Of a stretch of 64,000 bases of DNA, positions 1 through 64,000 are shown piece after piece (within the stretch, counting starts at the first letter, position 1; every line of letters starts with the position of its first letter). The DNA is from an uncultured Gammaproteobacteria bacterium (GTDB taxonomy: Bacteria > Patescibacteriota > Microgenomatia > Levybacterales > UBA12049): positions 9,210 through 73,209 of the forward strand of contig CAZRWL010000002.1 in the NCBI GenBank assembly GCA_964603935.1, written 5' to 3'. Below the pieces are notes generated by a model that was not told where the DNA came from, did not search any database, and worked only from the letters and a program-made list of their open reading frames with translations. The position numbers and the translations under genes were made by a program.

Positions 1-1
1 A

Positions 2-439
2 AACCAAACAATAAGTCTTTATGTAAATGACAATCTTATTGATAAAATGAAAACCAAAAATGATGGGACATTCTCTTTTAACGAAAGTATCAAAGAAGGA
101 GAAAATACAATAAAAACAAAAGCAATTGAAAACAACAGGGAAAGTGAATTTTCCAATCCTGTTGTAATCGCTTTTAAAAATGCTCCTCCGTCCCTCAATA
201 TTAGCTCACCAACAGATGGTCAGTCCTTTTCTAAAGATCAAAATGTTGCAGAGATTAAGGGTGCAACAGACCAGGATGTCAAAGTTACAATTAATGGGTT
301 TTGGGCAATAGCAGATAGCATTGGGAATTTCTCATACAAATTTCCTCTTCAAGCCGGAGAAAACAAAATAAAAATTGAAGCCGTAGACCTGGCGGGTAAC
401 AAAACGGAGAAGGAAATTAAAGCTACCTACTCTCCCTAA
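2..439 (+). CDS. C-terminal fragment of a large exported surface protein (Ig-like/beta-sandwich repeat region). 5' partial: the frame is open to the window edge.
   Basis: No stop in frame from base 2. The translation ...LYVNDNLIDKMKTKNDGTFSF... continues into the listed ORF. The composition is typical of bacterial Ig-like domain repeats (NG, SP, KVT motifs). Confidence 0.55.
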   Translation, partial: NQTISLYVNDNLIDKMKTKNDGTFSFNESIKEGENTIKTKAIENNRESEFSNPVVIAFKNAPPSLNISSPTDGQSFSKDQNVAEIKGATDQDVKVTINGFWAIADSIGNFSYKFPLQAGENKIKIEAVDLAGNKTEKEIKATYSP

Positions 440-1586
440 GCCCTATTACTACCCATAGCCAAAACATAATATAAGCATAAAATAAACTATTTATAAATAA
501 ACTGCTAACAAAAACCCCAGCTATCGAAGACAAAATCAAGGGATTATTTCTCGCACTATGCTTTAGTATCTTAAGCCATAGAAAAAGATATAGAGCAAAA
601 CCGATAATCCCTGTAGTTGCCAGAACAAATAAAAAACTATTGTCAGTTCCTGCATCCGCATGGCTTATTACTTTTGGCTTATCACTTCTTAAATCATCGC
701 TTAACTTTGCGTATCTGTAAGCGTTAAAACCTACACCAAATATTGGATGTTCTCGTATAATTTCCACTGCTTTTACTGCAGTCTTAAGACGCGCTTCCGA
801 TGAAACAATTCTGAATAAATTAATATTTTCAATATTGAAATATCTTGAGGATACAGCAAGAGCCAATAATGTAAGCGTCAATAATATCGCTATCCAGATT
901 TTTCTATTCATAAGGATGAGTAGCAGGCTTGAGCTTACAATAAGCATAATCAGAGCGCTTCTTGAAAATGTTAAAAATACCGCTCCCAAAGTTAGAGCTA
1001 AAAGCAAAGCTATTGAAATGCTTTTCTTTTTCAAGAATATATTTGATAAAAATAAAAAGAATAGAACAAAAAAAGCGCCTGCGAAATTAGGGTCAAGAAA
1101 TACTGAAAACATTCTATGCATATGCTCATCCCAACCTAAGTAGAATAAATTTCTAAGGTTAGAGTAAAAAATGTATTGCGCATACCCCAACCCTACGATT
1201 ATTGATCCGATAATAATTAACACCTTTGATATTTTTTTCTTAAATTCTTTATCGAAATCGCTGATTACAAAAAAAACTCCCGCGTAAGTAAGCCATCTTA
1301 GCAAATACGAGAAAGAAATAAAAAGTTCATTTTGGGACAAACGCAGACTATTCACGACTAACGGAAATGATCCGCTCAAGACAAAGAAAAGTATGGAAAT
1401 TAAAATACTTGCTTGTTTAATTTTTTGTTTTTTTAAAATTTTAATTGCCAACCATAAAAAAACAAGAATTAAAACTGCGGCATCCAAAGGTTTTATGGCA
1501 AATCCCTGGCCAAAATCAAAACGCGCGATCTCGCCCAACGGAAATAAAAATAACGCAAAAATTACCAGCTTTCTCAATATACCCAC
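423..1586 (-). CDS. O-antigen ligase / Wzy_C-domain polytopic membrane protein (WaaL/RfaL-like)
   Basis: 387 aa with about 10-12 predicted TM helices. Central motif LTFSRSALIMLIV followed by a large periplasmic loop, as in the Wzy_C family. Confidence 0.6.
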   Translation of the reverse strand: MGILRKLVIFALFLFPLGEIARFDFGQGFAIKPLDAAVLILVFLWLAIKILKKQKIKQASILISILFFVLSGSFPLVVNSLRLSQNELFISFSYLLRWLTYAGVFFVISDFDKEFKKKISKVLIIIGSIIVGLGYAQYIFYSNLRNLFYLGWDEHMHRMFSVFLDPNFAGAFFVLFFLFLSNIFLKKKSISIALLLALTLGAVFLTFSRSALIMLIVSSSLLLILMNRKIWIAILLTLTLLALAVSSRYFNIENINLFRIVSSEARLKTAVKAVEIIREHPIFGVGFNAYRYAKLSDDLRSDKPKVISHADAGTDNSFLFVLATTGIIGFALYLFLWLKILKHSARNNPLILSSIAGVFVSSLFINSLFYAYIMFWLWVVIGLRESR

Positions 1587-3187
1587 CTTAAACCTCCAAT
1601 AGAATATAAACGAACATTAGTCTTATCATTATAATAAATTAAATCCCAAAACCTAAACCTCTCGGGCAATTCCCCTTCTTGAACAGCTATGTAATTAAAT
1701 GCATTTCCCTTTTTAACATAGGAGGAATCTATAAATGGAAAATCGACATAATAAAGATTATGGAAACCATACAGCAAAACTTTGTCGTCTGTCTTAATAT
1801 TATCTTCGAAGTAATTGTCGGTGTCGTAAAAATCTCCGAATGAAAAATTTAAATGGCTTGAAAGGAATTGCGACTTAGATTCTTTTCCTAGGATAACCGG
1901 AATATATTTTGAATTAGCGACTCCCCTATAAAATATTGAGAACAATGCGAAAGCAATAATTGCCCCAACAAAAAGAAAACGTAATTTCACTTGTCCAATT
2001 TTTTCAATAATCGCAACGCTTACTATGGAAAAAGCAGGCAAGTAAGGCAGAATGAATCTTCCTCCCCCTGTATGCGGAGTTATCTGCCATACCACAATCG
2101 CAATAAAAGAATATAGCGATATTACCTTTAAAGGTAGTTTCAATTTTCCATAAAGGAATACCGCTAATGGTAGAGATATGACGTATAGAGGAGAGATGGG
2201 ATCTGGAAGATTTAAAGGGTTAATTAAGCCAAAATTAAACTTTGCAGGATAAATATTTGTGAAAAAGGGATGTATAGGATTTCCAGTATTAATAAAAGCA
2301 AAAACAAGCCACGAAAAAACAATAAATAACGCAATAATCCAATAACTCAATAATCTATTAAATACTGTTTTTATTTCCTCCTTTTTACTAAAAGCAATAT
2401 AAACAATTAATATCGAAAAAATCAAAAACGATCCTAATGCCAAGAGTTTAGTAGATATTGCAAAACCAAGCATTACTGCCGACAAAATAAACCATTTCTT
2501 TTTCTTTTTTTCAAACCATTCTATAAATCCCCATAATGCCATTATTTCAAAAAATGTTCTAGCTAAATCTATGTAAGCAGTTATTGACATCCAACCGACA
2601 ACCAAATTTGAATAGAAAAGAACAACCGCTAATAAAGAGAATACTCTCGATAAAAACTTGCGCGAAAGTTTATAAAGAGCAATCAGAGACAGAATTCCGA
2701 AAGAAAAATGAATAAATTTTGGAATAGTTTCGCTTCCAAATGCTAGCCCTGCCGCATATAGCATTTCCGTAAGTTTTGGCATTGCCGAATAATACAGAAG
2801 CCCTCCGGGAATATAAGATATAGAATGGTTTTGAAGGTAAATTTTGGGCAACGCTAAGTGATACCATAATGCGTCAAACGCCAATTCCGGACCCAATACT
2901 CCAACAAGGTTAACCAAAACCTGCAACATCAACATTAGACTTAACATGATTAAAGTAATATTCTGCCTTATGCTTTCAAACGTAAAATGCCTAAACTCGA
3001 AGCGCTTCTTAAATTCACTAAAGCATTGAAAAAGCTTATCCGTAAATGTTTTTTTATAAAAATAGAAGATAGTGAAAATATAAAAAATTGTAGTCCCAAC
3101 GATATAATTCCTATAGAAAAGTCCGGCAAGACCCAAAGCAAAAAGAAAATATGAGTAAATTCCTATCAGAAGCGCCAAAGTAAACAT
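1574..3187 (-). CDS. Polytopic membrane protein, putative GT-C type glycosyltransferase
   Basis: 537 aa, more than 12 hydrophobic helices, ELAFDALWYH loop near the N-terminus. No soluble catalytic domain recognised. Confidence 0.6.
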   Translation of the reverse strand: MFTLALLIGIYSYFLFALGLAGLFYRNYIVGTTIFYIFTIFYFYKKTFTDKLFQCFSEFKKRFEFRHFTFESIRQNITLIMLSLMLMLQVLVNLVGVLGPELAFDALWYHLALPKIYLQNHSISYIPGGLLYYSAMPKLTEMLYAAGLAFGSETIPKFIHFSFGILSLIALYKLSRKFLSRVFSLLAVVLFYSNLVVGWMSITAYIDLARTFFEIMALWGFIEWFEKKKKKWFILSAVMLGFAISTKLLALGSFLIFSILIVYIAFSKKEEIKTVFNRLLSYWIIALFIVFSWLVFAFINTGNPIHPFFTNIYPAKFNFGLINPLNLPDPISPLYVISLPLAVFLYGKLKLPLKVISLYSFIAIVVWQITPHTGGGRFILPYLPAFSIVSVAIIEKIGQVKLRFLFVGAIIAFALFSIFYRGVANSKYIPVILGKESKSQFLSSHLNFSFGDFYDTDNYFEDNIKTDDKVLLYGFHNLYYVDFPFIDSSYVKKGNAFNYIAVQEGELPERFRFWDLIYYNDKTNVRLYSIGGLRWVY

Positions 3188-3259
3188 CTTTAGTTTTTAA
3201 GCTCAATAAATTATACTTAGACTTATTATATTCTAAACCGATTTTATTTAAAAGATTAG

Positions 3260-5623
3260 ATGAAAACCATCAAATTCAAGCCTATAATTTTCCTGTTATT
3301 TCTCTGCATAGTTTTCTTTTACAAAATATTTGCAAATTCAGATCACACCCTTTACCCCGCACTGGACAATATTTACTCATCTTCTCAAGAAAAATCTCTA
3401 TTTTCATATAGTGTCTATACCCACAGAGATCTTCCCCTTTGGAATCCTTATGTTTTCAGCGGTTCTCCATTTGTAGGAAATCCTACTTCCGCAATGTTTT
3501 ATCCTCTAAATATTTTATTTCTTCTGTTTCAAGCAAATCTTTCTTTTAGCTATATGTTCGCTCTTGATGTTTTCCTGATTGGATTATTTACTTATGTATA
3601 TTGCAGGGCTATAAAAATGGATAAATTTGGTTCTTTGATTTCTGCAATTACCATCATGTTTAGCGGTCCGTTAATCACAATGGTCTTCCCGGGACATCTT
3701 CAAAATTTTAACACGTTTATCTGGTTTCCTTTAGCGCTTTTATTTGCGGAGTTAATGATAATAAAGAAAAGCTTAACGTTTTCCATGTTGCTGGGTATTA
3801 CTATCGCCTTTATGCTTATTGCAGGGATTATACAAATTGCAATCTATGAAATTATATCTTTAATTATATATTTTACGCTTAGGTCTGCGTTTGAAATTAA
3901 AAGCTTACCCACAGCTATAAAACTAGCTTTTCTTCTTGGGATTTCTTTTCTTACAGGAGTTTCTATCGCAGCTATTCAATTGATGCCAGGCATAGAATTT
4001 TCCAGTCTTTCAGAAAGAGGCGATGGGCTAAGCTATATTTTTGCATCTGATTTCTCAGTCAATCCCCGTCAAGTCATTTCTTCTATTTTTCCTTATTTCT
4101 TTGGCTCACCCATCAACTCGACCTACTGGGGAAAAGGAAATTTTTGGGAATCGACCCTGTACGTTGGGATTCTGCCTCTATTTTTCGCAATTTCCTCAAT
4201 AATACTCAGAAGAAATCGTTATGTTTTAATTTTCTCAATCATCGGGATCGTTGCGTTAATTTATTCTTTTGGTAAATACGGCCCGATTTTTCCTTTCCTA
4301 TACGGTCATATTCCCGGCTTTGATCACTTCAGAGTAGCAGGCCGTTTTCGTTACGTATATGTATTTTCACTTTCTATTCTTGCGGGATTTGGAATTAATT
4401 TCCTACTGTACAATTTTAAAAATAAATTAAAACATTTATTTCTCAAATTTTCAGTTACCATCCCTGCAATAATACTTACATTTATTATTTTTCTTTTATT
4501 TCTTGCTCCTAGCAAATTTAACGTATCTGTCTACGAAAAATATGTGCTTCGAAATAGTTTTGCTATGGGAATAAATCACACGACTCTATACAATCAAACA
4601 AAAGCAGATATTATAGTTTTTCTGACAATTATATTGGCTTTATATTTAGCAATAGTTTTAAAAACCAAAAAAATAATCGGATTAAATCAGTTAAAAGTTT
4701 TTATTGTTTTTGTCTGTATCTTGGATTTATGGTTATTCGGCTCAAGATTTATCGCTACAAAAAATATAAAAGAAATTTACAAACCAACACCTATAATAAA
4801 CCGGCTGATAAGCAACGGGCCTATCTATAGAGTTTTTGACATGGGAGGAGATTATATACCGCTTCTTGGTGAATATAAAATAGAAAGCATAACAGGCGTT
4901 CATCCTCTGTATTTAAAGGATTACCGAGATTTTATTTGGTCTATTGGAAAACATGCAAATACACCTTATGAATCATCTTTTCAAATAAATGAAATTTTCC
5001 ACCCAATATTTCTAAACTTATTAAATGTGAAATACGTAATTTCAAATAATAAAATATCCCTGCATGGATTCTCAGAAGTACTGAATTCAAATTCTACTGT
5101 CACATACGGTATTCAACCTAACCTTACACGCTATTTGTATGAGAACAGCAATTCGCTGCCTAGAGCATATATTGTTCCTAATGCTGTAGTTGTGCCGGAC
5201 AAGAAAAAAATATTAAATTTGCTTTCAAACAACGGCTTTAATTCAAAAAAATATATTCTTTTAGAAAAAAAATCGTTAAATATTCAGCTTGAGAACAACT
5301 CCTCTTTTGAAGAAATCAATGTAGATAGAAGTTCTTTTAATAAAATTCATTTATCGGTAAAAATGAAGGGGAGCGGTTTTTTGGTCTTAAGCGAAATTGC
5401 ATATCCGGGCTGGAAAGCTTTCATCAACAAAAAGGAAGTAGAAATATTAAAAGCTAACAATATTTTAAGATCGATATATTTAACATCCGGTCTTCACAAC
5501 GTAGACTTTATTTACGACCCCGATTCCTACACGGTTGGAAAATATATTTCGCTTACCGCGCTTTCTGCAATTAGCATGTTTTTCATAATTAAAGGTTTAA
5601 TTGCTTTTGTAAATCGTAACTAG
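3260..5623 (+). CDS. Large YfhO-like polytopic membrane protein with C-terminal extracytoplasmic domain (putative glycosyl/lipid transferase)
   Basis: 787 aa. The N-terminal ~450 aa are densely hydrophobic, with NPYVFSGSPFVGNPTSAMFYP as in the YfhO family. A C-terminal ~300 aa soluble domain follows. Confidence 0.6.
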   Translation: MKTIKFKPIIFLLFLCIVFFYKIFANSDHTLYPALDNIYSSSQEKSLFSYSVYTHRDLPLWNPYVFSGSPFVGNPTSAMFYPLNILFLLFQANLSFSYMFALDVFLIGLFTYVYCRAIKMDKFGSLISAITIMFSGPLITMVFPGHLQNFNTFIWFPLALLFAELMIIKKSLTFSMLLGITIAFMLIAGIIQIAIYEIISLIIYFTLRSAFEIKSLPTAIKLAFLLGISFLTGVSIAAIQLMPGIEFSSLSERGDGLSYIFASDFSVNPRQVISSIFPYFFGSPINSTYWGKGNFWESTLYVGILPLFFAISSIILRRNRYVLIFSIIGIVALIYSFGKYGPIFPFLYGHIPGFDHFRVAGRFRYVYVFSLSILAGFGINFLLYNFKNKLKHLFLKFSVTIPAIILTFIIFLLFLAPSKFNVSVYEKYVLRNSFAMGINHTTLYNQTKADIIVFLTIILALYLAIVLKTKKIIGLNQLKVFIVFVCILDLWLFGSRFIATKNIKEIYKPTPIINRLISNGPIYRVFDMGGDYIPLLGEYKIESITGVHPLYLKDYRDFIWSIGKHANTPYESSFQINEIFHPIFLNLLNVKYVISNNKISLHGFSEVLNSNSTVTYGIQPNLTRYLYENSNSLPRAYIVPNAVVVPDKKKILNLLSNNGFNSKKYILLEKKSLNIQLENNSSFEEINVDRSSFNKIHLSVKMKGSGFLVLSEIAYPGWKAFINKKEVEILKANNILRSIYLTSGLHNVDFIYDPDSYTVGKYISLTALSAISMFFIIKGLIAFVNRN

Positions 5624-7120
5624 ATAAGCCCCATCAGCTATTACATTATATATAGGCTTATATTTCAGCTTAATTTCCGTATCGTTGAATTTATCCCTTA
5701 TTACATGGTAATGATTCACCATAACATAATCATAGCTCTCCCCGCTTTTATATTCGGAAACATTAAGATTGGGGAGTGGAGGAATAACGCTCGTTTGGGA
5801 TACGGCAATGCCAAGTTTAGATCCCTTTGGCGCATTTTCAGTTAAAAACAATCCTGCCTCTCTAAGCCCCTGTCCCCACCATCCCAATTGAAACATTCTC
5901 TTTTCATAAACACCTTTTGTTCCCCCAACTACACCGTTGAAGTAATCTAAATAATATGGACTTATTTTAAATAATATTATTATCATGTAAATTAAAATTG
6001 GAATAAAACATAGCAGTTTTACAAATTGTTTTTTTGTAAATTTGCCAACTATGTAATCAAACCCTATTGCTGCAATTAAAGATAGCGGCGCATAAATTTG
6101 TATGATGTACCTTACCCCATGTTGACGCAAATTGTAAAAAGATAAGACAAATGAAATAAGAAACCAGGCAATTAAGGAATACATTATCCATGTTCTTTTG
6201 TCTGATATCCGCTTAAACCCTGCTAACAATAAAAGCAAAATCACAAGCGGAGTTGTTATTAACAGCTGGATAAAATAATAAATTTTAGGAACAAACATTA
6301 GCCTCCCGAAAAAAACCTCGGGAATAGAATGCGCAGTAGTAGTTACTCTTAATTCATAAATGCTTTTTGCAACATCAGGCAAATGAAACCAAGGCATTGG
6401 CCACAGCAAAAAAAATATAAAGAATGCTATTGAAAAAATAAATGCTCCTTTTTTATTCGAAAATTTACCTTTTTTTTTATTATTATAAATAAACCAAATA
6501 AGGTAAATCCATATAAATAATGGTATTAACAGAAAGTTCGTGAACTTTGTTTGCAGCGCCAATCCCAGCATTATGCCGGCGACGATAAGATTTTTTTTTG
6601 AAGATTTATCCAAAAAATTGAGCAAGGCATAAACAGAAGCAGTAAAAAATAACATAATAAAACTCTCAAGAGTTGCCAATTGGGACAAACCTAAAAAGAA
6701 AGGGAGGGTTGAAAGTATGATTGCTGCAATGATTCCCACAACAAGGGAAACATATTTCCATCCCATCAAGAGAACTAAAATAACGGACAATGAAGAAGCA
6801 GCAGATGATGCTAATCTTGCGAATGTATAGTCATATTTAAAAACGGGCTGCCCGCCTGGAAAAAAATGGTCTATATCGAAACTGCCAAAAATACCATAGA
6901 CATATCTTGCTAATGGAGGATTATCTGGCCATTCGTACCAGTAACTGTTTGTAAAATCACCCCTTCGGACAAGCTCTACAAGCCTGTATCCCCTTTCTAC
7001 ATAAGCGACTTCATCCCATGTTCGCCCCATCTCATTAAGATTCCAAAGCCGCAGTGAAAAAGAGAAAATAAAAACCAGAAAGATAATGAAAAGCTTACCT
7101 ATTTTTGTGTTTTTAACCAT
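5597..7120 (-). CDS. GT-C glycosyltransferase of the PMT/ArnT (GT39/GT83) family
   Basis: N-terminal loop RTWDEVAYVERGY...PDNPPLARYVYG matches the DE...PPL signature of dolichyl/undecaprenyl-phosphate sugar-dependent protein mannosyltransferases and ArnT. More than 10 TM helices. Confidence 0.75.
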   Translation of the reverse strand: MVKNTKIGKLFIIFLVFIFSFSLRLWNLNEMGRTWDEVAYVERGYRLVELVRRGDFTNSYWYEWPDNPPLARYVYGIFGSFDIDHFFPGGQPVFKYDYTFARLASSAASSLSVILVLLMGWKYVSLVVGIIAAIILSTLPFFLGLSQLATLESFIMLFFTASVYALLNFLDKSSKKNLIVAGIMLGLALQTKFTNFLLIPLFIWIYLIWFIYNNKKKGKFSNKKGAFIFSIAFFIFFLLWPMPWFHLPDVAKSIYELRVTTTAHSIPEVFFGRLMFVPKIYYFIQLLITTPLVILLLLLAGFKRISDKRTWIMYSLIAWFLISFVLSFYNLRQHGVRYIIQIYAPLSLIAAIGFDYIVGKFTKKQFVKLLCFIPILIYMIIILFKISPYYLDYFNGVVGGTKGVYEKRMFQLGWWGQGLREAGLFLTENAPKGSKLGIAVSQTSVIPPLPNLNVSEYKSGESYDYVMVNHYHVIRDKFNDTEIKLKYKPIYNVIADGAYLVTIYKSN

Positions 7121-7851
7121 AATTTACTTCTAGCTAAAAACGAGTGAAATGACATAATTATTGCAAAAATCAAACCGCGGGTTCCATCCATAAAACCTTT
7201 TTTTAAAAAATAGTTAAGTAAAAACTTACTCAAAGGATATATTAATACTGACCAGAAAAAAACTTTAGTCTTTTTAATTTTTAACTCTCCCGCCCGAATA
7301 TCCGTATAAAAATTTATTTCCTTTAAAAATTCTGTCAAGGTAGGGTGAGGGAAATGTTGCAGAGGATTAAGTAATTTTCCTAAAGGACCTTTAATTTCCC
7401 ATTTTTCATGAGCCATGCCTTTCCAAAACCCCTTACCTTTCCTGCCAAGCCTTAATAATTTTACGTTTCCCGTTTCTCCATATTTAAGTTCCCTGCCCCA
7501 CATAAAATCTATTCTTCTTATATGGAATCCGTTAAGCTCTTCAAGGCTTTCACCCTTTAGCTGAATCGCGCTTGATATTTCATAGGCTAACGCATCGGAT
7601 ACTACTTCATCTGCATCCACAAAGATCACCCAGTCATTATTTGCCTTAGAGATTCCAAAATTCCTTTGGGCAGAAAAATCATTATTAAGGGAACGTGGGT
7701 ATATTGCTACCTTATGTTTTCTTGCTATCTCCAAAGTCCTATCGGTTGAATAATCATCAATTACAACAATCTCATCGCACCATTTGACCGATTTCAGACA
7801 TCTTCCTATATTTTCTTCTTCGTTTTTTGTAAGAATAATAGCACTAATCAT
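7099..7851 (-). CDS. Family 2 glycosyltransferase (GT-A fold)
   Basis: SAIILTKNEEENIGRCL...VIDDYSTDRT...FVDADE: classical GT2 motifs including DxD. Confidence 0.85.
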   Translation of the reverse strand: MISAIILTKNEEENIGRCLKSVKWCDEIVVIDDYSTDRTLEIARKHKVAIYPRSLNNDFSAQRNFGISKANNDWVIFVDADEVVSDALAYEISSAIQLKGESLEELNGFHIRRIDFMWGRELKYGETGNVKLLRLGRKGKGFWKGMAHEKWEIKGPLGKLLNPLQHFPHPTLTEFLKEINFYTDIRAGELKIKKTKVFFWSVLIYPLSKFLLNYFLKKGFMDGTRGLIFAIIMSFHSFLARSKLWLKTQK

Positions 7852-10061
7852 TTACTGTTAACTAGTTTTTCTATTTTTATTCCATTCCTGGATTCGGATA
7901 CATACATCTTTATATTTTTATTTTTTTTAGACGGGGCACGTCCTAACCACCAGGCAAGATACTCGTAATTCATAGTAAAGCTTTCAAATTGACTTCCGGG
8001 ACCTTTTCCTTTTATTTCGTATCTTTCCCCATCGGTCTTTTTCAATATTGCCTTTACGGCATTTAACCTTTCAGAATAATACAAACCATAAGCGGATTTA
8101 CTTCTTGTCAAATCCAACACAAACAAAGAATTAAATATTGCCATAAAAAAGATTAAAATTATCGTTGGAAACAACAATAATCCTATATTCATGATTCTAT
8201 CAAAAAACCAAGCAGTTAAAAAAATAACACTCGGAAAAAGCAGGGGAATGTGCGCTCCCGATGAAGTTGCATTAATAAAAATGCCAATCACGGAAACCAG
8301 AAAAAATATTATTAAAATGTCGAAAGATAACGTTGAAAATTTACCGAACATTCTTCTGTAGAAAGCGTACGTTAGACTTGAAAAAAAAATCATTAAAGAT
8401 ATAACATAATTTGGAATAAAAATAATATTTTGATAGCTGGTTGTTAAAAAACTAAACATAGATATTAAGATATTTTGCCCGCTACTCAATAAGTTTTTTA
8501 AATTCAAAAGCTGACTAAGCGCTTTATACGGAATCCAGGCAAAAAATCCTAATGTTTGAGCAAAATTGTGAGAAAAATCATAAATTATAATCGGCAACAT
8601 CGGCAAAACAAACAAGACTATAGAAAAAAGGATAATTTTTTTACTAAAAACGCTTAGCGCCCACCTTTTCCTTTTTAAAAGACCAAAAATAAGTATAGTT
8701 ATCGTTGGAAACCAAAGTATTTGAGTCGAGAGTTCGAAATTATAAAGCAACGCAAGGAAAAATATTATTAAAGGAAAGAACTTAACATCGCCCTTAATCC
8801 ACTCGTAAAAAGAGTAAGCAAACAATAAGCTTAATAAAGGAATGAAGCTGGTATGATACGGCATTTGAGAGTTAAGAATAATTAATGGAGATGTTGAGTA
8901 TAATAAAGCAGAAATTAGGCCAATTCTCCTAGAGAACATTTCTTTTCCTAATTTATATATAAAAAAAACAGTAGCTGTTCCCAAAAATGCAGTAAAGTAT
9001 CCGGGAGCAACAGGGTTAAAGTTAAAAATTTTAAAAATTAATGCCAGAACATAAGTCCACAATGGGCCTTGATGAAGCCATGTATGGCTAGCAGTAATAC
9101 CCACTAAAGGAAAACTATTATAAACTAATAAATCTCTCGCTGAAAGATAAAACCACCCCTGATCTCCTATAAATACCATTCTCTCGCTGATTTTATAGAA
9201 ATTAAGATAGGTGGAAATTAAAAAAATAGCAAACAATAAAATATTTGCCGGTTTAAAAAACCTTATGAGAAACTCTCCAAAAAGCGCCGGAAATAAACCA
9301 TGGTATTTTTTAAAAAATTTGAACCTGCTTTGTTCAAATATTTTTTCTATCGATTCTTTATTTCGATTACTTCTTCCAATCAGGTGCACCACTTTTGCCT
9401 TTGAAAAGTATAATATTTTAAAACCAAGCTTTTTTACCCTGAAGCAAAAATCGGCTTCCTCAAAATACATAAAAAACCTCTCATCAAAACCTCCTGCCCT
9501 ATCAAAAATTGACCTCTTAACCATCATGCAAGCGCCCCCAACAACATCAACATATTGCTCCCTATTTCTATCCAAATTGATATTGTGATATTTTGTCAGG
9601 ACAGAATTATTTGGCCATAATCTAGAAAGAAATGAAAAAATGAAAATTGCTTTTGGTAAATAAGGCATTCCGCTAATACTTTGAAGAGTTTTTCCGTCTT
9701 TACTTACTAATTGAGGAGCTATAACTCCAATTTTGTCATCTTTTTTAAATCTATCAAGAAGAATTTTTATTGAATCTGAAGAAAACTCAACATCGGGATT
9801 TGATATGATAACATATTTGCCTCTTGCGATTTTTACACCCTGGTTTAACCCTTTGCCGTAGCCGTAATTCTCACTATTTTTAATTATTTTTACATAAGGC
9901 GATATAAGCGCACTTTCTGGAACTTTTTTTAACGAAGCGTTGTCTACGATAATTACTTCATAGGAAATATTTTTTAAGGATTGAGGCAGAGAATTCAAAG
10001 AATTTATAATTTCGTCCGGAGTATTGTAGTAAACATAAATAATTGACAATATCTTATCCAT
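7848..10061 (-). CDS. GT2 glycosyltransferase fused to a C-terminal polytopic membrane domain
   Basis: N-terminus SIIYVYYNTPDEI...IIVDNAS...GYGKGLNQG...ISNPDVEF (GT2). Residues ~280-737 are multi-TM. Confidence 0.8.
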   Translation of the reverse strand: MDKILSIIYVYYNTPDEIINSLNSLPQSLKNISYEVIIVDNASLKKVPESALISPYVKIIKNSENYGYGKGLNQGVKIARGKYVIISNPDVEFSSDSIKILLDRFKKDDKIGVIAPQLVSKDGKTLQSISGMPYLPKAIFIFSFLSRLWPNNSVLTKYHNINLDRNREQYVDVVGGACMMVKRSIFDRAGGFDERFFMYFEEADFCFRVKKLGFKILYFSKAKVVHLIGRSNRNKESIEKIFEQSRFKFFKKYHGLFPALFGEFLIRFFKPANILLFAIFLISTYLNFYKISERMVFIGDQGWFYLSARDLLVYNSFPLVGITASHTWLHQGPLWTYVLALIFKIFNFNPVAPGYFTAFLGTATVFFIYKLGKEMFSRRIGLISALLYSTSPLIILNSQMPYHTSFIPLLSLLFAYSFYEWIKGDVKFFPLIIFFLALLYNFELSTQILWFPTITILIFGLLKRKRWALSVFSKKIILFSIVLFVLPMLPIIIYDFSHNFAQTLGFFAWIPYKALSQLLNLKNLLSSGQNILISMFSFLTTSYQNIIFIPNYVISLMIFFSSLTYAFYRRMFGKFSTLSFDILIIFFLVSVIGIFINATSSGAHIPLLFPSVIFLTAWFFDRIMNIGLLLFPTIILIFFMAIFNSLFVLDLTRSKSAYGLYYSERLNAVKAILKKTDGERYEIKGKGPGSQFESFTMNYEYLAWWLGRAPSKKNKNIKMYVSESRNGIKIEKLVNSK

Positions 10062-10068
10062 AAAAACT

Positions 10069-11181
10069 TTATTTAGAACTGAATTCTCTTAACAATTCCT
10101 CAAGTTTTTTTACTTGAAGTTTCCATGTCCATTTCTCCTCGATCCACTCTCTTCCTTCCTTGCCCATTTTTATAGAAAATAATGGATTCTTGATAAAAAA
10201 CATAATTTTTTCAGCAATTTCTTTAGCATCAAAATCAACCAAATACCCCGTTTTTCCATCAATAACTGTTTCCCTGTATCCTGCAACATTAAAAGCTATC
10301 ACTGGAGTCGCACAGGCCATTGATTCAAGAGGAACGAGACCAAAGGTGTCAAATTTACTTAACGAAAGCGTAACCAATGACTCATTATAAGTTTTTATCA
10401 ACTCTTTGTCCGATATTCTCTGCTCTTTTTTCGTTCCAAAAATAATTTTTAAGTCAGGTCTCACGTTTTTTGGAATTAAATCAATTGCAGCTTTGGCAAA
10501 ATCATACCCATAAATACTTTCCTTTTCGGCAACAAAAAGAACCTGATTTTTTTTATCTAATTTATGTGGCAAAAAAAGGTTATGATCAACACCAAGATAT
10601 GATATCTTCGGGTACAGATTAAATGCGTGAATCATATATTCTCTCCCAAACAAGCTAATCGCCATAGTATAAGTTGCTTTTCTTGCATTGTCTTGATCTA
10701 TTCTTTTTCTGATCATCCTATTTATTGATTCATAAAGCTTATTTAACAACCCCAAAATTTTGGGTACTTTTAATGAATATTCATACGCCATTCTTAACGG
10801 TTCCAAGCAAAAATAAACGCTTTTTGTTTTGAGAAATTTCAATATAAAAGGCGCCTGCGTATAATTATCCGTATGAACAAGAACTATGTCGTACTTACGG
10901 CTGTCAATATCTTTAGCTATTTTTTTATGAATTTCCTTCAGCTTAAAAAGAACTTGAAAATCTTTTAAAATACGGGTGAGCACAGAAATTTTCCTTTGGA
11001 AAGGAAAATAATCATATATATATTCATTAACAGCAATTGTTCCAGGGCTAAAAATGTCGCGCTCTTTATCTAGTGTATATACATCAATTTCATGTCCTAC
11101 GCTTCTTAATCCTTTAACATGTTCAAAAACAACTCGTTTTGCTCCGCCAAAAAATAAATTATAAAAAATAGCTATTTTCAT
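10069..11181 (-). CDS. GT4 family glycosyltransferase (retaining, GT-B fold)
   Basis: C-terminal ESMACATPVIAFNVAGYRETVIDGKTGYLVD (E-x7-E motif). Confidence 0.8.
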   Translation of the reverse strand: MKIAIFYNLFFGGAKRVVFEHVKGLRSVGHEIDVYTLDKERDIFSPGTIAVNEYIYDYFPFQRKISVLTRILKDFQVLFKLKEIHKKIAKDIDSRKYDIVLVHTDNYTQAPFILKFLKTKSVYFCLEPLRMAYEYSLKVPKILGLLNKLYESINRMIRKRIDQDNARKATYTMAISLFGREYMIHAFNLYPKISYLGVDHNLFLPHKLDKKNQVLFVAEKESIYGYDFAKAAIDLIPKNVRPDLKIIFGTKKEQRISDKELIKTYNESLVTLSLSKFDTFGLVPLESMACATPVIAFNVAGYRETVIDGKTGYLVDFDAKEIAEKIMFFIKNPLFSIKMGKEGREWIEEKWTWKLQVKKLEELLREFSSK

Positions 11182-11184
11182 TCC

Positions 11185-11214
11185 TTGAAATTATATCAGC
11201 TATTGCCTTATAAT
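11185..11214 (+). promoter_or_regulatory. Sigma70-type promoter: TTGAAA - 18 nt - TATAAT, 23 nt upstream of the 11238 ATG. No Shine-Dalgarno sequence.
   Basis: Read directly from the sequence: -35 at 11185-11190, -10 at 11209-11214. Confidence 0.45.
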
Positions 11215-11237
11215 ACAGCAATTCCACACTACTTAAT

Positions 11238-12467
11238 ATGATGCATAAGACTATAAAAATAGATAAATGCCGCTCGTGTAAAGAGAAAAAACTTAAAAAA
11301 ATATTAAATCTTGGTAATTTTTATTTATCCAGATTCGTATCGAAAAATAGCAAATCTAAACGCTATCCGCTCTCTCTGGTTCTTTGCGTGAGATGCTTTT
11401 TACTGCAATTACAGCATACCGCACCTTCATCCTCTCTCTACACTCAAAACTATGGTTATAAATCAGGAATAAACAATACGATGTGCAAGGAATTAAAAGA
11501 AGTTACTCAGAAATCCTTGAAAATGATAGAAAAAAAATCAGAAAAAACAATATGTATTGATATAGGAGCAAATGATGGAACTCTTCTGAGTTTTTATCCT
11601 AAAAAAATATTGAAAGTTGGAGTCGAACCAATACGTAAACTTGCCGAAGAATGCAAATCGCATGCAGACATCGTTATCAATGATTTTTTTAACTATGCAG
11701 CAAATAAAAAAGTGCTCAAAAACAAAAAAGCCTCAATTATAACAGCTGTCTCCTGCTTTTATGACATCGAAGATCCAAACCTATTCGTTTCGGATATAAC
11801 AAAAATACTTGATGAAAATGGAATTTTTGTAATTCAGCAAAATTATTTAAAATCCATGCTCGAATTGAATGCATTTGACAATATTGTTCATGAACATTTG
11901 GAATATTATTCCATGACATCCTTAGCCAACTTACTTACCAGACATAATCTGGAAATATTTCATGTTGAAACCAATGGCCTAAATGGAGGAAGCTTTAGAA
12001 CATATATAGCTTTTAAAAATAAAAGAAAAATAAATAAATCTGTTATTAAGTTGTTAAATAATGAAAATAAAATTGGATTGAATAAAAAAAAAGTATTTAT
12101 AGAATTTGCTAAAAGAATCAAGAAAAATAAAAAAACTTTGAAAAAATTCATCTCAAAGCAGTTAAAAAACAATAAAAAAGTTTATATTTACGGCGCGTCA
12201 ACAAGGGGAAATACCTTAATACAGTATTACAAACTAAATAATAAACTTATAACAGCTGCCGTAGAAAGAAATCCCGAAAAATGGGGCAAGAAAATAGCTT
12301 CTTTAAATATTCCGATTATTTCCGAAAAAGAAGCAAGAATGCAAAAACCTGACTACATGTTAATTCTTCCTTGGTTTTTCAAAGATGAGTTTATTAAAAG
12401 AGAAAAAGAATATCTAAAATCGGGTGGCCGGTTCATATTTCCTCTTCCTACCCTAAAAATCATTTAG
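11238..12467 (+). CDS. Zinc-ribbon + class I SAM methyltransferase + C-methyltransferase C-terminal domain protein (NDP-hexose C-methyltransferase-like)
   Basis: N-terminal CRSC...CVRC zinc ribbon, ICIDIGANDGTLL SAM-binding motif. The architecture matches the Methyltransf_13/23/14 sugar C-methyltransferase family (TylCIII-like). Paralog of 22496-23731. Confidence 0.7.
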   Translation: MMHKTIKIDKCRSCKEKKLKKILNLGNFYLSRFVSKNSKSKRYPLSLVLCVRCFLLQLQHTAPSSSLYTQNYGYKSGINNTMCKELKEVTQKSLKMIEKKSEKTICIDIGANDGTLLSFYPKKILKVGVEPIRKLAEECKSHADIVINDFFNYAANKKVLKNKKASIITAVSCFYDIEDPNLFVSDITKILDENGIFVIQQNYLKSMLELNAFDNIVHEHLEYYSMTSLANLLTRHNLEIFHVETNGLNGGSFRTYIAFKNKRKINKSVIKLLNNENKIGLNKKKVFIEFAKRIKKNKKTLKKFISKQLKNNKKVYIYGASTRGNTLIQYYKLNNKLITAAVERNPEKWGKKIASLNIPIISEKEARMQKPDYMLILPWFFKDEFIKREKEYLKSGGRFIFPLPTLKII

Positions 12468-12470
12468 ATG

Positions 12471-13697
12471 TTATTTCTTACGTCTAAAAACTAACCAAAG
12501 ACAATAGCCTATTGCCGGAAGCTCCATGACACCGGAGATCAAAACAGAATAAGCAGCACCCAATATTCCAATATTAATAGTAAGAGGAACTATCGTAATT
12601 AACAAAACCGCAAATCTTAAAAACGTTATTCCCGCAACGTAGTTTTGCTTACTAAGAGATAAAAATAATGATGAAGTTACGCCTGAAATGCCTCTTATAA
12701 CACCGTAAATTGCCAATGGTTTCAACACGTCTGCCGTATCCTCCCATTTTTGACTGAATATTAAAATAAATAAATCTTTAGGAAAAAGAAATATTGCTAT
12801 TCCTAAAGGAATTGAAAACGCTGAAACAAACAATATTATTTTAATAAAACCTTTTTTCAGCCTCTGCATATCATCCGACATTATCGAGTAAACGGGGAAC
12901 GTTACCTTATTTGCAACATCTGTTATCTCGCTTATTGGCAGCGTTGCAATAGAATGACCCATCTGATAAATTCCCAAAGGCCCCGGACCCAAAAACTTTC
13001 CTATTGCAATATTGTCTCCTTCTGAAGCAGCATAATTAAAAATTCCAGACAGAGTCACCCATTTCCCACTATGAATAATTTTGTTAATTTTTGCCATGTT
13101 AAACTTCATGAAAGGAATAGGCTTTATCAGAATAAATGACAGAACTACTTCGAGAATAGCTCCCGATATTAATCCGAATACTAAACCTATCACGCTATTT
13201 GTAATTAAAGAAATAATTATGGCGACTAGGGAATCAAAAGCAAAAATAGACATCCTAAAATAAAATTCTTTACTGAATTTCAATTCTTTTTGAAACTTAA
13301 CTTCTGAAGGATTAATAAATCCTTTTATTACCGGAACAACACTTATTAGTAATATTATCCCCAGAGAGTGTTGGATGTTAAAAAATACGGCAATAAGCGG
13401 AGCGGTTGACATTATTAAAAGTCCAATTAAAAATCCCCTGACAATAGAAACAAGCCAGGCATCATTCACATACGAATCTACGTCGTCTTTTTCTTGTATT
13501 AAAAATACATTGATTCCCGTCTCTGTCAATATTTCCAAAAGCACTAACGCCATTGTTGCAATACCAAATACTCCAAGCTCGGATGGAGCAAGAATTCTCG
13601 CAATAATAATAATTTTTATGAATGCTATTAACCTTGAAGTAATTCTAAAAGCTGTCATCCATGAAATACCGGAAATAGCATTTTTAGAATATCCCAT
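12471..13697 (-). CDS. wzx: Polysaccharide biosynthesis flippase (Wzx, MOP superfamily)
   Basis: 408 aa, ~12 TM helices. N-terminal GISWMTAFRITSRLIAFIKIIIIARILAPSELGVFG matches the Polysacc_synt signature. Confidence 0.7.
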   Translation of the reverse strand: MGYSKNAISGISWMTAFRITSRLIAFIKIIIIARILAPSELGVFGIATMALVLLEILTETGINVFLIQEKDDVDSYVNDAWLVSIVRGFLIGLLIMSTAPLIAVFFNIQHSLGIILLISVVPVIKGFINPSEVKFQKELKFSKEFYFRMSIFAFDSLVAIIISLITNSVIGLVFGLISGAILEVVLSFILIKPIPFMKFNMAKINKIIHSGKWVTLSGIFNYAASEGDNIAIGKFLGPGPLGIYQMGHSIATLPISEITDVANKVTFPVYSIMSDDMQRLKKGFIKIILFVSAFSIPLGIAIFLFPKDLFILIFSQKWEDTADVLKPLAIYGVIRGISGVTSSLFLSLSKQNYVAGITFLRFAVLLITIVPLTINIGILGAAYSVLISGVMELPAIGYCLWLVFRRKK

Positions 13698-13700
13698 AAC

Positions 13701-15326
13701 TCAATTATATATTGTTTTATCGTCTTTTTTGAAAATAGTTATTGTCGGAACTGAAACAAGACCTGATATGAAAAAGTTTAAGTCATTTCCGATGAATGTA
13801 TATAATATTTCAGGCGGTTTAAAATTAACTACTTCTTTATATTCTTCCTGTTTCAGTCTATCAAGCAGTTTCTTTTTACTTGAGATTTTAAAATAATCAT
13901 ATTCAAGATACCTATTTGTTATAATTATTACAGAAGGTAAATTTTTACTTGATGCATGAATTACTTCATATTTAAAATTATTCGTAGCTTTTTCCTCCGA
14001 GTAAAATTCCCTAACGGCAACGTCCGGCAATAATTGGTAAATTGGTATATTTTCTATTCCGATCAAAGAACCTTTTTTTATATTTTTTTCTATCCAGACA
14101 GATGATGTTTGCCTAACGTCAGGGAGCCATTTTATAAAAACTGTAGTCATCGACTGAAAAACTTGAATAACTACAATTAACGTAATTAAAATACTCATCT
14201 GCAATCTGGGAATGTTTAAATTTTTTGTAATTTTTTTTAAAAAGGATGCCGATAATAAAGCGAAAAAAGGCAGCAAAACCAATAGTCTATTGCCACTGGC
14301 TCCAACCCTAAGAGGAATTAAGCTAAGAAGAAACATTAAAAAACAAAATAATAAGAAAAATTCATTTTTATATAATTGAGTCTTCTTCAGTAAATATTTT
14401 ATTGATAAAAATATCCAATAAATTATTCCAAACACGTAAACAGCAAAAAAACCATATCCAAAATCTATAGGGAAAATCTTAAAATACAAATACTGCCACC
14501 AACTTCCAAACTCGGTCAAAAGATTTTCAAACCCATTTGACCCTGATACCAAATTTGAGTATAGAAACTCTTTATAACTTCCTTTTCCCAAGACTAAATC
14601 CGGAGTTCCTAAAAAAATAACTGTAATAAAAAAGACTAACTGACCAAAAAAAAGATTTCTGAAATTTATTTTTTGAGAAAATACAAAAAATGAAACTATA
14701 TAGACTATCAAAATGGGAAGGGCGCTGATTTTTGTCGCAACTCCAAGCCCGCAAAAAATTCCGGCGATCAGATAATTTTTCAACGTTGGCCTTGATCCAA
14801 ATTTAAACAAATACAATAAAGACAAACTTATCCAAAACACAAGCGCTATGTCGTATTTAAAATAATTGCCTAATGACAGCCATAGAGGAGAAAACACAAA
14901 TAAAATAGCCGAAACGGATGAATTTACCCTGAGATAATCTCTGGCAATCTTTGCGATAACAATTATCGAAAATGCACCAAAAAGAAAAGTATTGATCCTC
15001 AATATTTCAAATAGACTTTGCTGAACATTAAGAAATTCCGTTGAAGATTTAATTATGAAAGGATTAATTATGTGAAGCGCAAAAAAGGGAATAAGATATA
15101 ATCCGGATAAGATAAAATGAAACATAGTTCCATGAGCCGAACCGGGAACATTTGCTGAAAAATTTTCAAATGTTGCTCTTATTGCCTGAAGCTGGTGCCA
15201 CTCGTCCATTTGATAATTAAACGGATGAGATAGGTTGGGTATTCCCCAATCTATTATACTAATCATTAAGACTACGTAGCACAATGTAATGAAAATTGTA
15301 AATTTATTTCCGCGAATAAATTCCAT
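13701..15326 (-). CDS. Polytopic membrane protein, putative GT-C glycosyltransferase
   Basis: 541 aa, more than 12 TM helices, first loop HPFNYQMDEWHQLQAIRATFENF (DE-containing periplasmic loop). Confidence 0.6.
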   Translation of the reverse strand: MEFIRGNKFTIFITLCYVVLMISIIDWGIPNLSHPFNYQMDEWHQLQAIRATFENFSANVPGSAHGTMFHFILSGLYLIPFFALHIINPFIIKSSTEFLNVQQSLFEILRINTFLFGAFSIIVIAKIARDYLRVNSSVSAILFVFSPLWLSLGNYFKYDIALVFWISLSLLYLFKFGSRPTLKNYLIAGIFCGLGVATKISALPILIVYIVSFFVFSQKINFRNLFFGQLVFFITVIFLGTPDLVLGKGSYKEFLYSNLVSGSNGFENLLTEFGSWWQYLYFKIFPIDFGYGFFAVYVFGIIYWIFLSIKYLLKKTQLYKNEFFLLFCFLMFLLSLIPLRVGASGNRLLVLLPFFALLSASFLKKITKNLNIPRLQMSILITLIVVIQVFQSMTTVFIKWLPDVRQTSSVWIEKNIKKGSLIGIENIPIYQLLPDVAVREFYSEEKATNNFKYEVIHASSKNLPSVIIITNRYLEYDYFKISSKKKLLDRLKQEEYKEVVNFKPPEILYTFIGNDLNFFISGLVSVPTITIFKKDDKTIYN

Positions 15327-15332
15327 ACGTTT

Positions 15333-17003
15333 CTAATTAGAATAAATATAGAAATTTCGAGTAATTTTTTTTAATTTATAGTTCGTTAAGATGTGTCTTC
15401 TTAGAACATTTAATTTTTTGTCTTCAAAGTCTGCTTCTTTTTCTATCTCTCCTTTTCTCTGCAATAAAACTACCAAATTTTTGGTGTCATTCATATCCCG
15501 AATTACTCTTGCCTGATCTTCCAATCTGAACTTATAAAAGAAATTAAAGTATGATGCATTATTTTTTTCCGTCAAAAAGTTAAACAGCGGACAGTATGGA
15601 AAACAAAGCAACTTGGTATTTGCTGAAGTTGTCTTGGTATAGCTTACAATAGATTCTAAATCTTTCTTTTGACTTGTCGGAATTCTAATATACTTAGCTT
15701 CTTTTACGTCAAGGTTGTCATACGCTTCTCTCCTAAATCCTATTCCATACAGCTTACCGTAGGTCTGAATAAGGTAAAAAATTGATGGAAGAATAAATAA
15801 AGCTAAAGCAGTGACATTAATAAAAGATAGTCGATATTTTTTAAATATCGGGATAAAACTAATAATAAGAGGTATATATAATGGGGATACAACGATAACA
15901 GTCGTATAATCTCTGCCAGAAAAAGAGCTAGCTAAAAAAATGCTAAGTGCTGAAATAGAAGTAACTGTTATGTTTTTCTTATTCTCATCCTTAGACTTGA
16001 AGAAAAGAGCTAGCGAAACTATTGGCGCTATGAAAAAAAATATAAAGTAATAAATTGATATGTCTTTGTAGAAAAAAAACACATAATTAATCCTGCTGGG
16101 GGCAATAAGAATGTATAGTCCAAAAAAAGCAAAAAAGAACAACAATACATATGCCATTTTTTTTAAAGAGAATTTTTTCATATAGTTAACAGTGAATAAA
16201 ACGAATGGAATAAACAGCAATGACGTTAATATGAACGGCATTCTGTCATTTTTTACAGATGAAGCAAAGGAAAATAAATTATACCTTAACTCGTACAAAG
16301 AATTATTTAGGTAAAAGTATAGTAAAAAAATACTTAACAATAGTAAATTTCCCAACAAGAAATAAAATAAATTTTTAACCAAATATTTACGCTTTGTAAA
16401 GAAAAAAATTAAAACAAGAAATGTAAAGAAAAATATTCCTCCATAACTCTGTTTAAAAACAACAATAATAAAACTTACAAGTCCGGTTAAAAAGGAATAA
16501 GGCTTTAAACTGCTATCTTCTTTAATTTTATTAAAAAGTAAAAATCCCGCCAAAATCAGTAGCAAAGCTTCTACGTTGTATGAAGCAAATCTTCTTTCTC
16601 CGGCATAAATAATTCCTAAAGATAATAAAAAAACATAATTAAAATAGGTAGAAAACCTGAATAGCTTAGAGCTTAATATCAAAAGTAAGATTACACAAAA
16701 GACATAAAGAATTCTGTCTACAATCATATAACTGCCAAATAGCTTCATTATTAAAGCCTGGAAATAAAATGCTCCGGGAGTAATTGCTAAAGAAAAATCT
16801 TTATAAGGAATTTCTCCTCTGCTTATTTTTCCGGCAATATCTAGAAGAAATCCCTCGTCTCTATAATTTATGTTAAGATTGAAAATTTGCAACTGCAGCA
16901 ACAAAAAAAATATGATTCCAACGGAAATCGGTGAAAGAAAAAAAATCCTGAGTCTTAAGGATTTTAAAAAATTCATGCTATAAGATTCCTTTAATTGTTC
17001 CAA
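15333..17003 (-). CDS. Polytopic membrane protein, putative GT-C glycosyltransferase
   Basis: 556 aa. The N-terminal ~400 aa are multi-TM with an RDEGFLLDIAG loop. A C-terminal soluble domain follows. Confidence 0.6.
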   Translation of the reverse strand: MEQLKESYSMNFLKSLRLRIFFLSPISVGIIFFLLLQLQIFNLNINYRDEGFLLDIAGKISRGEIPYKDFSLAITPGAFYFQALIMKLFGSYMIVDRILYVFCVILLLILSSKLFRFSTYFNYVFLLSLGIIYAGERRFASYNVEALLLILAGFLLFNKIKEDSSLKPYSFLTGLVSFIIVVFKQSYGGIFFFTFLVLIFFFTKRKYLVKNLFYFLLGNLLLLSIFLLYFYLNNSLYELRYNLFSFASSVKNDRMPFILTSLLFIPFVLFTVNYMKKFSLKKMAYVLLFFFAFFGLYILIAPSRINYVFFFYKDISIYYFIFFFIAPIVSLALFFKSKDENKKNITVTSISALSIFLASSFSGRDYTTVIVVSPLYIPLIISFIPIFKKYRLSFINVTALALFILPSIFYLIQTYGKLYGIGFRREAYDNLDVKEAKYIRIPTSQKKDLESIVSYTKTTSANTKLLCFPYCPLFNFLTEKNNASYFNFFYKFRLEDQARVIRDMNDTKNLVVLLQRKGEIEKEADFEDKKLNVLRRHILTNYKLKKITRNFYIYSN

Positions 17004-17904
17004 CCATCACCGCTATATCACTTGTAATCTGGATTAGTGGCAAAAATAAAAAAGCTCTCCAATCATTCACGTATTTAAAGTTTTTAGCTATAGACCATAA
17101 AATGTAAATAGTAACCATAAAATATAGAATATTAAGTAATATATAAGATTTTAATATTAAAAAAAATAAAGTTAAAGTAACAAATAAAAAATATCGCAAA
17201 AATATAAATTTCACTTTAGGTCTCAAAATTCGGGATTCAGCATCTCCTTTTGCAAAACGGTAAAACATTGTAAAAGCGTCTTTAATATTAGTTCTTGGCA
17301 GCCAATAAACAATTGCATTTTTTACAAATACAATGCTGGCATTTATTTTTTTTAGCCGTTTTGCAAAAACGTAATCTTCATTATGAGAATATCTCTCGTT
17401 AAATCTTCCAGCGTTTTCCCAAACAAATTTTCTAAAAGCCATAGACCTTGTTGCGGGAAGAAAATTATCAGCGTTGATTTTGTCCGGCATCACCAAAACA
17501 TAAGGAATTAAACATTTTTCAAAAGTTGTTTTAGACAAACCTCTATAATATCCTGCTACAACATCCGTATTTTGTTTTTTAAAAGGCTCTGTTATATTTT
17601 TTATCCAGTCTTTATCCAAAATACATCCTGCATCCGAACAAACAATAATCTCATTGCTTGCGTTTTTAATTGCCTCATTCCTGCCAACAGCCCTATTTCC
17701 TTTTTTAATAAGAAGTTTGAACCTTACTCCGGTTTTCTTAATTCTTGATTTGTAATTCTTAATTACCTCAACCGTCGCATCGGTTGAGCCTCCATCAGCA
17801 ATAACAATTTCGTCCGGCATCCTGGATTGACTAAGCAGTGATTTCACAAAACGCCCTATGGTTGATTCCTCATTGAAAACAGTGGCTACAAAGGAAATTT
17901 CCAT
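16978..17904 (-). CDS. Family 2 glycosyltransferase with C-terminal TM helices
   Basis: ISFVATVFNEESTIGRFVKSLLSQ...IVIADGGSTDATVEV. GT2 DxD region CSDAGC. Confidence 0.8.
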   Translation of the reverse strand: MEISFVATVFNEESTIGRFVKSLLSQSRMPDEIVIADGGSTDATVEVIKNYKSRIKKTGVRFKLLIKKGNRAVGRNEAIKNASNEIIVCSDAGCILDKDWIKNITEPFKKQNTDVVAGYYRGLSKTTFEKCLIPYVLVMPDKINADNFLPATRSMAFRKFVWENAGRFNERYSHNEDYVFAKRLKKINASIVFVKNAIVYWLPRTNIKDAFTMFYRFAKGDAESRILRPKVKFIFLRYFLFVTLTLFFLILKSYILLNILYFMVTIYILWSIAKNFKYVNDWRAFLFLPLIQITSDIAVMVGTIKGIL

Positions 17905-17978
17905 AACTATTCCTTGATATTATAACAGCCTTAATCTTATTTTGTTTTAGCTCAATAAGTGATAAAATGCAATGAATA

Positions 17979-18878
17979 ATGAAACAGTTGGATTTATCAA
18001 TTGTCATATGTAACTACAACACGAGAAACATTTTAAAAAATACACTTTCCTCTATATATGAATACTCAAAGACCATTACTTTTGAAATAATTATAGTCGA
18101 TGACAGATCAACAGACGGGTCATCAGAAATGGTTAGAAACTATTTTCCCAAAGTTAGAGTTTGGAAAAATGCTAAAAATTTCGGCTATAGCAAGAGTTGC
18201 AACATAGGAACCAAGCTTGCCAAAGGCAAATACATTCTCCAATTAAATTCAGACGTAAATTTTACCAAAAATACCAACATAAAATTAGCTATAGAATTTA
18301 TGAACAATAATCCAAATGCAGGTATTTGCGGCTGCAAAATATTAAGGCGCGATGGCTCATTGGATTTGGCTTGTAGGCATGCTCTGCCAACCATAAAAAA
18401 TTCTTTATTTCAACCTTTTAGTTTGTATAAATTACTTCCTAAAGTTAGATCGACAAACTACTACATGACATATCTTCCTGATGACCGAATTGCAAAAGTA
18501 GGAGGTTTAGGTGCGTTCATGATTGTAAGAAAAGATTTAATAAGAGACATAGGATATTTAGACGAAAAATTCTTTATTTATTGCGAAGATACTGATTATT
18601 GCTATAGAGCGATAAAAGCAGGATGGGATATATATTACTTTCCAAAAGTTGAAGTTGTACACATGCACGGAGGAACAACCAAGCAACTCAAAACAAAAGC
18701 TTTGTTGTTCTTCCATAAAGGAGTTTTCTTGTTCTATAGAAAACATTTCGCAAGCAAAAATTTTTTCTTATTAAATTTCATAGTTTACGCGGGAATCTCA
18801 ATAAGATTAATTATATTTTTAACAGTAGAGCTGATAATGCATTTCAAGCAAAAAATTAGAAAAACTACAAATGACTGA
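17979..18878 (+). CDS. Family 2 glycosyltransferase
   Basis: LSIVICNYNTRNILKNTLSSI...IIIVDDRSTDGS...GYSKSCNIG...YCEDTDYCYRA. Confidence 0.85.
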   Translation: MKQLDLSIVICNYNTRNILKNTLSSIYEYSKTITFEIIIVDDRSTDGSSEMVRNYFPKVRVWKNAKNFGYSKSCNIGTKLAKGKYILQLNSDVNFTKNTNIKLAIEFMNNNPNAGICGCKILRRDGSLDLACRHALPTIKNSLFQPFSLYKLLPKVRSTNYYMTYLPDDRIAKVGGLGAFMIVRKDLIRDIGYLDEKFFIYCEDTDYCYRAIKAGWDIYYFPKVEVVHMHGGTTKQLKTKALLFFHKGVFLFYRKHFASKNFFLLNFIVYAGISIRLIIFLTVELIMHFKQKIRKTTND

Positions 18879-20622
18879 TCCATACAAAATGATATTTATT
18901 AATCTCATTGCCTCATTAGTATTGCTGTTATCATTATTTTCCTACAGATTCATATATCCCAAGAAAAATATAAATTTGCTATTACTTCTTGTATTAATTA
19001 GTCTAATTCCCCTAATAAGCGTATTGAGAAAAGGAACTTACGAGAGCGGGGACTTAACCATACACACTCAATTCCTGATGTCTTTTTATGAATCCCTTAG
19101 AGACGGTAATTTTATACCCCGCTGGAGCAGTCAAATAATTTATGGCTATGGTTACCCCCTCTTTATCTTCGCGTATCCTCTGCCCTATTATCTAGGATCA
19201 TTTTTTCATTTTTTAGGCTTTAATTTTGTTGATAGTTTAAAAATTGTTTTGGCTTCATCCTTTATATTATCAGGCATAACAATGTACCTATTCATAAAAG
19301 AAGAGTTAAAAAATAAACTCTCAGCATTTGTTGCAGCGTTAACCTATATTTTCGCGCCTTACCACCTCATTGATTTACATTTTAGAGCAGCAATTGGAGA
19401 AGTAATAGCTTTTTCTATTCTTCCTCTTTGTTTTTTTACAATAAAGAAGATTTCAAATCACTTATCCCTAAAATGGTTTTCATTATCCGCAACAAGCTTC
19501 GCACTTCTTATCCTCTCTCATCAAGCTATTTCATTAACGCTTTTACCTTTTATTGTTATTTATTGCATTTATTTATGGGCTATTAAAAACAGGAAAAAAT
19601 TTAAAGATATTTTTTATCCAATTTTTTCTATTGTTTTTGGAATTCTTTTATCCTCTTTTTATTGGCTGCCTGTAATACTAGAGTCGAAATACATTAATTT
19701 ATTAACTAACGGAACAATATCATTTATTAAGCTCAATGAAATTGTTTATTCTCCATGGAAAGCGGGGCTTTTATTTCAAGGACCACACGGAGAATTATCT
19801 TTCATGCTTGGTTATGCCCAGTGGATTATTATAGTTTTTTCTGTAATTTTATTGCTTAAAAATAAAATTAATCCTGACAAAAGAACATTGTACTTAATTT
19901 CTCTAATTTCTTTTTCCATCCTGCTTGCTATGACTCAGTCTTTTTCCAAACCAATATGGATGAGCATTCCCCTTCTTAGGGGGTTTCAATATTCATTCAG
20001 AATGCTCCTGTTAACTTCTTTTTTTGTTTCGATAATTGCAGGCATAACAGTAAAAAATATTTCCAATAGGTTATTTCTTATTGCATTATGCTTCTTAATA
20101 ATATTTTCAACTGTTCTCAATTGGGGGAACAGAAAAACTCTTCCCCAGTTAGACGAGGTCGCTATTCAACTCAACTTTCCAAATTCAATAACAAAATTAG
20201 GCGAAGGCACAACCATTTGGGTCGACTCTAATAAATTTTCTTCAAATCAAAGAACTGTTCCTCATATAATTACTCTTCAAGGTAAAGCCGAAATTATTGA
20301 AAAACAGAGAAGTTCCGTAAGACACGAATATTTAATTAAAGTTTTTTCTCGAAACACTCAATTCAAAGAAAATACTTTATATTTTCCGGGCTGGAATGTA
20401 AAAGTTGACAATCAATATTACCCTATTAATTTTACTTCCAAATTATCACCGGGAATAATAAATTTTACTCTGAATGAAGGAGTATACAAGGTAGAAATAA
20501 TTTTTGTGAATACGCAAGTCAGATTTTTTTCGAATCTATTGAGCAGTTTCTCGTTCTTCACCTTAGCGCTACTATCCTTAATCTTTCTGTTTAGGAAAAG
20601 GCGTAAAAATATTCTGGTATAA
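18871..20622 (+). CDS. Polytopic membrane protein, putative GT-C glycosyltransferase with C-terminal extracytoplasmic domain
   Basis: 583 aa, ~13 TM helices, first loop GTYESGDLTIHTQFLMSFYESLRDGNFIPRW, C-terminal TM anchor. Confidence 0.6.
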   Translation: MTDPYKMIFINLIASLVLLLSLFSYRFIYPKKNINLLLLLVLISLIPLISVLRKGTYESGDLTIHTQFLMSFYESLRDGNFIPRWSSQIIYGYGYPLFIFAYPLPYYLGSFFHFLGFNFVDSLKIVLASSFILSGITMYLFIKEELKNKLSAFVAALTYIFAPYHLIDLHFRAAIGEVIAFSILPLCFFTIKKISNHLSLKWFSLSATSFALLILSHQAISLTLLPFIVIYCIYLWAIKNRKKFKDIFYPIFSIVFGILLSSFYWLPVILESKYINLLTNGTISFIKLNEIVYSPWKAGLLFQGPHGELSFMLGYAQWIIIVFSVILLLKNKINPDKRTLYLISLISFSILLAMTQSFSKPIWMSIPLLRGFQYSFRMLLLTSFFVSIIAGITVKNISNRLFLIALCFLIIFSTVLNWGNRKTLPQLDEVAIQLNFPNSITKLGEGTTIWVDSNKFSSNQRTVPHIITLQGKAEIIEKQRSSVRHEYLIKVFSRNTQFKENTLYFPGWNVKVDNQYYPINFTSKLSPGIINFTLNEGVYKVEIIFVNTQVRFFSNLLSSFSFFTLALLSLIFLFRKRRKNILV

Positions 20623-20633
20623 TCCAATCATCT

Positions 20634-21464
20634 ATGGCAAGAGTAAACCCTAAAATTTATGATAAAGAATACTACCTAAACATATGTCTTGGATCTGCTG
20701 AATTTAAAAAAAATAAGGGTAAATATATACATCCAACTTGGGAAAATTATTTAAAAGACCTGCCAATAAATAAAGATTCTAAAATACTTGATGTTGGATG
20801 CGGCAGAGGGGATATCGCAATTCATCTAGCCAAAAAAGCAAAGCTTGTTATCGGAATCGACTACTCTAAAGATGGGATATCCATAGCAAATAAAATAAGA
20901 GAAGGACTTGATAAATCCATACAAAAGAAAACTAAATTCAAGATAATGGACATAAAAAAAATATATTTCCCCAATAATTACTTTGATACTGTAATTTGCA
21001 TAGATGTTCTTGAACATTTATATAAAACAGAAGCTGAAAAAGCCATGCAAGAAATTTCAAGGGTGCTCAAGAAAAATGGAACCCTTTTTGTTCATACAGG
21101 GCCAAATAAAATTTTATATGACATAGTTTATAAATGGTATGTTCTGCCACTAAACAGACTTCTTACAAAACTTGATCAAATATTTAAAAGAAGAAAATAT
21201 AACCCCCTTCCAAGCGATCCCCGAATTCCAATTGAAAAGATACAGCATGTCAACGAACCAACATACTTCTATCTTAAAAAACTGTTTAAAAAACATAACT
21301 TTGAAGGAAAACTACAAGTTAAGATAGGATATTTAAAGCCTGTAAGAAGCCTGAGAACTCATATTTACAATGCAATAATCGCCATGTACCCATTGTCTAA
21401 AATCTACCCTCTAAATACTCTTTTTGGATGGGCTTTTATTGCTGAACTAAAAAAATCCAAATGA
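20634..21464 (+). CDS. Class I SAM-dependent methyltransferase
   Basis: ILDVGCGRGDIAIHLAKKAKLVIGIDYS ... DTVICIDVLEHL (motifs I and post-I). Confidence 0.8.
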   Translation: MARVNPKIYDKEYYLNICLGSAEFKKNKGKYIHPTWENYLKDLPINKDSKILDVGCGRGDIAIHLAKKAKLVIGIDYSKDGISIANKIREGLDKSIQKKTKFKIMDIKKIYFPNNYFDTVICIDVLEHLYKTEAEKAMQEISRVLKKNGTLFVHTGPNKILYDIVYKWYVLPLNRLLTKLDQIFKRRKYNPLPSDPRIPIEKIQHVNEPTYFYLKKLFKKHNFEGKLQVKIGYLKPVRSLRTHIYNAIIAMYPLSKIYPLNTLFGWAFIAELKKSK

Positions 21465-22501
21465 CAAACAGAAAAGTTCTTAAAGAGATGATAGCGGAAC
21501 TAAAAAAAGCTCCTCCGATTTATCATCCATCTGATTTTTGGATAAAGCTAAACAAATTACACAACAGGCAGCTGCTATATGCCGGCTTTAATAATTTTAA
21601 AAGATCCATTATTGTACATTATTTTAATTGGAAAATTTTGCGTATCATCAGGGATCAATTTCTACCCATGTTTTCGGAGCTTGCTAAAGGAAATTTTAAA
21701 CCTATATTAAGCAGCACATTTAATAATCCCAAATCGAAATTCCGTCCCTACACAACATCTTTTAATCCCATATCCGCATTCATATATAAAGTTCATGTAT
21801 CTGCTTTAAAAGATTATGTTTATCGCAAAGATAAGCTAAAATTATTGGACCGCCTTACCGAACCTCCCATTGGCAACCCTTTTCTTGTTATTTATAATAA
21901 TAAGGAAATTTCTCAGGATTTATCTAACTCCGTGCACGAATTTTATAGCATAACAGAAAAAGTGCACATGCAAAAAATAAGGAATATAGCAGAAATAGGC
22001 GCCGGATACGGCAGATTGGCATATGTATTCTTAAACGCACAGCCTAAAGCTTCGTACTGCATCATCGATATTCCCCCTGCCCTCTTCATAGCTCAAGAAT
22101 ACCTTTCAAGAATATTTCCAAAAGAGAAAATTTTCCGCTTCAGACCATTCTCATCATTTAAGGAAATAAAAGAAGAGTTTGAAGCATCCCGAATTAAATT
22201 TATCATGGCCCATCAAATAGAGCTTTTGCCAGATAAATATTTCGACCTTATGATCACAATCAGCTCACTACACGAAATGACCAGGGAACAAATTAGAAAT
22301 TATCTTAATCAGGTCAACCGCTTAAGCAATGGATATTTTTATACCAAACAATGGATAATATCTTACGCAAAAGATAATTTCAGAATAAGAGAAAACGAAT
22401 ATCCGATACCTAAAAACTGGTCTGCAGTTTATAAGCATAGACATCCTATTCAAAGATTTTTTTTTGAAGCGCTTTACAAAATAAATAAGACAAAGTTATA
22501 A
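21461..22501 (+). CDS. Putative sugar O-methyltransferase-like protein (SAM-binding GxGxG)
   Basis: IAEIGAGYGRLAYVF Rossmann motif. The N-terminal PSDFW region resembles putative sugar O-methyltransferases found in O-antigen loci. Confidence 0.5.
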   Translation: MTNRKVLKEMIAELKKAPPIYHPSDFWIKLNKLHNRQLLYAGFNNFKRSIIVHYFNWKILRIIRDQFLPMFSELAKGNFKPILSSTFNNPKSKFRPYTTSFNPISAFIYKVHVSALKDYVYRKDKLKLLDRLTEPPIGNPFLVIYNNKEISQDLSNSVHEFYSITEKVHMQKIRNIAEIGAGYGRLAYVFLNAQPKASYCIIDIPPALFIAQEYLSRIFPKEKIFRFRPFSSFKEIKEEFEASRIKFIMAHQIELLPDKYFDLMITISSLHEMTREQIRNYLNQVNRLSNGYFYTKQWIISYAKDNFRIRENEYPIPKNWSAVYKHRHPIQRFFFEALYKINKTKL

Positions 22502-23731
22502 AATTTTTAATCGGGGAAAGGGTACAATAATTTTAGCATTCGGCTTTTTTAGATTTTTAATCTTTTTCATTATTGCATCTTTGTATGTCCATGCAAGAAG
22601 AACGAAATAATCAACGCTGTTATCGCTCTTGAGCTTATCCTCGGAAGTTATTGGAATATGAACGCCCGGCATAAACCTGTTTTGTTTGTAAGAAGTTGAA
22701 TCCGTTATGTATGAGATAACCGTATGATCAATTCCCGTAAAGTTTAACAATATTACGCTTTTTGCAGGTGCGCCAATCCCAATTATCGTCTTGTTTTCTT
22801 TTCTTAAGCTAACAAGCATATTCCTAAAATCTTTTTTAAATTTAAGTGCGCTGAAAACAAAATTTTCATATGCTTTTGCCTTATTTATCTTCATATCTTT
22901 TTCTTTTTTAAGAATATTTAGCAGTCTTTTTGCCTTAACCTTAACGCTGTCTCTATTTTTCACAAAAACTCTGATAGATCCCCCATGATTGTCTATTTCT
23001 TGCGCGTCATATATCTCTAAATCGTTTGACATAAAAAGGTGTTCCAGGGAAGTTAAAGAAAAATATGAGTAATGCTCATGATAAATAGAATCAAAAGTTT
23101 TTTTCGATATCATTTTCGGCAAATACCCAACTTCCATAACAAATGAGCCATTCCTACTAAGCAGGTTTTTAACCCCTTTTACAAAATCATGAAGATCGAT
23201 AATCTGAGCTAAGGTATTTGTAGCCGTTATCAAATCAAAACTCCCTTTATTCTTAAGTATATTTCTAGAAAGTTTTTCTGTAAAAAAATCAGAAACAACT
23301 TCTATGCCCTCTTTCTTAGTTTGCTCCATTATATTTTTTGCAGGATCAACACCTAGAACATTTACTCCTTCTTTTTTTAGAAAAGACAGCATTGTGCCAT
23401 CATTACATCCTATATCTAATACTCTTGATTTATCATTAAGTTCAAACTTTGCTTTACAAATTTTAGCCAATGATTGCAAATGCTCTTTGAGAGGCATCGA
23501 GGTTGAAGATATGTAATGATATGTGGAAAATAACTTATCTGCATTAACTATCGTATCTATTTGACCTAATCCGCAATTTTCACAAATACAAAAATTCAAG
23601 GGATATTTCTTCTCTTTTTTAGCTAATTCCTCTAAAGAGAGATAGTAATTAACCGCGGGAAATTTACCCAGCGACAAGACACTAATTATTTTAGACTTAC
23701 AAATTCTACAATTTTCAACTTTCATATCCAA
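22496..23731 (-). CDS. Zinc-ribbon + SAM methyltransferase + C-methyltransferase C-terminal domain protein (paralog of 11238-12467)
   Basis: CRICKSK...CENCGLGQ zinc ribbon, VLDIGCNDGTMLSF SAM motif, C-terminal ~150 aa alpha/beta domain. Confidence 0.7.
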   Translation of the reverse strand: MDMKVENCRICKSKIISVLSLGKFPAVNYYLSLEELAKKEKKYPLNFCICENCGLGQIDTIVNADKLFSTYHYISSTSMPLKEHLQSLAKICKAKFELNDKSRVLDIGCNDGTMLSFLKKEGVNVLGVDPAKNIMEQTKKEGIEVVSDFFTEKLSRNILKNKGSFDLITATNTLAQIIDLHDFVKGVKNLLSRNGSFVMEVGYLPKMISKKTFDSIYHEHYSYFSLTSLEHLFMSNDLEIYDAQEIDNHGGSIRVFVKNRDSVKVKAKRLLNILKKEKDMKINKAKAYENFVFSALKFKKDFRNMLVSLRKENKTIIGIGAPAKSVILLNFTGIDHTVISYITDSTSYKQNRFMPGVHIPITSEDKLKSDNSVDYFVLLAWTYKDAIMKKIKNLKKPNAKIIVPFPRLKIL

Positions 23732-24738
23732 AGCTTTAAGTACATATCAGTCACTTCATCCCAAGTATATTTTTTAACCCAAGCATAAGCATTATTAATC
23801 ATTTCATTCTTCTCTTTTGGATGTTTTAAAAAATAAAAAACCGATTCTGCAAGCTCACTCTCTAAGCCAAAAATATTAATAAATCTAGAAAAGGGTGCCA
23901 TTCTTAAATAATCTTCTTTCAAGGGATTATCGTAAACTGCAAAGACAAGCCTTCCGGCAGCCATTGCCTCCAGAATTGATAAATATCTGGACACAAACGC
24001 AAAATTATATTTAGAAAAATACTTTTCCGGTCTGCTCTGAAAACCTAAAACTTCAAAATTTTTTTCAAGTTCTTTTCTAAATTTTCCATCGCCTATTATT
24101 TTGAACTCAAAATCCGATATTTTTTTTCTTATTAACTTAACTGCGTCGGCGTAAGTTTTTATCCCGGTCTGCTCATCCAACCTGCCAATAAAAACTGCTG
24201 AGTTCTCATTTTTAATTTTTGACTTTTGATTTTTAATTTCGCCTACGCCGCCATAGGTAACATAGGCAGGCTTTGTTTTGTACCATTTGCTAATAAACTG
24301 CCCCACACAGATATTGCCATTAGACAGTCTCTCGGATAATTTATGCATAAAAACATGTTTTGATTTCAAAGGATAATCTTCGTAACCATGAAAAGTCGTA
24401 TATGCTTTTTTAAATGGAAATAAAAACCTAAAGGGCAAATACCAGAAGAAAACATCATGACAATGAACGATATCTGTTTTTTTAATTAAATCTATATTTT
24501 TAAGCAACCAAAACCAAATCCTAAATTTCTTAAACCAATTGTTTCCTCCAACCGGAATTCTATAAACATCAATTCCGTCAATATTCTCTTCTCCTGGAAC
24601 AGCTTCGACCAACAATTCCTCCGTAATTATTTTTACCTTGTGTCCTTTCGAAATCAACCTTCTAGATATCTCCAAAACATGCTTTTCAACTCCGCCAATG
24701 TGGGGATAAAACAAACGGGAAAAGAATAAAATATTCAC
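23722..24738 (-). CDS. GT4 family glycosyltransferase
   Basis: N-terminus ILFFSRLFYPHIGGVEKHV, C-terminus SILEAMAAGRLVFAVYDNPLKEDY. GTG start 2 nt downstream of the tRNA-Val 3' end. Confidence 0.75.
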   Translation of the reverse strand: MNILFFSRLFYPHIGGVEKHVLEISRRLISKGHKVKIITEELLVEAVPGEENIDGIDVYRIPVGGNNWFKKFRIWFWLLKNIDLIKKTDIVHCHDVFFWYLPFRFLFPFKKAYTTFHGYEDYPLKSKHVFMHKLSERLSNGNICVGQFISKWYKTKPAYVTYGGVGEIKNQKSKIKNENSAVFIGRLDEQTGIKTYADAVKLIRKKISDFEFKIIGDGKFRKELEKNFEVLGFQSRPEKYFSKYNFAFVSRYLSILEAMAAGRLVFAVYDNPLKEDYLRMAPFSRFINIFGLESELAESVFYFLKHPKEKNEMINNAYAWVKKYTWDEVTDMYLKLWI

Positions 24739-24740
24739 AG

Positions 24741-24812
24741 TGGACCCGAGAGGACTCGAACCTCTGACTTCTTCAATGTGAATGAAGCGTTCTACCGCTG
24801 AACCACGGGTCC
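24741..24812 (-). tRNA. tRNA-Val (anticodon CAC)
   Basis: The reverse complement is GGACCCGTGGTTCAGCGGTAGAACGCTTCATTCACATTGAAGAAGTCAGAGGTTCGAGTCCTCTCGGGTCCA. It has a 7-bp acceptor stem, D-loop AGCGGTAGA, anticodon loop TTCACAT and GTTCGAGTC in the T-loop. CCA is not encoded. Confidence 0.9.
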
Positions 24813-24840
24813 AAACACTATCATTTTACAACATCTCCTC

Positions 24841-25440
24841 TTGATTGACAAAGAAAAGGAAATCATAGACAATAAACTCATGGAGTTTTTGAGAAAAACA
24901 TACGCCTTTTTGATGGATACAGTCCAGACTCTTGTTCTAATTTCTGCTGCTTTTCTTGTTGTATACGTTTTTTTGTTCAGGCCATTTCAGGTTAGCGGAA
25001 ATTCTATGCATCCGACATTCCTAAACAAAGAGTATATCCTGACCAATTTGATAACTTTGCGATTTGGCAAACCAAAATTAGGGGATGTTATAGTATTCAA
25101 AGCTCCAAACGACCCGGAAAAAGATTATATAAAACGCGTAATAGGTATTCCAGGAGATACGGTTTTTATTAGGAATGGTGAAGTATATGTAAATAATAAT
25201 TTGCTTAATGAACGCGCATACCTTCAGCCAACAGTCAAAACATACGGAGGGTCATTCCTCAAAGAAGAGCAATCGGTCACCGTACCAGCTGAATCTTATT
25301 TTGTAATAGGAGATAACCGTCCCGGCAGTTCCGACTCAAGGGAATGGGGATTTCTTCCTGCCAAAAATTTAATTGGACAATCCTTTTTTGTCTATTGGCC
25401 TTTGGACAAAATACAAGTAATTAAAAACCCTTATAGGTAG
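24841..25440 (+). CDS. lepB: Signal peptidase I (S26 family)
   Basis: GNSMHPTF (catalytic Ser box), YIKRVIGIPGDTV (Lys box), GDNRPGSSDSR. The real start is possibly the ATG at 24880. Confidence 0.85.
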   Translation: MIDKEKEIIDNKLMEFLRKTYAFLMDTVQTLVLISAAFLVVYVFLFRPFQVSGNSMHPTFLNKEYILTNLITLRFGKPKLGDVIVFKAPNDPEKDYIKRVIGIPGDTVFIRNGEVYVNNNLLNERAYLQPTVKTYGGSFLKEEQSVTVPAESYFVIGDNRPGSSDSREWGFLPAKNLIGQSFFVYWPLDKIQVIKNPYR

Positions 25441-25446
25441 CATCCA

Positions 25447-26274
25447 TCATTCTCCGGACAGAATTTTGCTTATTGTCTTTATTTTAGGACCTGTAATCTC
25501 CACATCTCCGTTTACTTCAATTAATATTCTTGCTTTCTTGCTTGACTGAAAAATCGCAACCCTGTCAAGCTTGTATTTTTTGGCAATATTTTGCGCCATT
25601 AAATCCAACTCAGGAACCCAAAGCTTGTCTGTTACCGCGCGAGGCTCTCTTTTCTCAATCTCCCCTTTAACTTTTCTAGCCTCCTCTTCCGTTTGTCTGA
25701 CAGTGCTATTTTCCCGAAGTATCCTTCTAAACAAATCGAGCATCAAATTCGTATCTCCAAGCGAAATAAGAGGACGGACATGCCCTTCCGTAATTACTCC
25801 TGCGACAAGAGCGTCTTTAATTGCATCGGGAAGAGACAATAATCTAATCGTATTTGAAACTGTAGGAGCGCTTTTCCCAACCCTTCTGGCAACCTCATTT
25901 GTTCCCATACCAAATTCATCAATTAATCTTTTGTATGCAAGAGCTCTTTCGATTGGATTAAGGTCTTCTCTTTGGACATTCTCAACAATAGACATTTCAA
26001 GCATGCCTTGAGGGGTAGTGTTTTTGACCACAACCGGCACTTTGGAAAGCCCCAAAATCTTCGCCGCTCTCCAACGCCTTTCCCCAGCGATAATCTGATA
26101 TCCTGCAGGCGTTCTGGCAACAACCAGAGGCTCAAGAATACCCTGTTCTCTTATTGAATCAACTAAGTCGTTCAGAGAAGCCGGCGCTATTACTCCACGG
26201 GGCTGAAGAGGATTGGCTTGAAGCATGTTGATTTCAAGCTCATGAATTGTCTCGTTCGTATTAGTATTGTCCAT
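25447..26274 (-). CDS. parB: ParB/Spo0J-like chromosome partitioning protein (no adjacent parA)
   Basis: GERRWRAAKILGL ParB box, followed by an HTH region. Confidence 0.8.
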   Translation of the reverse strand: MDNTNTNETIHELEINMLQANPLQPRGVIAPASLNDLVDSIREQGILEPLVVARTPAGYQIIAGERRWRAAKILGLSKVPVVVKNTTPQGMLEMSIVENVQREDLNPIERALAYKRLIDEFGMGTNEVARRVGKSAPTVSNTIRLLSLPDAIKDALVAGVITEGHVRPLISLGDTNLMLDLFRRILRENSTVRQTEEEARKVKGEIEKREPRAVTDKLWVPELDLMAQNIAKKYKLDRVAIFQSSKKARILIEVNGDVEITGPKIKTISKILSGE

Positions 26275-26283
26275 ACACAGTTG

Positions 26284-26538
26284 TTACTGCAGGCTTAGAA
26301 CCTCCGCAATTCTCCTGCCTTTTGCAATTTTAAAATTTACAACACCGTCTCTTACGGCAAAAAGAGTGTAATCATTCCCCATAGAAACACCCTGTCCTGC
26401 AAAAAGTTTCGTTCCTTTCTGCCGTATAATAATATTGCCTTTTAGAATCTTAGCTCCTCCATATATCTTAACGCCGAGACGTTTTGACCTGGAGTCCCTA
26501 TTTCCTTTTACCGAACCTTGTGCTTTTGTATGAGCCAT
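26284..26538 (-). CDS. rpmA: 50S ribosomal protein L27
   Basis: [28 protein letters not shown]... Confidence 0.95.
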
Positions 26539-26569
26539 ATTGTTGTCGTGAAAACTATTTTATATTACG

Positions 26570-26896
26570 TTAAATTTTCACAGATGTCAAGATGTCAAGA
26601 ATTTTAATTTTTGTTAAATATTGCCTGTGTCCCGTTACTCTTCTGTATTTAGCTTTGGCCTTAAATTTGGAAACTCTGATTTTGTCGCCTTTCAAATGCT
26701 CCAGAACTTCGGCCTTAACCGTAATTTTTGAAACTTTAGGCTTACCTATTTTTAGAGCTCCGTTGGAAACATACAAAAGAACGTCCTCAATGGAAAATTT
26801 TTCCCCAACTTTAGGAGTAAGTCTTTCTACCTCAATTATCGTGTCTTTGGAAACCTTATACTGCTTGCCGCCTGTTCTTATGATCGCGTATTCCAT
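26570..26896 (-). CDS. rplU: 50S ribosomal protein L21
   Basis: MEYAIIRTGGKQYKV... Confidence 0.9.
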   Translation of the reverse strand: MEYAIIRTGGKQYKVSKDTIIEVERLTPKVGEKFSIEDVLLYVSNGALKIGKPKVSKITVKAEVLEHLKGDKIRVSKFKAKAKYRRVTGHRQYLTKIKILDILTSVKI

Positions 26897-26919
26897 AAAA
26901 ATTGATTATACCAAAAATT

Positions 26920-27996
26920 TTACCTAATTTCCAGAACTCTTTTCGAAACTTGGCGTTTGCTCATTGAGCAAAGTATACCAAGAAGAATAAAATTTGAAAG
27001 AAGCGAACTTCCTCCGTAAGAAACGAAGGGAAGCGTAATCCCGACGATTGGCAAAAGACCTATATTCATGCCTATATTTATAAAAAACTGAAAAAAAATC
27101 AAAGAGAAAGCCACAATTGAAAAAACCTTACAAAATAAATCATCTTGATTCAAGAAAATCATAAAAATTTTGTATAGTAAAAACACAAAAGTTAAAATCA
27201 TCAAGACCGATCCAATCATCCCTAATTCCTCCGAGAATGTTGCAAAGATAAAATCGGTGTGTCTCTCCGGCAAAAATCTAAGAACCGATTGAGTCCCAAG
27301 TCCCAAGCCCCGGCCGAAGAGCATTCCCGAACCAACTGTGATAATTGACTGAATTGCGTTATAGGAAAATCCTAAAGGGTCGCTGGGATTGAAAAAGGTG
27401 AAGATCCGCTGTTTTTGGTAATCATGTAAAAACCTAAAAAATATTGGAAAAATGCCAATCACAAAAATTAACGCTCCGGCAAAAAATCGCAAAGGAAAAC
27501 CAAAGACAATAAAAGCTAAAACAGCAGATAACAAGTATACGGAAGCGCTTCCCAAATCCGGCTGAAGAAATATCAGGAAAAATATGGGCATCAAAAAACA
27601 CGTTCCCAGAAAAAGAGTTTTCAAAGAATAATTATTTCGGGAAGAAAGATATGAAGAGAGACAAATTGCCAAAAAAGGTTTCAAGAGTTCTGAAAATTGT
27701 ACTCTGAAACCCAAAAGCTCTAACCACCTCACCGAACCCCTGCTTTCAATCCCAACAACCAACACTATAAGCAATAAAACAAGGGAAATCGCATATATCG
27801 GTATCGAGTACAACTTAATAGCCTCATAATTAGTCTGGGAAAAAAACAAAAAAGCAATAATCCCAATTATAAGGAAAAAAAACTGATTTTTAAAAAGCGA
27901 GAAATCGATTGAAAAAAGAGTGGTAAGGCTTAGAATAACCAAAATAACCACAGGAGCTATCAGGCTCCAATCGACATCGAACAGGTATTTTTTCAT
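26920..27996 (-). CDS. rodA: SEDS family peptidoglycan glycosyltransferase (RodA-like)
   Basis: LPERHTDFIFATFSEELGMIGS and 10 TM helices. The second SEDS gene in the window (41124-42191) sits in the dcw cluster, so this copy is probably RodA. Confidence 0.75.
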   Translation of the reverse strand: MKKYLFDVDWSLIAPVVILVILSLTTLFSIDFSLFKNQFFFLIIGIIAFLFFSQTNYEAIKLYSIPIYAISLVLLLIVLVVGIESRGSVRWLELLGFRVQFSELLKPFLAICLSSYLSSRNNYSLKTLFLGTCFLMPIFFLIFLQPDLGSASVYLLSAVLAFIVFGFPLRFFAGALIFVIGIFPIFFRFLHDYQKQRIFTFFNPSDPLGFSYNAIQSIITVGSGMLFGRGLGLGTQSVLRFLPERHTDFIFATFSEELGMIGSVLMILTFVFLLYKIFMIFLNQDDLFCKVFSIVAFSLIFFQFFINIGMNIGLLPIVGITLPFVSYGGSSLLSNFILLGILCSMSKRQVSKRVLEIR

Positions 27997-30821
27997 TTAC
28001 TAACAACCAGAAACTCATCTCCCTTTTGCAAATCCCCGACTAAGGCATTTTTCTTTATGTAATCTTCAAATGCCGCGGGCCAGCTTTTCAAAACAACATT
28101 TACTTTTTCATCTAACGTTGTCTCTAAGCGCTTCCTTTCTTTCTGAATTTCTCTGACAATATCTCTTGCCTCTCCTTCTTCTTTTAATTGCTTTGTTAAA
28201 CTTGTATCAAGAACAACCGACATCCCTCCTTTTCCTTCTTCGAAAATTATTTTTTTTATGTTCGTTTCATCTTTAACTAGACATAACACCGCATCTCTAA
28301 TTTTTAATTTCGAATTATAAATTTTTAATTTAGCTAAGGGCTGTCTAACCTTAATCCCAGCTTCTTTCCTTTTCGCGTGAGCCATTTCTACTATTTTTCT
28401 CGCCAAATCCATTTCTTTTTCTAATTTATCATCGATTAATCCAACATCAGCTTTTGGAAAATTTGATAAATGCACAGATTCCTCCCCTGTTAGATTTCTG
28501 TATATTTCTTCCGTAATAAATGGGATTAACGGGGCAAGAACCTGACAGTATGTTTTCAAAACAAAATACAAAGTGCTATAAAAACTATCTTTATCTTTCA
28601 GGTCATCTGCAGCCGGACCGACCCTATCCCTGCTTCTTCTTAAATACCACAAAGATAAATCATTAATAAAAACCAACGCTTGATCAACTATTTCAGGCGT
28701 ATTGAATGCTTCGTATCCTTTGTCAATTATATTTTTAACGTTACCGTTAAACCTTGACAGTATCCACTTATCCAAAACTTTTTCTGATTTTAAATCAATT
28801 TCCGAAAGAACCCACTTATCTATAAGCGCATTGGAAACAAAAAAATTATAAACATTCCAAAGTATCAGAAGTATTCCCCGCACTTGATTTCTGTATGGAT
28901 CTTCTGCGATCAGCATGTCTTCTCCGTTCATAACAGGACTGCCCATTAGATAAAGTCTCAAAGCGTCTCCTCCGTATTTCTCAATCATTTCTTTCGGATC
29001 AGGATAGTTGCCGTAATTTTTGCTCATTTTTCTTCCATCTGTTCCCAAAACAACTCCTTCAACCAAAACATTTTTTGCCAGAATATTTAATCCGTCTTTT
29101 CTTAAATCCAAAGCATTAGCTATGATATGCAAAATCGAAAACCATGCCCTGATTTGTCCTGTATATTCCCCTATAAAATCAGGCGGATAAAATTCCTCTA
29201 TCTTTTCTGCAGTATTAAACGGATAATGTCTTTCTCCGAAAGAAGCGCTGCCTGCCTCTATCCAGCTGTCCAAGACTTCAGGAACTCTTTTGGCAGTTTC
29301 TCCGCACTTTGCGCAATTAACGGTAACCGCATCAATTTCCGGTTTGTGTAAATCCGTAATTTTTTTGCCTGATTTTTCTTCCAGCTCCTTGATTGATCCC
29401 GGAACAAAACGTTCCCCGCATCCGCACTCCCAAACAGGAATAGGCGAACCCCAAAATCTGCTTCTTGAAATGTTCCAGTCCGGCGCGTTCTCAATACTTT
29501 TCGCAAATCTTCCATGCTTAAAATGGCCCGGATACCAATTGACAGAATCATTGGATTTTCGCATTTTGTCTTTTAGCTTATTCAGATCAACATACCACGC
29601 ATTTTGAGGAGAATAGTAAAGTCTGGTATGGCATCGCCAACACAAAGGGACATTATGCATCAATACTTCATCCTTATAGATAAGTCCTCTTTTTTTCAAA
29701 TCATTGTTAACTGCTTTATTGGCTTTCAAGTAATACATTCCGCCGAACTGCGGCACTTCTTTTCTTATTGTCCCCTCCTCATCAACGTGCATTTCAATAT
29801 GAATGTTATTTTCAAGTGATGCCTTCAAATCTTCTTCCCCATACGCTGCAATCGTTACCACTCCGGTTCCTTCTTCCGCAGTTACAAAATCTCCCGGAAT
29901 AATCACGAAAGCTTTTTTTCCTTCATCTATTTCGTAGTAATCGTAATGAGGAATAAATTTTTTCCCAATCAACTTTTCCCCCTTAAATTCCGCTACAATG
30001 TCATGCTGAACTTGTTTCAGCATCTTAATTGTTGATTTAGCGAGTATATAATATTCGTTTCCCTCTCTCACTTTTACATACGTTAATTTTGGGTTAACTG
30101 CAAGAGCAGGAGTAACGATCTTATTCCAGGGAGTAGTTGACCAAGCAAGAATATAGGTATTTTTTTCATCTTTTAATTCATATTTATAAACGGTTGCTGC
30201 GTCCGGAACTTCCTTGTAATTGTCTGCGTCCATCGCCACTTCAAAGTTGGAAATCGGAGTTGAACAATGAGGGCAATAGAGGGAAACGCGGAAACCTTTA
30301 TAAACATATCCCTTTTCGTACATTTGCTTGAAAACCCACATTACGGATTCCATGTAATCGATATCCATTGTTCTGTAAGCGTTCTTAAAATCCACCCAGC
30401 GTCCGATATGATCAATGTACCATTCCCATTCGCCTGAAACATCTTTGACATAAAGCTTGCATTCGTCAACAAATTTCTTCACTCCGACTTTTTCTGCAAT
30501 TTCTTTTTTGCTTTTAAGACCTAATTTCACTTCAACCTTGTTTTCTGCAGGCAAACCATGACAATCCCATCCCCAAACTCTTCTGACTTGGTATCCCTGC
30601 ATGGTTTTATAGCGGGGAAACAAGTCTTTCGGAAGACTTGACAGAAGGCTTCCGTAATGAGGCATCCCTGTTACGAAAGGCGGACCGTCTAAAATAGTCC
30701 ATTTGCCCTTTGGCGCTTTTTTTGCGACAGATTTTTCAAAAATTTTATTCTCCTTCCAGTATTTTAATATTTCCTCTTCGAGTTTTGGAAAATTTACGTT
30801 GGGATTTACAGGCTTAAACAT
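27993..30821 (-). CDS. ileS: Isoleucine--tRNA ligase
   Basis: PPFVTGMPHYGS (HIGH-type motif), GRKMSKNYGN (KMSKS), 942 aa with editing domain. Confidence 0.9.
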   Translation of the reverse strand: MFKPVNPNVNFPKLEEEILKYWKENKIFEKSVAKKAPKGKWTILDGPPFVTGMPHYGSLLSSLPKDLFPRYKTMQGYQVRRVWGWDCHGLPAENKVEVKLGLKSKKEIAEKVGVKKFVDECKLYVKDVSGEWEWYIDHIGRWVDFKNAYRTMDIDYMESVMWVFKQMYEKGYVYKGFRVSLYCPHCSTPISNFEVAMDADNYKEVPDAATVYKYELKDEKNTYILAWSTTPWNKIVTPALAVNPKLTYVKVREGNEYYILAKSTIKMLKQVQHDIVAEFKGEKLIGKKFIPHYDYYEIDEGKKAFVIIPGDFVTAEEGTGVVTIAAYGEEDLKASLENNIHIEMHVDEEGTIRKEVPQFGGMYYLKANKAVNNDLKKRGLIYKDEVLMHNVPLCWRCHTRLYYSPQNAWYVDLNKLKDKMRKSNDSVNWYPGHFKHGRFAKSIENAPDWNISRSRFWGSPIPVWECGCGERFVPGSIKELEEKSGKKITDLHKPEIDAVTVNCAKCGETAKRVPEVLDSWIEAGSASFGERHYPFNTAEKIEEFYPPDFIGEYTGQIRAWFSILHIIANALDLRKDGLNILAKNVLVEGVVLGTDGRKMSKNYGNYPDPKEMIEKYGGDALRLYLMGSPVMNGEDMLIAEDPYRNQVRGILLILWNVYNFFVSNALIDKWVLSEIDLKSEKVLDKWILSRFNGNVKNIIDKGYEAFNTPEIVDQALVFINDLSLWYLRRSRDRVGPAADDLKDKDSFYSTLYFVLKTYCQVLAPLIPFITEEIYRNLTGEESVHLSNFPKADVGLIDDKLEKEMDLARKIVEMAHAKRKEAGIKVRQPLAKLKIYNSKLKIRDAVLCLVKDETNIKKIIFEEGKGGMSVVLDTSLTKQLKEEGEARDIVREIQKERKRLETTLDEKVNVVLKSWPAAFEDYIKKNALVGDLQKGDEFLVVSK

Positions 30822-30828
30822 AAGGTTA

Positions 30829-30858
30829 ATTGTATCCTAAAAGCTAATTTTGTTCAAG
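30829..30858 (-). promoter_or_regulatory. ileS promoter: TTGAAC - 18 nt - TACAAT, then 7 nt to the ATG (predicted leaderless transcript)
   Basis: Minus-strand reading is TTGAACaaaattagcttttaggaTACAATtaaccttATG. Confidence 0.5.
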
Positions 30859-31035
30859 ACAGCTTACTGACGTAATTCAAATATTGAACAGTCTCTTTAT
30901 TTATTATAGAATTACTGGATATTATGGGACATATAGAACGCGGAAAATGCCGCGGAGAAAGCCAAAGAGTGTAATGTTGCAAAAAGTGAAGGAAAACCCC
31001 ATTGAAGATTGTCAGTCAGGATTATAACCTCTCAC

Positions 31036-31064
31036 TTGACAAAGACTGTCTTATAGTATATAAT
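31036..31064 (+). promoter_or_regulatory. Perfect-consensus sigma70 promoter TTGACA - 17 nt - TATAAT, 10 nt upstream of the 31075 ATG (about 3-4 nt leader)
   Basis: TTGACA at 31036-31041, TATAAT at 31059-31064. Confidence 0.6.
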
Positions 31065-31074
31065 ACGTAGCAAC

Positions 31075-33543
31075 ATGAATTTATTCTCTCAGATAAAAGA
31101 AAAGACTTCCTTTCAATGGAAGAACTTATATGTCTCAAAACGCAATATTATCATTGTGTCTGTAAGTCTAGTTCTAGCTATCATTACCCTATCCATTCCA
31201 ACATATATACTTCCGGCAACTAAAGAGTATGTGCAAGCACAGCAAGTGAAGAAAGATGCAAAAGATTTACAAAAACACCTTCAAACAGCCTCTAGTAAAC
31301 TAGAGGAGCTAACAGAACTCAGACGCACATCTCCGTTTAAAACAAAAATTCAAAGTAATAATAATTCAAGTAACAAAAATGATTTAGCAATTGTCGCTGT
31401 TGCATATGCGCAATCTCCTTATGACGCATCTCAGCTTCAATCATACATTCGACATGCAGAGCAAACAACTACACTAAGTAACGAACTATTAAGTGAGATC
31501 GAAGCAATAAAAGAAAATACGGTAAAACTCCAACAGGAAGCAGGTAATCCCAACCGTTATGTTGATGAGCATTTATATGCAGAGGCATTGCAGGAAGTTA
31601 AAGAAACAGACAATACAATTAAAGCCACGTATGAACTAGCTACCTTTTATTCAGAATATGGAAAAGCTTCTGCTTTATTTGCGACAGGTATTGCACTAGT
31701 TGAAATCCAACTTCAGCAAAAACAGGAAGTCCAAAATTCAGTAGTAGTTGCGCAAAAACAGCTCCAAGATGCAAATGAAATATTAGCATCTATTAACAAA
31801 AATGAAGCATTTCCAGAAGACTTACGAACAGTGAGCAGTCAAACACAACAAGCATATACTCAGTTATCTCAAGCTCTCTCTCAACTTATATCAGTATCAA
31901 AGAAAAATCCTGATACGCAAGTTGTATACGTACAACAAGAAATTGTTGGCCAGTTGGCTATAGATTATGAGAAATGGAGAGAAATAGAATCTCAAGTATT
32001 GGATCAAGATACGATAAATCGATTTAATGCCAAAGCAAAAGAGCTTTCCCAAAAGATCGAACAGGCAAATCAGAACCAAGTCTCAAATCTTCAGGTAGTT
32101 CTCAAAGTTTTTACCAAAGAAGAAGCGGTTAACCTTTCATCTAAACCTTCGGGATTTCAAACATTTAGGGGATTTCATATCGATAATTCTAACAATCCAA
32201 TAGCCTTACCCGGACAAAAAGTAACAATTACCAATAAAAAGACGGGCGAAGCTGTCTCAACAACTGACACGCCAAATTTCTTTGCTCACAATCTTACCCC
32301 TGGTGTTATGTATCGAGTAGTCGCAGATCCAATTCCGGGCTATCAAATTTCAAATATGGTCTGTTACAATTGTAGCTCCCCAGCAGCCTATTCCTATAAT
32401 AATGGTAATGTTTTTGAGATTGATATTCCTGAAAATACCTATTATGGTGTTTATTTCAAATACATAAAAGGTGATAATGCACAACGATTGCCCACTACCT
32501 CTCCAATACAGATAGACGATTTAGGAATTTCCATAAGCGGCATACGAACAAACCTTGCAATAAAAGCGGGAGAATCCCAGCCTGCATTCACAATTACATC
32601 AACTGGATCTTCTGGAATCTCAATGTATGGATATCCCACAACCTATGGCCCTGGAATTAATTGGAATATAAGCTCAGCAGGCCTTACTGCTGGCCGATCA
32701 ATTGAGATAAAAGTGCAAGTTAATAATAATATTCCAGCAGGCACATATAAAGGAAGCGCCATTATTATTAGTTACCCATCCCAAAAACGTTATACTATAC
32801 CTAATATTGAAGTTACTGTACAAAAAGAAACAACTACTAATCCTACACCAACTTCCGGTTCTAACTCTGATACAACTCCCACACCTACATCAGGAGGTAC
32901 AACATCACCTACCCCTACCCCAGCACAGGCTCCATTTGGCCTTCAAGCAAGTGCTTCTTCCGTAAACCTTACCATAGAAGAAGGAAAAAGCACTAAGGCA
33001 TTTGATATAACTTCTACTGGCGCAACACAATTTTCTCTATACGGATACCCAACAAATTACGGTCCAGGCATAAACTGGTCAGTTTCTTCCGGTGGGATAT
33101 CAAATGGACAAAGTGTACCAGTAGAGATTTCAGTAAATAGCGGTATTAATCCTGGCACGTATTCTGGAAATGCAATTGTTAAAGATCAATCGGGAGCACA
33201 AATTTCTATTCCAGTAAAAGTTACTGTTGTTCGCACGCAAGTTTCACGCTTTGTAAAAGTAACCTCCCCAAATGGCGGTGAAGCACTCAAGGTTGGAGAT
33301 AAAGTTAATATCTCTTGGGAAGGAAATGATATTGATAAGTGTAATGTAGGCTATTCATTCGGCCTGGGATCGTTAAATAATATAAATCCCAATGTATCTA
33401 CGACAGGGAATGGCTCTTATGAGTGGACTGTAAATATTGGTAATACTGCCAATACACAAGTTAAAATCGATCTGTTGTGCTACAAAACAGGAGTTGGACA
33501 AGTAAGTGATCAATCTGACAACTTCTTTACTGTAAATCCATAG
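31075..33543 (+). CDS. Exported or membrane-anchored repeat protein. It has an N-terminal signal anchor, a Gln-rich coiled coil, two ~65-aa internal repeats, a Thr/Pro-rich linker and a C-terminal Kre9/KNH-like (Ser-Thr-rich GPI-anchored family type) domain.
   Basis: TM segment IIIVSVSLVLAIITLSIPTYIL. Repeats YGYPTTYGPGINWNISS / YGYPTNYGPGINWSVSS. Linker TTTNPTPTSGSNSDTTPTPTSGGTTSPTPTP. C-terminus VKVTSPNGGEALKVGDKVNISWEG...YEWTV. Confidence 0.7.
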   Translation: MNLFSQIKEKTSFQWKNLYVSKRNIIIVSVSLVLAIITLSIPTYILPATKEYVQAQQVKKDAKDLQKHLQTASSKLEELTELRRTSPFKTKIQSNNNSSNKNDLAIVAVAYAQSPYDASQLQSYIRHAEQTTTLSNELLSEIEAIKENTVKLQQEAGNPNRYVDEHLYAEALQEVKETDNTIKATYELATFYSEYGKASALFATGIALVEIQLQQKQEVQNSVVVAQKQLQDANEILASINKNEAFPEDLRTVSSQTQQAYTQLSQALSQLISVSKKNPDTQVVYVQQEIVGQLAIDYEKWREIESQVLDQDTINRFNAKAKELSQKIEQANQNQVSNLQVVLKVFTKEEAVNLSSKPSGFQTFRGFHIDNSNNPIALPGQKVTITNKKTGEAVSTTDTPNFFAHNLTPGVMYRVVADPIPGYQISNMVCYNCSSPAAYSYNNGNVFEIDIPENTYYGVYFKYIKGDNAQRLPTTSPIQIDDLGISISGIRTNLAIKAGESQPAFTITSTGSSGISMYGYPTTYGPGINWNISSAGLTAGRSIEIKVQVNNNIPAGTYKGSAIIISYPSQKRYTIPNIEVTVQKETTTNPTPTSGSNSDTTPTPTSGGTTSPTPTPAQAPFGLQASASSVNLTIEEGKSTKAFDITSTGATQFSLYGYPTNYGPGINWSVSSGGISNGQSVPVEISVNSGINPGTYSGNAIVKDQSGAQISIPVKVTVVRTQVSRFVKVTSPNGGEALKVGDKVNISWEGNDIDKCNVGYSFGLGSLNNINPNVSTTGNGSYEWTVNIGNTANTQVKIDLLCYKTGVGQVSDQSDNFFTVNP

Positions 33544-33608
33544 CCTATACTTATTATATTAGAGCCAAGATGCGCAAACCAGACCTACGCTATTTCTTGC
33601 ATGCCGGC

Positions 33609-33644
33609 AAAAAAAAGGAGCCTGGTCTTCGGCCAGGACTCCTT
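33609..33644 (-). terminator. Rho-independent terminator active on the minus strand (GC-rich hairpin followed by T8 on minus). Weak on plus (only TT).
   Basis: Plus strand reads AAAAAAAA-GGAGCCTGG-tcttcgg-CCAGGACTCC-TT. The 8-nt A-run precedes the hairpin on the plus strand, which puts a T8 tail after it on the minus strand. Confidence 0.5.
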
Positions 33645-33665
33645 AAACCTGTCCTTATCATATTT

Positions 33666-33875
33666 CTAGACAACTCTTGATGCTAAAACATTCTGAAAAT
33701 CATGCAGAAAAGTTTTTTTATAAACTTTTTCTGCAAGCGATATTGCCTTTACCAAAGTCCCATATCCTCTTAAAACAAACGACAATGATATTGTCCTTTC
33801 CCTGCCTAATCCGGAGTATGGCTTGGCGACGATTCCTTGCATTACCTGATTCATACAAAAACAGTTTAACTTCAT
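33666..33875 (-). CDS. Candidate small protein gene (69 aa). Alternatively this is the transcribed body of an sRNA ending at the 33609-33644 terminator.
   Basis: ORF is directly upstream (minus sense) of a good intrinsic terminator. No recognisable family, no clear SD. Confidence 0.25.
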   Translation of the reverse strand: MKLNCFCMNQVMQGIVAKPYSGLGRERTISLSFVLRGYGTLVKAISLAEKVYKKTFLHDFQNVLASRVV

Positions 33876-33937
33876 AATTTATTTATTTCAGTAATCCAAA
33901 AAGCAAAAATTTTGTTAAATAAATCACATTATTAAGA

Positions 33938-33967
33938 TTGACAAGCGTATATTTTTTATATTATAAA
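33938..33967 (+). promoter_or_regulatory. Promoter TTGACA - 18 nt - TATAAA, 11 nt upstream of the GTG start at 33979
   Basis: TTGACA 33938-33943, TATAAA 33962-33967. Confidence 0.45.
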
Positions 33968-33978
33968 TAAATACCTAC

Positions 33979-35286
33979 GTGAATAAAATAAAATTTACTA
34001 TACTTATCCTCGTACTTCTTCTCGGCGTAATTCTAAAATTGCACAATTATTCTATCTACCCGCAAAGAGGAGCGACAAGCGATGAATATTCTTATTCTTT
34101 TCAAGGCGTAAGCCTTCTAACCAAAGGAGTTCCCATTTCCTGGTCTTCTTTTACCCAGTACAAAAATTTAAGGCACTTAACTATTGAAAAACTTTATTTC
34201 CCAATAGTATATCCTTATTTTGACCATACCCCTTTGAATGGAATTGTTACAGGTGCATGGGCAGTAGCTTTCGGAGAAAATACTTTTGAAAAAATTCAAC
34301 TCAAAACCATACGCATTGTTCCAATTGCTTTTTCGACAATATCATCCCTTCTGGTATTTTTAATTGGCGTTAAGTTATTTAATTATAAAACAGCAATTTG
34401 GGCCCTTCTTATCTACACTACAACGGTAATTTTTGCAATTCATGGAAGGGTTGTTCTCGCGGAAAATCTAATTACACCCCTTCTTCTTGGCTCTATTTAC
34501 GCTTTCATAAATTTTTATAAAAAAATTAACATTCAAAAAACACTCATTCTTGGAACTTTAGCAGGCTTAACATTTTGGACTAAGGAATTGGGAGTTGTGA
34601 CTTTTCTTACCCTTTTATACTTTTACTTTTCCGAGAAATTAAAAACAAAATATACGGCTCTGCTTATAATTACATTCCTATCTCTTGTCGGATTGTACAT
34701 TACATATGGGATATATTTCGATGCAGAGGTTTTTTGGAAAATTTTAAACCAGCAGTCCGCAAGAATTATCGGTCCGGACACACTTCCCTACATCCTCTCA
34801 AATCCTATTATTGTAAATAAATTTTACGATGACGGATGGTATTTTTTTGGATTCTTTGCCTTTTTTGCTTCATTTTTTCACTACAAAGAATTAAAATTCA
34901 TAATTGTTCCGGCAACTGCTTATTTTCTTCTTTTACTGTTCTCTTTAACGGAAAAAGGAGAGATGGGGTGGTATATTATCCCTCTTTTTCCCTTTATGTC
35001 TCTTTTTATGGCAAAGTTTTTGGTTGAGCAGGTGCAAAAGATAGGATTTGGCACATTTCCGCTTTTGATTTTTGTTGGGCTCTATCTCCTAGAATATGTG
35101 TATGAAGCAAGTTTTGGGCTAACTCCTTTACAATTTAGAATCGGGTTACTTATTCTTTTTTTACCAATCATGTTAACGGTAATATTCAAAAAAGAAAAAG
35201 CTTATAAATTCTTATCCCATTTCTGGTTTTATGCATTTATAGCGGCAAATATTCTATTGACCTACAACTACATCCACCCCTCCTAA
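33979..35286 (+). CDS. Polytopic membrane protein, putative GT-C glycosyltransferase (GTG start)
   Basis: 435 aa. First loop QRGATSDEYSYSFQGV (DE motif loop as in ArnT/PMT-like GT-C), ~11 TM helices. Confidence 0.6.
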   Translation: MNKIKFTILILVLLLGVILKLHNYSIYPQRGATSDEYSYSFQGVSLLTKGVPISWSSFTQYKNLRHLTIEKLYFPIVYPYFDHTPLNGIVTGAWAVAFGENTFEKIQLKTIRIVPIAFSTISSLLVFLIGVKLFNYKTAIWALLIYTTTVIFAIHGRVVLAENLITPLLLGSIYAFINFYKKINIQKTLILGTLAGLTFWTKELGVVTFLTLLYFYFSEKLKTKYTALLIITFLSLVGLYITYGIYFDAEVFWKILNQQSARIIGPDTLPYILSNPIIVNKFYDDGWYFFGFFAFFASFFHYKELKFIIVPATAYFLLLLFSLTEKGEMGWYIIPLFPFMSLFMAKFLVEQVQKIGFGTFPLLIFVGLYLLEYVYEASFGLTPLQFRIGLLILFLPIMLTVIFKKEKAYKFLSHFWFYAFIAANILLTYNYIHPS

Positions 35287-35426
35287 TTCCTCTGCCCTAA
35301 GAATAACGGGGATTCCTGCGACAAAGCCTTTCTTTAAAGCTAATTTCTACCTGAACATCTTAAAAAAATATTACCTTTTTAAGCCTTCAAGAGCAATATA
35401 GACTTTCTAAGAAGAAAGGTCAAGGA

Positions 35427-35816
35427 TTAAGAAATTTGGAAGAACTCTAAGATTGGCTTAAGATGATCTTGAATATATTTATTTACCTGAGTATCCGTAA
35501 AATAATCTTTAGCTAAATTGTTACCAATACCCTCTAAATATCTTGACTCCTTACTTCTTATAAATAGAAAGTTATAATGTTTATGAATTTCCCTATCCCA
35601 CATGGCCAATATTTTTTCTCTCAAAGAATATAAGGATTCATTTGTCCGTTTCGCTCTCCAATACGGATCTCTATTCGTTAGACCTGCGTCAATTGCATGC
35701 AATGCAGCGTAAAATGCTACGGTCAATTTCCAGTCCCTATAATTAGAATCTGTTATGGAATCCAAAAATGATTTATTGTGAGAAGACTGCTTTCTGTGGA
35801 TTTGTTCTAATGGCAT
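35427..35816 (-). CDS. Hypothetical alpha-helical protein, possible HEPN-like (R-x4-H at 75-80). Fourth gene of the NYN cassette.
   Basis: 129 aa. WKLTVAFYAALHAIDAGL helix then REIHKH. 2-nt gap to the upstream gene. Confidence 0.55.
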   Translation of the reverse strand: MPLEQIHRKQSSHNKSFLDSITDSNYRDWKLTVAFYAALHAIDAGLTNRDPYWRAKRTNESLYSLREKILAMWDREIHKHYNFLFIRSKESRYLEGIGNNLAKDYFTDTQVNKYIQDHLKPILEFFQIS

Positions 35817-35818
35817 AA

Positions 35819-36142
35819 CTAGAATATTTTATAATCGTTATCTGTCTCCGCAAATTGCTCTTCTTGAACATATTCAAAATTAAATGCAAAAGAGTAATTG
35901 AATCTCTCGTGAACATTAGCCTGAGCATCTATCAACTTACTTAGCTCTCTGTCAGAAGCTCTATTTTTTAATATAACTTTAACTATTATATCGTCGTGAT
36001 AAATCTGTAAGTATATATTTTTTATTATATTTATACCCCTATATATTTCCTTAATTATGGAACCCAAATCTCTCGTTGAGTATGTTTCAGAATGAACACT
36101 TATGGGAGTTGTCGTATTGGGATCTATTGTAAATGTTTGCAT
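35819..36142 (-). CDS. Hypothetical protein, acidic C-terminus. Third gene of the NYN cassette.
   Basis: 107 aa, no recognisable family. 2-nt intergenic gaps on both sides indicate translational coupling. Confidence 0.55.
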   Translation of the reverse strand: MQTFTIDPNTTTPISVHSETYSTRDLGSIIKEIYRGINIIKNIYLQIYHDDIIVKVILKNRASDRELSKLIDAQANVHERFNYSFAFNFEYVQEEQFAETDNDYKIF

Positions 36143-36144
36143 AT

Positions 36145-36432
36145 TTATTCCTTTATACTTTTGCCCATCTGAGCTTCCAATATTAACCTCAATTCTCTTG
36201 CAATATTCAAGGGTATTGTAACTCTTGAAACTAACATGCCTATCTGGTTACCCTTTTCATCTTTATCATTGGGATGAACATTTACAAAGTCAAACATAAC
36301 TTCTTGATTCGATGTTGAAGTAACCGATACGATATTTGCATGATGACTTTTTCTTATTTCATCACTTGCTTTTACTATTAAATTTACCTTTTGAGGCGTC
36401 TTAATATTGCTCACGGACACATTATAGCACAT
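36145..36432 (-). CDS. Small protein resembling the DUF3467 family. Second gene of the NYN cassette.
   Basis: 95 aa. HHANIVSVTSTSNQEVMFDFVNVHP...GMLVSRVTIPLNIARELRLILEAQMGK fits my recollection of the DUF3467 pattern (AN..V.HT..E..LDF....P...VSRI.M.P..AK.L...L). Confidence 0.55.
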   Translation of the reverse strand: MCYNVSVSNIKTPQKVNLIVKASDEIRKSHHANIVSVTSTSNQEVMFDFVNVHPNDKDEKGNQIGMLVSRVTIPLNIARELRLILEAQMGKSIKE

Positions 36433-36493
36433 CTATTAATTAGCGAGAATGCAATGGTTAATTTACGACGTGGTTTTGAGGCGAGAGAAATTA

Positions 36494-37030
36494 TTACCTG
36501 GATTTGATAAAAGGCAGTAAATCTTCTTTCTTCAGCAGTGTTGACTCCGAACAAAAACTTACCATTCCAACGCTTGGTTTGTGAGAAAAACCTATATATT
36601 CTACGATTTTACCTTTTTCGCGCGCCTTTTTGATTGCCGGGGCTAAATCTGTATCGGAGGAAACAAGAATAATTCGGTCAGATGTATTCTCATAGACAGC
36701 TACCAACATATCTACTGCGATTTGCACATCAACGCCTTTCTCATGGTAAACGCCACTACTTTTTAACAGATATCCAAATTGGTAAGAAACTTTATGCTTC
36801 TTGAGTTTTCCCAATAATTTCTGTTGAGCGTCAAACAATTTTTCTGTCTTTGCCGATCCGTCTTGTCTTATCCGACCAACATAATAACATACGCTAACAA
36901 TATTATTAAGCCGAGCAATATAGCTAGCAAATTTGTTGAAATTAAACGAAAGAAGATTATGAAGTTTTAAATCCTTAAGCTTGAAATAAAAATTGCTTCC
37001 GTCAATGAGAATTACACATTTTTGTTTCAT
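36494..37030 (-). CDS. NYN-domain (LabA/YacP-like, PIN-fold) predicted ribonuclease. First gene of the cassette.
   Basis: CVILIDGSNFYF ... KGVDVQIAVDMLV ... DRIILVSSDTDLAPAIKKAREKGKIV: the acidic residues of the NYN/PIN fold are conserved. Confidence 0.75.
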   Translation of the reverse strand: MKQKCVILIDGSNFYFKLKDLKLHNLLSFNFNKFASYIARLNNIVSVCYYVGRIRQDGSAKTEKLFDAQQKLLGKLKKHKVSYQFGYLLKSSGVYHEKGVDVQIAVDMLVAVYENTSDRIILVSSDTDLAPAIKKAREKGKIVEYIGFSHKPSVGMVSFCSESTLLKKEDLLPFIKSR

Positions 37031-37161
37031 CCATTGATTCTACAGCAAAAAATAAAGCCCTGCAAATGTCTTACGACCTCACAGGGCGATTTAGTATCTA
37101 AATACTAGCATAAACGTGGCAGTTTAGTCAATAGATAAAATGCGAAAAATTAGTTTTGATG

Positions 37162-38280
37162 TTAGTTGCGTTGCCTTAAAAATGCGGGAATGTCCCAAGC
37201 GTCGTCGCTATTGCCGTCAAGAGGCGCTTCCTGCGGACTTGGCGCTTGGCCATCATCCTTTGCTAATTCCTGTTTCGGCACGGCATTATTTATTATAGGC
37301 TTGACGAACTCCTTAAGAGTTTGACGCGTGTGATCGAAGCCTGTCGCGATAACGGCAATTTTAATTTGATCGTGCATGGCTTCATCAATTGTGGCTCCAA
37401 AAATAATATTTGCATCCGGGTCCGCAGCGCTGGAAATAATCTTTGCAGCATCATCCACCTCAGTCATTGTCAAATCAGGTCCGCCTGTAATATTGAACAA
37501 AACTCCCCTTGCCCCATCCATAGATATTTCAAGAAGAGGAGATGCAACCGCAGATCTTGCTGCAATCTGAGCTCTGTTTTCTCCGGATCCGGTACCTATT
37601 CCCATCAAAGCAGACCCGGCGCTGCTCATAATAGCTTTTACATCGGCAAAATCAACATTTATAAGTCCCGGAATAGTAATCAAGTCGGAAATTCCCTGAA
37701 CACCTTGAGACAAGACAGAATCTGCAACGCCAAAAGCCTCCAGCAAAGACACTTTTTTATCCACAACATCTAAAATTCTCTGATTAGGAATAACAATAAG
37801 AGTATCTACTTTCTCCCGAAGAGCTTCTATTCCATCTTCTGCCGCAACCATACGTCTGGTTCCCTCGAAAGCAAAAGGCTTGGTTACAACCGCAACTGTT
37901 AACGCTCCTATTTCTTTAGCCGCCCTAGCAATTACCGCGCTTGCTCCTGTTCCCGTTCCACCTCCCATACCCGCAGTTATAAAAACCATGTCCGACCCAT
38001 CAATAAATTCTTTTATTTTTTCGTAAGATTCTTCTGCAGCTTGTCTGCCTACTTCGGGATTGCCCCCTGACCCCAAACCCTTAGTGAGATTTTCTCCGAT
38101 TTGAATTTTGGTTGAGGCTTTTGACAAAAGAAGAACTTGAGCATCCGTATTAACGGAAATAAAATCAACGCCTTTTACAAGACTCGTAACAATCATGGAA
38201 TTAAGAGCATTCATTCCTCCGCCGCCAACTCCCAAGACTCGGATTTTCGCAAAATTTGTGGTTTGGGGTTTAATTAACAT
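37162..38280 (-). CDS. ftsZ: Cell division GTPase FtsZ
   Basis: [13 protein letters not shown] tubulin signature, T7 loop, acidic C-terminal tail. Confidence 0.95.
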
Positions 38281-38336
38281 ATGTTTTTAATCTCACCTAT
38301 CCTAACACCCAATTTTTCAAAAGTCAATGCAACAGT

Positions 38337-39629
38337 TTAGGGCATGAAGGATTTAGCGAAATTAATAACCCGGCTTATTACTTTATTAAAACCCAAATTC
38401 CCAATATTGGGAATGCTTATCCCAAAAGGCAAAGATTGCTTAATGTCCAAAGTTCGCCCAAAAACCGCAAGACCTACAACTGTTGCAAAAGCAGGAGTTT
38501 GTATTTCGTCTATCAATCCTGTCATGTTGATTGGAATTCCTATCCTGACGGGCATTGCGAGCGTTCTTTTTGCGCTGTCTGTTATCCCAACTGTCAGGGC
38601 TCCGCCTCCTGTTATCACGATTCCCGAGGGGGTTTGACCGGCATAACCTGATCTTTTAATTTCCATTCCTATCATTGTAAAAAGCTCATTTAGTCTGGGT
38701 CTTATTATTCCATCTGTTAATGTTTTATGGGAAACTTTTCTGATATCTTCCGACAGACCAAGAGAGCTTAAGTCCAACTCGTCGGTATTTCTGGCTTCTT
38801 TCTCAAATGTTTCTCCCAATCTTTCGATTTTTGGTTTTTTAGATACATTAGATAAATATATTTTTATCTTTTCCGCGGATTCCAAGGAAATCCGAAGTCC
38901 AATTGCCAAATCATTTGTAATATGCCTGGCGCCAATAGGCAAAACCGAGGAATAGGCAACTGACCCATCGAAATAAATGGAAATATCCGTTGTCCCAGCC
39001 CCGATATCAACCAAAACAACACCCAATTCCTTTTCCGTATCGGACAAAACCGCAAGGCTTGAGGAGTATCCGCTAAAAACAACAGCATCCACATCTATTC
39101 CAACCTGCGAAAACGCTTTTTCCAAATTACTCAAAGACGTTGAGGCCGCGGAGATAATATGAGTATCTACCTCAAGCCTTATCCCTTTCATCCCGATTGG
39201 ATCTTTTATGCCCTCCTGACCGTCAACAGTGTAGTTCCTGGGCAAAACATGAATTATTTCTCTGCTTGACGGAAGGGATACGGCCTTCGCGGCATCTATC
39301 ACTCGGTTTAAATCGCTTTCCGCAACCTCTCCCTGACTTGAAGAAACAGCAACAACTCCCCGTGAATTTTGAGATTCGATATGGCTTCCACCGATTGACG
39401 CGACTATGCGGGAAACGGAATATCCGGCCATTCTTTCCGCGCTGTCAAGCGAATTATTGATGGAATCCACAGCCTCTTTTATGTCCACTATCTGACCTTT
39501 CTTAATTCCCTTTGAGGCAACTTCCGAAACTCCTAATACGTTTACCGAATCATCGCCGACTCTTGAAATGATGGTAACAATTTTTGAGGTTCCGATATCA
39601 ACACCTACAACTATTTTTCCGTCCAACAT
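38337..39629 (-). CDS. ftsA: Cell division protein FtsA (actin-like ATPase)
   Basis: VGVDIGTSKIVTII ... DIGAGTTDISIY. Confidence 0.9.
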   Translation of the reverse strand: MLDGKIVVGVDIGTSKIVTIISRVGDDSVNVLGVSEVASKGIKKGQIVDIKEAVDSINNSLDSAERMAGYSVSRIVASIGGSHIESQNSRGVVAVSSSQGEVAESDLNRVIDAAKAVSLPSSREIIHVLPRNYTVDGQEGIKDPIGMKGIRLEVDTHIISAASTSLSNLEKAFSQVGIDVDAVVFSGYSSSLAVLSDTEKELGVVLVDIGAGTTDISIYFDGSVAYSSVLPIGARHITNDLAIGLRISLESAEKIKIYLSNVSKKPKIERLGETFEKEARNTDELDLSSLGLSEDIRKVSHKTLTDGIIRPRLNELFTMIGMEIKRSGYAGQTPSGIVITGGGALTVGITDSAKRTLAMPVRIGIPINMTGLIDEIQTPAFATVVGLAVFGRTLDIKQSLPFGISIPNIGNLGFNKVISRVINFAKSFMP

Positions 39630-39635
39630 ACTTAT

Positions 39636-40028
39636 TTAAAAAGAAATAACGGGTTCTTTAAATCTTAAATCTATGCTTTTAAACGTCTTATCTTCTATTG
39701 TAAGCGCTCGCAGTATTCTTTGTAAAGAGGCTATTTGATTATCGATGTTTTTTTGAGAAGAAAGTTTAACTTGCCCATTATTCTGAATATTAATTACATA
39801 CGAAGAATCGAAAAAAGCAATGGAAGAAAATGAGATATTTTTTTCTTTCAGGATTTTTTCAATTTTTGCCGAATTTTCGCTTTTACCCAAAGGGGAAATA
39901 AGCTGCTGGTTTTTTAAAGAAAAAATTACATAAATAAAAAAACCTAAAAAAAGGAATAATTCAAATAGGAAAATCGTTTTTATTTTTTTCCTAAAAATCC
40001 TATTGCTGCGTTTTATCTTTACTAACAT
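39636..40028 (-). CDS. ftsQ: Minimal FtsQ/DivIB-like protein (N-terminal TM plus short POTRA-like region)
   Basis: 130 aa, single TM helix, located between murG and ftsA as ftsQ is in dcw clusters. Confidence 0.5.
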   Translation of the reverse strand: MLVKIKRSNRIFRKKIKTIFLFELFLFLGFFIYVIFSLKNQQLISPLGKSENSAKIEKILKEKNISFSSIAFFDSSYVINIQNNGQVKLSSQKNIDNQIASLQRILRALTIEDKTFKSIDLRFKEPVISF

Positions 40029-41127
40029 TATTAATTATACTTACGATATTTTGAGCCGCGTGCTTACCCGGTAAATTTTTTAATTCTTTTTTGTCTATTT
40101 TATAACTTCCTATGTTACGAAACATAAGTTTTACCGCTTGAAGTAATTTTTTAGAATCAAGTCCATTTTGGTGCAAAACGACAGATAACCCTATTTTTTC
40201 CAAAAACTTGGCATTTTTAAGCTGCTCGTTATTTTGAGAAAAGGGAAGCGGAATGAGAAGTGAAGGTTTCTCAAAATATAAAAGCTCTGTTATCGTATTC
40301 ATACCTGACCGCGCAATAACCAAAGAGGATGAATTTATCAAATCTCCAATTCCTGAAGGGTCAATGAATTTTTCCAAAAGATAATTGCCCCGAAGTTCTT
40401 CAGACATTGTATGCTTGAGTCTTTCCAGGCGGTCAAAATCTCGATATTCATGAGCGTCTCCTGTCTGATGAATAATGTTGTACGATTCCAGAAACTCTTT
40501 CAGCGCCCCTTCTATCAATACGTTGATTGCGTGGGATCCGGAACTTCCTCCCGTAATGTAAATTATTGGCAGTTTATTGTTAAAAACTGATTCTGCAATA
40601 GAAAATGGAGGATTTAAAATTTTAAATTTACGCACAGGATTTCCCGTAAAGACAACTTTATTTTTTGGAAAATATTTCCTGGAAGAATTCCATGATATGC
40701 AAATTTTTCTTGAGAATCGTGAGACAAGCCTGTTGGCAAGGCCTGCCTCCATAGTCTGCTCGTGTATAACAACAGGTATCTTGAGTATAGAGGCGCAAGG
40801 TATTACGGGAATAGAAACATACCCCCCAAACCCTACGACAACATCAGGTTTAAATTTAATTAAGATCAAAAAGGACTTAACGATCCCAAAGGGAAGTTTC
40901 AGCAGGGAAAAAAGAGTAAATCTGGTTAATTTTCTTTGCAGTCTTCCCGTATTCAATCCGACAAAGGGAATTTTTAATTTAGCAATTGTCTCATACTCAA
41001 GAGATAAAGCGTTATCTCCTTCCAAAGCATATTTTCTTCCGATAAAAAGTATTTTTGCATCTTTAGGTAAAGCATCTATCACCGCAAGCGCAGGAGATAA
41101 ATGTCCGCCAATTATCGCAACTTTCAT
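40000..41127 (-). CDS. murG: Undecaprenyldiphospho-muramoylpentapeptide beta-N-acetylglucosaminyltransferase MurG
   Basis: MKVAIIGGHLSPALAV ... ITGGSSGSHAIN. The ORF track extends to 41169 but the conserved N-terminus begins at the internal Met (41127). Confidence 0.8.
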   Translation of the reverse strand: MKVAIIGGHLSPALAVIDALPKDAKILFIGRKYALEGDNALSLEYETIAKLKIPFVGLNTGRLQRKLTRFTLFSLLKLPFGIVKSFLILIKFKPDVVVGFGGYVSIPVIPCASILKIPVVIHEQTMEAGLANRLVSRFSRKICISWNSSRKYFPKNKVVFTGNPVRKFKILNPPFSIAESVFNNKLPIIYITGGSSGSHAINVLIEGALKEFLESYNIIHQTGDAHEYRDFDRLERLKHTMSEELRGNYLLEKFIDPSGIGDLINSSSLVIARSGMNTITELLYFEKPSLLIPLPFSQNNEQLKNAKFLEKIGLSVVLHQNGLDSKKLLQAVKLMFRNIGSYKIDKKELKNLPGKHAAQNIVSIINNVSKDKTQQ

Positions 41128-42191
41128 ATTTTTTGTTTTGAAATATTCAATAATATCCCAACCGCGCAAAGATCAATAATTAATGCCGATCCTCCGTAAG
41201 AGATAAAAGGCAGAGGAATACCGGTTAACGGAACAAGAGCCGTTTGAGCGCCCAAATTGATTATGGTTTGCATTGCCAAAAAAGTTGTTATGCCCGCGGC
41301 CAGAAGTTTGCCAAAGTTATCTTTAGCATGCACTGCTATATAAAAACATTTTGTTATAATAAAAACATAAAATAAAACTAGACAAAATGCGCCTATAAAA
41401 CCCAGTTCTTCCGCGATGATTGCAAAAATTGAATCTGTTGTGCCTTCGGGAAGATAAGCATACTTCTGCAGCGAATTTCCCAGCCCAACACCTGTTATCC
41501 CACCGGATCCCAAAGCAATCAGAATTTGCCTCACATGATAAGATGACGCTTCAACCGATTGATTAATGTTAATAAACGCTTCAAGTCTCTTTGCCCTGTA
41601 AGGAGAAAGCTTTATGAATACATACCCCAAAAATGCCAGCATTGGCAATAACCAAGAAAAATGCAGTAGGCTTGCACCGGACAAAAAATAAATCACTACC
41701 GCTTCGCTTAAAATTACCGCCGCTGTCCCCATATCCGGCTCCAACATTACCAAACTCAAAACCAAACCAATCAATATAAGAAATGCAGGAAGTCTCCCCT
41801 TTTCTTTATTGGAAAACCATGCTGCCAAATAAATGGCAAGCGCAAGCTTGATAAATTCTGCTGGCTGGAGAACGAAAAATCCTGCGTCAATCCAGCGGTT
41901 TGCTCCCAAAAGACTAATCCCGACCCCGGGAATAAAAACCAAAATTAGCAAAACTAGTGCCATAAAAAGTATCGGAAGAGCAAAGAAGTATAGTTTATGA
42001 TAATCAAAAAAAGAAAAAAACCCTAATGCCGCAAATCCCAGCATGACCCAAAAAAATTGATCTTTAACGTAGTGGTATTTATCGGAAAAGTCCCTAAACG
42101 CAACATACGAAGAAACATCATAAATCATAAAAAGCCCAAAAAGAGTAAGGATTATAACCGAAAACAAAAGAAATATGTCTATCTTCTTCAT
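41124..42191 (-). CDS. ftsW: SEDS family cell division protein FtsW
   Basis: SEDS motifs (PEGTTDSIFAIIAEELGFIG), dcw context between mraY and murG. Confidence 0.8.
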   Translation of the reverse strand: MKKIDIFLLFSVIILTLFGLFMIYDVSSYVAFRDFSDKYHYVKDQFFWVMLGFAALGFFSFFDYHKLYFFALPILFMALVLLILVFIPGVGISLLGANRWIDAGFFVLQPAEFIKLALAIYLAAWFSNKEKGRLPAFLILIGLVLSLVMLEPDMGTAAVILSEAVVIYFLSGASLLHFSWLLPMLAFLGYVFIKLSPYRAKRLEAFININQSVEASSYHVRQILIALGSGGITGVGLGNSLQKYAYLPEGTTDSIFAIIAEELGFIGAFCLVLFYVFIITKCFYIAVHAKDNFGKLLAAGITTFLAMQTIINLGAQTALVPLTGIPLPFISYGGSALIIDLCAVGILLNISKQKI

Positions 42192-42209
42192 AGAAGAAAA
42201 TTTGAGCTG

Positions 42210-43253
42210 TTAGCGAATAAACGCTATATAAAGTCCTAGAATTGCAAAAAGAAATCCCAAAAGCCAGCCTCTCATAACAACTTTTGGCTCATTCCAGCCT
42301 ATTCTAAGCAGAAGCAAATGTAAAGGCGAAGCTAAAAACACTTTCCTATGCAGAAACTTTTTGGCCAAAATTTGAATAAGGGAAGACGAAATTTCCAAAA
42401 CAAATACTCCTCCAATAAATGCAAGGGCAATTACTTTTCCCGTCAAAAGTCCTATAATCGCTAAAATTGCTCCAAGAGACAAAGCTCCCACATCTCCAAG
42501 CCAAATTCTTGCTTTATAAATGTTAAAATACAGAAACGCTCCGACACTGCCCATCAATAATGCTATGAAAATTCCCAAAGGTTGATCGAGCTGATTGGAA
42601 GTAATTGCCAGAAATGCCGCAAGACAGATAAGAAGAAGTCCCGATGCCAACCCATCCAATCCATCGGCAATATTAAACGCATTAGCAAAAGCAACTATAA
42701 CAAAAGCTGCGAAAGGAATAAATAAAAAGCCAAGCGATGCCAAGCCAAAACCTCTGATAAAAATATAAGAATATCCCAGTTGATAATACAAAATTGAAGC
42801 CGCGGTAAGAGCCAATGCCCACTGGATTATGAATTTGTGCCTGAATCTTAAGCCAAAAAATGCTTTATTCCCGCTAACCAGCTTCTTTAAGTCATCATAA
42901 AATCCCAATGCGCCAAAACCTATAAAAGTAAACATAATTACAAATAATTCCCATGGATTAATATTCGTGCCTAATATTCCAAACGCCCAAAAGGTTAATA
43001 CGCAAACAACAGCGATAATCAATATTCCTCCGCCAAAAGGCGTACCTGCTTTCCAATTATTGTATTTATCAAAAGTGGGAGTGGGTTTATCGAACATGTC
43101 AACGGTTTTCTGCTTCGCTCTCCTAAACTTCATCTTATACAAAAAGTCTATAAAAGGTATTAGGAGAACTCCGGTTATAAAAAGCGATAAAAGGACAAGA
43201 CCCAAAAGCTGCGCCATAAAGGATATTATACTATCCTGAAGATTTATATACAA
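42210..43253 (-). CDS. mraY: Phospho-N-acetylmuramoyl-pentapeptide transferase MraY
   Basis: NAFNIADGLDGLASG motif, 10 TM helices. Confidence 0.9.
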   Translation of the reverse strand: MYINLQDSIISFMAQLLGLVLLSLFITGVLLIPFIDFLYKMKFRRAKQKTVDMFDKPTPTFDKYNNWKAGTPFGGGILIIAVVCVLTFWAFGILGTNINPWELFVIMFTFIGFGALGFYDDLKKLVSGNKAFFGLRFRHKFIIQWALALTAASILYYQLGYSYIFIRGFGLASLGFLFIPFAAFVIVAFANAFNIADGLDGLASGLLLICLAAFLAITSNQLDQPLGIFIALLMGSVGAFLYFNIYKARIWLGDVGALSLGAILAIIGLLTGKVIALAFIGGVFVLEISSSLIQILAKKFLHRKVFLASPLHLLLLRIGWNEPKVVMRGWLLGFLFAILGLYIAFIR

Positions 43254-43254
43254 A

Positions 43255-45018
43255 TTACTTGACTGTAACGGATTTTGCGAGGTTGCGGGGCTTGTCAGGA
43301 TCTTTAATTCCCCGCTTTAATGCTAAGTAATAAGCTAAAAGCTGGGAAATTACAATCTGCGGAATAATTGTCGCATCTCCAACATCAGAAGTTTTTAAAA
43401 ATCTGTCGAAAACATTATTATTTTTAGGCCCTACGCCTACGATAAATCCCCCTCGCGCTCTTATTTCCTGCGCATTGGAAACTATATCATCATATGTCTC
43501 ATCATTGGGAGCAAATACGATACAGGGTGTTCCTTTTTCAATAAGCGCAATGACTCCATGCTTTAATTCTCCGCCCGCAAAACCTTCCGCATGAATGCAT
43601 GCAGTTTCTTTTATTTTCAAAGTTGCTTCAAGCGCTGTTGCATAAGACAATCCCCGTCCTATAACGTATATGTGCTCTTTATTTTTTAATTGATCTGCTA
43701 CCTCTTTCAAATTCTTCTCAAATTTTTCTTTCAAAATCTCTTTCACGTTTTCCGACGCTCTTAATAGAAGATTTTTACCTTGTGTTTGTTTTTTTACCAA
43801 AGAATAAGCTGCCAGAATTAAAACAGATATCATAGCAATAAAAGATTTGGTTGCGATAACTGCTTTTTCCTGACCAGCTCCAAGAAGAATTTTATAATCT
43901 GCCTGCCTATACAAAGTGGACCCTAATACATTTACAATTGCGGCAATCTTGGCACCCTTCCTTTTGGCGTTAGTAACAGGGTCAACAACATCAATTGTTT
44001 CTCCGCTTTGAGAAATTGCAATCACCAAACTTCTGTCTGTCAAGTAATCTTCCAAATAATTGAATTCCGAACCAATCGTGAAATTAACGTGTTTTTTTGC
44101 GACTCTTGAAAAAAGGTAGGTTCCTGCCAGCGCGGAATATGAGGCAGTACCGCATCCAAGCATAAAAGTTCCAAAAGCGCTTTTAATTAATTTTGTGAGA
44201 TGATTTATTTCCGCTGTGTAATTAAGCGCTATATTTTCGATAACCCTTGGCTGTTCATTTATCTCCTTTAACAAAAAGTGCTCGTACTTTCCCCTCTCTG
44301 TTTCTTCAAATTTCCAGTCCAACGTATGAAAATTTGGCTTAATTTCTTCACCCCTTGGTAAACTTATAAGCTTTAGTTTTTCTCCAAGGATAACCATTTG
44401 ATTATCTTCAAGAAAAATCACTCTTTGCGTATACTTGACAATCGCGGAGGCATCGGACGCTACAAATAATTCGTTTTTCCCAATTCCAACCACAAGAGGG
44501 GATCCTGTCTTAGCTGCAACTATTTCTTTTGATACTGCGTTTACGACAACAACGGCATTTAGCCCTTTGAGAGCATTAAATGCGTCTCTGACTGAAGATG
44601 AAAAACCTTCGCGTTTGAGATTTTCCTCAACAAGATGCGGAATTACTTCCGTATCTGTTTCTGAAATAAACTTATGTCCGTTATCGATAAGTTTCTGTTT
44701 TAATTCCTGAAAATTTTCAACAATTCCATTATGAACAACTGCTATTGACTTCGCGCAATCAAGATGGGGATGGGAATTTCCGACAGTTACGCCCCCATGA
44801 GTCGCCCAACGGGTATGGCCAATTCCAAGAGGACTTGCCGGTAAATTTATCTTTGCGGAGCCTATTTTCCCAACATGCTTATCTATCTCCAGCCTCTTGT
44901 CTTTCTTAACTGCAACTCCCCAAGAGTCATAACCTCTGTATTCGAGAAGCTTTAATCCTTCAAGAACAATATTTGCCGCTTTATCCTGATGGCCGACATA
45001 TGCAAAAATTCCGCACAT
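43255..45018 (-). CDS. glmS: Glutamine--fructose-6-phosphate aminotransferase GlmS
   Basis: MCGIFAYVG N-terminal Cys amidotransferase, two SIS domains, C-terminal ...AKSVTVK. Confidence 0.9.
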   Translation of the reverse strand: MCGIFAYVGHQDKAANIVLEGLKLLEYRGYDSWGVAVKKDKRLEIDKHVGKIGSAKINLPASPLGIGHTRWATHGGVTVGNSHPHLDCAKSIAVVHNGIVENFQELKQKLIDNGHKFISETDTEVIPHLVEENLKREGFSSSVRDAFNALKGLNAVVVVNAVSKEIVAAKTGSPLVVGIGKNELFVASDASAIVKYTQRVIFLEDNQMVILGEKLKLISLPRGEEIKPNFHTLDWKFEETERGKYEHFLLKEINEQPRVIENIALNYTAEINHLTKLIKSAFGTFMLGCGTASYSALAGTYLFSRVAKKHVNFTIGSEFNYLEDYLTDRSLVIAISQSGETIDVVDPVTNAKRKGAKIAAIVNVLGSTLYRQADYKILLGAGQEKAVIATKSFIAMISVLILAAYSLVKKQTQGKNLLLRASENVKEILKEKFEKNLKEVADQLKNKEHIYVIGRGLSYATALEATLKIKETACIHAEGFAGGELKHGVIALIEKGTPCIVFAPNDETYDDIVSNAQEIRARGGFIVGVGPKNNNVFDRFLKTSDVGDATIIPQIVISQLLAYYLALKRGIKDPDKPRNLAKSVTVK

Positions 45019-45021
45019 AAA

Positions 45022-46749
45022 CTATGCTTTGCGAATAATCGAAAGTATATCCGATAAATTTTTAATTTCCGCATCGGGCTTAAATCCTTCTAATTCTTTT
45101 TGACTTTCCGCAAAAGGGCCGCGTTTAATCCAAATTGCAACAACAGAAGGCATTAACATTTTGGCATTATATAAAATCGTTAGCTTATCGTCTACCAAAA
45201 AAAATTCTCTTCCCGCATATTTATCCAAAACATGTTGTAAATTATCTTCTTTGGCAAGAAAAATGTGAACATCGTTTTCCTCAAAATGAGAATGAATAAA
45301 GGTCTTTTTGAGTTTACCCCTCTGAAAATTATTTTCTCCTTCAGAAAAAATCCCAATCTCTGCAAAATCTTTCATTTTCTCCAAAATACTTTTTACCTCA
45401 GCGTATAACCTATATTCCGTAAGTCCGCTTTTTTTAAAAGTCTTCGTATCAAAAAGCGTATAGTCAATATCAAAGAGTACAACCGGTTTCTTAACCTCTC
45501 TTTTGCTTACAATCTCTTTAAAAACCGTGTAATATTTTGTATTGTCCGAAATGTTGCCCATAACAGTTGTGCTTGCGCCCACAACAACATTTCTTCCGAT
45601 AATTACGCCAGGCATGGTTGTAACTTTTATTCCCATATTGCAATTTTCCCCAACCATAACGCCCAACATCTTAAGCATTGTGTCAGCTTTTTCCCCCTTA
45701 ACATCAACTTTAACATTTGCCCTGTCAAGCCTAACATTCGCAGTAAGGAAACCTGCCGCAATTTTGCAGTTTTGCCCAATTACGCTATCGCCTATATATC
45801 CCGAGTGAGTTGTTGAATTCCGCATCACAATGCTATTTTTAATTTCCATGTTTGCGCCAACAACCGCATTTCCCCCTATGTCCACTCCGCCTCTTAAAAC
45901 GGCGTTATTGCCAATGAAAGCATTTTCCCCAATGTAGCACGGTCCTTTTATAACAACGTTTTCCATTATGGAAACCCCATCGCCTATAAAGACCTCGCCG
46001 GCCAATTCAGCGCTTTTTGCTACAGATGAATTTTTGCCTACAAATTTTTCGACATTTTTTAAGAGGTAATTTTTGACATCCAGCAAATCCCACGGATATT
46101 TTAAAGTAATCAAATCATCTTTTGTTTCAACAAAAGTAACCATATTCTTTTTACAATATGCTGTAATTGCTTTTTCCAACTGATAGTGTTCCGGAGGCGT
46201 ATTTTTGAGTATTTTCAAGAAATCACAAGACAAAAGATAAATTCCAACCACGCACAAATTGGAAGGTTCTGTTCCTTTAGCTGGTTTTTCTGTAATTCCT
46301 AAAACTTGATTTTTTTCAAATTTCAAAACACCATGTATCTGTGTATTTTCTTTTTGCTTTACCAAAATAACAGCCTTTGATCTATTCGCTAACTTGCTCC
46401 TCGAAAGAGAATTAGCGAATCTATAAGCGTCAATTCTGTGAGCATTCAGTAATAAAAAATTTTCTTTTATTTTTTGTTCTGCCAAAAGCAAAGCGTTGCC
46501 GGCGCCCAAAGGCTCGGACTGAACAACATAATCTATCGATACTCCAAAATTTTTACCGTCCCCAAAGTATCCCTTAATTACGTTATCCTTGCCAACTATT
46601 AGCACTATCTTTTTTATATTTTCTTTTTTCAGCCCTTTAATGGTGTGCTCCAGAATGGGCTTACCCAAAACCCTTACCATTGATTTGTGGACGCTATTGA
46701 AAGGATGAAACCTTGATGATTCTCCCGCTGCCAAAATAATTGCTTGCAT
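45022..46749 (-). CDS. glmU: GlmU-like bifunctional sugar-1-phosphate nucleotidyltransferase / left-handed beta-helix acetyltransferase with an extra C-terminal HAD-like hydrolase domain (tripartite fusion)
   Basis: N-terminus AIILAAGESSRF (NTP-transferase). Middle hexapeptide repeats (IGDGVSI...IGENAFIGNNAVL...). C-terminal ~165 aa with HAD motifs I FDIDYTLFD, II IGIFSEG, III K, IV LVDDK. Confidence 0.7.
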   Translation of the reverse strand: MQAIILAAGESSRFHPFNSVHKSMVRVLGKPILEHTIKGLKKENIKKIVLIVGKDNVIKGYFGDGKNFGVSIDYVVQSEPLGAGNALLLAEQKIKENFLLLNAHRIDAYRFANSLSRSKLANRSKAVILVKQKENTQIHGVLKFEKNQVLGITEKPAKGTEPSNLCVVGIYLLSCDFLKILKNTPPEHYQLEKAITAYCKKNMVTFVETKDDLITLKYPWDLLDVKNYLLKNVEKFVGKNSSVAKSAELAGEVFIGDGVSIMENVVIKGPCYIGENAFIGNNAVLRGGVDIGGNAVVGANMEIKNSIVMRNSTTHSGYIGDSVIGQNCKIAAGFLTANVRLDRANVKVDVKGEKADTMLKMLGVMVGENCNMGIKVTTMPGVIIGRNVVVGASTTVMGNISDNTKYYTVFKEIVSKREVKKPVVLFDIDYTLFDTKTFKKSGLTEYRLYAEVKSILEKMKDFAEIGIFSEGENNFQRGKLKKTFIHSHFEENDVHIFLAKEDNLQHVLDKYAGREFFLVDDKLTILYNAKMLMPSVVAIWIKRGPFAESQKELEGFKPDAEIKNLSDILSIIRKA

Positions 46750-46762
46750 AATTTATCTCGCT

Positions 46763-48097
46763 TCAACTAACTTTCTTTATATCTGCTCCCAAACTCTTAA
46801 GTCTTTCTTCGAATTTTTCATATCCCCTGTCTAAGTGCTCTGCCCCAAAAATAACGCTTTCTCCCTTTGCTACTAATCCTGCCAATACGAGAGTTGCCCC
46901 TGCTCTCAAATCGGATATTTCAACAACGCCGTTATGTAATTTTGAAGGACCGGATATTTTTATTGCGTGAAAATAATCCAGATTCCGATCCTTAAGGTTA
47001 AAATTATAGACTCTTTCAGGATTCTTGACATCGGGATTGAAGAATGAAATATTAGCTCCCATTTTTTTAAGCTCCTTTACATAGCCAAAACGGCTTTCGT
47101 AAACTGTTTCGTGTATCAAAGACACGCCTTTTGCCTGCGTCATAAGAACAGCCCATGGACCTTGCCAATCTGTCATAAATCCAGGGTAATTTGACGTCTC
47201 AACATCAACGCCCGCCAACTCTCCTTTGTGGAAAAATCTTATTCCGTCCCTGCTCCTCGTTACTCCTCCTCCGACCAACTCAAGTCTTTGAATAAACGGC
47301 GAAAGATCAACATTCTGCGCACCTTTAATAAGCACATCTCCTTTTGTAATAACCGCTGCTATTGCCAAAGTAACAATTTCATTTCTGTCCGGCCCTATTG
47401 CAAATTCGGTTCCCATTAGCCTATCCACTCCATGTATGACAACTGTTCTTTCCTCTGTTCTTAGGATTTTAGCTCCCATCTGATTCAGGAGATTGATAAG
47501 CTCATCAACTTCAGGCTCTGCAGCAGCATTTTCCAATATTGTTTTCGTATCCTTCAGAAGTACCGCAACCATAATCAATGTTTCCGTACCCGTATGCGTG
47601 CTTTTTTCAAATTTATAGCATATTTCTTTTCTCCTTGAATTATCATTTCTTTTAAGGTAAAAAAAACCATCATTTCTTTTATACGAAACCGAATAGCCCA
47701 TTTTTTCAAGACCCTTTATTGTTCTGTCTATTGGCCTTGCGCCTATTCTGCATCCGCCGGGATTTGGAATAACTGCTTTTCCCACACGAGCTAATAACGG
47801 AGATAGAAACATAGCTGAAGTTCTTATTTTTGCAGCATCAATCAATGAAATTCTCTCCTTTTTAAATTGCTTCATACGGATACGCACAGCATGATCCGCA
47901 ATTTCTGCTTTTCCGCCTAATTCTCTTATTATCGCGATCATCACCATAAAATCAGAGATAAGAGGAACATTTTTTATAATCACTTCTTCGTCTGTCAGAC
48001 ATGCAGCAACCAAAGCTTTTAGAGCAACGTTTTTTGCCCCTGAAACCCCAATTGTGCCCACCAGCTTCTTCTCCCCGCTTACCATTATCTTTCCCAT
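46763..48097 (-). CDS. murA: UDP-N-acetylglucosamine 1-carboxyvinyltransferase MurA
   Basis: KLVGTIGVSGAKNVALKALVAACL N-terminus and EPSP-synthase-like fold length. Confidence 0.85.
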   Translation of the reverse strand: MGKIMVSGEKKLVGTIGVSGAKNVALKALVAACLTDEEVIIKNVPLISDFMVMIAIIRELGGKAEIADHAVRIRMKQFKKERISLIDAAKIRTSAMFLSPLLARVGKAVIPNPGGCRIGARPIDRTIKGLEKMGYSVSYKRNDGFFYLKRNDNSRRKEICYKFEKSTHTGTETLIMVAVLLKDTKTILENAAAEPEVDELINLLNQMGAKILRTEERTVVIHGVDRLMGTEFAIGPDRNEIVTLAIAAVITKGDVLIKGAQNVDLSPFIQRLELVGGGVTRSRDGIRFFHKGELAGVDVETSNYPGFMTDWQGPWAVLMTQAKGVSLIHETVYESRFGYVKELKKMGANISFFNPDVKNPERVYNFNLKDRNLDYFHAIKISGPSKLHNGVVEISDLRAGATLVLAGLVAKGESVIFGAEHLDRGYEKFEERLKSLGADIKKVS

Positions 48098-48102
48098 AAT
48101 TC

Positions 48103-49470
48103 TTAGTTCCTAACCCTTAATCCTTCGCTTATCTTATAAACATCCCCTGCGCCCATGGTAATAATTACAGTATTGCTCCCAAAGACTTGATTATTTACGT
48201 ATTTTATCACATCGGGAAGCGCAGGCAAAAATATAGCCTCTTTTCCTCTTGTTTTTATTTTTTCTGTCAAATTTTGCATTGAAACTGTCAAGTCAGGCTT
48301 TTCCCTTAGGGAGGAGTAAATATTGGTTAAAATTACAGCATTAACCTCATCAAATGCGGTAATAAATTGTTCGAACAATGATTTTGTTCTGGAATATGTA
48401 TGCGGCTGGAAAATACAGACTATTCTTGATCTTGGAAACTTTTCCCTAAAGGCTTTCAAAGTTTTTTTAATTTCGGTTGGATGATGAGCATAATCATCAA
48501 AGACTAATGCTCCCGAACTCAATGTTCCAACAAATTCCGATCTTCTTTTTGATCCTTTAAATCCCACTAATCCGTTTTTAATCTGCTCTCTTGACAAGCC
48601 AACTTCCAAGCCAACGATAAAAGCAGCTGTTGCGTTTAATCGATTGTGTTCTCCAAGAACAGAAAGTTCAACACCTTTTAAGACATCGCTTACAACATAA
48701 TCATTCTGCATTGCAGAACCATAAGTAATTTTTCTGCCTTTAAATTCGGAAAGTAGTTTTTTTACTTGAGGATCGTCTCCGCACGTAATCAAAATTCCGT
48801 CATGAGGCAGCTGATTGGCAAAAGCAAGAAATTTTTCCCGCGTGTCATCCAAAGAACTATAAGCATCGGGGTGGTCAAACTCTATATTCGTAATGACTGC
48901 AATTTTAGGATGCTGCCACATATGTTTTATAGTTTTGTCGTATACAGGCTCTGTCATGTATTCATCCGCTTCCGCTACGAAATAAACGCCTTTTCCGTAA
49001 TGTCCGGGCGCTCCAAGAGAAGCAGCGTTTGCAGTACCCATCAAAAAAGAAGGATCTTCTTCGCTTATCTTTAAAATTGTGGCAATCATGGCAGTAGTCG
49101 TTGTTTTTCCATGGGTTCCGGTTACAGAAATTCCCGTAAATTTTCTTCCAAAAATAGCTCCATCCATAAAAACCCCCACTGCTTCTCCTTGAGTCAAGAC
49201 TTTAATATTTTTTCTTCTTGCCTCCAACACCTCAACGTTATTAAATCCTCCATGCGCCCCAGTTGCAATAATTAAATCAGGACTTTTTATGTGATCTTTT
49301 GAAAACCCAACAAGAGGAATAATTTCTGTTTTTTTTAATGCCTCATCTGTAATAAATTCATCTGAGATGTCTGATCCTGAAACTTCAATGCCTGCTTCTT
49401 TCGCGATAATGGCCAAAGGCGTCATGCCAACCCCTTTTATTCCGACAAAATGTATTGATTTGACTTTCAT
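48103..49470 (-). CDS. murC: UDP-N-acetylmuramate--L-alanine ligase MurC
   Basis: IHFVGIKGVGMTPLAIIAKEAGIEVSGSD (MurC N-terminal signature), GTHGKTTTTAMI P-loop. Confidence 0.8.
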   Translation of the reverse strand: MKVKSIHFVGIKGVGMTPLAIIAKEAGIEVSGSDISDEFITDEALKKTEIIPLVGFSKDHIKSPDLIIATGAHGGFNNVEVLEARRKNIKVLTQGEAVGVFMDGAIFGRKFTGISVTGTHGKTTTTAMIATILKISEEDPSFLMGTANAASLGAPGHYGKGVYFVAEADEYMTEPVYDKTIKHMWQHPKIAVITNIEFDHPDAYSSLDDTREKFLAFANQLPHDGILITCGDDPQVKKLLSEFKGRKITYGSAMQNDYVVSDVLKGVELSVLGEHNRLNATAAFIVGLEVGLSREQIKNGLVGFKGSKRRSEFVGTLSSGALVFDDYAHHPTEIKKTLKAFREKFPRSRIVCIFQPHTYSRTKSLFEQFITAFDEVNAVILTNIYSSLREKPDLTVSMQNLTEKIKTRGKEAIFLPALPDVIKYVNNQVFGSNTVIITMGAGDVYKISEGLRVRN

Positions 49471-50657
49471 AAATGTTTATCGCTTATCGCTTTTCGCACA
49501 ACGCCATATTCGTCCCACGCAATTTCCCCATGCCCATAATTCATTGACTTCTCATGGGATTTCCCCGTAATAAGCACGATATCTCCCTTTTTTGCCATTT
49601 TAATTGCCGCTTCAATCGCTTTCTTTCTATCTGAAATTTTTAAAACTTTCTTTTTCCTTAATTCATGATTCACAATTCCTGATTCAATCTCTTCGTTAAT
49701 TTGATCTATAGACTCCGAGCGAGGGTCTTCCGATGTCAAAATAATAATGTCTGAATATTCGGAAGAAATTTTACCCATCATTGGCCGTTTGCTGGCATCT
49801 CTTTGTCCTGCCGAACCAAATACGTGAATTAGTCTGCCTTTTATGCTCGGCTTAATCGCTCTTAAAACTTGTTCAAATGCGTTAGGAGTATGCGCAAAAT
49901 CAATCATTACCGTAAAACTATTTTTATAAACTACATCTCCTCTCCCAAGAGGAGGCTTAAAAGTTTCTGTGCCTTTCCTAATATCTTCATCCGTTATTCC
50001 AAGCGCTTTGCAAGCAGAAATCGCAGCCAAAACATTGTACACATTAAACTCTCCAATCAGGCTTGTCTCAAATGGAAAATTTCCCGGAGTTATGTCTGCG
50101 CCTTTCATTCCATAAGTTCTCAATTTTGAATTTTGAATTTTGAATTTTGAATTAAACAAAACGTATGACTTATCGTCTCTGTTCGTGATTGCAGCTTTAC
50201 TCATTTTAAAAAGTTTTGCTTTTGTTTTGACGTAATTTTCGTAGGTTTTGTGATAATCCAAGTGCTCATGCGTAACATTGGTCAAGACTCCAACTTCATA
50301 CTTAATTCCAAAAACCCTATGCTGGTCTAACGCATGCGAAGTAGTTTCTAAAACCAGAAACTGCGCTCCCGATCTTACTGCTTTTTTAATAAATTTTTGG
50401 ACAGCAAAAGATGAAGGGGTGGTAACATGAAAACCAACATCGTAATCTTTTCCGCCAATCATTGCCCCGACAGAAGTAACCATAGACGCATTAAATCCGG
50501 CTGAATTTAAAATGTGATAAATTAAGCTAGTTGTAGTTGTTTTCCCATCCGTTCCTGTAACGCCTATGATTGTTAGTTTTCTTGAAGGGAATCTAAACCA
50601 AATATTTGAGATTATCGCAACCCCCAGATGATAAACATTCTTCGTTCTCTGCCACAC
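49467..50657 (-). CDS. murE: UDP-N-acetylmuramoyl-tripeptide synthetase MurE-like Mur ligase (short N-terminus)
   Basis: IGVTGTDGKTTTTSLI, TNVTHEHLDYH, DFAHTPNAFEQV, GSAGQRD, SEDPRSE match MurE motifs (DHLDYH, DYAHTPDAL, GGDRD, DNPR). Confidence 0.7.
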   Translation of the reverse strand: MWQRTKNVYHLGVAIISNIWFRFPSRKLTIIGVTGTDGKTTTTSLIYHILNSAGFNASMVTSVGAMIGGKDYDVGFHVTTPSSFAVQKFIKKAVRSGAQFLVLETTSHALDQHRVFGIKYEVGVLTNVTHEHLDYHKTYENYVKTKAKLFKMSKAAITNRDDKSYVLFNSKFKIQNSKLRTYGMKGADITPGNFPFETSLIGEFNVYNVLAAISACKALGITDEDIRKGTETFKPPLGRGDVVYKNSFTVMIDFAHTPNAFEQVLRAIKPSIKGRLIHVFGSAGQRDASKRPMMGKISSEYSDIIILTSEDPRSESIDQINEEIESGIVNHELRKKKVLKISDRKKAIEAAIKMAKKGDIVLITGKSHEKSMNYGHGEIAWDEYGVVRKAISDKHL

Positions 50658-50695
50658 AACTATATATTATACGCTTTCTTATCGTTATTCTCCAG

Positions 50696-52373
50696 TTATT
50701 CGTTGGGAGGAACACCGTAGTAGGAAAGAAGGTCTTTTGCAATATCGAAAAATAAAGGAGCTGCGGTTTCTGCTGCGTAAATCGAAGTTGTTGGTTTGTT
50801 CAAGATTACAAGCATTATGAATTTGGGCTTTTCTGCCGGCGCGTAACCTATAAATGAAGTTATCGTATTTGTCGGATCATAATGTCCGGCAACAGGAATC
50901 GATGCTGTACCTGTTTTACCCGCAATCCTATAACCTTTAAGCCTCGCCCATTGAGCCTCTCCTTTCTCAAGCATTTACCAAAATTTCCGTCATGACTTTC
51001 GCTGTTTTACTCGTTACAGGAGTCCCTTTAATTTTTACAGGTATTTTGGACACTTCTCTATTCTCATTTTCAAAAGCAGACACAACATGAGGCTCTAATA
51101 TTTTCCCGTTATTTGCAAGAGCCGAAAAAGCAGTTAATAGCTCTATCGGGGTAACAGAAACTCCCTGTCCAAAACCGGTAGTTGCCAAATCAACAGGATA
51201 CCAGGTGTTTTTGGACTTAAGAGGCGGAGCAATTTCTCCTTGCAAGTCAATACCCGTAGCATTACCTATTCCAAAACGAGTAAGGTATGAAATCATCCTG
51301 TCTACTCCGAGTTTTTGCGCAACATATACCATTCCCGTATTATCCGAATGCTGGATGACCTCAATCATATTTGTATCTTTATAATATTTGTCATTCCATG
51401 TATGCAAACTATAATCTCCAATAATTATCGGTCTGCCGCAAATATTGCATTTGGTTTGCGGTGTAATAAGACCTGCGTCCAAGGCAGAAGCCATTATAAT
51501 AGGCTTGAGAGTTGAACCCGGCTCATAGGCATCAACAATGAATGGATTCTTATACAAGCTTTGGTCATACTCCCAATATTTTTCAGGAGCAAAGGAGGGT
51601 AAAGAAACCATTGCGAGAATATTTCCCGTTGCCGGCTCCATAATCCCAATCATTCCGCCTAACGCCCCGTATTTTTCTATTCCTTCTTTTAGTTTTTTCT
51701 CCGCTAAAAACTGTATTGACCTATCTACGCTTAAAACCAAATTGTTTCCATTTGATCCGCTTAAGTTTTCTCTCCTCTTGGACAAAATGGGCCTTCCCAG
51801 GGCATCGTGCAATTCTACAACATGTCCTTCCTTACCCCTTAAAAGCCTGTCGTAATATCCTTCAATTCCAACGCTACCCCTACTCTCTCCTTCTTCATTT
51901 TTTCCAACAAAACCTATTAAATGCGCAGCTGTGGATGCTTCCGGATAAAGACGCGTAAACCGTTCTTCAAATCCCATGCCGGGAAGATTCATTTTCTCTA
52001 TTTCTTCCTTTGTAAAAGCATCTATTCCAGACTTTACAGGAACCCACAATTTATTAGATGAGAGCAAGGAACTTACAGAAGCAATATCTATATCAAGAAG
52101 AGATGAAAGCAAGCTGATTGTTTTGTTTTTATTTTTTACTTCTGCTGGATTGGCAAACAAAAGGTAAGATATTTTATTTGTTACTATCGGAAATCCGTCG
52201 GATGTTTTTATTTCTCCTCTTTTTGGCAAAATTTTTAAAACTCCGCTATACTGCAACTTGGCCAATTCGGAAAGCATTTCCGCCTTAACAACTTGCCAAT
52301 AGAATAAACGGCCTATCACGCAAACGAAAAATATTATAAAGATTGCAAAAACGAAGGGATAACGCCATTTCAT
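50696..52373 (-). CDS. ftsI: FtsI / class B penicillin-binding protein (transpeptidase). The reading frame is interrupted by a +1 shift at 50967-50974.
   Basis: The listed ORFs 50967-52373 and 50696-50974 overlap by 8 nt. The long ORF carries STLK (SxxK) and SDN (SxN). The short downstream ORF carries AGKTGTA (KTG). Together they form one PBP. Confidence 0.7.
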
Positions 52374-52657
52374 CGTTTAACAGCCAGCGATACTGATGTT
52401 TTAAGAACCATTAATGGAGAATCTTCCTTAACAAAGCCCAACTCTACTGCTTTGTTCGCTATATAAGTAAGAGAAGAGAAGGTTAGGAGTTTTTCGGACA
52501 GAATAGCGTTTTGTGTTTCATAGTAATCTACTTTATCTTCAAGTTTACCTACAAATACGCCTGACGTTGACAGCCTATTGTAGGCTACTGATTTAACAAC
52601 AGAAAGAACAATGGTTAAACCTATTAAAAATAGTATTAATAAATACGGCTTTTTCAT
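52370..52657 (-). CDS. ftsL: Cell division protein FtsL-like (single TM, coiled coil)
   Basis: 95 aa, N-terminal TM helix, position between rsmH and ftsI. Confidence 0.6.
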   Translation of the reverse strand: MKKPYLLILFLIGLTIVLSVVKSVAYNRLSTSGVFVGKLEDKVDYYETQNAILSEKLLTFSSLTYIANKAVELGFVKEDSPLMVLKTSVSLAVKR

Positions 52658-52666
52658 AAGTATGAC

Positions 52667-53542
52667 TTAAGCCTTCTCAAAAATTCTCAATTTAGCGCTT
52701 CTTGCCCTGTTATTTGCCGCTAATTCGTAAGCGCTTGGAACAATTGGTTTTTCCGTAACAATTTTTCCCATTTTTCTACTCTCAAATTCCAAAAATTTTC
52801 TTTTAACAATCCTGTCTTCCAATGAATGAAATGAAATGACGCATAATCTTCCGTTCTCTTCCAAGAGCTCCACAGCTTTTGGTAAAGCTTCCATAATTGC
52901 ATTTAACTCATCGTTTACCGCAATTCTCAACGCCTGAAAGACTTTCTTACTTTGCCCTGCTATTGAGAAAGCTATTTTAGCCAAATCCGTTGTCGTTTCA
53001 ATAGGCTTCACGCTACGGGCCCTGACAATAGCGTTACTAATGGCCCAAGCATGAGTCTCTTCACCAAATTTAGTAAATATCTCACAAAGCTCTCCTTTCG
53101 TTAATATCTTTATTAAATCAAGGGCCCTAACTCCCAGCTTCTGATCCATTCGCATATCCAGCGGGCCCTCACTCTGGAAACTGAATCCGCGCGCAGATTC
53201 ATCTATTTGATGACCGGACACACCAAGGTCAAAAATTATTCCAGCCACTTTATCAAAGTTATTTAAACGTGCAATTTTATCTATATCTCTAAAATTTACT
53301 CTGGCTAAAGTCAAATTCCCTTCCTCAACATTCAACCTTCTACTTTCTACCTTCCATCTTCCGTTTACAAATCCAATCGCATCCTCATCAACATCTATTC
53401 CCAAAACAATTCCTCCCAATCTCAAAATTCCAACCCCATGTCCTCCTCCCCCAAGCGTTGCGTCAATATACTTATTGCCTTTTTTAACTCTCAATCCCTC
53501 TATTATTTCTTTTAAAAGTACAGGCTTATGATAATCACTCAT
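52667..53542 (-). CDS. rsmH: 16S rRNA (cytosine1402-N4)-methyltransferase RsmH (MraW)
   Basis: MSDYHKPVLLKEIIEGL ... DATLGGGGH. Confidence 0.9.
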   Translation of the reverse strand: MSDYHKPVLLKEIIEGLRVKKGNKYIDATLGGGGHGVGILRLGGIVLGIDVDEDAIGFVNGRWKVESRRLNVEEGNLTLARVNFRDIDKIARLNNFDKVAGIIFDLGVSGHQIDESARGFSFQSEGPLDMRMDQKLGVRALDLIKILTKGELCEIFTKFGEETHAWAISNAIVRARSVKPIETTTDLAKIAFSIAGQSKKVFQALRIAVNDELNAIMEALPKAVELLEENGRLCVISFHSLEDRIVKRKFLEFESRKMGKIVTEKPIVPSAYELAANNRARSAKLRIFEKA

Positions 53543-53981
53543 GCTTTATCTTTTGTTCTTTATTAATCAGCTTATCTGAAATCTTATCAATGTTTTTTTC
53601 AAGATCAAGTCTGTATGCTTCCCAATTTTCTTTGTCCCACATCTCAACGTATCGCGACAATCCTAAGAATACAACTTCTGTTTTAATTTTTGCAAAACGT
53701 CGCAAGTAGTCAGGTATAATAAACCTTCCCTTAGAATCAAGCTCGACGAATGTTGCCCCTCCAAGAAGGTAACGTTGAGTCTCACGGGCAGGTTTCTCAA
53801 TAAACGGTCTGCCTTCTGTTCCTTCCAAAAGAGCCTTCCATCCTTCTTCCGATACGACAATGAGTGAATTTTCATATCCCAAAGTTACAATTAGTTTACT
53901 GCCAACAATTTCTCTTAATTTTTTGGGGAAAGCCACTCTGCTTTTTTCTCCGACTTTCCCCTCGTATTGTCCAAGTAACAT
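53535..53981 (-). CDS. mraZ: Transcriptional regulator MraZ
   Basis: MLLGQYEGKVGEKSRVAFPKKLRE and a second DSKGRFIIPDYLR repeat (two MraZ half-domains). The start is set at the internal Met because AGGTGG lies 7 nt upstream and the length is then 148 aa. The ORF track start of 54032 is less likely. Confidence 0.8.
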   Translation of the reverse strand: MLLGQYEGKVGEKSRVAFPKKLREIVGSKLIVTLGYENSLIVVSEEGWKALLEGTEGRPFIEKPARETQRYLLGGATFVELDSKGRFIIPDYLRRFAKIKTEVVFLGLSRYVEMWDKENWEAYRLDLEKNIDKISDKLINKEQKIKHE

Positions 53982-54111
53982 ATCCTGCCCACCTTTTCCC
54001 ACTTTATCCCACTTATTATCATTTTGAGCCATTTTAAGCCTGATGTCAAGAGGAAAATGACCATAATAGCGTACTGTAAAACAAAAAAACGCAAGATGTA
54101 GTTGTTAGAAG

Positions 54112-54570
54112 TTAAATCTCGAGGGATTTTTCTACTTGAGACGTTGTTCCGTCTGTTTTTACAACTTTTAGAATTAATTTTATATTAGAGATATCCTGAT
54201 CATAATGACAAACATCCGAGCAGGTACCAAGATCTATCTCTCTTTTCACCATCTGGCCTAACTGCTCTGCATCAATGGTTCCGTTAACTCCCCTGTCAAT
54301 ATTTCCTTTTGAGGTATAGGATAACTCGTAATCTATTCCCGATATGTCTTTTGTATTGATAATTTCAAAAATCACTTTTTTCTTATCTGCGGTTTGCGTT
54401 AAGCTTAAACCTATTGCTTCGGGCTTAATTATGGACACCTTCTCCTCGCTGGGCGCTTGTTCGGCTTGAACAGGAACTGGTTTTTTATTGGATGAGATAA
54501 TAAAAATTCCCCCGCCGATCAAAATAATTACGGCAATCGCTAAAAATGCAATTAATTTCTTATTCTTCAT
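54112..54570 (-). CDS. Hypothetical membrane-anchored exported protein (N-terminal TM, two Cys near the C-terminus)
   Basis: 152 aa, LIAFLAIAVIILIGGGIFII anchor. No family recognised. Confidence 0.5.
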   Translation of the reverse strand: MKNKKLIAFLAIAVIILIGGGIFIISSNKKPVPVQAEQAPSEEKVSIIKPEAIGLSLTQTADKKKVIFEIINTKDISGIDYELSYTSKGNIDRGVNGTIDAEQLGQMVKREIDLGTCSDVCHYDQDISNIKLILKVVKTDGTTSQVEKSLEI

Positions 54571-54619
54571 TAGCTACTTTAATTCTATCAATCTGGAGGT
54601 ATTTGTCAATAGAAGATTC

Positions 54620-54943
54620 TTATTTTGATCCATAAGTTTTTGGACCAATTATGGGGTTTTCCCTCGTTATTTGAATATCTTGCGTTCTGACTAAGCTAAG
54701 AAACTGAGATCCTAAATCAGTAAGCTGCTTTGGATCTATGTTATTTTCTTCACACAAAGCTTTAATCTCAGATCGAATCTCTTTGAGTCTTGACTCAGTG
54801 CACTCTCTCCTAGGATTAAGCACTTCGTTGTGCATTATCAAAACAGTCTGAATACAGCTACCCTTTCTTGTCAAATGCACAGTGCCCTGCAATTCAAATA
54901 CATCCTCTGGCCTTAATCTTGTCTGCGCTTCATGTGTTTGCAT
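54620..54943 (-). CDS. Hypothetical soluble protein
   Basis: 107 aa, no family recognised. Sits between glyQS and the mraZ promoter region. Confidence 0.45.
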   Translation of the reverse strand: MQTHEAQTRLRPEDVFELQGTVHLTRKGSCIQTVLIMHNEVLNPRRECTESRLKEIRSEIKALCEENNIDPKQLTDLGSQFLSLVRTQDIQITRENPIIGPKTYGSK

Positions 54944-55011
54944 CTGACAATTTATCTAAACCAATTTCATGGTATACAAAAGCGAATTTTGTGTCAATAC
55001 AGCAAATTATA

Positions 55012-56319
55012 TCAAATTAATTTTTTGTGAATACTAGAAGCTATATCTTTTATTTTTATTCTTTCTTGCTTCATAGTGTCTCTATCACGAATAGTAACCG
55101 TACCATCTTCCAATGTTTGAAAATCAACAGTCACGCAAAATGGTGTACCAACTTCATCTTGGGCAAAGTATCTTTTTCCGATATTTCCCCTTCCATCATA
55201 AACTGTTGCAAAATTCTTTCTTAACTCCTGATAAATTGTTTTTGCCTTTTCAACAAGTTCCGGCTTATTTGCAAGAAGCGGAAAAACTGCTGCTTTGTAT
55301 GGAGCGAGCTTGGGATGAAGCCTAAGTACAATTCTTTTTTCCTCTTCGCAATATGAATCAAGAAGAAATACCAGCATTGCGCGGCCTACACCAACAGATG
55401 GTTCTATAACATAAGGTAAATATCTTTTCTGTGTTACTTCATCAAAATACGAAAGGTCTTTTCCGGAATATTTTGAATGTTGGAATAAATCATAATCTCC
55501 CCTATTCGCAATCCCTTCAAGCTCTCCAAAATCCATAAATGGCCACTTGTACCAGATTTCCGAGGTTCCCTTTGAATAATGAGCCAGATCTTCTTTTGGT
55601 AAATCAATTATTTTTATATTTTCTTTTTTTATTCCTAAAGATAAATACCATTCTAATCTTTCTTTTTTCCAATACTCATGCCATTTTACACCTTCATCGG
55701 GTTTTACAAAAAACTCAAGCTCCATCATTTCAAACTCCCGAACTCTAAACAAAAAATTACCGGTTGTGATTTCATTTCTAAAACCCTTTCCGATTTGCGC
55801 GATTCCAAAGGGAATATTAATCCTTGTTGAGTCTAAAACGTTTTTGAAATTTATAAAAATTCCCTGCGCAGTTTCAGGACGAAGATAGGTTTTGTTTTCC
55901 TCATTATCAATCGGCCCGACATACGTTTTAAACATCAGATTAAATTGTTTTGTATCTGTCCATGAAGATTCCTTATGCTGCTGTCCATGGATTTTAATTT
56001 CTTCTTTATGATCGGCCCTAAACCTCTGATGACAAATCCTACACTCAACCAAAGGATCGGTAAAGGAGGTTATGTGGCCTGATGCTTCCCATACTTTAGT
56101 GCTATGTAGTACTGAAGAATCAAGGGGAACTATATCGTCGCGGGAACTCACAATGCTTTTCCACCATTCATCTTTTATATTATTAGCAAGCCGTACCCCC
56201 AAAGGACCTAAATCCCACGTGCCACTTAATCCTCCGTAGATTTCAGACCCTGGGAATATAAAACCCCGCCTTTTGCACAGAGCCGTAATCTTATCCATCA
56301 AATTCGAAGATGAATCCAT
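55012..56319 (-). CDS. glyQS: Glycine--tRNA ligase (dimeric class II GlyRS)
   Basis: GFIFPGSEIYGGLSGTWDLGPLG N-terminal signature. Confidence 0.85.
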   Translation of the reverse strand: MDSSSNLMDKITALCKRRGFIFPGSEIYGGLSGTWDLGPLGVRLANNIKDEWWKSIVSSRDDIVPLDSSVLHSTKVWEASGHITSFTDPLVECRICHQRFRADHKEEIKIHGQQHKESSWTDTKQFNLMFKTYVGPIDNEENKTYLRPETAQGIFINFKNVLDSTRINIPFGIAQIGKGFRNEITTGNFLFRVREFEMMELEFFVKPDEGVKWHEYWKKERLEWYLSLGIKKENIKIIDLPKEDLAHYSKGTSEIWYKWPFMDFGELEGIANRGDYDLFQHSKYSGKDLSYFDEVTQKRYLPYVIEPSVGVGRAMLVFLLDSYCEEEKRIVLRLHPKLAPYKAAVFPLLANKPELVEKAKTIYQELRKNFATVYDGRGNIGKRYFAQDEVGTPFCVTVDFQTLEDGTVTIRDRDTMKQERIKIKDIASSIHKKLI

Positions 56320-56365
56320 TATCTAAATTATATCACAAAAAATTTTAAACAATTTTCCTTCAAAT

Positions 56366-56384
56366 CATCCACCCTTCGGGTGGA
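56366..56384. repeat. REP-like hairpin ATCCACCC-ttc-GGGTGGAT (8-bp stem), 21 nt downstream of the Y1 transposase gene
   Basis: Perfect palindrome read from the sequence. The core CACCCTTCGGGTG recurs as its reverse complement at 57129-57141. Confidence 0.6.
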
Positions 56385-56404
56385 TTACATTGGCACATCT
56401 CCTT

Positions 56405-57082
56405 TTAATCATCTATTGCTAGGTGCTCTATTTGCTCAAGCTCTTTCATGTAGCCCACTTGATCCATAACAAACTGCCTATATTTCTCTTTCGATGAAAA
56501 CATATCTAAAACTAGTTTTTTATCTGCAACATCATTGAAAGAATTTCCCACATATTCAGGATAGGATGACCACTGATAATCTTCCAACTGTTCCGGTTTT
56601 ATCAAAAATGATGACACTGGATTTAAATGTATATATCTTGATACATGCATTAGCTGCTCGTCCGATTCGACTCTGACTGCCTTAAATGGACCTTGAAATA
56701 AAGAGCCAACCCGTTCATGCTTGGTATTAAAATACTTTGTATAGCTATTGGTAAAATTAGCTGCAAAAATTGAAACTCCATTTTCCCTTATCTGTTTGAC
56801 TAAGAAATGGAAATGGTTAGGCATCAAACAATAGCAAAGAATCTCTACTAATTTTTGGTTTTCGCCATGGATTTTTTTAACGAACTCCATTCTTTCAGAT
56901 TCGGGAAGCACCATAAACTTAGATAATTTAAGAGGTAAATTTGCAAACCTATAAAAATCAAGCGTTCTTATTCCCCTATCCAATTCCCTTTTATCTGTAA
57001 AAGTAGGTCTTTTCTCAACTCCACGATTAAAGATATGGTAAACTTCGCCGTTTGCAAAAATGCATTTCCTATTAGTAGGCAT
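56405..57082 (-). CDS. HuH Y1 tyrosine transposase of the IS200/RAYT (COG1943) family, full length
   Basis: YHIFNRGVEKRPTF (beta1), YCLMPNHFHFLV (HuH), SRYIHLNPV (catalytic Tyr region). The ORF track start of 57121 is probably too far upstream; the internal Met at 57082 is preferred. Confidence 0.7.
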   Translation of the reverse strand: MPTNRKCIFANGEVYHIFNRGVEKRPTFTDKRELDRGIRTLDFYRFANLPLKLSKFMVLPESERMEFVKKIHGENQKLVEILCYCLMPNHFHFLVKQIRENGVSIFAANFTNSYTKYFNTKHERVGSLFQGPFKAVRVESDEQLMHVSRYIHLNPVSSFLIKPEQLEDYQWSSYPEYVGNSFNDVADKKLVLDMFSSKEKYRQFVMDQVGYMKELEQIEHLAIDD

Positions 57083-57707
57083 ATCTAATTCTAGATTACA
57101 GAAAAAAAGGAGATGTGTCAAGCTAAACCACCCGAAGGGTGAATATGAACAATTTTTATTGACTATGGATTTTTATCGTAAAAATCCACTGCCGGCAAAG
57201 CTTTCGGACTTCAAAAGAGGAATGGAAAAAGCTAAAAAGATCGAAAATCAAATTAATTTAGTAGAAATTTATTGTTACTGTTTAATGCCCAATCATTTTC
57301 ATTTCTTGTTAAGGCAAAACGCAGATGGTGGCATAACAAACTTCTTAAGAAAATTCGCAAATAGTTATACCAGATATTTTAATACAAAGTACGATCGCAT
57401 TGGACCTCTTTTTCAGGGCACATTTAAGGCTAAACTTATTGAAAATGATGCATATTTATTGCAGGTATCAAAGTATATTCATCGAAACCCCTTAAAGTTA
57501 AGTAACTGCATGTTACGTTCTTACCCTTATTCCTCATACAGCTATTACTTATCTGAAGATAAACATCCTTTCTGTAATGCGGAATTTATTTTATCTTATT
57601 TTTCAAGAACTATTCCCAACTTAAGCTACCAATCATTCGTAGAAGAAACTGAAATTGAAAGTCCAGAAATTTATAGCCTGCTTATAGATCCTGACGAAGA
57701 AGAGTAA
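57060..57707 (+). CDS. Second, divergent Y1 transposase-like gene lacking the N-terminal beta-strand region (probably truncated or degenerate). Likely true start is MDFYRK at ~57165.
   Basis: YCYCLMPNHFHFLL and SKYIHRNPL are conserved. The region homologous to the first ~45 aa of the paralog is absent, and the REP hairpin lies in the putative 5' region. Confidence 0.55.
   Translation: MHFLLVGISNSRLQKKRRCVKLNHPKGEYEQFLLTMDFYRKNPLPAKLSDFKRGMEKAKKIENQINLVEIYCYCLMPNHFHFLLRQNADGGITNFLRKFANSYTRYFNTKYDRIGPLFQGTFKAKLIENDAYLLQVSKYIHRNPLKLSNCMLRSYPYSSYSYYLSEDKHPFCNAEFILSYFSRTIPNLSYQSFVEETEIESPEIYSLLIDPDEEE
57127..57142. repeat. REP-like hairpin core CACCC-gaa-GGGTG, the inverted copy of the 56366-56384 element
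   Basis: ACCACCCGAAGGGTGA is the reverse complement of the core at 56369-56381. Confidence 0.55.
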
Positions 57708-57732
57708 ATTTTCTATGTTTTGCGTTCGTGCT

Positions 57733-57769
57733 CCCACATGGAATGTGGGAAACTAAATGTGGGAAACTA
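57733..57769. repeat. Hairpin CCCACAT-gga-ATGTGGG overlapping a tandem direct repeat ATGTGGGAAACTA x2
   Basis: 57733-57749 palindrome. 13-nt units at 57743-57755 and 57757-57769. Confidence 0.5.
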
Positions 57770-57793
57770 CGAGAATAGCTATATAAACGCAAT

Positions 57794-58486
57794 TCACTCA
57801 TATCCTATACTGCGAAGGTAAGCTCCCACAACTCTTTCCCGCCTATAAATAAGTCCGTTGTGCGTCTTGAGAAGAAATATACCCGTATTGTAACGAGGGG
57901 GTAACTCTCTAACAAGGAATTTACCCGCAGCTATTGTGAAAGGAGCATCCTGATTCATGGTAAAAATTATTTTATCAGTAAAACTTCGCTTATGAATCTT
58001 ATGCGCTAAAAATAACGCTTTTAGAGGGTTCTTTGGTCGCATTTTTAACGCATCAAAAAAAGACCCTTCCGCTCTACAAACATAATCAACAGGAACTATA
58101 TGGTAATGTTGTCCTCGGATTTTTGTAACTCTATGTAGCTCAACTATTGTTCGCTCCAAGTCATCGATATGTTCTAAAGCATGAATAGATACTACTTTAT
58201 CAAAAGTATCGTTTGCAAAGGGGAGATTTTCAGCATTTGCAATAGCTACTTTAGCATTTGGGCTCCTTAATTGCGCTGAATTTACTGCTTGCGGATCATT
58301 ATCAACTCCATACACGTGTGGAGTGAATTGAGAAAGGTAGGAGAGAAATTCTCCATTTCCTACTCCAATTTCCAATACTTTATCGCTTGGTTTAATTTGC
58401 AAACGTCTATCAAACCTTTCGTAAATTGTTCTAGGAATTCTCCTACTTTGCGCTTCCGCATAAGATTTATCTCTTAGAATTTCCAT
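57794..58486 (-). CDS. Class I SAM-dependent methyltransferase
   Basis: VLEIGVGNGEFLSYL ... VVSIHALEHIDD. Confidence 0.8.
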   Translation of the reverse strand: MEILRDKSYAEAQSRRIPRTIYERFDRRLQIKPSDKVLEIGVGNGEFLSYLSQFTPHVYGVDNDPQAVNSAQLRSPNAKVAIANAENLPFANDTFDKVVSIHALEHIDDLERTIVELHRVTKIRGQHYHIVPVDYVCRAEGSFFDALKMRPKNPLKALFLAHKIHKRSFTDKIIFTMNQDAPFTIAAGKFLVRELPPRYNTGIFLLKTHNGLIYRRERVVGAYLRSIGYE

Positions 58487-58552
58487 AGTGGAAGTTTATC
58501 AAAAACATCTTTGGTTTACCACTATCAAGACAAAAAATATCCTCAAAAATGA

Positions 58553-58582
58553 TTGACTTACTGAAGAAATCTGTACTAGACT
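58553..58582 (+). promoter_or_regulatory. Promoter TTGACT - 18 nt - TAGACT, 6 nt before the ATG at 58589 (leaderless)
   Basis: Coordinates read directly from the sequence. Confidence 0.45.
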
Positions 58583-58588
58583 TAAATA

Positions 58589-59041
58589 ATGAAACAGAAG
58601 AATAAAAAACTCGAACAACTTAAATTTCTTTATCTTTTCGTTTTTGTTTTAGGAGGAATTATTATTGCCCCAACACACCTTTTCCCTCAGCCTTACTTTA
58701 TGTACGCAAGGTTCCCCCATTATCTGGAAATGATGAAACCTTTTATGGGAATCTCATGGCCCCTCTCTTTTGAGATATATCATTACATACTTTTGCTGCT
58801 GGCAATTATTGGAAGTCTTAATGCTTTGGGAGTTATTTTTTATCCCAAATTTAACAAAGCCGTAATCGCATCTTCTTTAATTGGGTTATTCTTAATTTCA
58901 GCAATAGTTTTATTTTTCTTCCTTCAATTCATAAGCGTTAATGCTTTGACTGCTGTTATTTTTGGCCTTTATTCTTTGCTTCTTTTAATCGTAGATGCAT
59001 TGACTTTTCAAACTTTTATTGCTGAGCAAAAAGAGGCATGA
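58589..59041 (+). CDS. Small integral membrane protein (4 TM)
   Basis: 150 aa, hydrophobic segments. Confidence 0.5.
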   Translation: MKQKNKKLEQLKFLYLFVFVLGGIIIAPTHLFPQPYFMYARFPHYLEMMKPFMGISWPLSFEIYHYILLLLAIIGSLNALGVIFYPKFNKAVIASSLIGLFLISAIVLFFFLQFISVNALTAVIFGLYSLLLLIVDALTFQTFIAEQKEA

Positions 59042-59582
59042 CGCGGGCAGTCTTAAGATTTCTCTCTAACAGTCTTTCCATAACTGTTCGTGAATCTTGT
59101 GTCTGTAAAAGCTTTGCTTCAGACCAGAATCCAAGCTCCGATAAAAGATTTTTCTCAAAATTCCCAATAATACTTTTTAAATCAGAGTATTTAGCAATAT
59201 CTAAGAAAACAGATTTCAAAAGCAGGAACACACTCCTATTTTCCTGATTGTCCGGACACAAGCCATTTATTAACTCGCAGATATAATATGCATATCCAAT
59301 CTTATGAAGATCGCTTTTGACCCCGGAGAAATCTTCAAGGGTTTGAGCTTGTGTAACTATAGGCATGAAAATTTTGGAACTCCCATAAAGAGTAAGCTGG
59401 GAAAGATTCAATAATTCAACGTGCGCAGATCTCCGGCTTGGTATACGCCTGACACCCGGGGCTTTAATTGATATTTTTCCAAACTCTTTACTTAATATTG
59501 TTAAAATCCTATCCGCCTCACCTAAATTTCTGCGTTTCAAAACAATTCCTTCTGTGTTATAAGTTCTCATTCTAATTATCAA
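59016..59582 (-). CDS. recO: DNA repair protein RecO
   Basis: TEGIVLKRRNLGEADRILTILSKEFGKISIKAPGVRR (N-terminal OB fold of RecO). Confidence 0.75.
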   Translation of the reverse strand: MIIRMRTYNTEGIVLKRRNLGEADRILTILSKEFGKISIKAPGVRRIPSRRSAHVELLNLSQLTLYGSSKIFMPIVTQAQTLEDFSGVKSDLHKIGYAYYICELINGLCPDNQENRSVFLLLKSVFLDIAKYSDLKSIIGNFEKNLLSELGFWSEAKLLQTQDSRTVMERLLERNLKTARVMPLFAQQ

Positions 59583-61513
59583 AGCTTGATTTTTGTTTCC
59601 TTATCCGTTAAAAGCTTGAAATTGTCAACCTTGTTACTATTAACTTCTGTCGTATATTCATTCCCTGCAGTTCCTGGCTGTTTTTGAATAAGAAGAGGAA
59701 GATTGCCATCTTTAAGCTTAAATGGTAAAGTGTAAGAAACTGACAAAACTGCAGATCCCTTTGGTCTGACTGTTAAAAAACCTTCGAAAACTGTTTTTCC
59801 CAGCTCATCATACGAAATCATTTTCACTTCCGAACCCTTACTATTTATCAATTTACTTCCTAATGGCACATATATCCTAAACCAATCTCTCAAAACCGCG
59901 TTTATACAAAGGTTTCCGCGCTCCAGATTGCAATCAGACGGAGCGTGCGGATTTTTGTAATTCACGGTAATTTTTTTGGTTATGGTTTTGTCTGAAGACA
60001 CTTCGTAATTTTGATTCACAGCTTCCTGCACAAATAAATTGGATTTTGCTCCTCCAAAATTTGCCTGATTAATATGCAAATAATCCCCTTCAAATGACCT
60101 TATTCTGCCTGCGGCATTCAGCGCCTCTATTCCGCCTTGGGCATCTTTATCGTAAATGTAGAACATAACGTGCTTCTGCTGTACTTGGGTCAGCATGTCC
60201 TGAAATAAAGGCCCCCAGTATAGTTTGGGCGATGACCTCAAGGCTTTATCCATAATAGCATACAAAAGTGTTCCGATAAGATCTTTTCTCTGGGCTTGAA
60301 CGGCAGCAAGCGTAGTTACCTTCAGATCGACACTTTTGGGCGTTGAGATAAGACGCTCCAACTCGTAAATAACTTGAGGACAATCACAGCGCGGATCGGT
60401 TTTGCTTGTAAATTTCACTCCTCCGGCATACACTTCATCATCCAGAATTTTAATTGTCGAAACCAAAACATTCGTATCCAAAGCAATAATTCCGTCTACA
60501 TTTGTAAAACCCGACGCTTTTTTATAAAGATCATTAAACGCTTCCATGGAAGTTATGAAATCAGGAGAAAGATTTGAGTCTCTTAAATGCAAAACAGGAA
60601 CATTTGGCAGGTATTTCAGAATTGGCGCAGGCGCCTTAGACTTACCAAAAATACCATTGTCCAACGCATAGATATCGCCTGAGCTATCTACATGAATAAT
60701 TCCCTTTTCTATCCTAAAAACAGCGTACGCTGTTATAAAACCGCCTGTCGGACGAAGCTCCTTATCGTTTTGAAACAGCACCATGTATTTCCTGTCTTTA
60801 GGGTCGCCCAAAAGTGAAGGCAAAATTTTAATAAGAGGTCTTGCGTCGTTAACGAATGTAACACCTTCATCCACCAAAGTTCTTGCCTGAAGCAATCCTT
60901 TCTTAATTTTTGCAAAAGGATAATGACTTGGATTGACAGCATCTATTTCACGTCTTGCGCCTTCCATTTGCACGGCAATATCATCAATATGGGGAGTAAT
61001 TTTACCCATGGTTGTAACTGCTGTTTGTATGCGCTGCGAAGCTGTACCCATAACAAAACTTCCCTTTTTTCCCTTAAGCCCCAAAACATCCGCATAAGGC
61101 TCTATGGAATCAATTAAAACTCTTGCAGCAGAAATTCCATAAAATCCTGCTTTTGTTAAATGCTGTACGTCGCCATAGTAAATATTTGCAATTGGAACAA
61201 ACTTAAGATAACCCATTGCGTCCAGGCTTTTTTGAGTTCTAGTCAAGGTTTCCTTAGTTTTATCAAGCTCTATAGATGCCAATTCAATATTCTGTTTTTT
61301 TAAGGCATCTACTGTTATCTTGACCTGTGCAAAAGTGGCTTTGGCATCGGAATAGGCTTTTTGCACCGGAGACACAAGAATTAAGCCAAAGCCAAGCATT
61401 GCGAACACCAGAACCGCAAGGGTAATTAATGTTTTTTTGGGAAGAACCCTGTCTTTTTTCCCGGAAGAAGACGAAGTCTTATTGTCTAAATCGATTTTAC
61501 TAAAACCTTCCAT
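59579..61513 (-). CDS. Exported protein with N-terminal TM anchor, DUF4012-like
   Basis: 644 aa. LFQNDKELRPTGGFITAYAV resembles the conserved ELRPTGGF core I recall for DUF4012. Overlaps recO by 4 nt. Confidence 0.5.
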   Translation of the reverse strand: MEGFSKIDLDNKTSSSSGKKDRVLPKKTLITLAVLVFAMLGFGLILVSPVQKAYSDAKATFAQVKITVDALKKQNIELASIELDKTKETLTRTQKSLDAMGYLKFVPIANIYYGDVQHLTKAGFYGISAARVLIDSIEPYADVLGLKGKKGSFVMGTASQRIQTAVTTMGKITPHIDDIAVQMEGARREIDAVNPSHYPFAKIKKGLLQARTLVDEGVTFVNDARPLIKILPSLLGDPKDRKYMVLFQNDKELRPTGGFITAYAVFRIEKGIIHVDSSGDIYALDNGIFGKSKAPAPILKYLPNVPVLHLRDSNLSPDFITSMEAFNDLYKKASGFTNVDGIIALDTNVLVSTIKILDDEVYAGGVKFTSKTDPRCDCPQVIYELERLISTPKSVDLKVTTLAAVQAQRKDLIGTLLYAIMDKALRSSPKLYWGPLFQDMLTQVQQKHVMFYIYDKDAQGGIEALNAAGRIRSFEGDYLHINQANFGGAKSNLFVQEAVNQNYEVSSDKTITKKITVNYKNPHAPSDCNLERGNLCINAVLRDWFRIYVPLGSKLINSKGSEVKMISYDELGKTVFEGFLTVRPKGSAVLSVSYTLPFKLKDGNLPLLIQKQPGTAGNEYTTEVNSNKVDNFKLLTDKETKIKL

Positions 61514-61552
61514 CTATTTATCATAAGCAAAAAGTCTAACCCATGTCAAATA

Positions 61553-62227
61553 CTACAATGCGCCTTTGCCCGTGATCATGGCCCAGGGAGTTTTGGCAAT
61601 AATCCAAAGATCGTACAGTATTGATCTTTTTTTAACATAGGACGCATCCATTTGAATGCGTTTGTCAAAATTAATTTCAGATCTGCCTGAAACTTGCCAA
61701 AATCCCGTAACCCCCGGCTTTATAGAAAGCACAATTTTCACAGAGTCTATTGTATGGGGATATTTTTTCTGTTGGTTTTTAAGCTCATCCGGATAATAAG
61801 CTCTGGGACCAACCAAACTCATTTCTCCTTTCAAAATATTTACAGCTTGGGGAATTTCATCCAAAGAATGCTTGCGTATGAAACGGCCAACTATGGTAAT
61901 GCGCGGGTCATTCTTAAGCTTGTAGCTCCCCTTCTTGTAAACGTCATAAAGCATTGAATATTCTGGGCTTTCGCGCAGCATTTCATGGGCATTTTCAACC
62001 ATGGATCTAAATTTATACATTTTGAAGAGTTTGCCGTTTTTACCAACTCGTCTTGGTGTGTCCGCCAAAATAGGGCCTCTGGAGTTAAGCTTTATCGCCA
62101 CTACTATAATTAGAATAACCGGAGAAAAAAAAGTAAGTATCAGAATGGAAAAAATTATATCCATTGCTCTTTTTACAAATCTGTAATAAAGACTTTTTTT
62201 TATCTCTGTAACTTCTGTGTCAAACAT
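61553..62227 (-). CDS. Polyprenyl-phosphate sugar phosphotransferase (bacterial sugar transferase, PglC/WbaP C-terminal domain type)
   Basis: KRAMDIIFSILILTFFSPVILIIVVAIKL ... PRRVGKNGKLFKMYKFRSM ... DEIPQAVNILKGEMSLVGPRA. Confidence 0.85.
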   Translation of the reverse strand: MFDTEVTEIKKSLYYRFVKRAMDIIFSILILTFFSPVILIIVVAIKLNSRGPILADTPRRVGKNGKLFKMYKFRSMVENAHEMLRESPEYSMLYDVYKKGSYKLKNDPRITIVGRFIRKHSLDEIPQAVNILKGEMSLVGPRAYYPDELKNQQKKYPHTIDSVKIVLSIKPGVTGFWQVSGRSEINFDKRIQMDASYVKKRSILYDLWIIAKTPWAMITGKGAL

Positions 62228-62230
62228 ACA

Positions 62231-63292
62231 TTACGTAAGGTGTTCGTGCGGAGTCCCTTCCAACTTCTCAACAAGTTTTTTTATTTTAGGAACGGAGTTT
62301 TTATTGCAAACCAAAAGTACGTCGTCCGTATTTATCACAAGCATTTTTTCAAGATCAATTCCCACAACCAACTGATCCGTATAATTGAAAACAAGATTAT
62401 CGGACGAATCATTAACAAGAACTTTTCCTTTTGTAACATTTTCATCCGACTCCCTCTCCAATGCTTCTTTCAACGCTTCCCAGGCTCCCACATCGCTCCA
62501 TCCCAAATCTGCTGCAATAACAGATACATGTTTTGCGTCTATTTTTTCCAGAATCGCATTATCAAAGCTTATTTTTTCAAGCGCCGGATATACTGTCTCC
62601 AAAGTTTTCTCATCTTTTATTTTCATTATTCCTTTGTGTAAATCCGGAGCGAATTTTTCAAACTGAGACAATATAAATTTTGGAGTCGTAACAAAATACC
62701 CGGGATTCCAGGCGAAATTATCTGTTTTCAGAAATTGCTCTGCCTGCTCAAGCGTAGGCCGATAAATTAATTTTTTGAATTCAAAAAATCTTGTACCTCT
62801 TACCTCGCCCACCTCCCGGCCAAATTCTATCCAACCCAAGTTTTGATTGGCAAAGCGGGCGCGCTGACCAATAAGAATAAGAGAATTGTTGTTTTTCTTA
62901 ACTAAATCCTCTGCGAAATGCAAAACCTCCCTGAATCTTCTTTCTTTTTTAACGAAATGGTCGCTCCATAAAATCGCAACAGGAGAATTCGGATGATCTT
63001 TTCCTACGATAGACATCGCCATACCAACAGCGGGACCCACATCTCTTACAGCCGGTTCAAAAATAAAGTTTTTGGCTGGAATTTTTGGGAGCTGCCGCTT
63101 AACAACTTCCTCGTATTTTTTCCCTGTTGCGATATATATATCTTCAGACGCAAAATCAGGATTGAGCCTATCCACCGCTAACTGCAACGTAGATTTATCG
63201 CCCAAAATCTTCCCGAACTGTTTAGGACTATTTTTCCGAGATAAAGGCCAAAGTCTTGTTCCCACTCCCCCTGCAAAAATAACAATCTTCAT
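62231..63292 (-). CDS. manC: Mannose-1-phosphate guanylyltransferase (GDP-mannose pyrophosphorylase, no PMI domain)
   Basis: MKIVIFAGGVGTRLWPLSRKNSPKQF. Confidence 0.8.
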   Translation of the reverse strand: MKIVIFAGGVGTRLWPLSRKNSPKQFGKILGDKSTLQLAVDRLNPDFASEDIYIATGKKYEEVVKRQLPKIPAKNFIFEPAVRDVGPAVGMAMSIVGKDHPNSPVAILWSDHFVKKERRFREVLHFAEDLVKKNNNSLILIGQRARFANQNLGWIEFGREVGEVRGTRFFEFKKLIYRPTLEQAEQFLKTDNFAWNPGYFVTTPKFILSQFEKFAPDLHKGIMKIKDEKTLETVYPALEKISFDNAILEKIDAKHVSVIAADLGWSDVGAWEALKEALERESDENVTKGKVLVNDSSDNLVFNYTDQLVVGIDLEKMLVINTDDVLLVCNKNSVPKIKKLVEKLEGTPHEHLT

Positions 63293-64000
63293 AAATTTTT
63301 TCTCTCCTCGGTGTCATTCTGAACTTGTTTCAGAATCTCGTTCCTAAACTTTTCAAATCTAAATCTTTGCGTATTCTCAATACAATCTTTTGCGCCAAAT
63401 TTCATATGCTTAAATTGCCTTACTGCTTTTTCCAAACTTTCAATGGTTTGTTTGTCGAAAAAAAGTCCTGTTTTCCCATCAATAATTGTCTCCAACGCTC
63501 CTCCGCTCCGGAAAGCAATGACCGGCTTGCCAAAGCTTTGGGCTTCCAAAATTGTTAAGCCAAAATCTTCAATGCCTGGAAAAATTAAAGCGCGACATTC
63601 ACTATAATACCTTACCAGCTCGCGGTCAGTCAAGCTGCCCAAAAACTCAATATTATTTTTCGCCATATTTTTCAACCTTCTCATTTCTGAACCAACGCCT
63701 ACAATTTTTAATAAAAAATCAAGTTTGTTAAAAACTTTTATTGCCAAATCTATTTTCTTGTAAGGCACCAAACGCGATACTATAAGAAAATAGCGAGGCA
63801 ATCCGTTTTCAGATGAACTAAAATTCGGCAGGTTTCCTGATTGGAGCCGAATTTTACTTAGCGAGGCAGAATTTAATGATTGGTTTTGAGGATTTTGCAG
63901 CCGAGCGTCATCTGAAACGCGTGGTTGCCGAGCAAATTTGCCAAACTCTAATGGCGGATAAACTACTTCCGATTCTCTTCCGTAATATTTGCTAATTCGA
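63289..64000 (-). CDS. GT4 glycosyltransferase. 5' partial: the frame stays open to the window end.
   Basis: C-terminal domain YFLIVSRLVPYKKIDLAIKVF ... EDFGLTILEAQSFGKPVIAFRSGGALETIIDGKTG. The frame has no stop between 63801 and 64000 and reads ...RISKYYGRESEVVYPP... as in the GT4 N-terminal domain. Confidence 0.7.
   Translation of the reverse strand, partial: RISKYYGRESEVVYPPLEFGKFARQPRVSDDARLQNPQNQSLNSASLSKIRLQSGNLPNFSSSENGLPRYFLIVSRLVPYKKIDLAIKVFNKLDFLLKIVGVGSEMRRLKNMAKNNIEFLGSLTDRELVRYYSECRALIFPGIEDFGLTILEAQSFGKPVIAFRSGGALETIIDGKTGLFFDKQTIESLEKAVRQFKHMKFGAKDCIENTQRFRFEKFRNEILKQVQNDTEERKNL

Follow-up and report, generated by a model that had tools for sequence, protein, structure and literature searches.

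Introduction

Do a predicted nuclease gene and the three small genes that follow it on the same strand, lying together between ftsZ and a membrane gene, form one functional module, and if they do not, where does the module begin? The question arises from a 64,000-nucleotide stretch of contig CAZRWL010000002.1 (the window, the whole stretch that was analysed). A sequence-only reading of the window had taken the four genes as a single cassette, probably under one promoter, with the architecture of a toxin-antitoxin, abortive-infection or other small defence module. We call the three small genes G2, G3 and G4 in their order of transcription, and together the triad.

Results

Gene content of the locus

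All four minus-strand ORFs have exactly the sizes and coordinates first reported, the last three being separated by gaps of 2 nt each, and the flanking genes are ftsZ, as named, and on the other side a membrane gene that encodes a PMT_2 glycosyltransferase (Table 1). The gap between the nuclease gene and G2 is 61 nt. Because dN/dS against relatives is 0.05–0.15, all four are real genes under purifying selection.

Table 1. Features of the locus, in window coordinates
Feature	Position	Strand	Basis or remark
NYN gene, 178 aa	36494–37030	−	ORF list
G2, 95-aa longest ORF	36145–36432	−	ORF list; likely start GTG 36414, giving 36145–36414, 89 aa
G3, 107 aa	35819–36142	−	ORF list
G4, 129 aa	35427–35816	−	ORF list
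ftsZ	37162–38280	−	flanking gene
PMT_2 membrane glycosyltransferase gene	33979–35286	+	flanking gene, convergent
ftsZ 3′ end, last 25 nt, CCCGCATTTTTAAGGCAACGCAACT	37164–37188	−	island boundary, outside the module
Terminator-like hairpin and U-tract ending the dcw/ftsZ transcription unit	37047–37087	−	RNA folding
Promoter-like TTGCAG-17-TAGAAT	37037–37065	−	TAGAAT 6 nt ahead of NYN ATG
Conserved 5′ boundary motif of the triad unit, GCCTCAAAACCACGTC	36467–36482	−	cross-locus comparison
Extended −10 element, TGCTATAAT	36421–36429	−	6 nt upstream of G2 GTG

The first gene can be assigned with confidence, by profile and alignment, as encoding a predicted NYN/LabA-like PIN-fold nuclease. Its product matches Pfam NYN (PF01936) over residues 6–152 with 78.5 bits against a cut-off of 24.2 (E = 9.7e-22), bearing out the original assignment, and the acidic residues that had been singled out for checking are present: the putative active-site aspartates D10 (ILIDGSN), D101/D107 (GVDVQIAVD) and D126/D128 (SSDTD) have counterparts at the aligned positions of 2qip, a NYN structure. 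The protein also matches the NYN and HEC-09 models of PADLOC (HEC-09, E = 2.5e-16, 58 bits). [quoted passage not shown] It differs from the window protein in its extra N-terminal IF2B/5-like region and in its Hma context, no Hma genes being present at the window locus, and the match reflects the common NYN domain only.

Three genes, not four, are conserved together

The conserved unit is G2-G3-G4 alone. These three genes recur tightly coupled in at least nine distinct loci with unrelated flanks, separated by 0–5 nt or overlapping (window, L002, L004, L005-8, L009, L014, L015, L020/21 and a JGI contig), and the arrangement holds down to 41–45% identity. Genes flanking the triad include ftsZ, YfhO, DUF5677/HTH_17, a DUF433/DUF5615 toxin-antitoxin pair and Fic. 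The co-occurrence that had been expected of all four genes thus extends to G2, G3 and G4 and leaves out the nuclease. A NYN homologue was found only in L004/L010, and NYN keeps company with the triad only in the closest relatives; it is absent from at least nine other triad loci (L002, L005-8, L014, L015, L020/21 and the JGI contig). In the window and L004, NYN adjoins the triad on the same strand inside one 1.83-kb homologous block, but between these two genomes the NYN gene has a dS of 0.72, as against 0.14–0.25 for the triad genes. In L009, shortly before the triad promoter, lie 20 NYN-like codons that may be a remnant of the N-terminus; in this locus the triad is intact and NYN apparently lost. 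The NYN gene is thus an independent gene, a facultative neighbour that does not belong to the conserved module.

Against the triad dS of 0.14–0.25 between the window and L004, the adjacent ftsZ has a dS of 1.25. The much lower value for the triad suggests that it was recently transferred and is horizontally mobile. The ftsZ-ileS interval is itself a variable island whose content differs from genome to genome and in which ftsZ-end motifs are repeated. The last 25 nt of ftsZ, CCCGCATTTTTAAGGCAACGCAACT, occur once in the window, twice in L002 and four times in L004, and in the latter two genomes the copies flank extra genes. Because the motif is a direct repeat bounding inserted genes in these related genomes, it may serve as a site of integration. 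In L002 a copy of the ftsZ-end repeat runs directly up to the triad boundary motif, and no NYN gene separates the two. What stands of the proposed undescribed toxin-antitoxin- or defence-like module between housekeeping blocks is therefore a conserved module in a variable island, with three genes rather than four.

The triad family is rare and patchy, with 6–9 clusters among 5.8 billion proteins, and the window carries one copy of the triad. In three related genomes the ftsZ region is followed directly by the triad, which would also fit a host function inherited vertically. No copies of G2 or G4 were found by search on plasmids, phages or viral contigs. The PADLOC comparison suggested earlier matched the nuclease as described above, but G2, G3 and G4 have no match in PADLOC-DB v2 at E ≤ 1, and a PADLOC scan of 84 G4 relatives gave four sporadic single matches only. 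Searches of the three proteins against PHROGs and NCBIfam returned no meaningful match, and a literature search on HEPN toxin-antitoxin systems of CPR bacteria found nothing relevant. The triad shows general features like those of type II systems, namely small abutting genes, an acidic G3 beside a basic G4, and a patchy distribution over varied contexts.

The triad has its own promoter

The single promoter first proposed for all four genes, TTGCAG-17-TAGAAT, is present at the stated distance from the NYN start codon. Sigma-70-like matches in the region nevertheless occur at chance level (8 found vs. 8.4 expected in a consensus scan), and the −35 half, TTGCAG, overlaps the 3′ arm of the terminator hairpin behind ftsZ, which folds with −19.8 kcal/mol (z = −3.06) and is followed by UUUAUUUUUU. 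It is a plausible putative promoter for NYN. The consensus scan for sigma-70 promoters and terminators missed real features owing to a limit on loop length, and was replaced by cross-locus comparison and RNA folding. Folding found no terminator in the NYN-G2 spacer, and therefore read-through from NYN is possible.

For the triad, cross-locus comparison revealed, at 11 of 12 loci, a perfect extended −10 element, TGnTATAAT, placed 6–9 nt ahead of the G2 start. On this basis the triad is probably a transcription unit of its own with a leaderless mRNA, and does not rely on a promoter shared by four genes. Ten TGnTATAAT sites occur in the window, where 4.6 are expected, several of them 7–10 nt before ORF starts. 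Since TGCTATAAT occupies 36429–36421, inside the 95-aa ORF, the true start of G2 is most likely the GTG at 36414. Further upstream, GCCTCAAAACCACGTC is found in L004, L002 and L020/21 as well as in the window, though the genes upstream of it differ; it may serve as an operator or mark a boundary of recombination.

G4 is a predicted HEPN-fold protein without the canonical motif

The G4 of the window has no Pfam match at E ≤ 1, PF05168 included, and the G4 family profile found no HEPN chain among PDB sequences. Of its superfamily relatives, however, 26 of 84 match PF05168, with a best E of 5.8e-8. An AlphaFold2 model from a six-sequence alignment was unusable (pLDDT 47); when rerun with 84 sequences, the prediction gave the HEPN helical-bundle fold. 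On the predicted fold and the Pfam matches of its relatives, G4 is assigned as a divergent HEPN-fold protein of the AF0298/PF05168 type, in a clade that counts over 500 representatives when clustered at 50% identity. It is basic, with a pI of about 9.1–9.4.

The HEPN identity suggested earlier thus stands as to fold, but the R-x4-H strings on which it was based, though present, are not conserved residues. R8-x4-H13 is not kept, R8 being replaced by K or E, and R75-x4-H80, which falls outside the superfamily motif, shows partial conservation only. The canonical Rx4-6H motif is absent from the G4 family alignment; R92, its sole kept residue, is invariant and is followed by no histidine. In the triad subfamily two near-invariant histidines of the wider HEPN family are replaced, H63 by Y and, in some members, H40 by Q, and therefore G4 may be non-catalytic. 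The motif pattern also matches the AF0298-type variant described in PMC3710099, and by analogy with that variant G4 may have RNase activity through an alternative site.

G3 represents a new acidic partner domain

G3 matched no family in scans of Pfam, NCBIfam, PADLOC and PHROGs and nothing in the PDB by sequence, in line with the earlier failure to recognise one. It is acidic (pI 4.8–5.5), and across G3 and its relatives only L70, F89 and Y91 are invariant, the alignment containing no conserved catalytic residue and no G-S...DxD. An active MNT nucleotidyltransferase in degenerate form was considered for G3 and rejected on these grounds, with neither a profile or PDB match nor conserved catalytic residues. 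As judged from sequence, G3 defines a new acidic domain, whose topology could, from the sequence pattern, be beta-alpha-beta-beta-alpha-beta (ferredoxin-like). This domain is also found as the C-terminal part of 181–216-aa proteins encoded immediately upstream of remote G4 relatives, and even G4 relatives at 26–32% identity have as their partner a G3-domain gene that directly precedes and overlaps theirs.

G2, a divergent DUF3467 protein, precedes two types of predicted toxin

The assignment of G2 to DUF3467 is supported at the family level. The window copy itself scores 19.5 bits against PF11950 (E = 0.001), below the cut-off of 25, but all 14 aligned members of the G2 family match at E ≤ 0.01 (best 1.1e-9; the G2 of L020 scores 34.7 bits), making G2 a divergent DUF3467 protein by transitivity of these profile matches. 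It is basic (pI 8.1–9.5) and is predicted to have four strands and a C-terminal helix. Profile and PDB searches detected no similarity of G2 to DNA-binding families, RHH/HTH regulators included. A literature search found nothing on the function of the family: DUF3467 was named once, in passing, and PF11950 not at all.

Homologues of G2 at 38–44% identity head a different cassette, consisting of a small protein and a Txe/YoeB-RelE-like toxin (TIGR02116, E = 9e-7), and the G2 copies of these cassettes are intermixed by identity with those of the HEPN type. The cargo behind G2 is swapped. Separately, in a third architecture (C, at L022) the 85-aa first gene matches DUF3467 weakly (E = 0.0064), and the G2 subfamily profile does not pick it up; its link to DUF3467 is tentative.

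Comparison with known systems

The closest parallel for the G3-G4 pair is with HEPN-MNT systems (type II/VII; HepT-MntA SO_3166/SO_3165, AF0298-type HEPN-T + MNT), in which the MNT antitoxin takes the position occupied by G3. Unlike MNT, G3 matches no nucleotidyltransferase family or structure and has no G-S...DxD, and therefore AMPylation-type (type VII) neutralisation is not expected. The triad differs further in carrying a third gene, DUF3467, and the window G4 in having no PF05168 match of its own. The acidic/basic charge pattern of G3 and G4 is that of type II toxin-antitoxin pairs, with G2 also basic. A HEPN-T family (Cpin_6617) without Rx4-6H has been described as fused to a dyad of ferredoxin-like domains (Anantharaman et al., 2013). 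It resembles G4 in lacking the motif, and its ferredoxin-like domains recall the topology that G3 could have, a likeness by description only that we regard as a lead; it differs in the fusion, G3 being a separate gene.

Like omega-epsilon-zeta, PaaR-PaaA-ParE and the SecB-like TAC systems, the triad consists of three small, tightly coupled genes, with an extra component that spans different toxin families. The order in omega-epsilon-zeta (extra component, antitoxin-like, toxin-like) matches that of the triad, whose roles are predicted. In contrast to the extra components of those systems, G2 is a DUF3467 protein with no detectable RHH/HTH or SecB similarity. It was anticipated that HEPN-MNT modules, which have no DNA-binding part, might use a third, DNA-binding component (Makarova, 2009).

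Discussion

On balance, we favour the reading that G2-G3-G4 is a three-part toxin-antitoxin- or abortive-infection-like cassette with a swappable toxin pair, in which DUF3467 is the common third component. The triad would be a self-contained, horizontally mobile operon, expressed as a leaderless mRNA from its own consensus extended −10 element. G3 would be translated from a Shine-Dalgarno-like AAGGAA within the conserved last codons of G2, and G4 by stop-start coupling at TAG-TT-ATG. G4, of the AF0298/HEPN-T type, would be the effector or toxin, either a metal-independent RNase or an RNA-binding translation blocker, using the invariant R92 and the conserved N-terminal polar residues H7 and N14. 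The non-enzymatic G3, whose gene always directly precedes that of this HEPN clade, would bind G4 and thereby neutralise it, taking the place of the MNT antitoxin without AMPylation. G2, common to the HEPN cassette and to the sister cassettes of an antitoxin-like gene and a YoeB/RelE-like toxin, would most likely be the nucleic-acid-binding regulator of the operon, as in omega-epsilon-zeta or PaaR, or alternatively an adaptor or chaperone. The scheme builds on the observed layout of the genes, the conserved promoter, the recurring triad, the swapped cargo, the HEPN fold, the charges of the proteins and the purifying selection; its inferred parts are the toxicity, the role of G2, the G3-G4 and G2 interactions and any plasmid-addiction or phage-defence phenotype.

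A wider form of this proposal is one that we put forward tentatively. In it, DUF3467 proteins would be a hitherto unrecognised, portable third component, serving as regulator, adaptor or trigger sensor, whose gene opens a leaderless operon and is followed by exchangeable, unrelated pairs of toxin and neutraliser (G3 + HEPN or antitoxin + YoeB/RelE), and G3 would be a new non-enzymatic HEPN-neutralising domain that replaces MNT across the clade of more than 500 representatives.

We think it unlikely that the triad is instead a non-toxic host complex, linked to RNA binding, RNA processing or the division cluster, with a HEPN protein that binds RNA without catalysis, as has been suggested for MtlR and for some of the HEPN domains of sacsin. 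The position behind the ftsZ region in three related genomes, the single copy in the window, the strong purifying selection on all three genes, the missing Rx4-6H and lost H63 of G4 and the lack of a PADLOC match would all suit such a complex. Other triad loci, however, are unlinked to ftsZ, and the ftsZ-ileS region is a variable island with repeated ftsZ-end motifs; the family is very rare and patchy, the low synonymous divergence relative to ftsZ suggests recent transfer, and relatives of G2 head YoeB/RelE toxin cassettes.

The swapping of toxins also recalls TAC systems, where SecB-like chaperones are common to unrelated toxin families, and by that analogy G2 could be, rather than a regulator, a SecB-like chaperone on which G3, as a chaperone-addicted antitoxin, depends for its stability. 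The predicted four strands and C-terminal helix of G2 would fit. We consider this improbable: aligning the G2 family with E. coli SecB in hhalign gave a probability of 0.3%, PDB and Pfam searches provided no link between the two, the chaperone gene comes last in TAC systems but G2 comes first in the triad, and G2 is basic (pI 8–9.5) whereas SecB is an acidic protein. A four-gene module with the NYN nuclease as effector and the small proteins as its coupled partners is highly improbable and already largely refuted by the co-occurrence data: against the shared homologous block in the window and L004, the possible read-through, the L009 remnant and the intact acidic residues stand the many triad loci without NYN, the triad's own conserved promoter, the higher dS of NYN, its apparent loss in L009 and the junction in L002 that skips it.

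For annotation, the NYN nuclease should be left out of the system and the triad treated as the unit. If the three-part cassette reading is true, it would provide the first functional context for DUF3467 (PF11950) and a new protein partner, in place of the MNT antitoxin, for a HEPN clade of more than 500 representatives. It would also offer a well-defined case in which to test how leaderless operons are expressed, and would add a three-part cassette with swappable cargo to the small-genome, low-GC groundwater bacteria, whose mobile and defence genes are poorly known.

The conserved unit is a three-gene cassette

The sequence-only reading had joined four genes, headed by a predicted NYN/LabA-like PIN-fold nuclease gene (NYN), into one module resembling toxin-antitoxin or defence systems. 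The sizes and coordinates it gave for the four minus-strand ORFs are exact, and the location between ftsZ and a glycan-type membrane gene holds, the latter encoding a PMT_2 glycosyltransferase. The gap between NYN and the DUF3467-like gene (G2) is 61 nt, while the predicted tight spacing of the last three genes is present as 2-nt gaps between G2 and the acidic partner gene (G3) and between G3 and the HEPN-type gene (G4). Comparison with relatives shows purifying selection on all four (dN/dS 0.05–0.15), and the window contains no paralogue of any of them.

A four-gene unit, however, was not recovered. G2, G3 and G4 (the triad) occur in the same order, with 0–5-nt gaps or overlaps, wherever the context is readable, and a NYN homologue lies beside them in only one of the triad loci compared, that of the closest relative, L004. 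The conserved unit is the triad, not the tetrad. In L004, ftsZ is followed by four other genes including a Fic-TrmB gene, NYN, the triad and then Fic, and in L002 by a 360-aa unknown and the triad. A JGI contig has two unknowns, the triad, DUF5677 and HTH_17. YfhO precedes the triad in L005–L008, with a DUF433/DUF5615 toxin-antitoxin pair (L005) or Zincin_1 (L006) beyond it; L009 carries the triad and downstream genes without assignment, L014 and L015 the triad, and L020/L021 a triad at only 41–45% identity. In other genomes the triad is surrounded by genes of typical accessory or conflict type. The family is rare, with six homologue clusters for G4, nine for G3 and four for G2 among 5.8 billion proteins. 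Related loci have a GC content of 31–39% and derive from groundwater (Hainich samples); with their gene content, this suggests Patescibacteria/CPR, and the Gammaproteobacteria label of the related genomes may be a placeholder. No triad copy was found on plasmids, phages or viral sequences, and no PADLOC model covers the triad.

Positions of the features discussed, in the window unless a related locus is named
Feature	Position	Strand	Remark
NYN	36494-37030	minus	178-aa ORF
G2	36145-36432	minus	95-aa nominal ORF
G3	35819-36142	minus	107-aa ORF
G4	35427-35816	minus	129-aa ORF
Extended -10 element TGCTATAAT	36429-36421	minus	inside nominal G2 ORF
TGNTATAAT sites	11190-11198, 26905-26913, 56327-56335, 20615-20623, 36421-36429		about 6-10 nt before first ORF start codons
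16-nt motif GCYTCAAAACYRYGTC	36482-36467; L004 5508-5523; L002 9287-9302; L020 367-382		5' edge of triad unit
ftsZ	37162-38280		last gene of murG-ftsQ-ftsA-ftsZ block; one flank of the four ORFs
PMT_2 membrane glycosyltransferase	33979-35286	convergent	other flank of the four ORFs
ftsZ-end repeat	37164-37188; L002 7918-7956, 9244-9282; L004 ~1205-1230, ~1280-1305, ~1380-1400, 4807-4833
130-aa gene	39636-40028		between murG and ftsA, in ftsQ position
822-aa ORF	31075-33543	opposite	inside ftsZ-ileS island; without Pfam match
NYN-like fragment	L009 65-127		20 codons, directly upstream of triad promoter
Fic genes	L004 3584-4636, 6717-7730		one fused to TrmB
SLFN_AlbA_2/HATPase_c_4 protein; DUF433/DUF5615 pair	L005 61-1521; 5585-6038
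229-252-aa family	L022 609-1325; L023 2787-3476; L026 3-761		ahead of G3-domain protein and HEPN gene

The triad has a promoter of its own

The single promoter proposed for all four genes is not supported, as the triad appears to have its own: 11 of 12 loci have a perfect extended -10 (TGnTATAAT) placed 6–9 nt ahead of the start codon of G2. Because the window copy sits within the 95-aa ORF, the true G2 start is probably the GTG at 36414 (89 aa), which agrees with gene calls in relatives. This spacing leaves no space for a 5' leader. The window has 10 TGNTATAAT sites, where chance would give 4.6; at least four of them besides that of the triad stand 7–10 nt before the first start codon of an ORF, that of ribosomal protein L21 among them. 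Given how closely these copies precede ORF starts, leaderless mRNAs seem common in this genome. No hairpin was found in the NYN-G2 spacer, so read-through from NYN is possible, though not required. Further downstream, the Shine-Dalgarno-like AAGGAA of G3 coincides with the conserved C-terminal Lys-Glu codons of G2, and the G3-to-G4 junction reads TAG-TT-ATG.

For NYN itself, the reported motif TTGCAG-17-TAGAAT is present, with TAGAAT 6 nt ahead of the ATG, and is at most a plausible promoter. Sigma-70-like matches in the region are at chance (8 found vs. 8.4 expected). A strong hairpin, at -19.8 kcal/mol (z -3.06), also has TTGCAG, the -35 half, in its 3' arm; with the UUUAUUUUUU that follows it, this hairpin is the terminator of the ftsZ unit.

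The window, L004, L002 and L020/21 have the 16-nt motif at the 5' edge of the triad unit despite differing upstream genes, roughly 40–75 nt ahead of its -10. The motif may serve as an operator or a recombination boundary, or be what is left of a terminator. In L020 it makes an inverted repeat, CACGTCG-N17-CGACGTG, with a T-rich tract after it.

NYN is a bona fide family member, as first proposed (Pfam PF01936, 78.5 bits), with the acidic residues in place in an alignment to 2qip. Its PADLOC match to HEC-09 (E 2.5e-16) is due to the common NYN domain only; HEC-09 is a single-gene candidate within Hma systems and was protective against none of the tested phages (bioRxiv 10.1101/2024.01.29.577857). 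The NYN-like N-terminal fragment in L009 (MPKTILFIDGENFINKIEEV, then a stop) is preceded by GATAAT-6 nt-ATG and may be the remnant of a deleted NYN gene; if so, NYN can disappear while the triad persists.

Identity of the three proteins

G2 is best read as a divergent DUF3467 protein, the family first suggested for it: the window copy scores 19.5 bits against PF11950, under the cut-off of 25, and all 14 aligned family members match (best E-value 1.1e-9). In our literature search, DUF3467 was mentioned once, incidentally, and PF11950 not at all.

Window G4 has no direct family match in Pfam, NCBIfam, PHROGs or PADLOC. An exhaustive profile search returned 519 representative relatives, and 26 of 84 aligned ones match Pfam HEPN (PF05168). 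The AlphaFold2 model reached a pLDDT of 97.1 with the 84-sequence alignment, vs. only 47 with six sequences. G4 has a HEPN fold, as had been suggested, but the R-x4-H strings put forward with it are not the conserved ones: relatives have K or E in place of R8, and outside the close subfamily R75/H80 are not conserved. Across the superfamily, W29, Y36, L84, R92 and Y93 are invariant, and H7, N14, D28, H40, H63 and S88 nearly so. The same pattern was described for AF0298-type HEPN-T domains, which retain the motif Arg, lack the motif His and have a different conserved His farther towards the N-terminus (Anantharaman et al., PMC3710099). Since H63 is Tyr in the triad subfamily and H40 is Gln in some members, catalytic competence is uncertain.

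G3, for which no family had been recognised, has no match in Pfam, NCBIfam, PHROGs, PADLOC or PDB sequences. Only L70, F89 and Y91 are invariant across its domain, making an enzymatic role, such as MNT-type AMPylation, unlikely. G3 is acidic (pI 4.8–5.5), G4 basic (about 9.1–9.4) and G2 also basic (8.1–9.5); the G3/G4 charges fit a toxin-antitoxin pair.

Exchange of partners

G2 relatives at 38–44% identity (L012/L017/L018, L016, L019) are followed, with 3–4-nt gaps and overlaps, by an 81–97-aa protein and a 96–102-aa toxin-like protein matching Txe/YoeB (TIGR02116, E 9.1e-7) and RelE/StbE (E 9.8e-5), both under curated cut-offs. These loci carry the same TGnTATAAT arrangement. As their G2 copies are no farther from window G2 than those of the HEPN-type loci L015/L020 (37–41% identical), a single DUF3467 lineage heads two unrelated toxin-type cargos.

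Remote G4 relatives (26–32% identity; L022, L023-25, L026, L028) directly follow, and overlap, genes for 181–216-aa proteins whose C-terminal ~100 residues are homologous to G3. A profile from close G3 sequences only gave 18–19 bits on L026 and L022, and a broader one 24 bits on L028, which was left out of its building. Judging from these profile matches, G3 is the constant partner of this HEPN clade. The 229–252-aa proteins of three such loci are mutually homologous (25–37% identity), have no Pfam or NCBIfam match, and belong to a second, four-gene architecture of the same clade. An extra 85-aa gene in L022 matches DUF3467 weakly (E 0.0064), a tentative link since the G2 subfamily profile does not recognise it.

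A variable island between ftsZ and ileS

A common backbone, ftsZ ... ileS-rodA/ftsW-L21-(L27)-parB, is found in the window, L004 and L002; its 6–7-kb ftsZ-ileS interval differs each time, and the triad is the sole content common to all three. The last 26–39 bp of ftsZ (CCCGCnTTTTTnAG..GAAATTA) form direct repeats, four in L004, two in L002 and one in the window. Because in L004 and L002 they bound inserted genes between ftsZ and the NYN/triad block, they suggest that site-specific integration occurred serially at the 3' end of ftsZ and built up a variable island. The window and L004 share a single 1,828-bp homologous block, NYN plus the triad. Their dS values, approximate as the genes are short, are 0.14–0.25 for G2, G3 and G4, 0.72 for NYN and 1.25 for ftsZ; this difference points to a later exchange or homogenisation of the triad than of the genes beside it.

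The 822-aa ORF, strain-specific when set against L004 and L002, probably encodes a surface protein; it shows a membrane segment at the N-terminus, two internal domains that resemble each other, and linkers rich in Thr and Pro. The 130-aa gene has a sub-threshold DUF4479 match (21.9 bits vs. a cut-off of 25) and no FtsQ/POTRA match.

A candidate three-part toxin-antitoxin cassette

On balance, we favor, by a modest degree of belief, a three-part toxin-antitoxin or abortive-infection-like cassette. A non-toxic host RNA-binding complex is considerably less probable. It would suit the absence of catalytic His residues and the position near ftsZ in three genomes; against it stand the changing genomic contexts, the scarcity of the family, the sister cassettes of YoeB type and the low triad dS. 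That G2 acts as a TAC-like chaperone is improbable, given an hhalign probability of 0.3% for SecB similarity and a gene order differing from that of TAC. Least credible is the four-gene NYN module, contradicted by the co-occurrence data, the separate triad promoter and the differing divergence of NYN.

Among known systems, HEPN-MNT toxin-antitoxin modules come closest and share the HEPN fold with G4; a search for the MNT partner showed it to be absent from the triad, where G3 stands in its place. Omega-epsilon-zeta and PaaR-PaaA-ParE, with their separate regulator, have the same layout and different proteins. A further possible lead is the HEPN-T (Cpin_6617) family, which has no Rx4-6H motif and carries a fused dyad of ferredoxin domains (Anantharaman et al.); from its sequence pattern, G3 might have a ferredoxin-like topology.

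The gene anatomy, promoter conservation, co-occurrence, HEPN fold, cargo exchange, and selection and charge patterns are observed, and toxicity, the interactions, the role of G2 and any phenotype are predicted. In the proposed cassette, G4 would be an effector on RNA, either cleaving it through R92 and N-terminal polar residues or binding it, and G3 would neutralise G4 through direct binding. G2 would be the shared third component, possibly an adaptor or chaperone. A third, DNA- or nucleic-acid-binding component was speculated for HEPN-MNT-type modules (Makarova et al., 2009), and most simply G2 would be the nucleic-acid-binding regulator that those modules are missing.

What the first reader, a model, noticed from the sequence alone, without database searches (positions are those of the whole stretch)
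45022..46749. GlmU-like nucleotidyltransferase/acetyltransferase carrying an extra C-terminal HAD domain, embedded with glmS and murA inside the dcw cluster
The protein has an NTP-transferase domain, a left-handed beta-helix acetyltransferase domain and a ~165-aa C-terminal domain with all four HAD motifs (DIDYT, S in IGIFSEG, K, LVDDK). The fusion of a HAD domain to a GlmU-type enzyme is unusual. The gene sits between glmS and murA, so the cluster encodes GlmS, GlmU and MurA but no GlmM phosphoglucosamine mutase. HAD enzymes include phosphomutases such as beta-phosphoglucomutase. One hypothesis is that the HAD module supplies the missing GlcN-6-P to GlcN-1-P step, or acts as a proofreading sugar-phosphate phosphatase. 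That would make this single polypeptide carry three consecutive UDP-GlcNAc pathway activities.
Basis: partly seen in the sequence, partly recalled or inferred. Interest (0 to 1): 0.6.

Follow-up and report, generated by a model that had tools for sequence, protein, structure and literature searches.

The report
GlmU enzyme fused to HAD domain
A cell-wall precursor enzyme (GlmU) of an ultra-small Levybacteria bacterium really does carry an extra HAD phosphatase-type domain; this domain always sits exactly where the pathway's "missing" phosphate-shifting enzyme would be, but whether it does that job is still unproven.

Summary
The gene lies on the minus strand (45022-46749) and encodes 575 aa. 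Residues 1-404 are an archaeal-type GlmU, with a nucleotidyltransferase domain and a left-handed beta-helix acetyltransferase domain. A short flexible linker follows, then a roughly 155-aa HAD domain with all four catalytic motifs.

The fusion is not an assembly error. At least 63 fused homologues (40-87% identity) come from many independent assemblies, and fusion or fission has happened repeatedly.

In about 150 related Levybacteria/Patescibacteria loci the same HAD family sits immediately after the acetyltransferase gene. It usually sits immediately before glmS. This holds whether the HAD is fused or separate, capped or cap-less, and whether the acetyltransferase is beta-helix or GNAT type. 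The order murC-murB-murA-NTase-AcT-HAD-glmS mirrors the pathway, which puts the HAD at the GlmM position. No GlmM-type mutase lies near any of these clusters.

The beta-phosphoglucomutase analogy is not supported. The domain has no cap, and its closest relatives are uncharacterised or phosphatase-type HAD-IA proteins (PDB 2p11, NANP).

I could not test whether a canonical glmM exists elsewhere in the genome.

Best reading (about 0.45): a dedicated hexosamine-phosphate phosphotransferase bridging GlmS and GlmU, acting either as a mutase or as the phosphatase half of a bypass.

It is a new variant of a known kind, of moderate to high interest.

The parts
45022..46749 (-). Whole gene: archaeal-type GlmU fused to a cap-less HAD domain (575 aa plus stop)
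   Evidence: ORF list and translation. Identical protein in GCA_016204565.1. P0121 is 100% identical and is annotated by NCBI as 'NTP transferase domain-containing protein [Candidatus Levybacteria bacterium]'.
46075..46749 (-). Sugar-1-phosphate nucleotidyltransferase domain (aa 1-225); conserved R13 and K22, and the EKP motif at 154-156
   Evidence: Pfam PF00483 at residues 3-202, E 3e-26. TIGR03992. Alignment to ST0452. Invariant columns in A2/A3.
45538..46062 (-). Left-handed beta-helix acetyltransferase domain (aa 230-404); H315 aligns with an ST0452 His, and N338/R340/D342/R343 are invariant
   Evidence: Pfam Hexapep and LbH_EIF2B. ST0452 alignment 'THSGYIGDS' against 'PHLSYVGDS'. Invariant columns. 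H315 coordinates.
45487..45537 (-). Inter-domain linker (aa 405-421); corresponds to the C-terminal tail of unfused GlmU plus a few residues
   Evidence: The only low-confidence stretch in the full-length model is residues 411-420, mean pLDDT 58. Linker length varies from roughly 5 to 45 aa among fused homologues, and unfused GlmU proteins end exactly here.
45025..45486 (-). HAD-superfamily Rossmannoid domain without a cap (aa 422-575)
   Evidence: AF2 model pLDDT 92, pTM 0.86. Foldseek to 2p11, PH1655, YfnB and NANP with the cap region unmatched. In the profile-versus-PDB search, 2p11 scored 3e-13 and about 67 residues of 2p11 had no counterpart.
45457..45471 (-). HAD motif I, D427-I-D429-Y-T431 (nucleophile Asp and Asp+2 general acid/base)
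   Evidence: Invariant in 65 of 65 family members. Present in all 63 fused homologues. Coordinates.
45343..45345 (-). HAD motif II, S469 (in GIFSEG)
   Evidence: Invariant column S65 of A1. Coordinates.
45250..45252 (-). HAD motif III, K500
   Evidence: Invariant column K96 of A1. Coordinates.
45187..45192 (-). HAD motif IV, D520-D521 (LVDDK; Mg2+ ligands)
   Evidence: D116 is nearly invariant and D117 invariant in A1. Coordinates.
43255..45018 (-). glmS (glutamine-fructose-6-P aminotransferase), starting 3 nt after the fusion gene's stop
   Evidence: Pfam GATase_6/7 plus two SIS domains. N-terminus MCGIF. Spacing.
46763..48097 (-). murA (UDP-GlcNAc enolpyruvyl transferase), ending 13 nt upstream of the fusion gene
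   Evidence: Pfam EPSP_synthase, E 2e-75. Spacing.
37162..54032 (-). Surrounding dcw cluster: mraZ, mraW, ftsL-like, ftsI, two Mur ligases, murA, glmU-HAD, glmS, mraY, ftsW, murG, a 130-aa ORF, ftsA, ftsZ
   Evidence: Pfam scans. Gene calls on the NCBI contig.

Best explanation
The gene encodes a three-domain enzyme of UDP-GlcNAc synthesis in a Levybacteria (Patescibacteria/CPR) bacterium.

Shown:
- The N-terminal 404 residues are a bona fide archaeal-type GlmU. It would catalyse GlcN-1-P N-acetylation and GlcNAc-1-P uridylylation.
- The C-terminal roughly 155 residues are a catalytically intact HAD phosphoryl-transfer domain. It derives from a C1-capped HAD-IA lineage and has lost its cap.
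- This HAD family is a dedicated fourth component of a lineage-specific operon, glmS - HAD - acetyltransferase - nucleotidyltransferase - murA.
- The fusion arises simply by read-through between two adjacent, often overlapping genes, and it has occurred repeatedly.

Inferred:
- The HAD acts on the hexosamine phosphate made by GlmS. It supplies the step between GlmS (GlcN-6-P) and the acetyltransferase/uridylyltransferase (sugar-1-P), the step that GlmM performs in other bacteria.
- Asp427 would take the phosphoryl group, with Asp429 as acid/base.
- The outcome would be one of two things. The first is net 6-P to 1-P transfer, a mutase with the tethered or partner acetyltransferase shielding the open active site. 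The second is hydrolysis of the 6-phosphate as the first half of a phosphatase-plus-anomeric-kinase bypass, like MupP/AmgK/MurU.
- Tethering to the C-terminal end of the beta-helix would place the HAD next to the acetyltransferase. That this end adjoins the acetyltransferase site is assumed from what I recall of ST0452 and was not tested.
For: 1. Both halves look functional. TIGR03992 scores above its cutoff, and the GlmU columns aligned with ST0452, including H315, are invariant. All four HAD motifs are invariant across 65 members. Both domains fold confidently.

2. A genome scan seeded with the HAD returned 80 species-level genomes. Wherever the upstream gene is visible it belongs to the UDP-GlcNAc module. 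It is an acetyltransferase in all but L073, where a short NTase precedes the HAD, and the outlier L091. The acetyltransferase is whole GlmU, split LbH, or GNAT. The downstream gene is glmS in 54 of the 63 loci in which a recognised gene follows the HAD.

3. In an unbiased scan seeded with GlmU only, the counts were 48 loci HAD+ glmS+, 9 HAD+ glmS-, 9 HAD- glmS- and 2 HAD- glmS+ (the last two with a different gene order). Fisher p = 4e-5, uncorrected for phylogeny. The pattern is nested, glmS within HAD within GlmU. That is what is expected if the HAD acts between GlmS and GlmU.

4. The gene order murC-murB-murA-NTase-AcT-HAD-glmS is the exact reverse of the pathway order, with the HAD at the mutase slot.

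5. Fusion and fission are recurrent, with at least 11 changes on a rough NJ tree. Fused forms occur with both capped and cap-less HADs.

6. No alpha-D-phosphohexomutase gene lies in the window or within 6-10 kb of the cluster in about 170 loci (the B. subtilis query was validated).

7. A distant capped homologue in an Acidobacteriota contig sits between MurQ etherase, a NagK-like kinase and a transporter. That is again an amino-sugar-6-phosphate context. The closest characterised sequence relative, NANP, dephosphorylates an N-acetyl amino sugar phosphate.

8. Precedent exists. MupP is a HAD 6-phosphatase that, together with AmgK and MurU, replaces a mutase step on the route to UDP-MurNAc (PMC5371407).
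Against: - I could not examine any whole genome, so a canonical glmM may well exist elsewhere. The window also encodes a ManC-like GDP-mannose pyrophosphorylase. That implies some phosphomannomutase in the genome.
- From general knowledge of the superfamily, both known HAD mutase families (beta-PGM and eukaryotic PMM) depend on a cap that encloses the bisphosphate intermediate. This domain has none. Where orthologues keep a cap, it is poorly conserved and has no invariant basic residue.
- There is no specific sequence or fold affinity to beta-PGM or PMM.
- No anomeric kinase was seen near the cluster, so the bypass version lacks its second enzyme.
- The linker is flexible and the whole-protein pTM is only 0.71, so no fixed interface with the acetyltransferase is predicted.
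- About 13% of GlmU loci have no adjacent HAD, and some HAD loci have no adjacent glmS.
- If the GNAT variants acetylate GlcN-6-P (GNA1-like; one search is ambiguous), the HAD would have to accept different substrates in different genomes.
Confidence: 0.45

Rival explanations
1. The HAD is an ordinary hydrolytic sugar-phosphate phosphatase. It would act as a safety valve or proofreader for the pathway, for example by dephosphorylating excess or toxic GlcN-6-P/GlcNAc-6-P, or mis-made sugar phosphates. A canonical GlmM elsewhere in the genome would perform the mutase step.
For: The closest relatives are phosphatases (NANP, YjjG/YfnB, phosphoglycolate phosphatase-like). From general knowledge of the superfamily, a cap-less open active site favours hydrolysis. 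The window has no glmS ribozyme, so another means of controlling GlcN-6-P would be useful. HAD presence correlates with adjacent glmS.
Against: Welding a phosphatase that destroys the pathway's own intermediate onto the next enzyme is counter-intuitive, as is keeping it in nearly every operon of a genome of about 0.7 Mb. The HAD persists in 9 of 57 HAD-positive loci that have no adjacent glmS. Its position exactly at the mutase slot, and the recurrent fusion to GlmU rather than to GlmS, are not explained.
Confidence: 0.27
2. The HAD removes a by-product of the GlmU or cell-wall reactions and does not touch the hexosamine. It could be an inorganic pyrophosphatase that pulls the uridylyltransferase reaction (like HAD-type PpaX/BT2127), or a UMP/nucleotide phosphatase (NagD/YjjG-like).
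For: The NTase releases PPi, and a fusion would place a PPase next to its source. There are weak NCBIfam hits to YjjG-type nucleotidases (E 1e-3 for the window domain, 2e-7 for a stand-alone homologue) and a marginal PpaX hit (E 0.11). The HAD is always adjacent to the NTase/AcT genes.
Against: The HAD does not track GlmU unconditionally. Nine GlmU loci lack it, and in the usual gene order its presence follows glmS. No BT2127 or PpaX structure appeared among the best profile or fold hits. One fused-type genome already carries a separate PpaX-like HAD in the same cluster (L011, 170 bits). The distant homologue's MurQ/NagK context points to amino-sugar phosphates.
Confidence: 0.15
3. The HAD is the 6-phosphatase of a kinase-first route modelled on GmhB: GlcN-6-P to GlcN-1,6-bisphosphate (by an unidentified anomeric kinase) to GlcN-1-P (by the HAD) to GlmU. 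This copies the heptose pathway GmhA/HddA/GmhB/HddC.
For: From established knowledge of the ADP/GDP-heptose pathway, GmhB is a small cap-less HAD that works immediately before a nucleotidyltransferase. The architecture and position of the HAD here are analogous. The distal 1-phosphate could be bound by the conserved K479, K542 and R543 (inference).
Against: No kinase is conserved in or near the operon. The only HAD-IIIA match is the generic TIGR01662 domain model at E 0.011, below its cutoff. GmhB structures are not among the listed sequence or fold hits.
Confidence: 0.08
4. The fusion is an assembly or frameshift artefact, or the HAD part is a decaying, non-functional appendage.
For: In most relatives the HAD is a separate gene, sometimes overlapping the glmU stop by 4 nt. 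A single base error could therefore fuse them.
Against: There are 63 fused proteins at 40-87% identity from many independent assemblies, including species-representative genomes. The catalytic motifs are invariant in the fused forms. The domain folds confidently.
Confidence: 0.02

Closest known systems
Archaeal-type bifunctional GlmU (Sulfolobus tokodaii ST0452; NCBIfam TIGR03992)
   Same: Residues 1-404 have the same two-domain NTase plus LbH architecture and score above the family cutoff. The aligned GlmU columns, including the His at 315, are invariant in this lineage.
   Different: ST0452 and other described members end after the beta-helix tail. Here a HAD domain follows. The host is a bacterium (Levybacteria), not an archaeon.
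BXE_B1342 of Burkholderia xenovorans (PDB 2p11), an uncharacterised HAD-IA hydrolase; also PH1655 (2hoq)
   Same: It is the best sequence-profile match (E 3e-13) and the best fold match (E 1e-9). It shares the signature stretches G-D/E-x3-FQ-x2-K and VDDKL-x-IL.
   Different: 2p11 has a C1 cap of about 67 residues that is missing here. Its function is unknown, so it gives no functional transfer.
N-acylneuraminate-9-phosphatase (NANP/HDHD4) and the TIGR02253 'CTE7' / YjjG-YfnB subfamilies of HAD-IA
   Same: These are the closest characterised relatives by profile (NANP E 4e-5; TIGR02253 4e-6 to 1.5e-11). NANP hydrolyses the terminal phosphate of an N-acetyl amino sugar.
   Different: All scores are far below the family cutoffs. 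These enzymes are capped, stand-alone hydrolases and are not linked to GlmU or GlmS.
MupP + AmgK + MurU (Pseudomonas anabolic MurNAc recycling)
   Same: A HAD phosphatase acting on an amino-sugar 6-phosphate, feeding a GlmU-like uridylyltransferase, replaces a missing mutase step (PMC5371407).
   Different: MupP is a capped phosphoglycolate-phosphatase-like HAD. The window domain does not hit its NCBIfam model. Neither its pathway partner AmgK (an anomeric kinase) nor any equivalent was found near these clusters. MupP is not fused to the transferase.
HAD-superfamily phosphomutases: beta-phosphoglucomutase (C1 cap) and eukaryotic phosphomannomutase (C2b cap)
   Same: They have the same catalytic scaffold (DxD nucleophile and acid/base, Ser/Thr, Lys, acidic motif IV). 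They show that HAD enzymes can move a phosphate between C6 and C1 of a hexose. T. brucei PMM even substitutes for a missing PGM (PMC3465800).
   Different: From general knowledge, both need a cap to hold the bisphosphate intermediate. This domain has none, and neither family appears among its significant sequence hits.
GlmM (phosphoglucosamine mutase, alpha-D-phosphohexomutase superfamily)
   Same: Only the inferred pathway position, between GlmS and GlmU.
   Different: Fold, size (about 450 aa, four domains) and mechanism (phosphoserine) are unrelated. There is no sequence similarity.
GmhB (D,D-heptose 1,7-bisphosphate phosphatase) with HddC/HldE nucleotidyltransferases
   Same: A small cap-less HAD acting just before a sugar-1-P nucleotidyltransferase in a nucleotide-sugar pathway that starts with a SIS-domain enzyme (established pathway knowledge).
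   Different: It belongs to a different HAD subfamily (IIIA). It needs an upstream anomeric kinase, which was not found here. The substrate class is different.

Membership tests
Archaeal-type GlmU (TIGR03992, ST0452-like) | Whole-protein score above the curated cutoff, covering both the NTase and LbH halves | tested here: met
   319.4 bits against a cutoff of 292.1; residues 1-396 match model positions 1-393.
Archaeal-type GlmU (TIGR03992, ST0452-like) | Catalytic residues of both active sites (NTase G-x-x-R...K and EKP; acetyltransferase His and the N/R/D cluster) | tested here: met
   R13, K22, E154-K155-P156, H315, N338, R340, D342 and R343 are invariant or nearly so in A2/A3. They align with ST0452. 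Which of these are the catalytic residues is taken from memory of the ST0452 literature.
Archaeal-type GlmU (TIGR03992, ST0452-like) | Enzymatic activity on GlcN-1-P / GlcNAc-1-P | not testable with these tools
   Requires biochemistry.
HAD superfamily | Four motifs: DxDx(T/V), S/T, K, and an acidic DD/GDxxxD | tested here: met
   D427/D429/T431, S469, K500 and D520/D521 are invariant across 65 members.
HAD superfamily | Rossmannoid alpha/beta core fold | tested here: met
   AF2 pLDDT 92. In Foldseek, 102 PDB chains reached E <= 1e-3, and all 50 listed are HAD-superfamily proteins.
Beta-phosphoglucomutase family (TIGR01990 / TIGR02009) | C1 four-helix cap inserted after motif I, and a family-level sequence match | tested here: not met
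   Only about 20 residues separate motif I from the helix that precedes motif II, and the model shows no cap. No NCBIfam bPGM hit was found at E <= 1. The best beta-PGM-like structure (3e58) ranks only 27th, with the cap unmatched.
Cap-less (C0-type) HAD architecture | No insertion at either the C1 or the C2 cap site | tested here: met
   The secondary-structure string of the model is core only. About 67 residues of 2p11 have no counterpart. Caveat: orthologues of about 220 aa in the same operon position retain a C1 cap. The cap-less state is therefore a secondary loss within a HAD-IA lineage. It is not membership of the classical IIIA/IIIC groups (TIGR01681 scored 23.7 bits against a 35.75-bit cutoff).
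MupP (MurNAc-6-P phosphatase, NF009696) | Family-level sequence match | tested here: not met
   Not among the hits for the window domain. A different HAD in L011 and L164 does hit it weakly.
HAD-type inorganic pyrophosphatase (PpaX NF009804; BT2127-like NF053653) | Family-level sequence match | tested here: not met
   PpaX scored E 0.11 over 26 C-terminal residues only. There was no BT2127-type hit.
GlmM / alpha-D-phosphohexomutase | Four-domain fold with the phosphoserine loop (T/S)(A)SHNP | tested here: not met
   The protein has no similarity to this family. No such gene lies in the window or in about 170 related loci.
Functional GlmM replacement (non-orthologous displacement) | Absence of canonical glmM from genomes that carry the HAD, and its presence in relatives that lack the HAD | not testable with these tools
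   Only 6-10 kb of flank could be read. No paper or supplement that I found reports glmM in Levybacteria.

The most novel reading that the evidence does not exclude
The cap-less HAD domain is a new kind of phosphoglucosamine (or phospho-N-acetylglucosamine) mutase that has displaced GlmM in Levybacteria and their relatives. The fused protein would then carry out three consecutive steps (GlcN-6-P to GlcN-1-P to GlcNAc-1-P to UDP-GlcNAc) on one polypeptide, with the acetyltransferase trimer serving as the missing cap.
Probability: 0.25. Interest if true: 0.8.

Novelty: new variant of a known kind. Interest (0 to 1): 0.55.

Why it matters
UDP-GlcNAc synthesis (GlmS, GlmM, GlmU) is regarded as near-universal and essential in bacteria, and it is a drug-target pathway.

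This work shows a whole candidate phylum in which a HAD-family gene is a fixed fourth member of the pathway operon, repeatedly welded to GlmU. That is an undescribed piece of core cell-wall metabolism in CPR bacteria.

If the HAD replaces GlmM, it would be a new non-orthologous displacement of an essential enzyme. It would also be a third, cap-less type of HAD sugar-phosphate mutase and a natural three-step fusion enzyme useful for UDP-GlcNAc biocatalysis.

If it is instead a pathway-coupled phosphatase, it would reveal a new way of controlling hexosamine-phosphate pools in organisms that have neither the glmS ribozyme nor GlmY/Z. Either outcome also corrects the current annotation ('NTP transferase domain-containing protein', 'hypothetical protein', 'FMN phosphatase YigB').

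The hypothesis can be tested directly with one recombinant protein and one genome-content comparison.

Tried and rejected
1. Sequencing-error fusion: rejected. There are 63 fused homologues, independent assemblies and conserved motifs.

2. Beta-PGM-like classification: rejected. There is no cap and no family hit.

3. Other Rosetta-stone fusions of the HAD. A profile search against 1.84 billion representatives found only stand-alone cap-less, stand-alone capped and GlmU-fused forms. The odd lengths were fragments or an adjacent LAGLIDADG element.

4. In-situ displacement, meaning a glmM or a kinase occupying the HAD slot in relatives without the HAD: none found. The slot holds mraY, a Mur ligase, a CofD/GlmR-like gene or PFOR.

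5. glmM near the cluster: none in the window or in about 170 loci.

6. Extending the window's genome through edge proteins gave only short Logan contigs.

7. Literature searches for glmM in CPR/Levybacteria, or for a described GlmU-HAD fusion, found nothing relevant. TM7x is reported to lack UDP-GlcNAc synthesis altogether.

8. glmS ribozyme in the window: absent.

10. The full-length AF2 model gave no confident inter-domain packing (pTM 0.71, flexible linker). It therefore neither supports nor excludes capping by the beta-helix.

11. The third large homology search was left unused. No query could be built that would rank a Levybacteria GlmM among the 120 listed hits.


Full report
OBSERVATION. 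The ORF at 45022-46749 is real, lies on the minus strand, starts with ATG and encodes 575 residues. Residues 1-396 match the NCBIfam model for archaeal-type bifunctional GlmU (TIGR03992) at 319 bits, above its 292-bit cutoff. They also match Pfam NTP_transferase and Hexapep. The best solved relative is ST0452 of Sulfolobus tokodaii, E 1e-46 over residues 1-389. The columns aligned with ST0452, including R13, K22, the EKP motif at 154-156, H315 and the cluster N338/R340/D342/R343, are invariant in the lineage.

As a single sequence the C-terminal part gives only sub-threshold HAD hits. A profile of 65 family members hits HAD structures clearly, with 2p11 at E 3e-13. The AlphaFold model (pLDDT 92, pTM 0.86) is a HAD Rossmannoid core. 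murA ends 13 nt upstream, and glmS (starting MCGIF) begins 3 nt downstream. The trio is embedded in an mraZ-to-ftsZ dcw cluster. The window is 35% G+C and comes from a Candidatus Levybacteria MAG, GCA_016204565.1.

THE FUSION IS GENUINE AND RECURRENT. Among the 120 best homologues of the full protein, 63 are fused proteins of 572-647 aa with 40-87% identity and 99-100% coverage. They come from NCBI, JGI, ENA and Logan assemblies. The other 57 are unfused GlmU proteins of 403-422 aa. Unfused proteins end exactly at the junction (...YYTKFxEIVxKK). Fused proteins continue through a linker of variable length, roughly 5 to 45 residues. In the full-length model the only low-confidence stretch is 411-420, and the pTM is 0.71, so the HAD is flexibly tethered. 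On a rough NJ tree of the GlmU parts, at least 11 changes between the fused and unfused states are needed. Fused forms exist with both cap-less and capped HAD domains (P0183, P0374). Because the two genes are adjacent and often overlap by a few bases, fusion by loss of the stop codon is easy.

THE HAD FAMILY. The 120 best homologues of the C-terminal domain alone are all stand-alone proteins of 154-204 aa with 50-61% identity. A profile search of 1.84 billion cluster representatives found 1,723 members at E <= 1e-3 and 114 at E <= 1e-30. They have only three architectures: cap-less alone (about 155-165 aa), capped alone (about 215-230 aa) and GlmU-fused. Capped members carry an insertion of about 62-67 residues at the C1 position, just after motif I. 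That insertion is poorly conserved and has no invariant basic residue. The family is therefore a HAD-IA lineage in which the cap has been lost in most Levybacteria. Its nearest solved relatives are the uncharacterised BXE_B1342 (2p11) and PH1655, followed by YfnB/YjjG-type nucleotidases, NANP and phosphoglycolate-phosphatase-like proteins. A putative beta-PGM ranks only 27th in the fold search. Beta-PGM and PMM are absent from the profile hits.

GENOMIC CONTEXT: THE KEY RESULT. A scan of one genome per GTDB species with the HAD profile returned 80 loci. Almost all are from Levybacteria/Levyibacteriota or unclassified Patescibacteria, and they include the complete chromosome CP066685.1. In every locus where the upstream gene is visible, except the distant Acidobacteriota hit L091, the HAD follows a gene of the UDP-GlcNAc module. 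That gene is an acetyltransferase in all but L073, where a short NTase precedes the HAD. The downstream gene is glmS in 54 of the 63 loci in which a recognised gene follows the HAD. The partner genes vary:
- whole archaeal-type GlmU, fused or separate;
- a bacterial-type GlmU N-domain of about 245 aa (PDB GlmU E 1e-35; TIGR01173 2e-59) plus a split beta-helix protein of about 212 aa;
- the same short NTase plus a GNAT acetyltransferase of about 145 aa.

The HAD is constant across all of these. The order murC-(murB)-murA-NTase-AcT-HAD-glmS is the exact reverse of the biochemical order. That places the HAD where the GlcN-6-P to GlcN-1-P step belongs.

To avoid ascertainment bias I repeated the scan in metagenomes with a GlmU-only alignment. 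Of 68 loci that could be judged, 48 have HAD and adjacent glmS, 9 have HAD but no adjacent glmS, and 9 have neither. Two have glmS but no HAD, and those two have a different gene order. Fisher p = 4e-5, not corrected for phylogeny. The nested pattern (glmS implies HAD implies GlmU) is what a step lying between GlmS and GlmU would produce. In loci without glmS, the slot holds a CofD/YvcK(GlmR)-like gene, mraY or a Mur ligase. I found no glmM and no sugar kinase in that slot.

No alpha-D-phosphohexomutase is encoded in the window or within 6-10 kb of the cluster in about 170 loci. This rests on a motif scan and on phmmer with E. coli GlmM and with B. subtilis GlmM, the latter checked against PDB GlmM structures.

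The one distant homologue outside the CPR (L091, Acidobacteriota, 26% identity, capped) lies between a MurNAc-6-P etherase (390 bits), a NagK-like kinase and a solute symporter. That is again amino-sugar-6-phosphate metabolism.

INTERPRETATION. What is shown:
- a functional-looking GlmU;
- a catalytically intact HAD phosphotransferase domain;
- a very strong, architecture-independent linkage of that HAD to the GlmS/acetyltransferase/uridylyltransferase module.

What is inferred is its reaction. The most economical reading is that it handles the hexosamine phosphate between GlmS and GlmU. In that case the partner acetyltransferase would have to shield the open active site, because no cap exists. 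Alternatively it could be a 6-phosphatase, the first half of a two-step bypass for which MupP/AmgK/MurU is a direct precedent (PMC5371407). HAD-type hexose-phosphate mutases do exist, and T. brucei PMM substitutes for a missing PGM (PMC3465800).

Several points count against the mutase version:
- there is no cap, and capped orthologues have an unconserved cap;
- the closest relatives are phosphatase-like;
- the linker is flexible;
- the genome may encode a GlmM or PMM elsewhere, and the ManC-like gene at 62231-63292 implies some phosphomannomutase.

Against the bypass version, no anomeric kinase was seen.

Rival readings cannot be excluded. These are a GlcN-6-P overflow or proofreading phosphatase, a PPase or nucleotidase that pulls the GlmU reaction, and a GmhB-like bisphosphate phosphatase. 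Each fits the neighbourhood pattern less well. A by-product remover should track GlmU and not glmS. A safety valve would not be expected to persist without glmS, or to fuse repeatedly to the next enzyme.

NOVELTY AND VERDICT. I found no description of this architecture or of the HAD's operon membership. Databases call these proteins 'NTP transferase domain-containing protein', 'hypothetical protein' or 'FMN phosphatase YigB'. Both domains belong to well-known superfamilies, so this is a new variant of a known kind: a lineage-wide, recurrently fused HAD module in the UDP-GlcNAc pathway. The pathway link is strongly supported. The beta-PGM analogy is not supported, and the 'three consecutive activities' claim remains open (about 0.25). 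I rate interest at 0.55. The finding is a concrete and cheaply testable hypothesis about an essential pathway in a poorly understood phylum.

Noticed in passing
L005:4823-6480; also L002-L007, L015, L018, L019, L034, L040, L041, L044, L050, L062, L068, L069, L087, L090: Many Levybacteria replace the whole GlmU with a truncated bacterial-type GlmU uridylyltransferase domain (about 245 aa) plus a small GNAT acetyltransferase (about 145 aa). The GNAT weakly resembles eukaryotic GNA1 (Arabidopsis 3t90, E 2.5e-6). This hints at a eukaryote-like order of steps, with acetylation at the 6-phosphate stage, in some CPR bacteria.
   Followed up: partly
L049:8642-10038; also L025, L047, L052, L053, L054, L065, L083: These loci have a split GlmU. 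A short bacterial-type NTase gene is followed by a separate beta-helix acetyltransferase gene of about 212 aa that resembles the C-terminal half of archaeal GlmU. Some loci (L072, L076, L079, L082) carry both the short NTase and a complete archaeal-type GlmU.
   Followed up: partly
L009:11374-12366; also L025, L032, L064, L073, L102-L104, L107, L156, L127: A CofD/YvcK-like gene sits directly after the HAD or GlmU, often in place of glmS. It belongs to the family of B. subtilis GlmR, a UDP-GlcNAc-sensing activator of GlmS (PMC6171935).
   Followed up: no
L111:4238-7501, L112:7737-11000 (1087 aa); L090:6690-9500 (936 aa); P0346: Some glmS genes are about 350-500 codons too long, which suggests an intein or another insertion. 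One HAD representative (P0346) has a LAGLIDADG homing-endonuclease fragment at its N-terminus.
   Followed up: no
L164:7543-8190 and L011:3780-4424 (minus strand): Two relatives carry a second, ordinary capped HAD-IA gene in the same cluster. One is a beta-PGM-family hydrolase-like gene between glmU and the pathway HAD (TIGR02009, 1e-30, below cutoff). The other is PpaX-like (170 bits against a 218-bit cutoff).
   Followed up: partly
window 56405-57121 (-) and 57060-57707 (+): Two overlapping, oppositely oriented ORFs both carry IS200-like Y1 transposase domains. This is an odd arrangement next to a His/Pro-type tRNA synthetase gene.
   Followed up: no
window 423-24738 and 33979-35286: A very large envelope-glycan locus. 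It contains at least six PMT_2/GT-C-type membrane glycosyltransferases, several GT2/GT4 enzymes, two zinc-finger C-methyltransferases (Methyltransf_13/14), an O-antigen ligase-like protein and a flippase. This is unexpectedly rich for a reduced CPR genome.
   Followed up: no
window 15333-17003 (-), 31075-33543 (+), 54112-54570 (-), 58589-59041 (+): Long ORFs (556, 822, 152 and 150 aa) with no Pfam match at E <= 1e-5.
   Followed up: no
window 37162-54032: The dcw cluster in this window holds only two Mur-ligase genes (396 and 455 aa) and no murB, whereas several relatives have murB between murC and murA (for example L008, L028). A second FtsW/RodA paralogue lies at 26920-27996.
   Followed up: no
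L012, L017, L019-L022, L026, L027 and others (record titles): Many TPA metagenome-assembled genomes titled 'uncultured Gammaproteobacteria bacterium' carry typical Levybacteria dcw/GlmU-HAD loci. Their taxonomic labels appear to be wrong.
   Followed up: no
window about 36038: The NCBI contig JACQKM010000006.1 (41,095 bp) that carries the identical gene ends at about this window position. The window continues beyond it, and the protein database records a longer contig of 88,534 bp. The window therefore comes from a different, longer assembly of the same organism. No junction artefact is visible in the sequence.
   Followed up: partly

Follow-up and report, generated by a model that had tools for sequence, protein, structure and literature searches.

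Hairpin-flanked HuH/Y1 nuclease genes in Candidatus Levybacteria: a probable TIRtron-like locus with a truncated paralog

The TIRtron/TIRYT arrangement was described by Di Nocera et al. (2013, PMC3733652); its repeats are terminal and inverted, and some carry the motif GGGGWSAS at a fixed distance. It is treated here as equal to subclass 2.1 of the TnpAY1 proteins (Quentin et al. 2018, PMC6006769) and to RAYT group 1 (Bertels et al. 2017, PMC5581495). Subclass 2.1, the second largest TnpAY1 subclass after the IS200-type subclass 1.1, is mainly proteobacterial (Table 1 of PMC6006769), and group 1 was reported from Proteobacteria and Clostridia (PMC5581495). Class 2 proteins carry the signature Y---NP, as compared with Y---Q in IS200 (PMC6006769). 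Proteins of subclass 2.1 have a median length of 238 aa, the motifs NH[YF]H (or NHVH), FQ (or W[EQ]) and Y[IV]HLNP / YIELNP (PMC6006769), a proximal tail (SS) and a distal HTH-like domain (Bac_DnaA_C, HTH_23 or HTH_28). REP-like structures were not found beside subclass 2.1 genes (PMC6006769), and experiments on subclass 2.1 / TIRYT nucleases were not found in the literature searched.

Two HuH/Y1 genes, A and B, stand head to head in a 64-kb stretch of Candidatus Levybacteria DNA (the window, to which all positions refer unless a locus is named). They share with the TIRtron a RAYT-like Y1 gene between terminal inverted repeats that are not members of a large REP family, a low copy number, with a genome carrying several divergent paralogs that each have repeats of their own, and the NH[YF]H, FQ, Y[IV]HLNP and SS features, which were found in A, B and their homologues; two long relatives (L021 and L032) carry the published GGGGWSAS repeat motif. 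They differ from it in their host, a member of the Patescibacteria (CPR), in a protein without the distal HTH tail and with a 25–30 aa insertion after helix A, and in a perfect GC-rich hairpin with a GGTGYCAA half-site instead of GGGGWSAS. The REPtron of E. coli TnpAREP (RAYT, subclass 2.2, REP/BIME; PDB 4ER8; PMC3479197) is alike in having HuH with Y---NP, in being the best structural match, in the inverted hairpins that flank the gene and in the cognate hairpin of each paralog, but no dispersed REP family was found here, the foot in the window is GTAA/CTAA and not strict GT[AG]G, the NCBIfam equivalog cutoff was missed and the protein is 60 aa longer. IS200/IS605 TnpA (IS608, ISDra2; subclass 1.1) shares the HuH/Y1 fold, a small gene bounded by subterminal hairpins and some evidence of relocation of the unit (the filled and empty site of B); it differs in Y---Q and a length of about 150 aa as against 225 aa, whereas the unit studied here is single-copy, has no tnpB and, for A, has ends whose inversion takes in the loop and 20 nt of flank. 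The better description of the A/B locus is the TIRtron, an arrangement already known though poorly understood, of which it is a new example.

The two genes and their predicted products

Gene A (Table 1) contains the motifs CYCLMPNHFHFL and RYIHLNP, and its translation also shows NHFH, LFQG, YIHLNP and WSSY. Every orthologue at 60–81% identity has 223–227 aa, in agreement with the original prediction that the minus-strand copy is full length; the head-to-head paralogs with HuH and Tyr motifs that it described are likewise present in the sequence. In profile comparisons of the kind proposed there, A exceeded the cutoff of Pfam Y1_Tnp (33.3 bits; cutoff 23), and A (49.3 bits) and B (45.9 bits) both fell below the cutoff of 80 for the NCBIfam equivalog NF047646 REP_Tyr_transpos.

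A search of the PDB with A as a single sequence gave no match at E ≤ 1, and the A profile retrieved only ISDra2 TnpA (E = 0.08), ranked under a spurious latrotoxin match. Since both searches were uninformative, a fold search was needed. The AF2 model of A (pLDDT 88.4; beta1 at residues 14–21) gave E. coli TnpAREP (4er8_A) as the top PDB fold in Foldseek, with E = 4.5e-8 over 211 columns, probability 1.00 and TM (target) 0.64; the IS608 and ISDra2 transposases followed at E of about 1e-4. Residues N89, H90, H92, G131, Y150, I151, H152 and N154, and also S173 in the SS of WSSY (the proximal tail), do not vary among 59 homologues. No HTH domain was found in A by Pfam, the C-terminal HTH described for subclass 2.1.1 being missing. 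Among the relatives, one of 322 aa shares 34% identity with A and has a weak HTH match at its C-terminus. Weak Bac_DnaA_C / HTH_24 matches occur in relatives L032 and L024; the long relatives that carry GGGGTCAM repeats are L021, with no HTH match found, and L032, whose Bac_DnaA_C match is sub-threshold. The CPR clade looks like a short form. Gene A fits TnpAY1 subclass 2.1 / RAYT group 1. The Y---NP motif, the length and the closest fold (4ER8) support A and B being RAYT-like rather than IS200-like. This part of the original prediction stands; the REP system that it coupled to the RAYT assignment is not supported, no REP population being seen in the 64 kb.

The B ORF at 57060–57707 (+) aligns with A only from residue 26 on (54% identity over 127 aa, E = 6e-42) and keeps HuH (NHFH), LFQG and YIHRNP intact; the first in-frame ATG in its homologous part is at 57165 (180 aa). 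An upstream extension in relatives, which the original prediction had proposed to look for, exists: full-length B orthologues with ATG, GTG or TTG starts were found at L005, L006, L129 and L131. Full-length orthologues have 214–218 aa and start with MxNPPFxxGxYYHIYNRGVEKRNIFIGKRDYQQFLL, to which the window ORF residues at that place are unrelated. Because of this, and because DNA homology begins only at 57139, the predicted loss of beta1 is real. B is missing about 26 N-terminal codons including beta1, together with its promoter and upstream hairpin. The truncation point is the outer foot of A's upstream hairpin, and the junction of B with A's repeat contains a GTG(A) microhomology at 57139–57142.

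Three other accounts of this junction were rejected. An alternative full N-terminus for B was discarded, as the in-frame extension to 57060 is dissimilar to the orthologue N-terminus and no start restores beta1. An old truncation common to the B lineage was suggested by five orthologues annotated with 179–180 aa, but all three that were checked (L006, L129 and L131) are complete in their DNA with GTG or TTG starts, so the short annotations are artefacts. A is not a simple insertion into B, since on its other side the conserved neighbour GlyRS follows and no remnant of B is seen.

Codon changes in the B lineage amount to 34 synonymous and 5 non-synonymous, similar to the intact L005 copy (40/7). 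Neither relaxed selection nor an internal stop codon was seen in B, and the decay proposed originally is not visible beyond the 5′ loss. Because promoter, upstream hairpin and beta1 were removed, B most likely represents a copy that was disabled not long ago; it may have been truncated very recently, or may still be in use.

Table 1. Positions of the genes, repeats and hairpins of the A/B locus in the window.
Feature	Position	Strand	Description
A downstream repeat arm	56367–56406		hairpin 1, 4-nt spacer, half-site TTGGCAC, then CATCTCCTTTT into the stop codon
Hairpin 1	56367–56385		ATCCACCC-TTC-GGGTGGAT, 8-bp stem; DNA fold −7.4 kcal/mol, z = −3.5
Half-site TTGGCAC	56390–56396	plus	within the A downstream arm
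Gene A	56405–57082	minus	intact 225-aa HuH/Y1 nuclease, predicted
A upstream repeat arm	57105–57144		minus-strand reading: weakened hairpin, spacer TTTAGC, TTGACAC (57121 to 57115)
Hairpin 2	57129–57141		CACCC-GAA-GGGTG, 5 bp only; −3.9 kcal/mol; stem 57129–57133 / 57137–57141, loop 57134–57136
Gene B	57139–57707	plus	5′-truncated second paralog lineage; homology from 57139, stop 57707
B downstream repeat	57728–57752		GTGC-TCCCACAT-GGA-ATGTGGGA-A; conserved directly 3′ of B-orthologue stop codons
Hairpin 3	57732–57750		TCCCACAT-GGA-ATGTGGGA; fold about −7 kcal/mol, z −3.1
Exact tandem duplication	57742–57769	plus	AATGTGGGAAACTA twice, 2 × 14 nt

Repeats and hairpins at the locus and in related genomes

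Gene A is bracketed exactly by a 40-nt inverted repeat, 88% complementary, whose cores are hairpins 1 and 2. The original prediction, which had missed this repeat, correctly gave an 8-bp stem 3′ of the intact gene, at 19 nt from the stop codon and not 21, and its inverted core 5′ of A is present with a 5-bp stem; the hairpins on either side of A are thus inverted, in the manner of a REPtron. The layout of the A downstream arm recurs 3′ of the stop codon in orthologues L042, L045–47, L048 and L049–L056. The TTGACAC of the upstream arm supplies a −35-like TTGACA, 34 nt before the ATG of A, and the orthologues read hairpin-nCTAGC-TTGACAC-15/16 nt-TATAAT/TAATAT-ATG upstream. A consensus promoter scan did not flag the A promoter of the window, whose −10 (TAATCT) is weak. 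The consensus scan scored the upstream hairpin of A as terminator-like on the minus strand and did not flag the downstream hairpin, 3′ of which there is no T tract.

The palindrome beside B is not a second copy of the A motif but the conserved 3′ repeat of the B lineage (L005 4559–4582, L006 3749–3772). The B orthologue repeats read CTCCCAC-TTGACAA-GTGGGAG upstream and GTGCTCCCACAT-GGA/TCC-ATGTGGGA downstream. The palindrome and tandem repeat were correctly predicted for 57733–57769 except that the repeated unit is a 14-mer and not a 13-mer; it takes in the last base of the loop, the outer arm of the hairpin and the outer flank next to that arm. Such tandem duplications of the outer arm were found in 13 of 138 flanks of related genes, as compared with one of 138 at the mirror-image position.

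The hairpin feet in the window are TGTA before ATCCACCC (GTAA lying one base from the 6-bp core) and GCTAAA before CCACCC. Read on the half-site strand, the tetranucleotide 5′ of the hairpin is GTAA or CTAA in the window, and GTAG at L048U, L055U and L056D. An exact GGGGWSAS is absent at the A repeat, the window having ATGTGYCAA and the orthologues GGTGYCAA. A search of Rfam with positions 56000–58000 gave no match at E ≤ 1.

About 75 related loci of Patescibacteria were examined, and most have paired flanking hairpins, with few or no extra copies. The association of hairpins with Y1 genes holds over 44–80% identity, and the clade comprises at least 503 clusters at 50% identity (E ≤ 1e-30). 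The stems are lineage-specific and match between the two ends of one gene: the longest common substring has a median of 10 within a locus and 7 between loci, and a repeat match of at least 12 nt was found within 29 of 70 loci, as compared with 2% of cross-pairs. In an alignment that used the hairpins as anchors, and so overstates the paired percentage, 90.6% of cells were paired; double changes occurred in four of seven pairs, and the covariation score was 0.225, against 0.110 ± 0.017 in shuffles, none of 500 of which scored as high. The half-sites differ constantly across orthologues (TTGACAC upstream, TTGGCAC downstream), while the stems change together. Homology between the genomes at B stops just after the 3′ hairpin, and the conserved flank motif of A orthologues likewise stops at the hairpins.

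Both loop and repeat orientation vary across the family, with 24 cases the same and 29 flipped, direct hairpins being exemplified by L078, L091 and L061. One uniform mechanism may therefore not apply.

Origin of the pair and copy number

A and B each have orthologues with 80–88% identity elsewhere, while they are 54% identical to each other, and in four other B loci examined B is not adjacent to any A gene. They are, as judged from these comparisons, old paralogs and not a local duplication as had been supposed. The five B loci present four different contexts, L006 and L131 sharing one site. In these two, B sits between Bac_transf and DUF4012, and the same site is without B in the window (61514–61552) and in L045, giving a filled and an empty state. 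The left junction of the filled site in L006 is clear, after TGTCAA; 3′ of the hairpin follow about 80 nt of unmatched DNA, where L131 differs. The synteny mem150/RecO...GlyRS around A is kept in L045–47, L052 and L053, and divergence is alike for A (78% identity), RecO (78%) and DUF4012 (80%). A is also found at 80% identity in a different context in L042/L049. We infer that A behaves like a resident gene and that movement is rare.

The 13-mer of the A hairpin occurs twice in the window (0.26 copies expected; four of 100 shuffles reach two), both times at the flanks of A; the original prediction named such an outcome, for the whole genome, as part of what would refute a REP system. Beyond these flanks no A hairpin and only one copy of the B hairpin were found in a census covering 64 kb of an estimated ~1 Mb genome. 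With 7 in the window against 3–9 in shuffles, GC-rich perfect hairpins show no enrichment, and the only intergenic ones with a stem of at least 6 bp are the two adjoining the Y1 genes. With counts so near chance, the significance of the hairpins rests on orthologue conservation and not on the window alone. A possible third copy of the 40-nt repeat at 47329–47345 (two mismatches in 17 nt) was rejected as a chance match, as it lies inside a long coding ORF and forms no hairpin. Extra cognate hairpins were rare in ~329 kb around the relatives: apart from the flanking pairs, the regex matched 13 times, in several cases through arms of 5 nt. Orphan cognate hairpins that lie between unrelated genes occur in a few relatives (in L124 at 6299 and 7051; in L121 at 1889).

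The window contains two Y1 copies (54% identity), and among 96 loci (623 kb) a second Y1 gene was present in only two, divergent in both. No identical or near-identical Y1 copy was found in the window or in these 623 kb, and no tnpB-like ORF adjoins A or B. Y1 protein clusters occur on 1–4 contigs each. No dispersed REP family is attached to A or B within the sequence available.

Interpretation of the locus

Each gene is probably the core of a TIRtron, a RAYT-like gene for a HuH/Y1 single-stranded DNA nuclease within its own repeat pair, and B would have been rearranged next to A. Each repeat includes a short GC-rich hairpin and a TTGRCAC half-site, and the encoded protein would recognise its own hairpins as folded single-stranded DNA, by analogy with TnpAREP on REPs and IS608 TnpA on its ends; we infer such recognition from the covariation of the hairpin with the gene lineage. 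Binding at the upstream repeat would also autoregulate the gene, which is proposed because this repeat carries or abuts the −35 box. A rearrangement with its breakpoint at the outer foot of A's upstream hairpin would have brought B beside A, removing from B its promoter, upstream hairpin and beta1 and leaving A intact with both repeats.

That A and B are active autonomous IS200-like elements now transposing, with the truncated B a by-product of A/B transposition, is unlikely. The compact hairpin-bounded unit of about 780 bp, the four contexts of B at 80–88% identity with one filled/empty site, A at 80% identity elsewhere in L042/L049, the breakpoint of B at the foot of A's hairpin and the exact outer-arm duplications, which suggest recent DNA processing at the hairpins, would all agree with it, as would the finding that about half of the family has direct hairpin copies on one strand, as in IS200/IS605. 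Against it, there is no near-identical second copy (the second Y1 genes in two of 96 loci, 623 kb, being divergent), protein clusters are confined to 1–4 contigs each, A is syntenic and has diverged about as fast as the housekeeping genes around it, and the proteins have Y---NP, not Y---Q, with no tnpB and with A ends that are inverted, not direct. Very little weight is given to a genuine REP/RAYT system, in which the hairpins would stem from a dispersed REP family spread by A and/or B and the gene would lie in a REPtron. Class 2 proteins (Y---NP) with a fold nearest to TnpAREP, REPtron-like inverted flanking hairpins, foot tetranucleotides GTAA/CTAA (GTAG at three flanks of relatives) close to the REP GT[AG]G and the orphan hairpins of L124 and L121 fit such a system, but neither hairpin has an extra copy in 64 kb, intergenic GC-rich hairpins stand only beside Y1 genes in a total that equals the shuffle expectation, many of the 13 extra matches in ~329 kb have 5-nt arms, the REP_Tyr_transpos score, 49 bits, stays below the cutoff of 80, and subclass 2.1 was reported without REPs (PMC6006769).

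Least probable is that the hairpins serve as ordinary signals for transcription, the upstream one as a terminator or insulator and the downstream one as a terminator or mRNA stabiliser, independent of the protein and kept similar by gene conversion. They do lie at gene boundaries, the upstream one is terminator-like on the minus strand in the consensus scan, and the −35 box adjoins the hairpin (A) or lies within it (B). However, the downstream hairpin of A is without a T tract, hairpins of this kind adjoin none of the other genes in the 64-kb window, at both ends the repeat reaches past its hairpin as far as a conserved TTGRCAC half-site, and the association with Y1 genes persists over 44–80% identity. 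The TTGACAC/TTGGCAC difference, fixed across orthologues in which the stems co-change, argues against plain homogenisation.

With hundreds of genes present in single copy, each accompanied by a half-site and by a cognate pair of hairpins that is short and perfectly defined, the CPR clade amounts to an unusually clean experiment of nature, and its many protein/DNA specificity pairs would allow recognition rules to be predicted and tested. The window contributes a dated accident, in which one paralog was severed precisely at the hairpin of the other, and one instance of the recurrent outer-arm duplication, which may report the cleavage position. For annotation, the genes called "transposase" in this way in CPR genomes do not represent copies of IS200, and several "180-aa" orthologues are mis-started full-length genes.

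A further, doubtful possibility is that the hairpin-flanked Y1 genes of the CPR form an undescribed, very diverse TIRtron clade in which the hairpins would be processed in vivo at the loop and not at the foot, the position of processing in IS200/RAYT systems. The nuclease would then nick or resolve hairpins in a manner closer to rolling-circle or parvoviral Rep proteins, and the A–B junction would record one such event. Candidate footprints of loop processing are the exact head-to-tail duplications of outer flank, outer arm and 0–3 loop bases, as seen in the window at the 3′ end of B, and also the free flips of loop orientation between ends and between orthologues and the position of the B breakpoint at the foot of the A hairpin.

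The Y1 gene pair and its flanking repeats

The window belongs to a metagenome-assembled Candidatus Levybacteria genome (Patescibacteria/CPR). The product of gene A was identical to an NCBI protein labelled "transposase [Candidatus Levybacteria bacterium]", and the plus-strand open reading frame containing B showed 54% identity to A over 127 aa. Both passed the Pfam Y1_Tnp cutoff of 23 (33 and 37 bits for A and B, respectively); neither A (49 bits) nor B (46 bits) reached the cutoff of 80 set by the NCBIfam equivalog of REP-associated tyrosine transposases. Among solved structures the top match was the complex of E. coli TnpAREP with a REP hairpin (4ER8, E=4.5e-8, 211 columns), with the ISDra2 and IS608 transposases behind it. 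The A/B arrangement was seen again on short contigs of four sequencing runs from one study.

All the sequence elements named in the original prediction were found in the window. The hairpin downstream of A and its inverted recurrence were the cores of a 40-nt inverted repeat, 88% complementary and overlooked in that prediction, which brackets A from just past its stop codon to 22 nt ahead of its ATG. On the coding strand of A the upstream arm reads hairpin-TTTAGC-TTGACAC, so that a perfect −35 hexamer stands 34 nt ahead of the ATG. On the half-site strand, GTAA or CTAA lies 5′ of the hairpin in the window (56386–56389, 57122–57127) and GTAG at the related flanks L048U, L055U and L056D; these bases resemble GT[AG]G, the foot sequence of canonical REPs.

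Features of the Y1 gene pair, its surroundings and outer-arm duplications (window positions unless a related locus is named)
Feature	Position	Strand	Remarks
Gene A	56405–57082	minus	225 aa
B-containing ORF	57060–57707	plus	215 aa; A-like only from residue 26 on
8-bp hairpin	56367–56385		
Inverted recurrence of its core	57129–57141		
40-nt inverted repeat	56367–56406 / 57105–57144		
Second 8-bp hairpin	57732–57750		
Exact tandem 14-mer	57742–57769		after second hairpin; outer-arm duplication
Outer-arm duplications, both ends	L050, L054, L070		
Outer-arm duplications, downstream	L053, L106		
Outer-arm duplications, upstream	L071, L093, L100, L123		
Further outer-arm duplication	L048 672–715		
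Methyltransferase gene	57794–58486		class I SAM (Methyltransf_11)
GlyRS	55012–56319		435 aa
GlyRS, syntenic region	L045 6828–8228		466 aa, GlyRS_ins_1 match
tRNA-Val	24740–24812		

Repeats of related genes and classification

The A orthologues (68–80% identity; related loci L042, L045–47 and L048) shared one layout, with hairpin-nCTAGC-TTGACAC-15/16 nt-TATAAT/TAATAT-ATG upstream and AAAGGAcAgGTGCCAACGTAAT-hairpin past the stop codon. In this clade the stem changed together at both ends (CCACCC/GGGTGG in the window, CCACCT/AGGTGG in L042 and L045), while the upstream repeat always carried TTGACAC, a perfect −35 box (57115–57121 in the window), and the downstream one TTGGCAC (56390–56396). The joint stem changes together with this fixed difference argue that both copies are under selection, and against simple homogenisation.

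The full-length B genes of L005, L006, L129 and L131 had no adjoining A gene, and each carried its own repeat pair. The upstream repeat, about 30 nt from the start, was CTCCCAC-TTGACAA-GTGGGAG-CAC, whose loop contains TTGACA; the downstream one, just past the stop, was GTG-CTCCCACAT-GGA/TCC-ATGTGGGA. The −35 box, which adjoins the upstream repeat in A, sits inside it in B. From these pairs, the 57732 hairpin is identified by sequence comparison as the 3′ repeat of the B lineage; B homology among genomes stops directly after this type of hairpin.

In 80 metagenomic loci (44–80% identity) most genes had a GC-rich hairpin on each side. The stems varied among lineages (CCACCT, CAACCT, ACACCC, TCACACACC, CCCAC and others), yet matched within a locus, and repeat matching was higher within loci than between them. 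Over 41 aligned repeats the 7-bp helix was 90.6% paired, a percentage inflated by the anchoring of the alignment on hairpins, and 4 pairs showed double changes. Its covariation score exceeded those of all 500 shuffles. In some lineages (upstream flanks of L056, L061, L062, L048 and L065) the hairpin was the centre of a long symmetric palindrome, GGTGYCAA-6 nt-hairpin-6 nt-TTGRCACC, of which the A clade retains only the gene-proximal half-site.

Within the 64-kb window the A motif was not found beyond the two flanks of A and the B motif occurred once. A census gave seven GC-rich perfect hairpins, equal to the shuffle expectation, and the only intergenic ones adjoined the Y1 genes. In about 329 kb around relatives exactly two cognate hairpins were present at most loci, and convincing orphans were few: two in L124 (6299 and 7051), around a nuclease-like gene, and one in L121 (1889), before uvrA. 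Since these orphans lie between unrelated genes near a Y1 gene, a small local repeat family exists in some genomes; the lack of further copies in the 64 kb of this genome and the scarcity of orphans around relatives leave a REP-type population, as originally proposed, unsupported. The gene and its two repeats form a module with lineage-specific covarying stems and almost no extra copies.

The motifs NHFH, FQ and YIHLNP, the SS tail and the length match TnpAY1 subclass 2.1, which Quentin et al. 2018 treat as equivalent to the RAYT group 1 of Bertels and to the majority of the "TIRYT" proteins of Di Nocera; the latter are encoded by RAYT-like genes with terminal inverted repeats on either side, in "TIRtrons" (Di Nocera). 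The family is large: clustering at 50% identity gave at least 503 clusters for E≤1e-30 and 8,385 for E≤1e-10. The CPR clade differs from subclass 2.1 in lacking the distal HTH, in an insertion after helix A, and in the true hairpin of its repeat; beside subclass 2.1 genes Quentin et al. observed no REP-like structure. A 322-aa relative (L024; 34% identity to A) gave a weak C-terminal HTH match. The long relatives L021 and L032 had GGGGTCAM on their flanks, which is the TIRYT motif as published (GGGGWSAS). The half-site of the CPR clade, GGTGYCAA, is similar to it, a likeness that is suggestive only. The Bac_DnaA_C match of L032 was sub-threshold, and no HTH match was found in the long L021 protein. 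The locus consists of two TIRtron-type RAYT-like genes, of which one is intact and the other 5′-truncated at its partner's hairpin; on the sequence searched, it is neither a REP system nor a classical IS200. The original observation was confirmed and its interpretation partly supported: it was right about the truncated copy and the distinction from classical IS200, and its REP system is not supported. A and B are a further example of the known TIRtron-type arrangement, here in CPR bacteria.

Truncation of B and probable rearrangements at the hairpins

The predicted N-terminal truncation of the plus-strand copy was confirmed, since the orthologues are full length and homology to them starts at 57139. 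B belongs to a separate lineage, with members of 214–218 aa and the N-terminus MxNPPFxxGxYYHIYNRGVEKRNIFIGKRDYQQFLL. Five relatives (proteins P0123, P0129, P0132, P0135 and P0139) are annotated as 179–180 aa, the calls starting at an ATG within the gene. For the three checked (P0123, P0132, P0139; L006 3077, L129 721, L131 571) the DNA holds a whole N-terminus with GTG or TTG as start codon, and such short gene calls are annotation errors. The 57139 junction lies within the outer arm of A's upstream hairpin, at a GTG(A) common to both partners, and the sequence upstream of it is A's repeat and start region. An alternative full N-terminus through in-frame extension to 57060 was rejected as unrelated to the B family. 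The lost segment includes predicted strand beta1 (residues 14–21 in a confident A model, pLDDT 88.4); the remainder of B is intact. Lineage-specific changes were 34 synonymous and 5 non-synonymous, similar to the full-length L005 copy (40/7), which suggests either a truncation that is young compared with that branch or continuing selection on the remnant.

Most likely, A was ancestral at its present site, and a deletion or rearrangement at 3–4 nt of microhomology attached B, together with its 3′ repeat, to the hairpin upstream of A, at the outer foot. The join would have cost B its promoter, upstream repeat and first 26 codons, and would have weakened A's upstream hairpin to 5 bp. The break may have been made either by A's nuclease or by illegitimate recombination merely stimulated by the hairpin. 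If the protein acts as TnpAREP and IS608 TnpA do biochemically, it would recognise its own hairpins in single-stranded DNA and could cleave and rejoin nearby DNA. Protein bound at the upstream repeat would additionally repress the gene promoter; many insertion sequences carry a promoter in a terminal repeat that is repressed on occupancy.

Exact head-to-tail duplications (12–18 nt) of outer flank, outer hairpin arm and 0–3 loop bases were present at 13 of 138 Y1-gene flanks, the window 14-mer being one of them, and mirror-image (inner) duplications at one. The junction was always in or beside the loop. The loop of the B 3′ hairpin was GGA in the window (57740–57742) and L005 (4571–4573) and TCC in L006 (3761–3763), with identical arms; family-wide (L049–L128), loop orientation at the two ends of one gene was the same in 24 loci and flipped in 29, about 50:50. 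Given such flips between identical arms, hairpin orientation appears uncoupled from the flanks. Duplications and flips point to the hairpin loop as the centre of DNA transactions; that the CPR hairpins are processed in vivo at the loop, a reading built on both, is rather doubtful.

Residence, mobility and genomic surroundings

Both resident and mobile signals were present for these genes. In the window, L045–47, L052 and L053, A had the mem150/RecO block on one side and GlyRS on the other; with this shared synteny and an identity at the site (78%) like that of RecO (78%) and DUF4012 (80%), A behaves as a vertically inherited gene. In L042/L049 an A gene of 80% identity was found in an unrelated context. 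B occurred in four contexts over five loci. The B unit lay between Bac_transf and DUF4012 in L006 (about 3021–3852) and L131 (about 485–1270); in the window (61514–61552) and L045 these genes are neighbours, separated by a spacer of 40 nt that lacks B, and the empty site is 4 kb from the present truncated B. The filled unit has its left junction after TGTCAA, and its right boundary is not sharp.

Among 96 loci (623 kb) no identical second Y1 copy was found, and two Y1 genes within the fetched stretch occurred only in the window and L048. The L048 genes (1–644 and 6001–6681) lie 5 kb apart on one strand, each with its own hairpin variant (CCACCC-TCC-AGGTGG and TCACCT-CGA-AGGTGA).

The methyltransferase gene separates truncated B from the mem150 gene and is lacking in the syntenic L045 region, so that B plus methyltransferase is an insertion relative to L045. 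GlyRS was only 52% identical between the window and L045, against 78–87% for its neighbours RecO, DUF4012 and Bac_transf, and may represent gene replacement or a different GlyRS form. The G+C content was 0.29–0.34 in window positions 1–24000 and 0.34–0.40 (mostly 0.37–0.40) from 24 to 54 kb, the step sitting near tRNA-Val.
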